From Eledone cirrhosa (taxonomy: Eukaryota), in NCBI GenBank assembly GCA_964016885.1, contig OZ024747.1, forward strand, positions 25,854,001 to 25,918,000: 64,000 nucleotides of DNA, given 5' to 3'. A program made the translations under genes and the position numbers. The notes under the pieces were generated by a model that saw only the letters and a list, made by a program, of their open reading frames with translations, was not told the DNA's origin and did no database searches. Below, in pieces: positions 1 to 64,000 of this stretch; the stretch's first letter is position 1, and the number at the start of each line of letters is the position of its first letter.

Positions 1-17014: not shown

Positions 17015-17215
17015 GTATGTGTGTGTGTGTATGTGTGTGTGTATGTGTGTATGTCTGTGTATATGTGTGTGTGTGTGTGTCTGTGTGTGTCTCTGTGTGT
17101 GTTTGTGTGTGTATGTGTGTGTGTATGCGTATGTGTGTGTATGTGTCTATGTATACGCGCGTGTGTGTGTCTATGTGTGTGTATGTGTGTGTGTGGGCGT
17201 GTCTGTGTGTGTATG
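16654..17215. repeat. (TG)n microsatellite blocks
   Basis: Seen directly. Confidence 0.95.
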
Positions 17216-17510
17216 GACGTATTTAAGCTTTCAAACACATACTTATAGAATCTACACGCAACTCACCTATTTCGTCAATGGTGAAGATATATTTTGATTG
17301 GCTACTGGATATAGCAATCTGTAAAATAACTTCTTTATACAATATTCACTCTTGCAAAAATGGTGCGTGGGAGTGTATATATCTATATACATACATATAT
17401 ACTCTCTCTCGCACGCACACATACACACATGCATATATATATATATAAAGTAATTCAGGTGAGATGATAATACAACTATATAAGGCAGAGAGATATATAT
17501 TCATGATATA

Positions 17511-17955
17511 TATACTAGCAGCAGTACCCAGCGTTGCCTGGGTAGGTAAAATAATATCTGCTTTGATGAAAAGGTGTTGATCTTAGCGACTACTTCTCGA
17601 TGACTCATCTATGACCACACACAGGCCATGTGGGGGAGGGTGTTGATGACTTCTATCACTGAGAAACGTGGGTGACTGACGAAGGGGCATGCTGGGGGAG
17701 GGAGTTTCGAATTTGAACGAAATCGGTTGAAAAATGTGGGAGCTAGAGCCGAAACGGCGGAAATTTGAGCGAAAAGGTGGTATTTTCGAATATTTAAGCG
17801 GCTGCGACGCCGTTCCTGAACAAAAAATCCAAAATGTAAAGCCACTTTAAGAGGTGAAATAATCACATCTAGTAGGTTGATTAATGTGGGAGCTAGAGCC
17901 GAAAAAGTGGAAATTTGAGTCTAAAAGTGGTATTTTTGAATATTTAAGCGGCTAC
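17511..17955 (+). mobile_element. Possible Helentron-associated (HINE/DINE-like) non-autonomous element
   Basis: Starts TATACTAGCAGCAGTACCCAGCGTTGCCTGGGTA (sub-terminal hairpin); ~70-bp direct repeat at 17733-17805 and 17883-17953. Confidence 0.4.
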
Positions 17956-20409
17956 CAAAGAAAAAGAAGAAATTTACCGGGCCTACCCCTTTCAGGGCCC
18001 AAAGTAAGGGGCCTCATAACTTAACTAGTACAGGACCTCATTTGTCCTAAATCCGACTCTGGCGATATTATTGCAGTTAAGATTTTCTCATTTGAAGGAA
18101 AGGAGGCTCTGGATCTCTAGTTTTAATCGTTTGTTGTTTCTTTAGTTTGGAGTCTTTCCTTTCAGTGAATCACTCAGGTATTATCCCCAGCTCAGTCAGT
18201 ATCTTAACAGTTCACAAAAAAATAATATGATTTAATAAATCATTTTAATAATTAATATTAAAAGTATAATAGCAAAAAAAAGTATGGTTGGGGTTGTGGG
18301 AATTGAGGAAATCTGGGATAGCAAGAGAAGGTAGTGGTGGAATATAACCCGAGTCTCTGAGAACCACTGCTTTAAGCAGATGTTTGGTGCCTATCATTTA
18401 TTTTTTCATATCTCTTAGCTATTTATTATATTCCTACAGCTTCCCATATTTGTTGAGGTGCTGTGATTCCTTCGCTGACATACTCCCCCCCCCCCATAAT
18501 TATATTATTTCTCTTGCTATTAGTACCACGTTCTTTATATTTATTTATTTTTCTCCACGTTCTTAATAAAATCAGTTTGGCTTGGAGACGACGTGTTTAC
18601 TTTGTTCAAAGAACCGCTGTCGCTTTTCATACTGATGGATTCTTTACGATTTAGTGAGAATTTCTTGACTCAAGCATTCTTTAATTTCTGATTTTATTTT
18701 TATTTTGCTATGTTATATCTTTTTGTTTTTTAGCATTTATTTTTCCTATTTTCACAGTTGTGAAGTTTCATTACTGATTTTATAAAGGAAGAGTGAGATA
18801 TCTTTCTCTTATTTTTGAACTTTTTTTTTCTGTATGTTTGTTTTCTATGTTGTTTGCTTGGATAATCCTACTTCAGTATATCTTAGGGATTATCCACTTT
18901 TCTTTGTAACTACCATGATTGCCGCAAATATTATTTCGGTTTAAATTGTAAATTTAACTTCGTGTATGGTTTTATTAAGTTTCTAATGTTTAACTTAGAA
19001 TTTTGTGTTACTTTTGCTTGATAATCGTTGAATTTGATCTTTGGAAATTATTTTCGATGGCTTACATGAAAAATATATTATTTCTAATTATTTAATTAGT
19101 TCAGTCATTAGATTGTCCTGTTTTAAACTCCACCTCGTATAACTTTTTATTCTTTATTTATGTTTTTGTTTGTCTTGTTCTTGTTTAGGTTATGTTGGTT
19201 AGTATTCTGTGGCGAATTGGTACAGTCATTAGAACATCAGATAGAATGCTTCATAATATTCATTCCGACTCTCTGCGGTCTGTGTTAAAATACCGCTATG
19301 GTCAACTTTACGTTTCATCCTTTCGAGATCGATGTATAAAGTACCAGTCCAGTACCAGCATCGATTCCTCCTCTATATCAATTCACAATTCCTCTCTTTC
19401 ATTCTCACACTCACTTTCTCCAGAAGAAATCAGAATTAACGGCCCCATGGATCATAGACCATTCTGTGAGTGTTCTATGATGTTTTTGTTGTGTAATGTT
19501 ATTTTGTTTGTTTTTCACAAACTAGGTTATGCTACTGAAATGAAAGTATCTTGAGAATTTTGGCGGCTGTGACTAACACGGTCGTTTTTCATTTTTTCAA
19601 ACAAGGTAAATTTATAAACCCTAGAATATCATTCATGTTTGTTTTAATCTTGTCATTTCTCCCATTAAGATCCTTTCACACTGTTCATAACTGTCCTTAT
19701 TTCGGGACAAGGACTTGCTGATCCAATTATACAACCTTTTTTGCACCATATCCACTCTCAGCTAAAGATCTGACATTCCAAGATTTACTTTCAAATTCTT
19801 TGGCAGATTTCACAAGACTCCAATGAGAATTGGCAGGTAATGAGCTTGTCGACGTCTTTTTTCTAGCACTTAAAGAGTTCATTTTAGTATGTGTCTCTAT
19901 ACGAGATGTATGTGAGATGAAATAGATATGAAAGGTGTTTACATATGAATATTTGAAAACTCAAATTAATTCATAATAATTACTTTGTTAATTCATTAAG
20001 TCTGGGTGTTTGGGCGGATATTTACATGACAGCATTTAATTTTCTTTGTTTGGAGTTTGGCTCAAAGTCTGCGATTAAAATCTTTTTCGCAACAGTTTAG
20101 CTAATTAATTTGTTCTTAATTTAATCTTTAATCATACACTTGTTTCTTTTTATTAGCCACTTGTTACAGTTGTGCATGTGTTGGGTGAGACGCATACACA
20201 CAGACACACAGACTCACATACATTCATACATACACATTTAAAGGCAGCAGATTGTCAGTCTTTTGGGTCTTTAGGGAGTCAGGTAGAATAGGTTGCAATA
20301 TCTGTTTCGACTCTTCGACTCTCTTTGATCTGCGTTCAAATCTCATTGAAGCATATATATATATATATATATATATTTAAAAAAATTGAGGTGTGACACA
20401 CGAGTTGTT

Positions 20410-20701
20410 ATATATTAGTAACAAGGCAAAGAAAATGCTGACAAATTTTTCCCAGTGAAAAATAGTTTAATTAGGAATAAGTATAAATTAGTAATAAGTA
20501 TTAGAATTCAGTTTTAGTTTTAAGTTTTTACCGGTTGCGCATTTCTTATGTTTTTCAAAAATAATTTTGAGATAGAGTGCTCGTGATGTTTGCTCTAATC
20601 AGATTAGAGCAAAAATCATATATACATATCAATTTATACTTATTCCTAATTAAACTATTTTTCACTGGGAAACATTTGTCAGCATTTTCTTTTCCTTTTT
20701 A

Positions 20702-20708
<7 letters not shown>
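20410..20708. repeat. ~80-bp inverted repeat with ~140-bp spacer, abutting (TA)n
   Basis: 20412-20489 is the near-exact reverse complement of 20632-20708. Confidence 0.85.
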
Positions 20709-20796
<88 letters not shown>

Positions 20797-21553
20797 AAAA
20801 TTTGTCAACAATACACTTTACATCTCGACAAAAAGGACAAAAAAGATTGCTAAGAATCTAATTTAGAGAAGTTTATAAATATAGAAATATCTTGAATAAA
20901 AATTCAGACTATCCAAATAATCTAAAATACAGCATGACGAAAGAACAGAGCATGTTTTCCAAGGGGACCCGAAAATGGGGATACAACAGCACGCAGACAA
21001 GAACAGGGATTAAAAAAAACGACAAAAAACAACAACAACAAAAAAATTTTTTGTAAAGAAAATTTCAACATCTCTTCAAACATACTAAGGTTGTTAAGAC
21101 ACTTTCCAAACAAGAAAATTAACGGTTCTTAAAAAGATGAAATTGAAATAAACTTCGTGGGAAAGATAGATGAGGAATATTCTAAGCAGGTGCATTCAAG
21201 TGGTTAAAGGAAAGATTCGTTAGAATCGTCCAGAGAAATACCCCGTTGTGGTAATGGACAGGTGTTACTACGACCAATCCGACTGTCACATATTGTGCCC
21301 AAAGAACTTAATTTAAACTACTGATTAGTGTGTGAAATTGATGTCTAATATTAGGGACAATAACTCATATTTTAGCTTCCACATTCTCAGATATAACTGT
21401 TATTTAATAAATTAATCATAATCCATTAATCATATATAGGTATACAATAGATGGTGAGGACCTCTAGCGATTACTGTCATATTTAATTGACTCTGCCAGT
21501 CAGGAGCCACGACTGCTGCAGTTTCCTTGGTATTTCCTTCTCTATATATAAAC

Positions 21554-21813
21554 CAGGCATGGGCAACCCTTTTCGAGAAGCGCGCTGCATGAGATATGGC
21601 TCATCATCAGGCGAGCCGCAAGTGCTAATTTACATTCGTACCCGTATTAAAAAAAAAGGGCAGTAACTCAGGTTGTTTTGATTTGTTTCTTCAGAATTCG
21701 TACAGAATTAGTACAAAATGAAAAGTTGAGGTTAAAAAATGAGAAAGATTTCACTTAGGTGACATAGGCGATCCATTGAGAAAGCTTCGCGGGCCACAGG
21801 TTGCCCATGACTG
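21554..21813. mobile_element. hAT-superfamily MITE (260 bp)
   Basis: TIRs CAGGCATGGGCAACC / GGTTGCCCATGACTG; perfect 8-bp TSD ATATAAAC at 21546-21553 and 21814-21821. Confidence 0.9.
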
Positions 21814-22565
21814 ATATAAACGATAGGAATACATAATACAATCATATCGATGCAAAAACCTATCTTCATGATAGTGTGTTCGCACTAGATCGAATATAAA
21901 GATATCTCGCAGAGGAAAAGAAACAAGAGCTGCCTGTAGACTAATTCCGGAAGGAAAAGTTGACATTAAGTTCCATATTTTGGAAGTGAGCTTTGACTTA
22001 GAAGTTTTCAATTTTGATTAGATATGAAGTAAATTAATCGATTTTATATTAAAAAAACAAACTATTTTGAATATTTTAGTAGAAATATTTACTACTCAAC
22101 CAATTCTCGCCGAATATCTTTTATCTTAGTACAATCTTTAGTGCCTTTTAACAAAATATTGGTGCTTTGTCCCTAATTAAGAGAGTTTATCATTGCAAAA
22201 ATGGCCAAGACTTCTTATAGATCCACTTAGACCACACAAAAACACCTTCATATTCCCACACCTATAAAATATATTAATATATATAACAACACTTTCATTA
22301 ACACAACATTAAAGAAAAACGAAACACACGCAAATTAAACAAAAACAGTAACAACAACAAAATAAAACAAAGGATGATAATAGCATGAAACAAATACAAA
22401 AATAAATTAGTTATTCTATAAGCAAAGGTTTTGACGTCAACAAGTTTTTGACAAACGTTTTAAATGAGTGACTTCTTTTCATTGTTGTTATTGTTGTTCT
22501 TGTCCCTGTTTTTGACTAAACACCCAACGTGAGTACAATACCAAATGTTTAAAGGAGTAAAAACG

Positions 22566-22779
<214 letters not shown>

Positions 22780-22902
22780 GGAGGTGAGTTTTATTGTAGT
22801 ACAATAAAGCAATGCAGATATCGGATAAGTAGCACTCTACATTTTGTAGGACTGGAGTATAAATAATATATAAGATCAAAAGATGGTTAAAAGAGTTCCA
22901 TG

Positions 22903-22973
22903 TATTTTATTATGCGCATTTCAAAAACAAATATCATCATGCAATAACATTTGCGTTTTCGTCAGATAAAATA
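22903..22973 (-). ncRNA. Type I hammerhead ribozyme of the Naiad-type PLE
   Basis: Reverse complement of 27616-27686. Confidence 0.8.
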
Positions 22974-23945
22974 GGGAGACATGATATGAAGGTTAAAAAA
23001 CACTTGTGAATAGTGCAGTTTTAAATCAACATATGAAAAGTAGTTTTAGATTGATGTGTGATATTTGGAAAAAATTGAGGGGGGGGGTGGAAAGGAGGAA
23101 AAAAAGGAGGAGATGAGAGTAAAAAGTGGAGGGGGAGGAGTATAATGAGGAAGGATGAGATAGGAGGAGAGATGGGTGATAGAGAGAGAGAGAGAGAGCT
23201 TTTATAACTGAGAAAAATATATTGTTTTACATAGAGAGGTTAAAAAAACCGTTGGAAGATAATATATAAATTAAAAGAATTTGAAAATTAACGAAGAGAA
23301 AAATTTTAGAATAATGTTAAATTAAGGTTTGTATATTGAAGGGTTTAATAATATGTGCGATGAAAAGAAATTGTTAATATGTATTAAGAATAATATTTAA
23401 GGGTTTAATGATATGTGCGATGGAAAGAAATTGTTGATATGTATTATTAAAAAATATAAAAATATAACAATAGTAATGTAATTAAGGATATATTGTGAAA
23501 AGAAGTAGAAGAGTGGATTAATAAGTGTAATATGTATAAGTTAGATGAGCATGAAAGGGAGAAAAAAATAATGAATTGAGGATGAATAATCTAACGTCAA
23601 AAAAATGTTTATGTTTACGAAGGATTTTTTCAAGGTGATATTATGAAGTAAGGATATATTGTGCTGAGTAATAATGAGAATTGAGAAGTATCTAGGAAGA
23701 AAAGGTACAGATTAGAGGTTAGAAATTAAAAGAAAAAGAAAAAAAAGAAAAGGAAAAAGGAAAAAAGAAAGAAAGGGAAGTGATAAATAGGAGTGATATA
23801 GAATGAGTAACTAGTATTATATAATGTATAATAAATAACATCGAAATAAGGTAGAAAGATGGGTATATTTTTAAAGAAATATATATGTATATATATATAT
23901 ATGTGCCTTTGATAAAAGGGTTTTAAATTGGTAAAGTATTAGATA

Positions 23946-25910
23946 TTACCTGTATACTTTATGGAATGTTCTGTGGAATTTATGCAAGCAGAGAGAAAAC
24001 AAGTCTGTGCGTCTATTTATTATAGAATCTAAATTAGATATAATGGTAAATGTTTCACATAAACAGAGATTGCATGTCTTGGATAGAGAACCATTCAAGT
24101 ATGGAGAAGCAGAACAAACCTTCTTCCAAGAGATGTTATAGTTAATATTTTTGTCTTTCAAGGACCATATGAGTTCTGAGAGTGCTGTGTTGGTTATTTT
24201 AAGTTGGTATTTAAAAGACGAATGATGATTATAAAGACGAGCTTTAAAGGAGGTGGAAGTGGATCCAAAATTGGTAAAGGAATTGGTGTCAGTTATAACT
24301 TTACATTCGTAGATTAAGTTTTTTTCAAGACAATGGTTGTTGAGAGGACATTTATTTTTAACAGGGCAATTACAATTGCAATTAGAGAAATTAACAGAGT
24401 TATTAACAAGTGACCTAGTGTTTTCTATAGAATTGGATTGGAGAAATTAATTACGATAGGAATAATAGTTTCTTGATTTAGAATGGGATTAAGAACATTT
24501 AACGAAGTTGCGTTTGACGTTGTATTTGGGTTTGCAGAAATTAGCCTAGAGTTAACAATGACGTCGGGAGTACTATTACTATTATTATGATATTCAGTGT
24601 TGGAAGGAAGAGATTTAGTATTTAGTATTTTATTGTTGTGTTTAGAGATAATGTTGGAGATGTTGGAGGAGGTCGAATAGGAAAATTCTATAGTGTGTTT
24701 GTTAAATATTTTACTATAGATATGTGAGGGAGGGAAGCATTTATTTAAGGCACTAAAGAATAATTTAGGAATATTATTATTAATCGAGATGGAGAAAGGA
24801 GCATTATACCAGATTATATTTTTGTATCTAGGTCTTTTATTAAAGTTATTGGAATTATCATGATAAATTATTCTACTGTAAGATCTTCTAGAATTTGTTA
24901 CTTTACTATATTTGATTTTATCAGGATAACCGGCTTTAGAAAGCGCGTTATTATAGTAATTGGCGTTAGGATCAAAGATGTTTTTATTAGAAGATAGATT
25001 GGATATTATTTTTCCAATATTACTAACTATAGAATTCTTAATATTAGTGGGGTGGTTAGATTTAAAATTAACATAATTTAGGTTCTCATTGTTTTTATGG
25101 TAAGGGTAATATAGGCCAGTGTCAAGATTAAGAGATACATCCAAGAAATTAGCTAGTTTGATGCTGTTATCAAATTCAATTTTTAAGTTATGTTGGTTAA
25201 AGAGATTACGTATATTGTTCTTAATATTATTAAGGATAACTATGTTGCAATTTAAGATAGTAAAGAGTCCATCGTCACGATAAATTCCACCGCGAAGTTG
25301 AGGAATTTTCCGATTCAAAGAGTTCAAAATAAAAATACCAATTAAATCTGTCAATTGGGATGAATCGGATGCTCCCATTGTGATGTCAAAGTTGTTAGAG
25401 GTATCAACTCTGGTCCAATATTCATTGTTGAACTCCAGGATGGTTTTACGTGCGGTGAGACTGATGTGAAGTTCATCTGTGGTGATGTCTGAATTTTTTT
25501 AAGCGAAAGATAGAGCATTGTTGAGAAGTGAGGGCGAAATAGAAGAATAGTAGCTGGCAATATCAAATTGAATAAATTTTTGTTTATTTTTCTTATTCAA
25601 TTTGTTGAACCAGCCAATCACTTCAGAAGTACCAAACCATAAATTTAAGTTCAAAGAAGAGCAATTAGAACGAACCTGTGGGATAATTCTATCCAAGATG
25701 GCTTTGCTAACAACCCCCAGAGCGATTTAGAGGGGGCGATTAGTCTAACAGGTAGTTCAGTACGAAAATTGTTTTTGTGATCTTTGAGATTTATCCTCGG
25801 AGTTCTTGGGAGGAATGGTTCGGTCTTTTTTCCGATGCCATGTTTTGACATAATCTCACAAGATTCAAAGTTTATGGATTCTATGGTTGGTTTTGCGATA
25901 TTTTTTCCTA
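23946..25910 (-). pseudogene. PLE RT + GIY-YIG endonuclease ORF, frameshifted
   Basis: LKDHKNNF..RLIAPSKS, FIQFDIASYYSSI, MGASDSSQLTDLIG, GIYRDDGL, FLDVSL, CNC-x5-C-x5-C, LIYECKV..GSTSTSFKARLYNH, CNLCLCE. Confidence 0.88.
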
Positions 25911-27615
25911 AGTTCCTTTAGTGCCTTAAATAAATGCTTCCCTCCCTCACATATCTATAGTAAAATACACTATAAAATTTTCCTATTCGACCTTCTCCAA
26001 TATCTCCAACATTATCTCTAAACACAACAATAAAATACTAAATACTAAATCTCTTCCTTCCAACACTGAATATCATAATAATAGTAATAGTACTCCCGAC
26101 GTCATTGTTAACTCTAGGCTAATTTCTGCAAACCCAAATACAACGTCAAATGCAACTTCGTTAAATGTTCTTAATCCCATTCTAAATCAAGAAACTATTA
26201 TTCCTATCGTAAATAACTTCTCCAATCCAATTCGATAGAAAACACTAGGTCACTTGTTAATAACTCTGTTAATTTCTCTAATTGCAATTGTAATTGCCCT
26301 GTTAAAAATAAATGTCCTCTCAACAACCATTGTCTTGAAAAAAACTTAATCTACGAATGTAAAGTTATAACTGACACCAATTCCTTTACCAATTTTGGAT
26401 CCACTTCCACCTCCTTTAAAGCTCGTCTTTATAATCATCATTCGTCTTTTAAATACCAACTTAAAATAACCAACACAGCACTCTCAGAACTCATATGGTC
26501 CTTGAAAGACAAAAAATATTAACTATAACATCTCTTGGAAGAAGGTTTGTTCTGCTTCTCCATACTTGAATGGTTCTCTATCCAAGACATGCAATCTCTG
26601 TTTATGTGAAACATTTACCATTATATCTAATTTAGATTCTATAATAAATAGACGCACTGACTTGTTTTCTCTCTGCTTGCATAAATTCCACAGAACATTC
26701 CATAAAGTATACAGGTAATATCTAATACTTTACCAATTTAAAATCCTTTTCTCAAAGGCACACATATATATATATACATATATATTTCTTTAAAAATATA
26801 CCCATCTTTCTACCTTATTTCAATGTTATTTATTATACATTATATAATACTAGTTACTCATTCTATATCACTCCTATTTATCACTTCCATTACTTTCTTT
26901 TTTCCTTTTTCTTTTCTTTTTTTTCTTCTTTTAATTTCTAACCTCTAATCTGTACCTTTTCTTCCTATATACTTCTCAATTCTCATTATTACTCAGCACA
27001 ATATATCCTTACTTCATAATATCACCTTGAAAAAGTCCTTCGTAAACATAAACATTTTTTTGACGTTAGATTATTCATCCTCAACTCATTATTTTTTCTC
27101 CCTTTCATGCTCATCTAACTTATACATATTACACTTATTCATCCACTCTGCTACTTCTTTTCACAATATATCCTTAATTACATTACTATTGTTATATTTT
27201 TATATTTTTTAATAATACATATCAACAATTTCTTTTCATCGCACATATTATTAAACCCTTCAATATACAAACCTTAATTTAACATTATTCTAAAATATTT
27301 CTCTTCGTTAATTTTCAAATTCTTTTAATTTATATATTATCTTCCAACGGTTTTTTTAACCTCTTTATGTAAAACTATATTTTTCTCAGCTATAAAAGCT
27401 ATCTCTCTCTCTCTATCACCCATCTCTCCTATCTCATCCTTCCTCATTATACTCCTCCCCCTCCACTTTTTACTCTCATCTCCTCCTTTTTTTCATCCTC
27501 CCCCCCCCCCTCAATTTTTTCCCAATATCACACATCAATCTAAAACTACTTTTCATATGTTGATTTAAAACTGCACTATTCACAAGTGTTTTTTAACCTT
27601 CATATCATGTCTCCC

Positions 27616-27686
27616 TATTTTATCTGACGAAAACGCAAATGTTATTGCATGATGATATTTGTTTTTGAAATGCGCATAATAAAATA
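27616..27686 (+). ncRNA. Type I hammerhead ribozyme, palindromic stem III, long stem II
   Basis: Stem I TATTTTAT/ATAAAATA; CTGACGA; stem II AAACGCAAATGTTATT-GCAT-GATGATATTTGTTTTT; GAAA; loopless palindrome ATGCGCAT; AUA triplet. Confidence 0.82.
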
Positions 27687-27716
27687 CATGGAACTCTTTT
27701 AACCATCTTTTGATCT

Positions 27717-27836
<120 letters not shown>

Positions 27837-28004
27837 ATATGCATGTATAGATATATGTCTATGTGTATATGTGCCTGTGTCTATAAATATTCATGCGTGT
27901 GTATATTTTTAGGTGTAATGAAATTAGTGAAGTTTAGCGGAGCAGAAATATGGTTAAAATTACACACACGTACCCCCCCCCCCCCCCACACACATATGTA
28001 TGTA

Positions 28005-28058
<54 letters not shown>

Positions 28059-28239
28059 CATACATACAGAGCGAATGAGAGAGAGAGAGAGAGGTGTATT
28101 TGTGTGTAAGGAAGAAAGATATATAGATAGGCAGGCAAAGAGACAAAGAAAGCCTGAATGAAAGAGAGAGGGAGAGAGGGGCGTACCAGCTTGCATAAGT
28201 GAAAGAGTAAGACAAAACCGAAGGAACGCGTGGGTGGCA

Positions 28240-28810
28240 AATTAGAGAAGAAAGCGGACCGATCATGAGAGAAAAGATTAGCAGAGAATGGCGAGTGGGA
28301 GGGAAAGAAAAGCGAGCATGGTCCGATTGATTGCATGATAGGGGAGAAGTAGGAGCGAAAGAGAAGAGAGAGAGTGTGGAATGTAAGAAAGAAATCTAGG
28401 AGAGAAGCAGCGAAAGGAAAGAGAGTGTTGACCAATAATACTGAAGAAAACTTGAAAAGAAAAAGTGAGAAAAAAGAGAACATCGACCGATGGTGAGGGA
28501 GTAAACTAGACGAGAAGCTGGAACGAAAGAGAAGTGAGCGTGGACCGATCGTACGAGAAAAAACTAGAAGAGAAGGAGGAGTGAAAGATAAGCGAGGGTT
28601 GACAAAAAGCGAGAGAAAAGTGGGAGAGAAGGTAGAATGAAAGAGAAGAGAGGGTCGGCTGTTTGCAAGAAAAAAAAAGTAAGCGAGAAGGTGGAGTGAA
28701 AGAGAAGAGAGGGTGAACCGATCGCGAGAGAGAAAAGTAGGAGGGGGTGGGGTGGAGTGAAAGAGAAGAGAGGATGGACCGCTCGTGGAAGAAAAAAAAG
28801 TAGGATAGAA
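28240..28810. repeat. Degenerate purine-rich ~58-60-bp minisatellite
   Basis: Recurrent GAAAGAGAAGAGAGG..GACCGATCG..GAAAAAAGTAG units. Confidence 0.65.
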
Positions 28811-29043
28811 GATGTATGAGAGAATGAAGTAAAAGTGTGGGAAGAGGGAGAGGGTGAGAAGGTAATAACAAGAGATGACCAACATGTCGATCACAATGAA
28901 TGATGATGTTTTCAGGGTGAGGGGGGGGGGGGAATTGTAATCTAGTTTTGTCACATAAATATTCATGACACTTCAACATTTCGTTCGTATGAAAGAATTT
29001 GTGACAACAAACCTTGAGCATGAGATGAAATACCTTATAGATT

Positions 29044-29686
29044 CACACACAGAGACACACACACACACAGACACACAGAGATACACAGACACACACAGAC
29101 ACACACAGACACACACAGACACACACAGACACACACAGACACACATACACACACAGACATACACACACAGACACACAGAGACACAGAGACACACACAGAC
29201 ACACACACACACACAGAGACACACAGACACACAGAGACACAGAGACACACAGAGACACAGAGACACACACAGACACACACACACAGATATACACAGTCAC
29301 ACACAGACACAGACACACACACAGACACAGACACACACACACACACACAGACAACACACACACACAGACACACATAGACACACGGAGACACACACACACA
29401 GACACACACACACACAGATAGACATAGACACACACAGACACACACAGACACAGACACAGACACACACACACACACACACACAGACACAGACACAGACACA
29501 CACACACAGATAGACACAGACACACACAGATAGAAACAGACACAGACACAGACACACACAGACACACACACACACACCCACACACCCACACAGACACATA
29601 GAGACACACACACAGATAGACACAGACACACACAGACACACACAGAAACACAGACACAGACACACAGACACAGACACACAGACACA

Positions 29687-29725
<39 letters not shown>

Positions 29726-30454
29726 ACACAGACACACACAGACACAGACACACACGCACACACACACAGACACACACACAGACACACACACATAAACACA
29801 CACACACACAGACACAGACACAGAGACACACAGAGACACACACAGACACACACAGACACACACACACACACACATAGACACAGACACACACAGACACACG
29901 CACACAGACACACACATACAGATAGACACAGACACAGGCACACACACACACACACAGACACACAGACACACACACAGACAAAGACACAGACATACACAGA
30001 CACACACACACACTAGTGGAGGCTTTCATTTTAGAAACATACCGAGATTGCTTCGTGGCTTTGAGTGTGTGTGTGTGTGTGTGAGAGAGTGTGCGTATGT
30101 GTGTGTGTGTGTGAGTGTGCGTATGTGTGTGCTTGGCTTTGTTGTATCTTAGTATGTCGCAATGAATATCTGTGTGTATTTGTGTTCTTGTATGCAAGTG
30201 AGTGGGTGTTTAAATGTGTGTGTTTGTGTGTTTGTGAGTGCATTTGTATTCTTGTGAGTGAATGTGTGTGTATGTTTGTATGTGTGTGTTCGTTTGCCAG
30301 TGTGTTTGTGAGTACATTTGTATTCTTGTATGTGAGTGAATGTGTGTGTGTGTGTGTGTGTATTTGTTAGCGTGTTACTACGTGTGCTTGTGTTTTTGTT
30401 TGTGTGTTTTAGTGTCTTCTTGTGTGTCTTTGTATGTGTCTGTGACTCGCAGTA

Positions 30455-30499
<45 letters not shown>

Positions 30500-30610
30500 A
30501 TGGGCGTTTCTACGTGTTTGTGGGGGGAGAATCTGTGTGTATTACAATGTGTTTATGTGTGTGTATGTTTTTGTGTCTGCGTTTGTGTGTGTCTCTGTAT
30601 ATATTTATGT
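29044..30610. repeat. (CA)n/(CAGA)n block followed by (TG)n block
   Basis: Seen directly. Confidence 0.95.
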
Positions 30611-30735
30611 GCTGTTACGTTATTGTTGTACTGTCACTCAGGATTTTGGTATGTTTGAAAAAAATTATATTTGCTTTAAATTATAGTTGTATGGCTTAAT
30701 TTATTATCATTATTGTTATTATTGTTATTATTATA

Positions 30736-31375
30736 GGCGGTGGATTAGCAGTATCGGTGGAGGGTCGGACCCCATGCTTTGTAGCATAGAGTTGCGGCCC
30801 TTTACGATCTTAGTTGAAATCCCGCCGAGGTTAATTTTGCCTTTCATCCTTACGGGGTAGATAAAATAAAGTACCAGTCACGCACTGGGGTCGATTTAAT
30901 CGACTTCCTCCTCCCCCAAAATTGCTGACCTTGTGCCTATATAAGAAACCATTACTATTATCATTATTATTGGCAGTATCGGTAGAGGGTCGGACACCAT
31001 GCTTTGACGCATAATGTTACGGCCCTTGCCATTCTGAGATCAAATCCCACCGAGGTTACCTTTGCCTTTCAGCCTTACGGGGTCGATAAAATAAAGTACG
31101 AGTAATGCACTGGGTAATTGCTGGCCTTGTGCCCAAAGTAGAAACAATTATTATCATTATTATTTGACTATCAATCAATAAGGGCGGTGGATTGGCAGTA
31201 TCGGTAGAGAGTCGGACGCCAATGCTTTCCAGCATAGTTACGTCCCTTTACGGTCTGAGTTCAAATCCCGTCGAGGTTAACTTTGCCTTTCATCCTTACG
31301 GGGTCGATAAAATAAAGTACCAGTAATGTACTGGGTAATTGCTGGCCTTGTGCCTAAAGTAGAAACAATTATTTG
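30736..31375 (+). mobile_element. Three tandem copies of the tRNA-derived SINE (~30736-30970, 30971-31165, 31183-31375)
   Basis: Each has GCAGTATCGGT(A/G)GAG.GTCGGAC..AAATCCC..GAGGTTA..TTTGCCTTTCA.CCTTACGGGGT.GATAAAATAAAGTAC..GC/ACCTTGTGCC and an ATT-rich tail. Confidence 0.88.
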
Positions 31376-31499
31376 ACTATCAATCAATCAATAAATAAAT
31401 AAAGCATTATTATTTGACTATTTATCACGACTAACTTTGATGTTGCTTTGGGTCGGGTATTTTAGGGAATACTGGTCTACAACTAGTAACCTAGGGTAA

Positions 31500-32260
31500 C
31501 TCCAACATTTTCATATCATTCCTTGTCATTTCACTACTGTTGGTATTCCAGCACTTTTCTCAATATTCGGGCTGTTTCCAGTAGGCATCACTTCTGGGGT
31601 GGTTCAATCCCTAGTATAATGTCTATTTTCGACAAGTAGTTTTCAAGGTTCTTTGTCACCATGCTAAGAGCACCAATCACCACTGGGTCAATGGTGACTG
31701 CCTTCATTTCATTACTACAGTATTTCAAGATCTCACATTTTAGTCAGTATAAGCCCCCAATTTCTCCTCTTTTTATTCAATTCTGGTGTCAAAAGGACAA
31801 GCTACGTCTATGAGAGTACAATTTCTTTCCTTCTCAGTTCTCGTCTGTTGTGTTCAATCTTCATTTCGGTCTGAATTGGGAAGTCCCATAAGTCCCTTAT
31901 CGTTCGCTAACATTCTCATCCTATTTGTGACACGATATTCATAGCTTTTTTTCTGCACATAGAAATCCATACTTTTTACACAAGCTCCAGTGCAAAATGG
32001 TCGCCACCTTATCATGTCTGCCTTTTTTATAATCATTTTGGACTATCTACTTACACCCTGAAACGATATTGGCAACTGTCTCTACTTTCTCCCTACAACT
32101 TCTGCTTTACTGTCTATCTTTCTCATTACCCACCTTGTTCTTATGACTTGATCTTATGCTGCTAACATAAGTTCATGCGTTTCTTCCTTAATGTAGACTT
32201 TTCTGTAACCATAACTAAGTATTTTTGTGGTCACACGCGTTTCTTATTTCCTAAAGGAAT
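31500..32260 (-). mobile_element. Decayed R4-like LINE 3' fragment
   Basis: Minus-strand translation PVVIGALSMVTKNLENYLSKI..QK*CLLETARILRKVL matches the RLE C-terminal pattern. Confidence 0.6.
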
Positions 32261-32867
32261 GCTTTTCATCAAATGCTTTTTACGCTCCTCAGAAATAACA
32301 GTCTTAATGTTTTTTGGGTCATGTTGCTAGTATTGCCAATAAAAAAAACTACGCATTATATGATTTTCACTTTTTTCCTATGTTACAAGTTACTGGTTAG
32401 TTCGTCAAAGTTCTTTCGACACATATTCTGTGACCACCTCAATAACTATCTGTTCTCTTTTGTGCTTCCTCTTCTTTCTGATTTTAATCTGCTACTCCGT
32501 TTTGTCTTTTGTCAAACAAAATAAGAGACAAAACAAATATAAGGTGAAGTAACAGATTAAGAACAGAAAGAGCCTGAAGATCACAATTTTGATCCCTTTT
32601 GTATTTTGGAAGTGTGGTTAATATTGGGCTTTGAAACCTTGGGTAGCGCTTTTGTTCTGTGTATGAACATAAATTAATAATATGATATGATATATATATA
32701 TATATACATATAGGTGTGTATTTATGTGTGTGTGTGTGTTTTTGTGTGTGTTTGTCTGTGTGTAAGACTTATATTTTAAACAATCATAGTCATATTTATA
32801 ATTTACAGCTACCAAAGTTGTTTTTCAATCGCTTCCATCCCCCCCTCTCCTCCCCCTCCTCCTCCTC

Positions 32868-32899
32868 CTACCACCACCACCACCACCACCACCACCACC

Positions 32900-32997
<98 letters not shown>
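32868..32997. repeat. (CAC)n-(TAC)n trinucleotide microsatellite
   Basis: Seen directly. Confidence 0.97.
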
Positions 32998-33423
32998 ATA
33001 TTTTAATCTTTTTCGAAAATTTCTTTCTCAAATATGAAATATTATATAATTATTTTATCAAATGACATATACGAATATTATAATTCTATTATACGAGGAA
33101 ATTAATATTTACACATCTGAAAGAATTTTCAAAAAGAAAAGAAAACCCAGTTATATAGAGTATTAAATATTTCTTTTGTATGTCTAAGGTGTTTACGAGA
33201 GGAAGAGGACAACAACAATGGGAATATTGGGAGAGATAATAAGTATTACTGAAATATATGGTAAGTCGAAACAACAGTTATATGAATATAGATCTGACTG
33301 GATATTGCATTGAGAGTGTTGTGAATATGTGTGTGGGTCTGTGTGTGAGAGTGCATATGTGTGTGTGTGAAGGTTTATGTATGTCTGTGTGTGAGTGTGT
33401 GTACGTGTATGTATGTGTGTGTG

Positions 33424-33479
<56 letters not shown>

Positions 33480-33555
33480 TCTCTCTCTCTGTATATGTAC
33501 GTGTGTTTATGTGCGTGTATGTGTATGTACGTGTGTACGTCTATGTGGGTGTGTG

Positions 33556-33611
<56 letters not shown>

Positions 33612-33772
33612 TATTTAGAGTTATAAACTCAAACAGTCTTATACAATTAATTAGCTCAAAGAAAGAAGCATTTCTGAGCCGTGAAATACAAGTTAATATA
33701 AATTAATATATGATAAACACCTAAGTGTTTATATTGTAAATGACCAAGTTAGCTAGAATGAAATAATTAATT

Positions 33773-33810
<38 letters not shown>

Positions 33811-33815
<5 letters not shown>

Positions 33816-33890
33816 CCCTCAAGTATGAAATTTGTAGAAATTTGTAGATAAAAAAACAAATTTCTACAAATTTCGTACTTGACGACCCAA
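33811..33890. mobile_element. 80-bp hairpin MITE (Tc1/mariner-like, TA-flanked)
   Basis: TTGGACCCTCAAGTATGAAATTTGTAGAAATTTGT vs reverse complement of right arm TTGGGTCGTCAAGTACGAAATTTGTAGAAATTTGT; inserted in (TA)n. Confidence 0.65.
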
Positions 33891-33986
33891 TATATATATA
33901 AATACATATATCAGAAATAACAACACAATCGGTACAGTATATGGAAGGTATATATTAGGTTAACGCTTGAAATAGTAGGAAGAGTG

Positions 33987-34022
33987 TCTTAACGTTTCGA
34001 AAGCTAGTCCTTCATCAGAAGA
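33987..34022 (-). ncRNA. Minimal type I hammerhead ribozyme (PLE pLTR type)
   Basis: Minus strand: TCTT-CTGATGA-A-GGA ctagct TTC-GAAACGT-T-AAGA; palindromic ACGT stem III; related CTGATGAAGGACTA half-sites in a direct repeat at 34141-34208/34577-34643. Confidence 0.6.
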
Positions 34023-34640
34023 AAGAATGAGAAATAAGATAGATTGAATGGACGGGCGGGGTGGAATTGGAAAAAATATCTTCAGATAAAAATAACAGGT
34101 CCATTCATGTTGACATTTCTTGTGTGTGTGCGCATGTATATCACTGGTGAAGGACTAACTTTATTCATATGTAACCCATTAGCAACCACGCAGCACGTTT
34201 ATTCTCATATTTACACATATTTTTTCCCCGCTGTGACCCGTCTATTTCGTTCTTACTGCTTCCTCTTTCTCTGTATCTTTACCCTCTCTAACAGTCACTC
34301 TCTCTGTTAGCCTCTTCCTCACCCTTCACTCACTCACTCTCTGTTACTACCTCTCCTCCTCCTCCTTCTTCCCGTTTGACCTGTGCGTAATTCTTTTCTT
34401 TCGCACGCTTTTTTTCTCTCTCTCGTCTACGATTTCACAGAACTTACGTTCACCGAATTCACAGACTAGATCCCTTCTTCCTCCCGTTAGACCTGTACGG
34501 AATTCCTTCCTTGCTCACATTCCAACCGGAGGTATATGGTCTTTAAAGCGATGAAATACCAATGATGGTTGGAAGATCACTGATGAAGGACTAACTTTAT
34601 TCATATGTAACCCATTAGCAACCACGCAGCACGTTTATTC

Positions 34641-34730
<90 letters not shown>

Positions 34731-35062
34731 GATGATGATGATGGCTGCAACTCGATTTCGAGTAATGCCATCGTTTGATACTTAAGCATGAGCATCATGG
34801 ACGTGGCTTTTTAGTCCTGCCAGGAACTTGCCGATGGCCAGCAATGCCATACATCGCAAAAATGTCCCACACTTTGTATTATATATGTATATATATATAT
34901 ATATATAAGTAAGATGTATGGTAGGTCGTATGTGAATCGCGATGATCACGTCTGACCTACCAAATATGTGACGGTAGCTAGTTAAGCTCTATGCGTATAC
35001 GCAGAGCAGAAATATTAGTGAAAAAGAACAACGGAACTATTATGACATTATAACAAGTTTAT

Positions 35063-35109
35063 TGCCGACAGCCGTTTCGTCCGACCACATGGTGGGACTT
35101 TTCAAGGCA
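35063..35109 (-). ncRNA. Type I hammerhead ribozyme, U3-A8 variant
   Basis: Minus strand: TGCC-TTGAAAA-GTCC caccatgtggtc GGAC-GAAA-CGGCTG-TC-GGCA. Confidence 0.78.
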
Positions 35110-35732
35110 TATAACATGTGACTGTAAGATCATTATCTACATCAACGTATCACTCAAGGCTAGCAGTTTGAATACATCAGCAGCTCGGCTTGTATAGTTG
35201 GGGTCTATATTCTAAGGGGGCTCTTTTATATTAGTTGTCGGGGTCAGGGATTGAAGGTTAAAAATTAGATAATATATAATTTACGCATTAACAGTAAACT
35301 AAAAGACTTGGGGTCCCGTAGAAGCACCTTAAAAAATCCCTCAATAAGTGCATAAAGCTTACAGGCTCCAATAAACCTACTAAACTAGAAGAAATTAAGA
35401 GGCTAATAAAATAAAAAATAAAAATATAAAGTTTCCCTAAAAAAATATATATAAAGTTTTCTATGAAATTCCTTCGAGAGAAAAAAGTTTTTTTCCGAAA
35501 GAAAAAAACTTTCTTCCCCCGAGATCACGTTTACAAATTTCAGAAAACTTACGAAGTTTTGATATTCCCTACTAAGTTGAAAGAAACTAATCAATTAAAG
35601 GTTAATTCAAAGAGCCTTCTATAGTTCTCTCAGAAAAGGCCCCTTTAATATTTTTAATATTTTAATATTTAATATTTTTAATAGGAACCTCCTCCGTTGA
35701 TGTAGATAATGATCTTACAGTCACATGTTATA

Positions 35733-35779
35733 TGCCTTGAAAAGTCCCACCATGTGGTCGGCCGAAACGGCTGTCGGCA
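35733..35779 (+). ncRNA. Type I hammerhead ribozyme, U3-A8 variant (inverted partner; one stem II mismatch)
   Basis: TGCC-TTGAAAA-GTCC..GGCC-GAAA-CGGCTG-TC-GGCA. Confidence 0.72.
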
Positions 35780-35879
35780 ATAAACTTGTTATAATGCCAT
35801 AATAGTTCCATAATAGTTCCTTTGTTCTTTTTCACTAATATATATATATATTATACGTTAGAATATTCATCCACAATTA

Positions 35880-36611
35880 TTATTTTTTCTCTCTATCTTC
35901 ATACATAAATTTCCTTCGTTAATTTTCAAATTCCTTTAATTTATACATTATCTTCCAACGGTTCTCAACCTCTCTATGTAAAACTATATATTTTTTTCTC
36001 AGTTATAAAAACTATCTCTTTCTCTCTATCACCCATCTCTCCCTCTCCACCTTCACTCTCATCTCCTCCCCCTTTTTTCATCCTTTCCACCCCCCCTCCC
36101 TAAATAAAATATTTTTTCCTCGCACATATCCTCCCTTCGTTGATTTTCAAATTTTTTTAATTTATACATTATCTTCCAACGGTTTTCAACCTCTCTATGT
36201 AAAACAATATATCTCCTCTCAGTTATAAAAACTATCTCTTTCTCTCTATCACCCATCTCTCCCTCTCATCTCCTCCCCCTTTTTCATCCTCCCCCCCCCT
36301 CTCTAAATAAAATATTTTTCCCAATATCACACATCAATCTAAAACCACTTTTCATATGTTGATTTAAAACTGCACTATCCACAAGTGTTTTTTTAGCCTT
36401 CATATCATGTTCTCCTGTTTTATCTGATGAAAACACAAATATTATTGCATGATGATGTTTGTTTTTGAAATGCGCATAATAAAATACATGGAACTCCTTT
36501 AACCATCTTTTGATCTTATATTATGTATACTCCAGTCCTACAAACTGTAGAGTGCTTCTTATCCGATATCTGCATTGCTTTATTGTACTACAATAAAACT
36601 CACCTCCTACA
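35880..36611 (+). mobile_element. Solo 3' terminal (pLTR) fragment of the Naiad-type PLE, with internal duplication
   Basis: Homologous to 27300-27723 and to the reverse complement of 22776-22870; ends CACCTCCTACA then (TA)n. Confidence 0.8.
36416..36486 (+). ncRNA. Type I hammerhead ribozyme, third copy of the Naiad-type HHR
   Basis: TGTTTTAT-CTGATGA-AAACACAAATATTATT-GCAT-GATGATGTTTGTTTTT-GAAA-TGCGCA-TA-ATAAAATA. Confidence 0.8.
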
Positions 36612-36829
36612 TTATATATATATATATATATATCCCGTTCAATTTTTTACTATACAATACACGCTCCTACGGCTTCCATACCTTTGGAATATACTTTGAC
36701 TACCGGCTCAACCCCGATCTAATCCGCCGTGACCACTCTCTGAACCTTCCACACATCTTCCCACACTTGTTTTTTTCTTTCTTTGCATTACCTTTGATTG
36801 ATTTATTTACTGTACTTGTTTATTTCTGT

Positions 36830-37095
36830 CTATGATTTTTTATCCATGATTGCCTGCGTTTTTACGATTTTATTTCTTTCTATGGTTTTTTGTCCATGAT
36901 TGCCTGTGTTTTTACGATTTTATTTCTTTCTATGGTTTTTTTGTCCATGATTGCCTGTGTTTTTACGATTTTATTTCTTTCTATGGTTTTTTTGTCCATG
37001 ATTGCCTGTGTTTTTACGATTTTATTTCTTTCTATGGTTTTTTGTCCATGATTGCCTGTGTTTTTACGTTTATGATTTTTTGTCTATGATTTTCC
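36830..37095. repeat. 50-51-bp tandem repeat, about 4.5 copies
   Basis: TCCATGATTGCCTG.GTTTTTACG unit starts at 36843, 36893, 36944, 36995 and 37045. Confidence 0.92.
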
Positions 37096-37244
37096 TGTGT
37101 ATACTCTCCCCTCCTTACGTTATTTCTGTTTGATTTTCCCTTCCCCGTCTCTGCCTATCATTCGCACTCACTCCTTCGTTCAACACCCCCCGCTTCACAC
37201 ACCTGCTTTCTTATTCCTCCCCCTGCTTTCACCCAACGCCCACC

Positions 37245-39968
37245 ATGCCCAGCCTGAGATCCTTTCTCCACCAACTCCACACTAGCCTCAAACTTTTCCT
37301 CACCCCCTTCCTCCCAACCTGCTATCTCCCCTCGGCCCTTCAACTCTCCTACCTTCTCTTCGCCAAAACCCGGCAATCCAGCCACATCCATTTCCTCAGC
37401 CACTGCCTCCACCTCCACCTTATCCCCCTCGGCTTCCGTTTACACTTCCACACTTCCCCCCCCCGCTTCTCCCTCCACCCAACGTATCCTCACCCGATCC
37501 TCGTGCCTCCTAATGCGCAACTCCATCCGCGCCTCCCGCTCCACCATCCGCAAACTTGACTACCAACTGACCTTGACCCTCCTCCGCCTTAACTCCACCT
37601 GCCACCCCCTCCTCGCCCACGCCATCCTCCTCTTCATCCAAAACCTCAACCACGAGCTCTTCTCCTTTCTCACCTCCACCAAAGCCCGTAAGCTACACTC
37701 ACTCCTCCCAACCACCCCCATCCACCACCACCCGCCCATCCCTATGAGCCCCCCATCCACACCACTCTCCCCCCTTTCTCTACCCCCCAATCTCCACCAC
37801 CCACCTCACCCTCACCCCCCTTCCTCCCTCACACACCCAAACATCACCACTTGTTGTCACCATACCCCCTGACCTCCCCCTCTCCGCACCTGAGCGCTCA
37901 CTCCTTAGTAGAGGCCTTCGCTTCATACCCCACACTCCGCACAGCGACGAGTTCCGCACCCGAACGGAAGTCGAGCGATTCGTGCGACGCACGAAGCTAC
38001 AGGCACATTTCGGTCAAACGCCACCGGCTCTGAACGCCCCAGACCCATTTCTGGCCCTGGGCCGACGACCATCTTCTTGGACGCCGGTCCCAGGGCAATT
38101 TAGCACTCTCGACGCGTTCGTCGATGCCAGCCGTAGCGCCGTAAATCGTTTCGACTTCCGCCACCGTTCCAAACGGAATAACATCTCACGGGGCGAACTC
38201 CTCGCTCTCCGCTCCCTCCGTAGCCGAGATGACATCGTCATCAAATCGGCGGACAAGGGAGGCGCCGTGGTGGTGTGGCGCGCGGATCTCTACACGGCCG
38301 AAGCCCTCAGGCAGCTCCGTAACCCCCTCTTCTACCGCCCTCTACCCTCCGATCCCACATCCCTCTACCAACAACAAGTTTCCTCCACCATCCAACACCT
38401 TGTCTCCTCCTCCCTCCTACCCCCACCGCTTCCCACCTCATCGTCCGCACCCCCCGCACCCCACCATCTACTTCCTCCCCAAACTCCACAAACCTGACAA
38501 CCCCGGCCGCCCCATCGTCTCCGCTTGCAACTGCCCCACCGAACTCATCTCCGCCTTTCTTGACTCCATCCTCGCCCCCCTTGTCACCATCCTCCCCTCC
38601 CACATCTCCGACACCAACCACGCCCTGCGCCTTTTCGACTCCTTCACCTACCCACCCGGCCCACAGCCCTTCCTCTTCACCCTAGACATCAAGTCCCTCT
38701 ATACCGTCATCCCCCACGCCGACGGCCTACGTGCCCTCAAGCACTACCTCGACCTTCGCCCCTCCCCCATCCCCTCCACTCCACCCTCCTTCGCCTCGCC
38801 GAGCTGGTCCTCACCCTCAACTGTTTCTCCTTCTCGGGTGAGTTTTACCAACAGGTCACGGGGGGTAGCCGTGGGTACAAGAATGGGCCCAAACTATGCC
38901 AACCTTTTTGTTGGGCATGTTGAGGCCCAAATCTTTGCCCAGTACACCGGCCCCACGCCCGAACTATACGGTCGTTACATCGACGACTGTATCGGAGCCA
39001 CGACCCTCACCCGAGAACAGCTCGACTCCTTTCTCTCCTTCTTCTGCTCCTTCCACCCCTCTCTCCACTTCACCACCTCTATCTCCACCACCCACGTCCA
39101 CTTCTTAGACATCTCCGTCGCCTTCGACTCCTCCCACCACTCCCTCGTCACCTCCGCCTTCTTCAAACCCACCGACTCACACTCCTACCTCGACTTCACC
39201 TCTTCCCACCCCACACACACTAAACACTCTATTCCCTACTCCCAACTCCTCAGGATCCGCCGCCTCTGTAGCCGATATGCTGACTTTGAGTCCCAGGCCC
39301 TTTCCCTAGTCAGCCATTTCATCCGCAGAGGTTACCTCCCCTCTCTCGTCCACACCGCTCTCACCCGCGCCCGTGCTGTCCACCGCTCCACCATCCTCAC
39401 CCCACGCCACCGCACGCACACCCAACTACTGTCTCCCCTTCCCCATCACCTACCACCCCTCCACCATACCCCTCCACCTCCCACATCTTCCCAGCCCCAC
39501 CACTCCCCTCCAAACGCGCACGCAATCTTCGCACCCTCCTTCTCCACAGCTCCCTACCCCCCAACCCACGCCCCTCGGTTCCCTTCCCTGTTCCAGGCCC
39601 CGCTGCAACACCTGTCCCCACATCACCAACACCACCACCTTCCAGGGTCCCAACGCCACTCTCTCTCTGTCCGGCATGCCTTCCGCTGCACCTTCTCCAA
39701 CCTAGTCTACGGACTTCGCTGCACGGAGTGCAGCGCGACCTACGTCGGACAGACTGGACGTCGCCTGGCGGACAGGTTTACTGAACACCTCCGAGATATT
39801 CGTCTCGGTGGTAGTTCCCCATCGCCCGCCACTTTGGTGCCCCTGGACATTCCGCACACCACCTCACAGTCTGTGGCCTACTCCAATGCCACGGAACACC
39901 CGCCACTCTCCTCAGGGTCGAACAACGAACCCTCTTCACCCTACAGACCCACACTCCCCCCGGCCTGA
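37245..39968 (+). pseudogene. PLE RT + GIY-YIG ORF, multiple frameshifts
   Basis: IKSADKGGAVVVW, YFLPKLHKPDNPGRPIVS, LDIKSLYT, GTRMGPNYANLF, RYIDD, KPTDSHSYL, PYSQLLRIRRLCS, PCSRPRCNTC, LVYGLRCTECSATYVGQTGRRLADRFTEH. Confidence 0.9.
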
Positions 39969-40677
39969 ACTCCCCACCCTTATTCCTTTAGCCTTCGCCC
40001 CCCCCCCCCCCTCCCCCCACACATATCTCCCACTAACACCACTAACACAGCCCTCCTTTTCACCGCCCACCCCACAACTAACAATACTAACACCTCCACG
40101 CCACACCCGACCACCCTTCCCCAACTAACATACTAACATCCCTCCCTTCTTTTCCCCCCCTACTTATCACACGCACACACCCACCGGTACATATATACAC
40201 GCGCTCACACTAAACACACACCCTACTACCACCACTAACCCTCACCCCCACACATCCACCCCACCAACCCGCAACTAACATCACTAACACCCCCCAACCC
40301 TACGCACACGAACACACACACCCTCATACACCACCCACTCTACACACCCTACCACCACTGACACCCACTCACACCCGCATTCAACCCTTTCTCCACCTCC
40401 AGTATACTAACACCCACTAACACCCCCTTCACCACACACACACTCATCCAAACACGCACAGACACACCAGTACACTACACTCCCTCCATCGTCCCCCACA
40501 CCCTTCTCTTCCCGCTCCACCCACACCCTTTCTCACACACACACACATTCCACTAACACCTCTACTAATACACCCCCTCCTCACTCCAACTTTCACACCT
40601 ACCCATCCTCTCCCCTGTCCACCGCACCTCCGCACACACTGACACACCGACTTTTTTACCATTCTATCCTACTGCTG

Positions 40678-40740
<63 letters not shown>
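40678..40740. repeat. (TATC)n microsatellite at the 5' junction of the Tx1 cluster
   Basis: Perfect run. Confidence 0.97.
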
Positions 40741-41555
40741 GACGAAGAAACCGTCGCGCACGCATTCATACACTGCCCGGGCGTCACTGACCTGTGGGGA
40801 TATGTAGAACGACTATTGTCGCGGGTGGGACCAATCCAGTTGACCACCGAGTCCATTGTCATGATCAAACCGCCACCCTCCTTCAAAAACGAAGGAGAGG
40901 CGGTTTTCCTTTGTGTGATAGCTATGGCGAAAGAGGTTGTATGGTGGACAAGGTTGAAAGGGCTGAGGTCAGACACCTTTCTCTCCGGCCAACAACTGAT
41001 TCTTTTTTTCAAATACCACTTTGGAAGAAGAATCAGGATGGAGAGAGAGGTGCTGTACCGCAGCAAGTTTTATGAAAGGTGGGTGAAAGTGGCGAGAATG
41101 GCCCGAGTGAATGGGCCTTCTCTCTATATCAGCCTGTAGATTGAGGAAAAGGAGGAGGAGGAGAGGAAAGGAGTACAAGCTCTTCGTACTCCTGGAGATG
41201 AGGGTTGCACATTTTTTCGGGGGTATGTGTTACCCATATAAACTGTCTCCCTCTATTGGGGAAAATCGACTAACTTTTAAATTCCATCTGTGATAACATT
41301 TTACACGTTTTTATTGTATGTAAACTTCCCCCTTTGTATTTGTCCCCTTCTTTTGTGCCCCTGTGGCTAATAAAGAAATATAAAAAAAAAAATATATCTA
41401 TGTGTTACCCATATAAACTGTCTCCCTCTATTGGGGAAAATCGACTAACTTTTAAATTCCATCTGTGATAACATTTTACACGTTTTTATTGTATGTAAAC
41501 TTCCCCCTTTGTATTTGTCCCCTTCTTTTGTGCCCCTGTGGCTAATAAAGAAATA
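40741..41555 (+). mobile_element. Tx1-clade LINE, subfamily C, heavily 5'-truncated, with duplicated 3' UTR
   Basis: DEETVAHAFIHCPG..RMARVNGPSLYISL* (stop 41137-41139) is homologous to the ORF2 C-terminus of copies A and B; 41224-41381 is repeated at 41399-41556. Confidence 0.9.
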
Positions 41556-41586
<31 letters not shown>

Positions 41587-41784
41587 TTATCATAATCTAG
41601 TTTTGTTCAAATTTATTGCGGAAATTTTGTGAGTTCAAATTTTATTTTGATACTATTGTGTAGCTTGACCCCCCCCCCGTCTGAACTGTCAGGCGGTGGG
41701 TCAGCTCATCTTTACCCCTCCTAGAGGTGAAAAACCTGTTTAAAAAAATTTTGTGGCAAAAAAAATTTCAATCGTCTGACAGAA

Positions 41785-43682
41785 ATGTTAAACGAAGCGA
41801 ACGAAAATAGTGGTGGGGGGGGGGGGGGGACAGTGGTAAGAGTTGTAAGCTCGCACGCTTTAGTCCCCCCTTCCTTCCCAACTAACGTCATAGAGAAGGA
41901 AGGAAAAAATAAAATAAAAACAGACGAATCTGCGGAGAAAAATGACGAAAACACAAATCTGGACATGGATTCCAACAACGAAAAAAAAAAAATTTGAAAA
42001 ATTGCATGACAATACTAATACTACAAACAAAGACACAACAAACACAAAAATAACATTTGAAAATAACACCATAATAGAAAGCAAAGCAGACGACAGAGTC
42101 AACAAGATTTCATTTGCACAAAAAACAAAGAAATCTTTGACATATATACCTGAAAATATTTCAGATGTGGCACGAAGAATCACAGACGCCAAACAATACA
42201 TAAGTGAAGGAGAGAATGGTATTTTATCGGTAAAAATGCCTCAAGAACTCACCAAAGACATTGAAAGTCGAACGGTCGTGTTCCGCACCATCAACAACAC
42301 TTCAAAAAAACCTGAACAGCCAAGTCAGGCAGATATCAAAACAGTACTCACAGAAGTACTTAATGAAACCACTTTCATAAGAAAAGACAGACTGTATGGA
42401 AGCCTAGCAATCATTATGAAGAACGAATCGGCGGCAAAAAAAAAATGTGCTTTGTCACCGATTCGTTCGAAAAATTTTACCTTTTATCCATCTTATATGG
42501 GTAAAAGAACTCAACGCATATGGCTTGATGCAATGATGCCAGATGTGGACTACTGCTGGCTCATAGCTGGCTTCATCGATCCAGTGAATGACAACGTGAT
42601 TTCCATTGGGAAAACCACAGGCAATGCGTTCAGTGGAACAGGTATAGAGCTGGTAGTGCAAATGAAGCCTGAACGCATCGCCCAAATACCCGACAGAATC
42701 CTATTAGAGGGCCACGGGTATATAAACATTAGCGTGGAGGGGAGAAGGCCGTCCTGTCATATCTGTGCAGGAAGAGGGCACCTGAAGGCCGCTTGTCCCC
42801 AACTCAACAAAAAGAAAACCCTGCTACCAACACCAGCTCCACCACCACCACCACAACAGATAAACAAACAACAAAACTCAATCCCACCCAACCCGTCCCT
42901 CAGTAAAACTACACCACCACCACAACACAAACAGTCACAACACATTACCCCAAAACAAAATACAGGCCCACCCAACCCCTCACTCAATAAAACAACACAA
43001 CCACCGCAGACACAACACACAACACAGTCTAACATAGTAACATCCATCTCCCCCACAAAGAAAACCAACACGGAAACATTACCAGCAAACATACCTCTTC
43101 CCTCCAACACTGAAGATAACCCAACGAATTCGGAGGAAGAAACGGAGTCCTTCAGACAGATTAAAAGGAGAAAAAGAAAACATGTGCAAAACACACAAGG
43201 CCAAACAACCCCCACCCAAATCTCAACACAATCCAACAAAACAGAAAACACCCCTCCAGCAATAAACAAAACCAAACCTGCCCCTCCCCTCTTCGAAACA
43301 CTCACACCATCCGAAAAAAAGACATTACACTATACTTACATCAACAGAAACAATAATAAATTAAATGAACTCATAAACAATAATCCTTCGGTACAAACCG
43401 AAGGTGTAAACTTTGTTTCTTCAGAAAACTACCCACATTTAAAATTAATAAAGATCCCAATGAACCTCTACCAAAAACTAAAAAAGGATTTTAAGGAGGA
43501 CGTAGGACCACCCTCTGTCAAACCCATAAACCGCGTCCTACTAAAAAGCTTTCCCCCTCCCCTTCCCCTCCCCAACCCCACCACACACTGACGACCCCAC
43601 ACCACCACAAGACACCCCTTCACCCAACACCCCCGACCCCATGGAAGTCGTGCGACCCGAACCCCGGGAAGCGGAAAGGTAG
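41785..43682 (+). pseudogene. Tx1 ORF1 (CCHC knuckle), frameshifted
   Basis: ORF pieces 41785-41997 and 41942-43591; CHICAGRGHLKAAC; collinear with 54309-56189. Confidence 0.88.
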
Positions 43683-43715
43683 GTCTCTACACTCTCCTTT
43701 GGCTCTGCCGCCCAC

Positions 43716-46700
43716 ATGGATGTGTTAAGAGTAGGATGTTTGAATGCACGTGGCCTGGGCTCAACTTGGAAGCAAGCAAAGCTTCTAAATGACCTCAGGT
43801 CATGTGGTATAAATGTAATGGTTATCTGTGAGACTCGAATCAGCGTCGTGCGGCAGCTGGCCCCTACCTTCGATGACTTTGAGGTGTATGCATCTCTCTG
43901 TCAACCTGGAGGTGGGGGTGGGGTTGTCGTACTGCTGCAAAAACACCTGGGTCTTGCCGTACAGGTTGTGCATTCGGACCCGGAGGGTCGTTTGTTGGTG
44001 CTAGACGTTGGCAGTAGTGAAGGTGCGGCCTTGAGACTGGTCGCCGTCTACTCCCCTTTCGGAGCTGAACGGCCCGACTTCTTCCAGCGTTTGGAGACTT
44101 TTCTGGGAACGTCGCGTTCCCTGCTTCTAGCGGGGGATTGGAATGACATCCTAGATGCACGTTGGGACTATGCAGGAGCATGTCCTAATAGAGGGGGGTG
44201 TAACAGCCTCAAGGGGTTACTCGACCGTTTTAACTTGGTCGATAGATATCGACTAGATTTTCCAACTGTGCCTACCTGGACTTGGAGAAACCACAGTGGT
44301 CAATCTAGATCGTACTTAGATAGATTCTTAGTTAGAAGTAAGGATAGGGACATATTAAGCTGTCCAGAAATGCGCACGGTTGGCTACATGGATCACAAAT
44401 TAGTGACCTGCGTAGTCAATCTCGAGAAAACACATAAACAGGGTCCCGGTTACTGGAAACTTAATTTGTCTTTACCGGCAAAAGAGACTTACAGAAACCG
44501 GATTAGCAGTTAGTTAAGGAGAGGTTGACGGGTGGTGGGCATCTCTCAAAAGAGAGATTAGAACAGAATCAATAAGTTATAGCAAGATGTTAGCTGCCGA
44601 TAGGAATAGAAACGAGAAAGAATTAACAGGTAAATTAGAAGAGGCAATCAAGAGCGAAGATGTGGCCAGAGTGCTGGCATCGAGGACGGCCTTGAACCAG
44701 TTTTTCGATGCAAAGCACGAAGGCTGCGTCATTCGAAGTGAAATACGTGCTCTAGGTAATGAGGGGGCCAAAGCCATTGGCTGGGCCCGCGTGACAGAAG
44801 CTAAGAGTGGAAATCGATCCACCATCCGGTCGTTGCAAGACGAAGATGGACGGGTGATCCGGGAGCCTAAGCAGATGTGCGAGGCCTTTCAAAGGCACTT
44901 TGCCCGATTGTTCGGGGGAGGCGAGGGTCCGGGCGAGGGCGTGGATTTCGGTCCATACCTCGACGGCCTGCCGCGTCTCTCGAGCGAAGAGGCAGAGTCC
45001 TGCGAGGGACCAATCTCGGCTGATGAGATCGGAGATGCGCTGAGCCAATGCAGCAGACGCAAATCTCCAGGTCTCGATGGTATATCTTACGAACTTTATT
45101 TAGCAATGCCGGTCTTCTTCTCCGAACTCCTCGAAGCGGTCCACTGCAATTGGCAGCAGAACGGGAGAATTCCTTGTTCTGTAGCCAAGAGCGTAGTCAC
45201 GCTGGTGAGGAAGGACGAGAACAAGGGAGATAGTATAAATAATTTTCGGCCCATAACCCTGCTAAACACAGAGTTAAAGATTTTGGCCAAGTGTTAGCAA
45301 AGAGGTTGGCGCTTGTCGTGGGTGGCCTGGTGGGAGATGCGCAGACATGTGCTATCCCATCCAGGTCCATTCACGATAACCTCCACCTCATGCGATACAT
45401 CATAGAGAGGGTTGGCAACAAACCCGGCTTCGGTGGGGCCCTGATCAACTTGGATCAGTCTAAGGCCTTCGATAGGGTCGACCATGGTTACCTGGATGCG
45501 GTGCTAGCGGCGGCTGGGTTCGGTCCTGTTTTCAGAGGCTGGATCACTGCCTTACATAGCAACCACATCTGTTCTAGGATCAAGGTGAACGGCTACCTTT
45601 CGAAGCCGTTCGAAATCACACGATCCATTCGACAGGGGTGCCCTCTCTCCTCCCTTCTGTACGTATTGACTCTCGAGCCTTTACTGAGGAAGTTGGAGTT
45701 GTTGAAGGGTATCCCCCTGGAACCAGGATTGAGCAAAGCGGTGTCGGCCTACGCCGATGACGTAACAGTAATGGTATCGACCGACTCGGAGATCGAGGCG
45801 ATCGGTACCTTACTGGAGGATTACGAAAGGTTGTCAGGAGCGAAACTGAACCGGGAAAAATCCATCGGGCTGCAACTCGGAACGTGGAGAGGCAGACCGA
45901 TGCCTCCCGACGGTGTCGTCGGACACTGGACGGAGGGCCCGGTAAAGTTGCTTGGGGTCTGGTTTGGACCGGACCTCCAGGTGGAAAAGAACTGGAACGA
46001 GGTTACGAACAAGGTGTTTGCACTAACCCAGAAATGGGCCAAGTGTAAGCTGTCCCTAAAAGGCCGGGCGGAGGTGGCGAACATTTACATAGCGTCCGTC
46101 ACTTACTACCGCCTGACTGTCGTGCCTTGCCCTAAGGAAACACTCACCACCATGGAACGCATGCTCTTCCAATTTCTTTGGAAGAAGCGCCCTCCTATGG
46201 TGAGAAGATCCATCTGCTGCCAACAACCTTCGAAAGGAGGGCTGGGGATGCCGTGGTTGATGATGCGTAGGCACGCATTAAGGCTGCTACGGCACATACA
46301 GGTATTCCTCACTGGTCAACCGGTGTGGGCTCCGTTCGTGAAACGAACCTTTCTGAGACTCGTCTCGCTCACCGAGCTGCAGTCCTGGGTCAAGAAAAGA
46401 TCCGGAAAACTGGGAGACTGGCACACTGAGTGTGCTCAGGCGCTCAGGGCTCTCTGGCAAGCGGGCCAGGCCGCCGGTGGAGAATCCACCTCATCATTCT
46501 ATAGAGGGCTGGTGGCTAACAGGGGCGATGACACCCTTGGAGAGTCGCTGGACATGGAAGAGGACGAACTGGCCAGTCTGTTCGGTAGGACTTTCGGCCC
46601 AGGACCAATGGACACCTTCCAGAAGTCACTGGCCTGGCAGTGCTACCAAGGGGCTCTACCCGTTCGAGAGAGGCTCTACAGACACGGGCGCCCGGGCAGG

Positions 46701-47135
46701 GATCCCTCAAAAAAGATTTTCCCTAGATGCGTGCGTCACGAAGAAACCGTTGCGCACGCATTGGTGCAATGTCCGGGCGTGGCTGATCTGTGGGGCTACG
46801 CCGAACGACTGCTGTCGCGGGTGGCGCCGATTCAATTGACCGCCGAGTCCGTGATGACAATCAAACCGCCTCCCCTCTTCACAAAGGAAGCAAAGGCGGT
46901 TTTTCTGTGCGTAATAGCCATGTTGAAAGAGGTTGTTTGGTGGACACGATTGAAAGGTCTGAGGTCAGGCAACTTCCTCTCTGGCCATAGTCTGGTCTAC
47001 TTCTTCCGATATCACTTCGGAAGAAGGATAAGAATGGAGAGAGAGGTGCTTGGCCACAGGCAGTTTTATGAAAGGTGGGTGATAGTGGCGAGAATGGCTC
47101 GTGTAAATGGGCCTTCTCTGTATACCATCCTGTAG
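43716..47135 (+). pseudogene. Tx1 ORF2 (APE-RT-CCHC), broken by small deletions
   Basis: Pieces 43716-44513, 44587-45297 and 45291-47135; versus copy A2: 1-bp deletion ~44509, 19-bp deletion ~44534, 1-bp deletion ~45291. Confidence 0.92.
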
Positions 47136-47580
47136 GTAAAGAAGTAAAGGAGAGGAGAGCACCTTCTCCATGTGCTCCCCGGGCAAAGGATTGCACACTT
47201 TTTCGGGGGTGTGTGCAACCCCCATCACGTCCCCTCCCTTTTGAGGTTATTTTCGATTATTTTCATTTTATACCCTTTTTACTCGATTGTATGTAAACTC
47301 CCCCCTTTGTATTTGTCCCTTCTTTTTATGCCTTTATGGTAAATAAAGAAATATATCTATCTATCTATCTATCTATCTTGATAGAGTAAGACACGCTTCG
47401 CATCGGCTCCGCTATTCCATCGGGATTTACCCTTACTATTGTAAGTACCGGATAAATTTTTTAGTGCAACACATTTGGAACACTAACCCCTGTTATTTAG
47501 GGAAACATTTTTGCATTTACCCCCTTTTTAGGGGGTAAAATAAATATCTATTTTTGCCGAAAAATTTCTTTCTTGGCAGC

Positions 47581-49420
47581 ATGGCGGAAAAGATGGCAGA
47601 CATGTCTGCCATTAGCTCTGCCACGCCCCCCAAGTCTGAAGAACAAAAAATAATTACAACAAAATTAGACATTGAAACAAACAAACAAAATGAAAAAACA
47701 AATGTTAAGGAAAATGAGCAAACAGAAAACAAACAAACAGAAAATAATACAAATAACGACAGGGCAACTTTCGCCCAGAAAACAAAACAATCCATTACAT
47801 ACACACCAATTGACCTAACTGCCGCCAGAGAAAAACTGGCCGAAGCAAAGAAACACATTGTTTTGGGGGAGAACGGAATATTTTCCATTAACTCCCCCCC
47901 AGAATTCAAGAAAGCCAGAGCAGAAAACACAGTTCTATACAGAACTATACTGAACCAGACAAGAAAGCCAGCACAGCCCAGCCAAATGGAAATAGAGTTA
48001 GTCCTAAAAGACTATATGAAGAATATTCTCTTCATACGAAAGGACCGACTCTATGGCAGCATTTCGGTCCTAACAAGAGACAAAGAAACGGCGGAGAAGC
48101 TTTCCCTAAGCCCACTCTCGTCGACAAGATATAGCTTCTATCCCTCCTACATGGGTAGAAGAACACAGAGAGTAAAAGTAAAAACAATGCTGCCCACAAT
48201 GGACTTCTGGTGGGCTATTGCTGGCTTCATTGATATGGGCGAAGACACTATGCTGTCAATGGGGAAGGCAACTGGAGATGCGTTCCTGGGAATGGGCCTC
48301 GACATACTAGTCCAAATGAGGCCCGAAAGAATAGCACAAATCCCGGATCGCATCTGGCTGGATGACCTTACCCCAATAGACATAATTGTAGAGGGGAGAA
48401 GACCAGCATGCTATTTATGCATGGAAAGGGGACACGTTAAGGCTAACTGCCCGAAACGTATCCCCCAAAAAGGACTATTGCCCACACCCACCACAAACAG
48501 TACACCAGCACCACCCACCTCCAAAAATACACTAATACCACACACAGCAAACAAAATACAGACACCACCAACCACAAACACAACACAAACATCACCACCA
48601 CCAGCACCAAACACAAGCACGACACAAAAATCACCACCACCAACCACAACACAAACATCACCACCACCAGCACCAACCACAAGCACGACACAAACATTAC
48701 CACCACCACCACCACCACAAAACCCATTCCAAACAAATAATAAAAAAAACAGTAACAAATCTACCCCTCCCGCAAAAAAAAAACAACCACACAACACGTC
48801 CCTCCCACCTAGCGCTGAAGAGTTTCCCCCAACTTCTGAAGAAGAAGGAGGAGAAGCCTTCAGACAAGTTAAAAGAAAAAAAAGAAAACACACACCCAGC
48901 ACACCACAAATAACCCACACACAAACACCAACTCCAATCAAAAACACCCCACCCTCAACAAACAAAAATAAATCTGCGCCTCCCCTCTCCGAAACATTGA
49001 CAGCATCACAAAAAAAGACGTTGCAATACACATATATAAATAAAGAAAACAAAAAACTGGTTAAATTAATAAACAATAACCCTATGGTGCAGACCGAAGG
49101 GCCAAACTTTATCTCAACAGAGAACTTCACCCATTTAAAAATGATAAAGGTCCCTCTGGACCTTTATCGTTCCTTAAAAGAACAATTTAGACGGGACGTG
49201 AGCCCCCCCCTGTTTAAAACCGTTGAATCGCGTCCTCTTGAAAGATTTCCCCATAACCGCCCCTCTCCCTGACACAACTCCAAATACCCCAACCCCACCA
49301 CACACGTGTACCCCCACACCACCACAAAACATCCCTCCACCCAACACACCTGATGCCATGGAAATTACGCAACCCGGAGAGGTAAGTGCTTTTCTTTCTT
49401 CACTTTCAACACCAAAATAG
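47581..49420 (+). CDS. Tx1-B ORF1 (CCHC knuckle, Pro/Thr-rich linker); frameshift near 49210
   Basis: Long ORF to 49272 with CYLCMERGHVKANC; the homologous C-terminus continues in frame 49223-49420. Confidence 0.82.
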
Positions 49421-52400
49421 ATCAATTGAGAGTTGGCTGTTTGAACGCGCGTAGCCTGGGCTCAGCTTGGAAGCAAGCAAAGCTTCTAAGTGACCTCAGG
49501 TCACAAAGTATAGATGTGATGGTTGTTTGCGAGAGTCGGATCAGCAGCGTGAGACAGCTGGCGCCCGCCTTCGATGACTTTGAGATGCACGCATCTCTCT
49601 GTCAACCCGGAGGCGGGGGGGGGGGGGGGGAGTTGCCGTACTGCTGGATAAACGTCTGACTCTCGACGTACAGATTGTTCACTCGGACCCGGGGGGTCGA
49701 TTACTGGTGCTGGACGTCGGAGGCGGTGAAGGCGGGGCTTTCAGACTGGTCGGTCTTTATGCTCCCTTCGGGGCGGAAAGAGCCGACTTCTTCCAGCGTC
49801 TGGAGACTTTTCTAGGAACGTCGCGTTCCCTGCTTTTAGTGGGGGACTGGAATGGAATCCTAGATGCGCGTTGGGACTATGCAGGGGCATGTCCCGATAG
49901 AGGGGGGTGTAGCAGCCTCAAGGGGTTACTCGATCGATTCGACCTGGTCGATAGATTTCGACTAGATTGTCCAACTGCGCCAACCTGGACCTGGGCAAAC
50001 CGCAGTGGACAATCTAGATCGTACCTAGATAGGTTTTTGGTTAGGAGTAAGGATAGGGACGTATTTAGTTGTCCAGAACTGATCATGGTTGGCTATTCAG
50101 ATCACAAATTAGTGACCTGCGTGGTCAACCTTCATAGAACGCATAGACAGGGTCCCGGTTACTGGAAGATGAACTTGTCCTTACCGACAAAGAAAGATTA
50201 CAGAAACCGGATTAGTAGCTTAGTTAAGATGCGGTTGACGGGAGCGATCGTCAACAGTAGGTGGTGGATATCTCTAAAGAGAGAGATTAGAGTAAGTTCG
50301 ATAGGTTACAGTAAGGAACTAGCGGCGAATAGAAATAGGAGGGAAAGGGAGTTAACAGATAAACTAGAAGAGGCGATTAGGAGCGGAGACGTAGCCAGAG
50401 TGTTAGCGACGAGAACGGCATTGAGCCAGTTCTTTGACGCGAAGCACGAAGGCTGCGTTGTCCGAAGTAAAATACGTGCTTTAGGAAACGAGGGGACCAA
50501 AGCTGTTAGCTGGGCCCGCGTGACAGAAGCCAAGAGTGGGATTAAATCCACCATTCGGTCTTTGCGAGACCAGGATGGACGGGTGATCCTTGAACCTGAG
50601 CGAATGTGCGAGACCTTTCAAAGGCACTTTGCTCGACTGTTCGGAGGTGGCGGGGGGCCGGACGGGGATGTGGACTTCGGTCCATACCTCGACGGTCTAC
50701 CGCGTCTTTCGAGCGGCGAAGCGGAGTGCTGCGAAAGGCCAATCACAGCCACTGAAATCGGGGAAGCGCTCAGCCAATGCAGCAGACGCAAATCCCCGGG
50801 TCTCGATGGTCTACCATACGAACTTTATTTAGCTATGCCGGTCTTGTTCTCCGAACTCCTCGAGGCTGTCTATTGCAACTGGCAACAGAACGGGAGAATT
50901 CCCTGTTCTGTGACCAAGGGCGTGGTCACGCTAGTGAGGAAGGACGAGAGCAAGGGGGACGACTTAAGTAACTTTAGGCCCATAACTCTGCTGAATGCAG
51001 AGTTACAGATTTTGGCCAAGGTGTTGGCGAAGAGGTTGGCGCTTGTGGTGGGTGGTTTGGTGGGAGACGCGCAGACATGCGCTATCCCGTCCAGGTCCAT
51101 TCACGACAACCTCCACCTCATGCGATACATCATAGAGAGGGTTGGCTACGAACCCGGCTTTGGTGGGGCCCTGATCAACTTGGATCAATCTAAGGCGTTC
51201 GATAGGGTCGACCATGGTTACCTGGATGCGGTGCTAGCGGCGGCGGGCTTCGGACCCGTTTTCAGGGGCTGGATTTCTGCCATGCACAGTGGCAACATCT
51301 ACTCTAGGATTAAAGTAAACGGCTACCTCTCGGAGCCGTTTCAAATCACCCGATCCATCAGACAGGGGTGCCCCCTCTCCTCCCTTCTGTACGTATTGAC
51401 TCTCGAGCCACTGCTGCGGAAGTTGGAGTTGCTGCGGGGCATACCCCTGGAACCGGGATTGCACAAAGCGGTCTCGGCCTATGCCGACGACGTAACAGTA
51501 ATGGTGGCGGACGCCTCGGAAATCGGGGCGATCGCCACCCTACTGGAGGAATACGAAAGGCTGACGGGGGCTAAGCTGAACCAGGACAAGTCAGTCGGTT
51601 TGCAACTCGGAACGTGGAGGGGCAAACCGATGCCGTTAGACGGTGTCGTCGGGCGGTGGACGGAGGGCCCGGTGAAGCTGCTCGGGGTCTGGTTCGGACC
51701 GGACCTCCAGGTGGAGAAGAATTGGGGCGAGGTGACGAGCAGGGTGTTTGCGCCGACCCAGAAGTGGGCCAAGTGCAAACTATCACTGAAAGGTCGGGCG
51801 GAGGTGACGAACGCTTACATAGCGTCCGTCATCTACTACCGCCTGACCGTCGTGCCTTGCCCCAAGGAAAAACTCACCATCATGGAACGCATGCTCTTCC
51901 AGTTCCTCTGGAAGAAGCGGCCTCCCATGGTGAGGAGATCCATCTGCTGCCAGCACCCTTCGAAAGGAGGGCTGGGTATGCCGTGGCTGTTGATGCGTAG
52001 GCACGCATTGAGGCTACGGCATCTACAGGTATTTCTCAACGGTCAGCCGGTGTGGGCCCCGTTTGTGAGGCGAGCCTTCCCACAGCTCGTCTCGCTCACC
52101 GAACTGCAATCCTGGGTGAAGCAAAGACCGAGAAAACTGGGCAACTGGCACACCGAGTGTGCCCAGGCGCTCACGGCTATCTGGCAAGCGGACCCGACTG
52201 TCAGTGGAGAATCCACCTCGACATTCTATAGAGGGTTGGTGGCTAGCCGGGGCGACGACACCCTTGGAGAGTCGCTAGGCATGGAGGAGGACGAACTGGC
52301 CAGCCTGTTCGGTAGAACTTTCGGCCCGGGACCCATGGACAACTTCCAGAGGTCCTTAGCCTGGCAGTGTTACCGGGGGGCTCTGCCCGTTCGAGAAAAG

Positions 52401-52862
52401 CTCTACAGACACGGGCGCCCGGGCAGGGATCCCGCGAAAAAGATCTGTCCCAGATGCGTGCGCGACGAGGAAACCGTTGCGCATGCACTGGTACACTGCC
52501 CGGGCGTTGCCGATCTGTGGGGCTACGTCGAACGACTGCTGTCGCGTGTGGCGCCGATTCGATTAACCGCCGAGTCTGTGGTGAACATCAAGCCGCCACC
52601 TCCCTTCAGAAATGAAGCAGAGGCGGTCTTTCTGTGCGTAATAGCCATGATGAAAGAGGTTGTGTGGTGGACGCGCCTGAAAGGTCTGAGGTCGGGTGAC
52701 TTTCTCTCCGGCCATCACCTGGTTTACTTCTTCCGATACCACTTCGGAAGAAGAATCAGGATGGAGAGAGAAGTGCTTGGTCCCAGACAGTTTTATGAAA
52801 GGTGGGTGAAAGAAGCGAGAATGGCCCGTGTAAATGGGCCTTCTCTCTACATTGTTCTGTAG
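49417..52862 (+). CDS. Tx1-B ORF2 (APE endonuclease, RT, CCHC); frameshift in poly-G ~49615-49630; start codon reads ATA
   Basis: LRVGCLNARSLG, GDWNG, SYLDRFL, SDH, LDQSKAFDRVDH, RQGCPLS, YADD, CPRCVRDEETVAHALVHC; 1051-aa open stretch 49707-52862. Confidence 0.88.
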
Positions 52863-53130
52863 GTGAAGAAGTGAAGAGGAAAGGGGGAGCGCCTCCTCTC
52901 TGGGCTTCCCCCGCGAAAAGAGTTGCACACTTTTCGGGGGTATGTGCAATCCCCAACACGCCCCCTCCCTTTTGAGGACTTTTTATTGTTATATTATTAT
53001 TGTTATTCCTTTTTTCTTTACTCGATTTATGTAAACTCCCCCACTGTGTAAATGTCCCCTTCTTTTGTGCCCTCGTGGCAAATAAATAGAAATTTATCTA
53101 TCTGTCTCTCTGTCTGTCTGTCTGTCTCTC

Positions 53131-53137
<7 letters not shown>

Positions 53138-53177
<40 letters not shown>

Positions 53178-53307
53178 GTGTGTATGTGTGTGTGTATGTG
53201 TGTGTGTGTGTGTCTGTGTGTGTGTGTGTGTGTGTGTCTGTGTGTGTGTGTGTGTGTGTCTCTGTGTGTGTGTGTGTGTGTGTGTGTGCATGTGTATGTG
53301 TGTGTGT

Positions 53308-53368
<61 letters not shown>

Positions 53369-53389
53369 TGTGTGTGTGTGTGTGTGTGA
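53138..53389. repeat. (TG)n microsatellite
   Basis: Seen directly. Confidence 0.95.
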
Positions 53390-53479
53390 GTATCTTATAT
53401 ACACACCTTTGACTTGGATTCTTGCATGCTGTCAACTCTAATAACGCATTGAGCTTAACGGACGATTTTCTTGGCGATA

Positions 53480-53650
53480 TTTGTTTTGATTTTTTTATGT
53501 TCTAAGTTCTAATTCAGCCGAGGTCAAATTAACTTTTCAACCGTCCGGGGTCGATAGAATAAAAAATAAAAAAGCACTTAAGTGGTTGAATCGGTTTAAT
53601 CGCTTATCAACTCTACTCAAATTGCTAGTCTTGTTGCTAAATTAGAAGCT
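53480..53650 (+). mobile_element. Degenerate SINE copy
   Basis: TTCTAATTCAGCCGAGGTC..CTTTTCAACCGTCCGGGGTCGATAGAATAAA resembles the SINE core. Confidence 0.5.
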
Positions 53651-54041
53651 AATATATTAATAGCTTTAATATTGTTGTTATTTCTATATCCAAATAGCTG
53701 ATCATTAATTAGATAGGGTTGATAGGGCAAACGTAAGCCTTGTTTGCTTGTAATCAGCACCCGAAATATAGCTAAGAATAGGATCAATCCTACGGCAACA
53801 AAATATGTGTTGACCACTGTAATGTAATCTATATTTGTATGTACACTCTCGCGCCCACTCTCCCACTCTCTCTCATTCACTTTCTTCCACACACACACAC
53901 ACGCGCACTCTCTCTCTCTCTCTCTATATATATATACACGTATTTATATACCTTTGACTCGGATTCCTACATGCTGTCGACTCTAATAACGTATTGAACT
54001 TAACGCACTTTACCAACAATAATAGATTATTCCACTCTAAT

Positions 54042-54042
<1 letters not shown>

Positions 54043-54074
<32 letters not shown>
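54043..54074. repeat. (TATC)n at the 5' junction of Tx1-A2
   Basis: Perfect run. Confidence 0.95.
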
Positions 54075-54308
54075 AGACAATCTAGCTGTCGTCTGTTCTA
54101 CAGTGTGGATGTCATTCACTTCGCACAGAAGTTTTGTTCAAATTTATTGAGGAAATTTTGTGAGTTCAAACTTTATTTTGATACAATTGTGTAGCTTGAC
54201 CCTCCGTCTGAACTGTCAGGCGGTGGGTCAGCTCATCTTTACCCCTCCTAGAGGTGAAAAACCTGTTTTAAAAAATTTTGTGTAAAAAATTTCAATCGTC
54301 TAACAGAA

Positions 54309-56189
54309 ATGTTAAACGCAGCGAACGAAAATAGTGGTGGGGGGACAGCGGTAAGAGTTGTAAGCTCGCACGCTTTAGTCCTCCCTTCCTTCCCAACTAA
54401 CGTCATAGAGAAGGAAGGAAAAATTAAAATAAAAACGGACGAATCTGCGGAGGAAAAAAAATTAAATGACGAAAACAACGAAAAAAAAAAATTTGAAAAA
54501 TTGCATGACAATACTAATAACACAAACAAAGACACAACAAACAAAAAAATAACAGTTGAAAATAACATAATATCAGAAAACAAAGCAGACGACAAGATTT
54601 CTTTTGCACAGAAAACAAAGAAATCTTTGACTTATATAGCGGAAAACATTTCAGATGTGGTACGAAGGATCACGGACGCAAAACAATACATAAGTGAAGG
54701 TGAGAATGGTATTTTATTGGTAAAAATGCCTCAAGAATTCACGAAAGACATTGAAAGCCGAACGGTCAAGTTTCGGACCATCAACAACAGTACAAAAAAA
54801 CCTGAACAGCCTTCTCAAGCAGATATCAAAACAGTACTCGCAGAAGTACTGAATGAAACAACTTTCATAAGAAAAGACAGACTGTATGGAAGCCTAGCAA
54901 TTATCATGAAGAACGAATCGGCGGCAAAAAAATGTGCTTTGTCACCGATTCGTTCGAAAAATTTCACCTTTTATCCATCTTATATGGGGAAAAAAACTCA
55001 ACGCATATGGCTGGATGCAATGATGCCAGATGTGGACTACTGCTGGCTCATAGCTGGCTTCATCGATCCAGTGAATGACAACGTGATTTCCATTGGGAAA
55101 ACCACAGGCAATGCGTTCAGTGGAACAGGTATAGAGCTGGTAGTACAAATGAAGCCTGAACGCATCGCCCAAATACCCGACAGAATCCTATTAGAGGACC
55201 ACGGGTATATAAACATTAGCGTGGAGGGGAGAAGGCCGTCCTGCCATATCTGTGCAGGCAGAGGGCACCTGAAGGCCGCTTGTCCCCAACTCAACAAAAA
55301 GAAAACCCTGCTACCAACACCAGCTCCACCACCACCACCACAACAGATAAACAAACAACAAAACTCAGTCCCACCCAACCCGTCCCTCAGTAACACCACA
55401 ACACCACCACAACACAAACAGTCACAACACATTACCCCAAAACAAAATACAGGCCCACCCAACCTCTCACTCAATAAAACAACACAACCACCGCAGACAC
55501 AACACACAACACAGTCTAACATAGTGACATCCATCTCCCCCACAAAGAAAACCAACACGGAAACATTACCAGCAAACATACCTCTTCCCTCCAACACTGA
55601 AGATAACCCAACGAATTCGGAGGAAGAAACGGAGTCCTTCAGACAGATTAAAAGGAAAAAAAGAAAACATGTGCAAAACACACAAGGACAAACAACCCCC
55701 ACCCAAATCGCAACACAATCTAACAAAACAGAAAACACCCCTCCAGCAACAAACAAAACCAAACCTGCCCCTCCCCTCTTCGAAACACTCACACCATCGG
55801 AAAAAAAGACATTACACTATACTTACATCAACAGAAACAATAATAAATTAAATGAACTCATATACAATAATCCTTCGGTACAAACCGAAGGTGTAAACTT
55901 TGTTTCATCAGAAAACCACCCACATTTAAAACTAATAAAAATCCCAATGAACCTCTACCAAAAACTAAAAAAGGATTTTAAGGAGGACGTAGGACCACCC
56001 TCTGTCAAACCCATAAACCGCGTCCTACTAAAAAGCTTTCCCCCTCCCCTTCCCCTCCCCAACACAACTCCAAACACCCCAACCCCACCACACACCGACG
56101 ACCCCACACCACCACAAGACACCCCTTCACCCAACACCCCCGACCCCATGGAAGTCGTGCAACCCGAACCCCGGGAAGCGGAAAGGTAG
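54309..56189 (+). CDS. Tx1 ORF1 protein (nucleic-acid-binding, single CX2CX4HX4C knuckle)
   Basis: Uninterrupted 626-aa ORF; CHICAGRGHLKAAC; basic KRKKRK motif. Confidence 0.9.
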   Translation: MLNAANENSGGGTAVRVVSSHALVLPSFPTNVIEKEGKIKIKTDESAEEKKLNDENNEKKKFEKLHDNTNNTNKDTTNKKITVENNIISENKADDKISFAQKTKKSLTYIAENISDVVRRITDAKQYISEGENGILLVKMPQEFTKDIESRTVKFRTINNSTKKPEQPSQADIKTVLAEVLNETTFIRKDRLYGSLAIIMKNESAAKKCALSPIRSKNFTFYPSYMGKKTQRIWLDAMMPDVDYCWLIAGFIDPVNDNVISIGKTTGNAFSGTGIELVVQMKPERIAQIPDRILLEDHGYINISVEGRRPSCHICAGRGHLKAACPQLNKKKTLLPTPAPPPPPQQINKQQNSVPPNPSLSNTTTPPQHKQSQHITPKQNTGPPNLSLNKTTQPPQTQHTTQSNIVTSISPTKKTNTETLPANIPLPSNTEDNPTNSEEETESFRQIKRKKRKHVQNTQGQTTPTQIATQSNKTENTPPATNKTKPAPPLFETLTPSEKKTLHYTYINRNNNKLNELIYNNPSVQTEGVNFVSSENHPHLKLIKIPMNLYQKLKKDFKEDVGPPSVKPINRVLLKSFPPPLPLPNTTPNTPTPPHTDDPTPPQDTPSPNTPDPMEVVQPEPREAER

Positions 56190-56222
56190 GTCTCTACACT
56201 CTCCTTTGGCTCTGCCGCCCAC

Positions 56223-59200
56223 ATGGATGTGTTAAGAGTAGGATGTTTGAATGCACGTGGCCTGGGCTCAACTTGGAAGCAAGCAAAGCTTCTAAATGAC
56301 CTCAGGTCATGTAGTATAAATGTAATGGTTATCTGTGAGACTCGAATCAGCGTCATGCGGCAGCTGGCCCCCACCTTCGATGACTTTGAGGTGCATGCAT
56401 CTCTCTGTCAACCTGGAGGTGGGGGTGGGGTTGTCGTGCTGCTGCAAAAACACCTGGGTCTTGCCGTACAGGTTGTGCACTCGGACCCGGAGGGTCGTTT
56501 GTTGGTGCTAGACGTTGGCAGTAGTGAAAGTGCGGCCTTGAGACTGGTCGCCGTCTACTCCCCTTTCGGAGCTGAACGGCCCGACTTCTTCCAGCGTTTG
56601 GAGACTTTTCTGGGAACGTCGCGTTCCCTGCTTCTAGCGGGGGATTGGAATGACATCCTAGATGCACGTTGGGACTATGCAGGAGCATGTCCTAATAGAG
56701 GGGGGTGTAACAGCCTCAAGGGGTTACTCGACCGTTTTAACTTGGTCGATAGATATCGACTAGATTTTCCAACTGTGCCTACCTGGACTTGGAGAAACCA
56801 CAGTGGTCAATCTAGATCGTACTTAGATAGATTCTTAGTTAGAAGTAAGGATAGGGACATATTAAGCTGTCCAGAAATGCGCACGGTTGGCTACACGGAT
56901 CACAAATTAGTGACCTGCGTGGTCAATCTCGAGAAAACACATAGACAGGGTCCCGGTTACTGGAAACTTAATTTGTCTTTACCGGCAAAAGAGACTTACA
57001 GAAACCGGATTAGCAGATTAGTTAAGGAGAGGTTGACGGGTGCAATCGTCAACAACCGATGGTGGGCATCTCTCAAAAGAGAGATTAGAACAGAATCAAT
57101 AAGTTATAGCAAGATGTTAGCTGCCAATAGGAATAGAAACGAGAAAGAATTAACAGGTAAATTAGAAGAGGCAATCAAGAGCGAAGATGTGGCCAGAGTG
57201 CTGGCATCGAGGACGGCCTTGAACCAGTTTTTCGATGCAAAGCATGAAGGCTGCGTCATTCGAAGTAAAATACGTGCTCTAGGTAATGAGGGGGCCAAAG
57301 CCGTTGGATGGGCCCGCGTGACAGAAGCTAAAAGTGGAAATCGATCCACCATCCGGTCGTTGCAAGACGAAGATGGACGAGTGATCCGGGAGCCTAAGCA
57401 GATGTGCGAGGCCTTTCAAAAGCACTTTGCCCGATTGTTCGGGGGAGGCGAGGGTCCGGGCCGGGGCGTGGATTTCGGTCCATACCTCGACGGCCTGCCG
57501 CGTCTCTCGAACAAAGAGGCAGAGTCCTGCGAGGGACCAATCTCGGCTGATGAGATCGGAGATGCGCTGAGCCAATGCAGCAGACGCAAATCTCCAGGTC
57601 TCGATGGTATACCTTACGAACTTTATTTAGCAATGCCGGTCTTCTTCTCCGAACTCCTCGAAGCGGTCTACTGCAATTGGCAGCAGAACGGGAGAATTCC
57701 TTGTTCTGTAGCCAAGGGCGTAGTCACGCTGGTGAGGAAGGACGAGAACAAGGGGGATAGTATAAATAATTTTCGGCCCATAACCCTGCTAAACACAGAG
57801 TTAAAGATTTTGGCCAAGGTGTTAGCAAAGAGGTTGGCGCTTGTCGTGGGTGGCCTGGTGGGAGATGCGCAGACATGTGCTATCCCATCCAGGTCCATTC
57901 ACGATAACCTCCACCTCATGCGATACATCATAGAGAGGGTTGGCAACAAACCCGGCTTCGGTGGGGCCCTGATCAACTTGGATCAGTCTAAGGCCTTCGA
58001 TAGGGTCGACCATGGTTACCTGGATGCGGTGCTAGCGGCGGCTGGGTTCGGTCCTGTTTTCAGAGGCTGGATCACTGCCCTACATAGCAACCACATCTGT
58101 TCTAGGATCAAGGTGAACGGCTACCTTTCGAAGCCGTTCGAAATCACACGATCCATTCGACAGGGGTGCCCTCTCTCCTCCCTTCTGTACGTATTGACTC
58201 TCGAGCCTTTACTGAGGAAGTTGGAGTTGTTGCAGGGTATCCCCCTGGAACCAGGATTGAGCAAAGCGGTGTCGGCCTACGCCGATGACGTAACAGTAAT
58301 GGTATCAACCGACTCGGAGATCGAGGCGATCGGTACCTTACTGGAGGAGTACGAAAGGTTGTCAGGAGCGAAACTGAACCGGGAAAAATCCATCGGGCTG
58401 CAACTCGGAACGTGGAGAGGCAAACCGATGCCTCCTGACGGTGTCGTCGGACACTGGACGGAGGGCCCGGTAAAGTTGCTTGGGGTCTGGTTTGGACCGG
58501 ACCTCCAGGTGGAAAAGAACTGGAACGAGGTTACGAACAAGGTGTTTGCACTAACCCAGAAATGGGCCAAGTGTAAGCTGTCCCTAAAAGGCCGGGCGGA
58601 GGTGGCGAACATTTACATAGCGTCCGTCACTTACTACCGCCTGACTGTCGTGCCTTGCCCTAAGGAAACACTCACCACCATGGAACGCATGCTCTTCCAA
58701 TTTCTTTGGAAGAAGCGTCCTCCTATGGTGAGAAGATCCATCTGCTGCCAACAACCTTCGAAAGGAGGGCTGGGGATGCCGTGGTTGATGATGCGTAGGC
58801 ACGCATTAAGGCTACGGCACCTACAGGTATTCCTCACTGGTCAACCGGTGTGGGCTCCGTTCGTGAAACGAGCCTTTCCGAGACTCGTCTCACTCACCGA
58901 GCTACAGTCCTGGGTCAAGCAAAGATCCGGAAAACTGGGAGACTGGCACACTGAGTGTGCTCAGGCGCTCAGGGCTCTCTGGCAAGCGGGCCGGGCCATC
59001 GGTGGAGAATCCACCTCATCATTCTATAGAGGGCTGGTGGCTAGCAGGGGCGATGACACCCTTGGAGAGTCGCTGGACATGGAAGAAGACGAACTGGCCA
59101 GCCTGTTCGGTAGGACTTTCGGCCCAGGACCAATGGACAACTTCCAGAAGTCACTGGCCTGGCAGTGCTACCGAGGGGCTCTACCCGTTCGAGAGAGGCT

Positions 59201-59660
59201 CTACAGACACGGGCGCCCGGGCAGGGATCCCTCAAAAAAGATTTGCCCTAGATGCGTGCGTCACGAAGAAACCGTGGCGCACGCATTGGTGCAATGTCCG
59301 GGCGTGGCTGATCTGTGGGGCTACGCCGAACAACTGCTGTCGCGGGTGGCGCCGATTAAATTGACCGCCGAGTCCGTGATGACAATCAAACCGCCTCCCC
59401 TCTTCACAAAGGAAGCAAAGGCGGTTTTTCTGTGCGTAATAGCCATGTTGAAAGAGGTTGTTTGGTGGACACGATTGAAAGGTCTGAGGTCAGGCAACTT
59501 CCTCTCTGGCCATAGTCTGGTCTACTTCTTCCGATATCACTTCGGAAGAAGGATAAGAATGGAGAGAGAGGTGCTTGGCCACAGGCAGTTTTATGAAAGG
59601 TGGGTGATAGTGGCGAGAATGGCTCGTGTAAATGGGCCTTCTCTGTATACCATCCTGTAG
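56223..59660 (+). CDS. Tx1 ORF2 protein (APE endonuclease - reverse transcriptase - CCHC)
   Basis: Uninterrupted 1145-aa ORF; LNARGL, ICETR, GDWND, YLDRFL, TDH; KSPGLDG, FRPITLLN, LDQSKAFDRV, RQGCPLS, YADD, GGLG, CPRC..HALVQC. Confidence 0.95.
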   Translation: MDVLRVGCLNARGLGSTWKQAKLLNDLRSCSINVMVICETRISVMRQLAPTFDDFEVHASLCQPGGGGGVVVLLQKHLGLAVQVVHSDPEGRLLVLDVGSSESAALRLVAVYSPFGAERPDFFQRLETFLGTSRSLLLAGDWNDILDARWDYAGACPNRGGCNSLKGLLDRFNLVDRYRLDFPTVPTWTWRNHSGQSRSYLDRFLVRSKDRDILSCPEMRTVGYTDHKLVTCVVNLEKTHRQGPGYWKLNLSLPAKETYRNRISRLVKERLTGAIVNNRWWASLKREIRTESISYSKMLAANRNRNEKELTGKLEEAIKSEDVARVLASRTALNQFFDAKHEGCVIRSKIRALGNEGAKAVGWARVTEAKSGNRSTIRSLQDEDGRVIREPKQMCEAFQKHFARLFGGGEGPGRGVDFGPYLDGLPRLSNKEAESCEGPISADEIGDALSQCSRRKSPGLDGIPYELYLAMPVFFSELLEAVYCNWQQNGRIPCSVAKGVVTLVRKDENKGDSINNFRPITLLNTELKILAKVLAKRLALVVGGLVGDAQTCAIPSRSIHDNLHLMRYIIERVGNKPGFGGALINLDQSKAFDRVDHGYLDAVLAAAGFGPVFRGWITALHSNHICSRIKVNGYLSKPFEITRSIRQGCPLSSLLYVLTLEPLLRKLELLQGIPLEPGLSKAVSAYADDVTVMVSTDSEIEAIGTLLEEYERLSGAKLNREKSIGLQLGTWRGKPMPPDGVVGHWTEGPVKLLGVWFGPDLQVEKNWNEVTNKVFALTQKWAKCKLSLKGRAEVANIYIASVTYYRLTVVPCPKETLTTMERMLFQFLWKKRPPMVRRSICCQQPSKGGLGMPWLMMRRHALRLRHLQVFLTGQPVWAPFVKRAFPRLVSLTELQSWVKQRSGKLGDWHTECAQALRALWQAGRAIGGESTSSFYRGLVASRGDDTLGESLDMEEDELASLFGRTFGPGPMDNFQKSLAWQCYRGALPVRERLYRHGRPGRDPSKKICPRCVRHEETVAHALVQCPGVADLWGYAEQLLSRVAPIKLTAESVMTIKPPPLFTKEAKAVFLCVIAMLKEVVWWTRLKGLRSGNFLSGHSLVYFFRYHFGRRIRMEREVLGHRQFYERWVIVARMARVNGPSLYTIL

Positions 59661-60029
59661 GTAAAGAAGTAAAGGAGAGGGGAACACCTTCTCCATGTGC
59701 TCCCCGGGCAAAGGATTGCACACTTTTTCGGGGGTGTGTGCAACCCCCATCACGTCCCCTCCCTTTTGAGGTTATTTTCGATTATTTTCATGTTACACCC
59801 TTTTTACTCGATTATATGTAAACTCCCCCTTTGTATTTGTCCCTTCTTTTTATGCCTTTATGGTAAATAAAGAAATCTATCTATCTATCAAGAAATCTAT
59901 CTATCTGTATTACTCTTTTACTCCGACTGAGGCCATGCTGGGGCACCGCCCTTATATATATTTGTTTTTCCAGAAGATTCTGTAATAGGGTGAAAGTAGA
60001 AATATTTTGCTTAAACTTTAATCGGCACT

Positions 60030-60205
60030 AATAATTGTTTCTACTTTTGGCACAAGGCCAGCAATTATCCCAGTGTATTACTGGTACTTCATTTTATCGA
60101 CCCCGTAATGATGAAAGGCAAAGTTAACCTCGGCGGATTTGAATTCAGACCATAAAGAGCCGTAACTTTTTGCTGCAAAGCATGGCGTCAGACCCTCTTT
60201 TCTCT
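60030..60205 (-). mobile_element. tRNA-derived SINE
   Basis: Reverse complement of SINE core: TTTATCGACCCCGTAATGATGAAAGGCAAAGTTAACCTCGGCGG. Confidence 0.8.
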
Positions 60206-60224
60206 ACGGGTTTATGTATATCTA

Positions 60225-60385
60225 TACCATCAGTCACGGCATGTCCAGCTATCCGTATAGAGGGTGTTGGCAGCAGATGCATCACCCTACCCATGGGACC
60301 TATTTCTTCCACAAAACGTTGAAGAGCAGGCTCTCCAATTTGGTGATGTGCAGACCGGGGCAAAGTCAGACGATCTTTCAGTGAA
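60225..60385 (-). pseudogene. Decayed Tx1-related ORF2 fragment
   Basis: Translates to KLESLLFNVLWKK..ICCQHPLYG.LDMP, homologous to MERMLFQFLWKK..ICCQQPSKGGLGMP. Confidence 0.7.
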
Positions 60386-60389
60386 TATA

Positions 60390-60479
60390 TATATAAGGAA
60401 GGAAGTGTGATAAGGAACCAGATGGACCATAACGCACCAGAGTACTCAATACTTAGGGTAATAGAGTGAGTAATAGGAA
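60390..60479 (-). mobile_element. Tail fragment of the HHR element at 4894-6312
   Basis: Reverse complement of ~6228-6315 (TACCCTAAG..GAGTACT..GGTGCGTTATGGTCCA.CTGGTTCCTTA). Confidence 0.7.
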
Positions 60480-60788
60480 AATGTTTAACCCCATTTTCCT
60501 ATATATATATATACAATTCTTATCGAGCCCTCTTCGGATTTTGGTCTTTGTAATTATTATTACTATATATATATATATTAAAAAATCTTTACCTGGGTCC
60601 TGTATTTTCGTTGCTCTAGTGATGCGGTCGGACTGCCGACTGCTATATCTAATTTGCTAAGCTGTCTGAACATAATGTTATACTCTGGGGTCTTACCTCA
60701 TATGAGTGCTAAAGCTACAAACCGAATAAGCATACACGCTAGCTTGGCCGTATACTAGAGCTTCGTCTAAGCTGTACTAAAATTTATA

Positions 60789-60861
<73 letters not shown>

Positions 60862-61661
60862 TATATATATATATATATATACGTGTGTGTGTGTGTATGC
60901 GTAGTGTATTTTATTTATTACTGATGATACCAAGCATGTAGTACACGTGTTTCAACATTTGGATAATTAAAAAAATTAATCTAATGTAGCTAATTTAGTT
61001 AATTAAATAACCGACGATACGAATGTTTAAAAGTCACCTAATTGTAAACATTGCTATTATACACATTACAACTCTTTTCACAGATCAAGTTCTCTCCAAA
61101 CCTTTGGATATTGTAATCACTACACATATACAAATGGGTTGATTAACCTAATTTGCATAAAGAGCTGAACATTCCGGCTCAGCTTGAAAGTAGAATTAAG
61201 TTTTCGCTCCGACATAGCTGTATACATATATGTATGGCAATTTCGTATATCTAATGATATATGGTATGTTTACGAATAAACATTTAGAAAGCCTTCTAGC
61301 GGATTCCAGCAAAATTAGCAGGTGACAACTGCCAATGCATTTTTGGCCCTGGCCGTTATCAGGACAGTGCTTCCACTGCTGTCTGCTGGAATTTGAATGA
61401 GGCGAAAATTTATAGATATTCGCCTATGTAGATGTGCTGATTAGCCTCATTTGTATATTGACCTGTACATCTGTTTGACCCGAATTAGGCGGTCGAATTT
61501 TCGCTGTGCGCATGATTAGTTTAACCACCATCTCAGTGTGTTTGGCCTTTAATGTAAGTTGTCAGCTCTAATTCATATAAATTATCGAGCGCTTGCCACA
61601 CAACTCGGAAGTGATTTTCGTTAATTCCTGAGCTGAAATTCGATTCTCGCTAATTTTGACT

Positions 61662-61702
<41 letters not shown>

Positions 61703-61829
61703 TCATATATATAAATAATATATATTCATATATATACATGGATATTACTTATAACATAAATTGATTAAAAGCCATTAGCTATTCCTCTTTATTTGTTGGA
61801 ACGGTACATTGATGCTTACCTGGATAAGC

Positions 61830-62162
61830 TATAAATATATTATATATATATATATTATATATTTATATATATTATATATATATATATATGTATGTATGTA
61901 TATATATATATATGTATGTATATATTTGTATGTATGTATATATATGTATATATGTATATATATGTATGTATGTATACATATATGTATGTATGTATATATA
62001 TGTATGTATGTATGTATGTATACATATATATATGTATGTATATATATGTATAATATATATGTATTATATATATATGTATGAATGTATATATATATGTATA
62101 ATATATATGTATTATATATATATATGTATGCATGTATATATATATGTATGCATGTATATATA

Positions 62163-62226
<64 letters not shown>

Positions 62227-62260
62227 TGTGTGTTCGTGTGTTTATACCAACACGCGCACA
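61830..62260. repeat. (TA)n/(TATG)n/(TG)n microsatellite
   Basis: Seen directly. Confidence 0.95.
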
Positions 62261-62699
62261 CATATATTTATATATTTAATTGTATATGTTTGTGTCTGCG
62301 TGTGGATATGAGTGTATATGCATGTGTATATTATTTTATTTACACGCCAATTGCATAAAAATACATACAGAGACACAGCTGTAAGCGCAGTTGTTATCTA
62401 ACTGAATGGAACATTTGGCAGCTATTTGAATAAAAATCATGTGTTGTCTTCCTCTCGCTCGCAGCGGTGGTATGTGATTCAATATAGATAAAACGTAAGA
62501 AAACAAAGCATGGTATATACATAGCAAAACATAAAAAAGAAACATAACAAAACAAACCATATGCCTAAAAAAAACAACTAAAAACAAACAAAAATATATA
62601 AATCAGGTAAAACAAAAACAAATGTGTCAAACAATATTTTGAATAAAGAATAAAAAAGACAAAATAAAACAGACAACAAATGAATATGAAAACAACTTC

Positions 62700-63035
62700 T
62701 TCTTTCATCCCGAGAATACCATGGGGGAAGAGTCCCCAAACAAGCCTTCCAGCGGGTCCAACTGATCCGGCTAGATTCCCAAGCGAGACCAGCCAAGATA
62801 TTGCGGAAAGAGCTGTCTCACAAACGGCGACCACACCTGTTCACTTGGAGATGCCGTAACCTTAGCGCATGTTTGTGCACCATCAGCCACGGAATGTCCA
62901 GCTATCCGCATAGAGGGTGTTGGCAGAAGATGGATCACCCTACCCGTGGAACCTATCCTTTCCACAAAACATTGAAGAGCAGGCTCTCCAATTTGATGAG
63001 GTCCTGACCGGGGCAGGGCAAGACGAACTTTCAGT
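62700..63035 (-). pseudogene. Second decayed Tx1-related ORF2 fragment
   Basis: CQHPL..LDIPWLMVHKHALRLRHL..VWSPFVRQLFPQ; closely similar to 60225-60385. Confidence 0.72.
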
Positions 63036-63079
63036 GATAGAAACATTAAACATGGGATACAAGAGAAATATATAGAAAC

Positions 63080-63320
63080 AGTGCTCTATAAAAAATTACA
63101 CAAACAACTTCATAGTATGACAGTTGAAGTTGCAGAGCAACGAAGATGGGTTTGGTTAAATAAAGGAACACTGAAAAACGAAACTAAGAGTACGACCCTT
63201 GAGCTCAGTCTCAAGCTCTGGTCACTAACTGTTGGGTTCACTAAAGAAACGAATAAGTATCTCCGTTGTGCAGAGTGTGTAATGAGTGCAACGAAACAAT
63301 ATATATATTGTTTGTGAATG
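63080..63320 (+). pseudogene. Decayed R4-like LINE fragment (pre-CCHC region)
   Basis: KKLHKQ..WVWLNKGTLKNET..AQSQALVTN..SPLCRVCNECNETI. Confidence 0.6.
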
Positions 63321-63364
63321 TTTTAAATATACACACAATCAATATAAGCCATGGGGACAGACCT

Positions 63365-63640
63365 ATCAACGACAACACCAACAGCAGCAACTACAACGGC
63401 AGCAACAACAACAGTAACAACTACAACTACAACAGCAGCAGCAACAGCAGCAATAACAACCGCAAGAATAACAACATCAATAAAAACAACAACAACAGTA
63501 ACAACTACAACTACAACAGCAGCAGCAAGAACAGCAGCAACAGCAGCAACAACAGCAATAACAACCGCAAGAATAACAACAACATCAATAAAAACAACAA
63601 CAACAGTAACAACAACAACGTAAACAAAAACAACAGCGAT
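63365..63640. repeat. (AAC/AGC)n trinucleotide repeat with higher-order duplication
   Basis: Seen directly; a block of ~100 bp occurs twice. Confidence 0.92.
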
Positions 63641-64000
63641 TCCAGATACCAATAATGAAAACATTTAAAGCAGTCTTTGAGGTCGTCCTTGAGTGGCCGT
63701 GCCGCCTCATCCGGCCATTTTCACTTCTTTTATCAGTTTCTACAACTACAAGATAAAAGCAAAAGCAATGTTATAAAACCAGTTAACAAAGGATGACAGA
63801 CGTAGTATAACCGTTCCAATTTGTAACCGGAAGTTGGTTGTAGAGTAAACCGGAAACTGGAATATACCCTCTGAAAGTTTAAAGAAGCAAGTGGAAGAGA
63901 GAAACAAAAAAGCATTTGAATGCAATTAGCGAAGATATCGAATGTATTGTGTGCATGTGTCTGTATGTTTATGTGTGTGTGTGTATGTCTGTGTGTGTAT

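What the first reader, a model, noticed from the sequence alone, without database searches (positions are those of the whole stretch)
40678..59906. Cluster of Tx1-clade retrotransposons that appear to target (TATC)n/(GATA)n microsatellites
Seen: four same-strand insertions from three subfamilies (C truncated, A1, B, A2). Each 5' junction follows (TATC)n, and each 3' end reads AATAAA(TA)GAAA followed within a few bases by TATC repeats. (TATC)n also precedes the 5'-truncated copy C and copy A2, neither of which has an element directly upstream, so the repeat is not simply a 3' tail. Known: Tx1-clade elements with APE endonucleases include sequence-specific families (Kibi, Koshi, Keno, Mutsu, Dewa) aimed at microsatellites and RNA genes. 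I do not recall a GATA-repeat-specific family, but cannot check this. Inference: a GATA-repeat-specific lineage that keeps re-inserting into the repeat left by earlier insertions, building head-to-tail arrays.
Basis: partly seen in the sequence, partly recalled or inferred. Interest (0 to 1): 0.82.

Follow-up and report, generated by a model that had tools for sequence, protein, structure and literature searches.

The report
Octopod LINE inserting into GATA repeats
Five copies of one jumping-gene family sit in or beside (TATC)n/(GATA)n repeats here, and more do so in other sequencing runs, so this family, probably from an octopus, likely aims at that repeat: a new target for a known kind of site-preferring retrotransposon.

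Summary
All six TATC runs of 3+ units in the 64 kb lie at their junctions; none lies in the 44,640 bases outside. Two copies (C, A2) have TATC upstream with no LINE before them. RAD reads from another sample show two more 5'-truncated copies preceded by TATC, and a contig from another run carries TATC at the 3' end. Three contig loose ends lacked TATC, so strictness is unknown and no genome-wide rate could be measured. Closest named relatives are from the octopod Argonauta hians (58-63%). A sister lineage (about 40% identical) builds long head-to-tail arrays with non-microsatellite spacers, so arrays alone do not prove repeat targeting. Microsatellite-specific Tx1 families are known (TC, TTC, TTCC/TTTC); ten literature searches found none for GATA, but Repbase could not be searched. 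Tx1 membership was not tested against named families. Verdict: likely a new target variant of a known kind.

The parts
40678..40740 (+). (CTAT)15 run upstream of C; no LINE of this family before it (the C-rich end of a Penelope-like element lies upstream)
40741..41378 (+). Copy C, 5'-truncated (ORF2 aa 1015-1145 + 3' UTR ending AATAAAGAAA), third subfamily
   Evidence: 74% nt to A2 and B
41379..41398 (+). TATA + A-tract + TATATC spacer between C and C'; the only poly(A)-like tail seen
41399..41553 (+). C': 155-bp second copy of C's 3' end, 100% identical; a very short insertion or a template jump
41554..41585 (+). TA + (TATC)7 spacer between C' and A1
41587..47351 (+). Copy A1, about 50 nt short at the 5' end; both ORFs frameshifted (ORF2 in three frames); 96% to A2
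47352..47378 (+). TA + (TATC)6 spacer between A1 and B
47379..53092 (+). Copy B, apparently full length; ORF1 47581-49272 (563 aa, CCHC knuckle); ORF2 with one frameshift at the G16 run 49615-49630; ends AATAAATAGAAA
53093..53388 (+). TT(TATC)2 then TGTC/TC/TA/TG: likely the rest of the compound microsatellite that received C, C', A1 and B
   Evidence: the pre-insertion state is inferred
54042..54073 (+). (TCTA)8 run upstream of A2; no LINE of this family directly before it
54077..59875 (+). Copy A2, full length, both ORFs open
   Evidence: a depth-2604 contig of run X5 aligns from 54085
54309..56189 (+). A2 ORF1, 626 aa from the first Met; CX2CX4HX4C knuckle, then a long P/T/Q/N-rich region
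   Evidence: no Pfam hit; Atlas leads to zf-CCHC and ZCCHC3-type RNA-binding clusters at 0.89-0.92
56223..59660 (+). A2 ORF2, 1145 aa: APE endonuclease (N, E, Y, D-x-N, D, D-H motifs present), RT (YADD), C-terminal zinc-binding region
59876..59906 (+). TCTATCTATCTATC + AAGAAA + TCTATCTATCT: TATC run with the element's last 6 nt repeated

Best explanation
These are five insertions of an L1/Tx1-type LINE family, probably of an octopod, whose subfamilies A, B and C sit in (TATC)n runs in one orientation and likely choose pre-existing (TATC)n/(GATA)n repeats as their target. Shown: element anatomy, TATC on both sides of the founder sites, the same junction in other runs. Inferred: the APE domain nicks the (GATA)n strand, and the free 3' end (ending about GAT/GATA) primes reverse transcription on the RNA end GAAA(UA)(A)n with 1-3 nt of pairing. 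Second-strand synthesis then leaves repeat units on both sides, so the target survives and later copies can land beside earlier ones, giving the C-C'-A1-B array. The preference is probably strong but not absolute.
For: (1) 6 of 6 TATC runs of 3+ units in the window are at junctions; 0 lie in 44,640 bases outside. (2) Two founder sites, C (15 units) and A2 (8 units), have the repeat upstream with no family 3' end before it, which a tail cannot explain. (3) C ends in an A-tract before any TATC, so its RNA likely did not carry a TATC tail. (4) RAD reads of run X11 (other sample and study, same species label) show two joints from TATC sequence into the element body: 59906->58616 (56 reads; 37 letters between are ATCT repeats + GGT, with 32 more repeat-like letters before) and 59889->58571 (86 reads; 20 letters equal to AAGAAA + TATC units). 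Neither is at a site where reads begin or end. (5) An X4 contig of depth 66.5 runs 59391-59889 through AATAAAGAAA and 14 nt of TATC. (6) Endonuclease motifs are intact in A2. (7) Tx1-clade families with microsatellite targets are known (PMC4494074), and target retention is a documented route to tandem elements (10.1101/158386).
Against: Three 5'-side loose ends in X4 contigs (54473, 57694, 58693; one contig each) show non-TATC letters. Two sit exactly at an EcoRI and an SphI site and may be library products; the one at 54473 has no such excuse. Only 15 of 81 joints and 24 of 1289 loose ends were displayed, and the tool skipped 54000-54084 as repeat, so no rate can be given. Each X11 joint has one read start. 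The second X11 joint looks like insertion behind another element's 3' end, which also fits self-targeting. The sister lineage makes arrays without any microsatellite. Two old minus-strand ORF2 fragments in the window (60228-60362, 62804-63075) have no GATA run beside them, though they are internal fragments. No biochemistry was done.
Confidence: 0.68

Rival explanations
1. The preference is real but comes from primer-template pairing: read-through RNAs ending in (UAUC)n pair with (GATA)n at loosely chosen nicks, so only those sites yield insertions and the endonuclease is not sequence-specific.
For: Most 3' ends run into TATC with no poly(A); the junction register varies (TA, TT, TC after GAAA); A2's repeated AAGAAA + TATC looks like slippage during priming. 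PMC1950540 (passages) shows that APE-type specificity can rest on DNA structure rather than base reading.
Against: C has an A-tract directly after GAAATAT, yet it sits behind 15 TATC units. Tx1L, R1Bm and TRAS1 specificity is attributed to the endonuclease (PMC4494074 and PMC8869645, passages).
Confidence: 0.15
2. TATC is a tail made by the element, and new copies insert right behind an existing copy's 3' end (self-targeting, as the sister lineage appears to do); the runs upstream of C and A2 are left from lost copies or are coincidence.
For: The sister clade (SH-aLRT 100, quick tree) forms arrays whose units, some 5'-truncated, follow AATAAA plus an 11-18 nt spacer. 0 of 54 junction observations (36 distinct, overlapping loci) have TATC. 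In 3 of 16 3' ends read, the same spacer leads into unique DNA. One X11 joint has AAGAAA before the TATC.
Against: It needs two separate coincidences at C and A2, where no family 3' end precedes 15 and 8 units, in DNA with 0 such runs in 44,640 other bases. B's 'tail' is only 2 units and passes into TGTC repeats.
Confidence: 0.12
3. The cluster is a local duplication or an assembly artefact at a low-complexity repeat.
For: C' is 100% identical to C's end, and A1 and A2 are 96% identical.
Against: There are three subfamilies (74-82% identical), each with different 5' ends and flanks. A, B and C-type 3' ends and TATC junctions appear in other runs.
Confidence: 0.05

Closest known systems
Kibi (TC)n and Koshi (TTC)n of teleosts; crocodilian Tx1 families preferring (TTCC)n/(TTTC)n (PMC4494074, passages and section 15; PMC3812793, passages)
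   Same: APE-RT non-LTR elements of the L1/Tx1 kind that insert into a microsatellite
   Different: The repeat here is TATC/GATA; the host is probably an octopod; relationship to those families was not tested
Waldo (ACAY), Mino (AC), Dong (TAA), Togen (TG) (PMC3812793, PMC4640811, passages)
   Same: Microsatellite-targeted LINEs
   Different: Other repeat units and, as recalled, other clades (R1, R4, NeSL-related); this ORF2 is closest to L1 ORF2p among solved structures (E 4e-128 against 2e-44 for R2)
R1 and Utopia tandem arrays from repeated insertion at a retained target (10.1101/158386, PMC4640811, passages)
   Same: Head-to-tail copies separated by target sequence
   Different: There the target is an rRNA or U2 gene; here it is a simple repeat, and the array mixes three subfamilies
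Unnamed Argonauta hians proteins GAB1601854.1, GAB1599396.1, GAB1606090.1 and the array-forming sister lineage in G001
   Same: 58-63% (Argonauta) and about 40% (G001) ORF2 identity; one well-supported clade with G001 copies
   Different: Argonauta flanks could not be read; G001 arrays have no TATC

Membership tests
L1 group non-LTR retrotransposons (L1/Tx1) | Two ORFs; ORF2 = APE endonuclease, RT, C-terminal zinc-binding region; RT closest to L1 | tested here: met
   Pfam PF03372, PF00078 and PF13966 (the last just under its cut-off); best PDB match is human L1 ORF2p
L1 group non-LTR retrotransposons (L1/Tx1) | TPRT marks: 5' truncation, polyadenylation signal or A-tail at the 3' end | tested here: met
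   C and C' are truncated; AATAAA at all five ends; A-tract after C
L1 group non-LTR retrotransposons (L1/Tx1) | Target-site duplication | tested here: inconclusive
   Both flanks are repeat units, so a duplication cannot be delimited
Tx1 clade | RT phylogeny groups with Tx1L, Keno, Kibi, Koshi | not testable with these tools
   No named Tx1 reference sequence was returned by any search; the tree holds unnamed relatives only
Tx1 clade | ORF1 with RNA-binding domains and a CCHC knuckle (feature recalled, not from a call) | tested here: inconclusive
   CX2CX4HX4C in A2 and B; Atlas leads at 0.89-0.92; no Pfam hit
Target-specific Tx1 family (criterion of PMC4494074) | One sequence type in more than 20% of flanks genome-wide | tested here: inconclusive
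   5 of 5 in a selected window; 2 further TATC joints and 3 non-TATC loose ends in a truncated display; no genome held
Target-specific Tx1 family | Endonuclease nicks the target in vitro | not testable with these tools
   Catalytic motifs are present; no assay
Kibi / Koshi | Target is (TC)n or (TTC)n | tested here: not met
   Junction repeat is TATC; the window's (TC)n runs (e.g. 33432, 34644) carry no copy

The most novel reading that the evidence does not exclude
A cephalopod LINE clade in which one branch re-inserts directly behind its own 3' end at arbitrary host sites, building arrays of a dozen or more full-length copies, while its octopod sister branch has an endonuclease re-tuned to (GATA)n. 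That would be a natural pair showing how APE-type sequence specificity arises from self-targeting, with a visibly different hairpin loop (SGQSRS in A2, B and P0273; longer in the array-forming side).
Probability: 0.3. Interest if true: 0.62.

Novelty: new variant of a known kind. Interest (0 to 1): 0.42.

Why it matters
It would add GATA/TATC to the short list of microsatellite targets of APE-type LINEs, and in a mollusc lineage. A2 has two open ORFs, so how an APE endonuclease reads a simple repeat can be tested directly; PMC3812793 calls that mechanism not well understood. Sequence-preferring LINEs are also of interest as insertion tools, and a LINE that splits GATA runs would affect microsatellite markers and repeat landscapes in octopods. 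It is not a new kind of system.

Tried and rejected
No host genome was held, so the genome-wide flank table could not be made. Viral contigs: no relative. Metagenome contigs: 80 of 178 relatives returned, 22-44% identical; 0 of 85 distant loci hold a TATC/GATA run of 3+ units. They are mostly short contigs of distant elements and do not bear on this family. Rfam at gathering score: nothing in the window or in 12 sister-lineage loci, so there is no sign of an RNA-gene target. Earlier scan findings: none. The idea that A2's TATC run is the tail of a minus-strand SINE rests on a recalled resemblance. Only one copy of that end is in the window, and the other SINE-like copies end differently, so it is not used as evidence. 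An inverted TAGA next to three 5' junctions was noted and not pursued. The careful tree did not finish; the quick one is cited. Kibi/Koshi membership was rejected on target.
Full report
What is there. Between 40,678 and 59,906 lie five same-strand 3' ends of one LINE family. C (40741-41378) is 5'-truncated. A1 (about 41587-47351) is frameshifted and about 50 nt short at its 5' end. B (47379-53092) has one frameshift at a G16 run. A2 (about 54077-59875) has an open ORF1 (626 aa, CCHC knuckle) and an open ORF2 (1145 aa). ORF2 carries APE endonuclease, RT and a zinc-binding C-terminus, with catalytic motifs present. Its closest solved structure is human L1 ORF2p (E 4e-128; R2 2e-44). A1/A2 are 96% identical, A/B 81-82% over the ORF2 part, and C about 74% to both. 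The closest named proteins are from the octopod Argonauta hians at 58-63%, so the host is probably an octopod (inference). L1-Tx1 is a recently active group in Octopus vulgaris (13 families, 421 recent insertions; PMC13282606, passages and its one supplementary text file); the passages and that file say nothing on targets.

The repeat association. All 6 TATC/GATA-phase runs of at least 12 nt in the window are at these junctions and on the element's strand. There are none in the 44,640 bases outside. The 5' junctions carry 15 units (C), TATATCTAT (C'), 7 (A1, with about 13 other nt between), 6 (B) and 8 (A2). The 3' junctions carry an A-tract then TATATCTAT (C), 7 units (C'), 6 (A1), 2 then TGTC (B), and 3 + AAGAAA + 3 (A2). 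Spacers inside the C-C'-A1-B array could be tails, so the informative sites are C and A2. Both have the repeat upstream with no family 3' end before it. C's A-tract suggests an RNA that ended without TATC. The window was selected for this feature, so these counts are not a genome-wide rate.

Evidence from outside the window. No genome was held. I laid 4 of 13 listed runs on A2 at 90% likeness. In RAD reads from another sample and study with the same species label (X11), two joints lead from TATC sequence into the element body. One enters at 58616 (56 reads; about 16 repeat units upstream by my sum of the 37 letters between and the 32-letter side). The other enters at 58571 (86 reads; 20 letters equal to AAGAAA + TATC units). 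The lengths fit reads starting at the cut site at 58691. Each has a single read start, as RAD reads do, and read numbers like those of other single variants in that table (54-112). I read them as two more truncated copies behind TATC; the second may lie behind another element's 3' end. An X4 contig of depth 66.5 runs through the 3' end and 14 nt of TATC. B-type and C-type 3' UTRs appear as loose ends in X5 and X4. Against: three X4 loose ends on the 5' side (54473, 57694, 58693) have non-TATC letters; two coincide with EcoRI and SphI sites, one does not. Only 15 of 81 joints and 24 of 1289 loose ends were shown, the tool skipped 54000-54084 as repeat, and human-like reads are dropped without notice. 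So neither a rate nor full-length 5' junctions could be read.

The sister lineage. The genome scan returned 45 loci. Of these, 40 come from small contigs of one assembly labelled as a bacterium (G001); they hold about 40%-identical relatives in head-to-tail arrays with a 6.4-6.8 kb period. I infer that this is animal host DNA binned with the bacterium. In a quick tree of 46 RT regions they fall in the clade sister to A2, B and P0001 (SH-aLRT 100 for the joint clade; the careful search did not finish). None of 54 junction observations in those 40 overlapping loci (36 distinct) has TATC. Units follow AATAAA plus an 11-18 nt spacer that differs between arrays and is kept before 5'-truncated units. 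Of 18 regions fetched, 16 showed a 3' end. In 3 of these (L126, L127, L129) the same spacer leads into DNA that by eye is not the element. The spacer therefore looks like a duplicated host site. So relatives build arrays with no microsatellite, by re-insertion at a retained site or behind their own end, possibly followed by unequal exchange (two identical truncated units, L138 and L139). This lowers the weight of the window's array as proof of repeat targeting, but it does not explain C and A2.

Mechanism. Most likely (0.68) the family prefers pre-existing (TATC)n. Inferred steps: a nick on the (GATA)n strand, priming on the RNA end with 1-3 nt of pairing, and repeat left on both sides so that later copies can land beside earlier ones. 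The exact nick cannot be fixed because the register after GAAA varies (TA, TT, TC). The hairpin-loop region, which PMC1950540 (passages) links to target selection in L1, reads SGQSRS in A2, B and the 66%-identical P0273 and is longer in the array-forming side; this is a lead only. Rivals: pairing of a (UAUC)n RNA end with a loose endonuclease (0.15); self-made tail plus self-targeting (0.12); duplication or artefact (0.05).

Comparison with what is known. Passages of PMC4494074 (also section 15) and PMC3812793 list Tx1 targets (TC)n, (TTC)n, (TTCC)n/(TTTC)n, U2, transposons and others. They also list ACAY, AC and TAA for other LINEs. PMC4640811 adds (TG)n, and PMC10088271 cites a telomere-specific Tx1. 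GATA or TATC was searched for within PMC4494074, PMC3812793, PMC4640811, PMC8869645, PMC10294476 and PMC13282606 and does not appear as a target there. Ten full-text searches found no GATA-specific LINE. I also saw passages of PMC9341512, PMC9004415 and 10.1101/158386. Not seen: Kojima and Fujiwara 2004 (cited second-hand), figure 3 and the supplements of PMC4494074 (which list further repeat units and could bear on novelty), Repbase Reports and Dfam. It works like Kibi/Koshi but is not one (different target). L1-group membership is met; Tx1-clade membership is plausible but was not tested against named families.

Verdict. A real feature and likely a new target variant of a known kind, interest 0.42. 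The open points are how strict the preference is, whether the endonuclease causes it, and whether Repbase already holds it.

Noticed in passing
G001 contigs C3-C19; loci L081-L118, L121, L123, L126-L143: An assembly labelled as a bacterium carries about 17 small contigs made of head-to-tail arrays (up to 13 3' ends on one 91-kb contig) of L1/Tx1-type LINEs about 40% identical to A2, with several subfamilies, array-specific 11-18 nt spacers and some truncated units; likely animal host DNA.
   Followed up: partly
window 37258-39990 (+): Penelope-like element (RT plus GIY-YIG-type motif, frameshifted) with a long C-rich end directly upstream of the (CTAT)15 run.
   Followed up: no
window 11319-14706 (+): Broken APE-RT LINE of another kind (RTE-like by recalled motifs) with C-terminal C2H2-like fingers.
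   Followed up: no
window 60228-60362 and 62804-63075 (-): Two old internal ORF2 fragments of a related subfamily (68-72% nt), similar to each other, without GATA runs beside them.
   Followed up: partly
window 4466-4635, 10362-10514, 30760-31373, 60030-60198: A roughly 170-bp SINE-like repeat, with three copies head-to-tail at 30.7-31.4 kb.
   Followed up: no
window 59907-59950 (-): The sequence downstream of A2 reads on the minus strand like the 3' end of a cephalopod SINE running into AGAT repeats (recalled resemblance); A2 may have split that SINE's tail.
   Followed up: partly
window 40738-40742, 47378-47387, 54072-54078: A short inverted TAGA follows the TATC run at the 5' junctions of C, B and A2; chance or fold-back, unexplained.
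   Followed up: no
window 22753-23299, 27300-27731, 35913-36633: A 450-550 bp AT-rich repeat in both orientations (81-83% identical).
   Followed up: no
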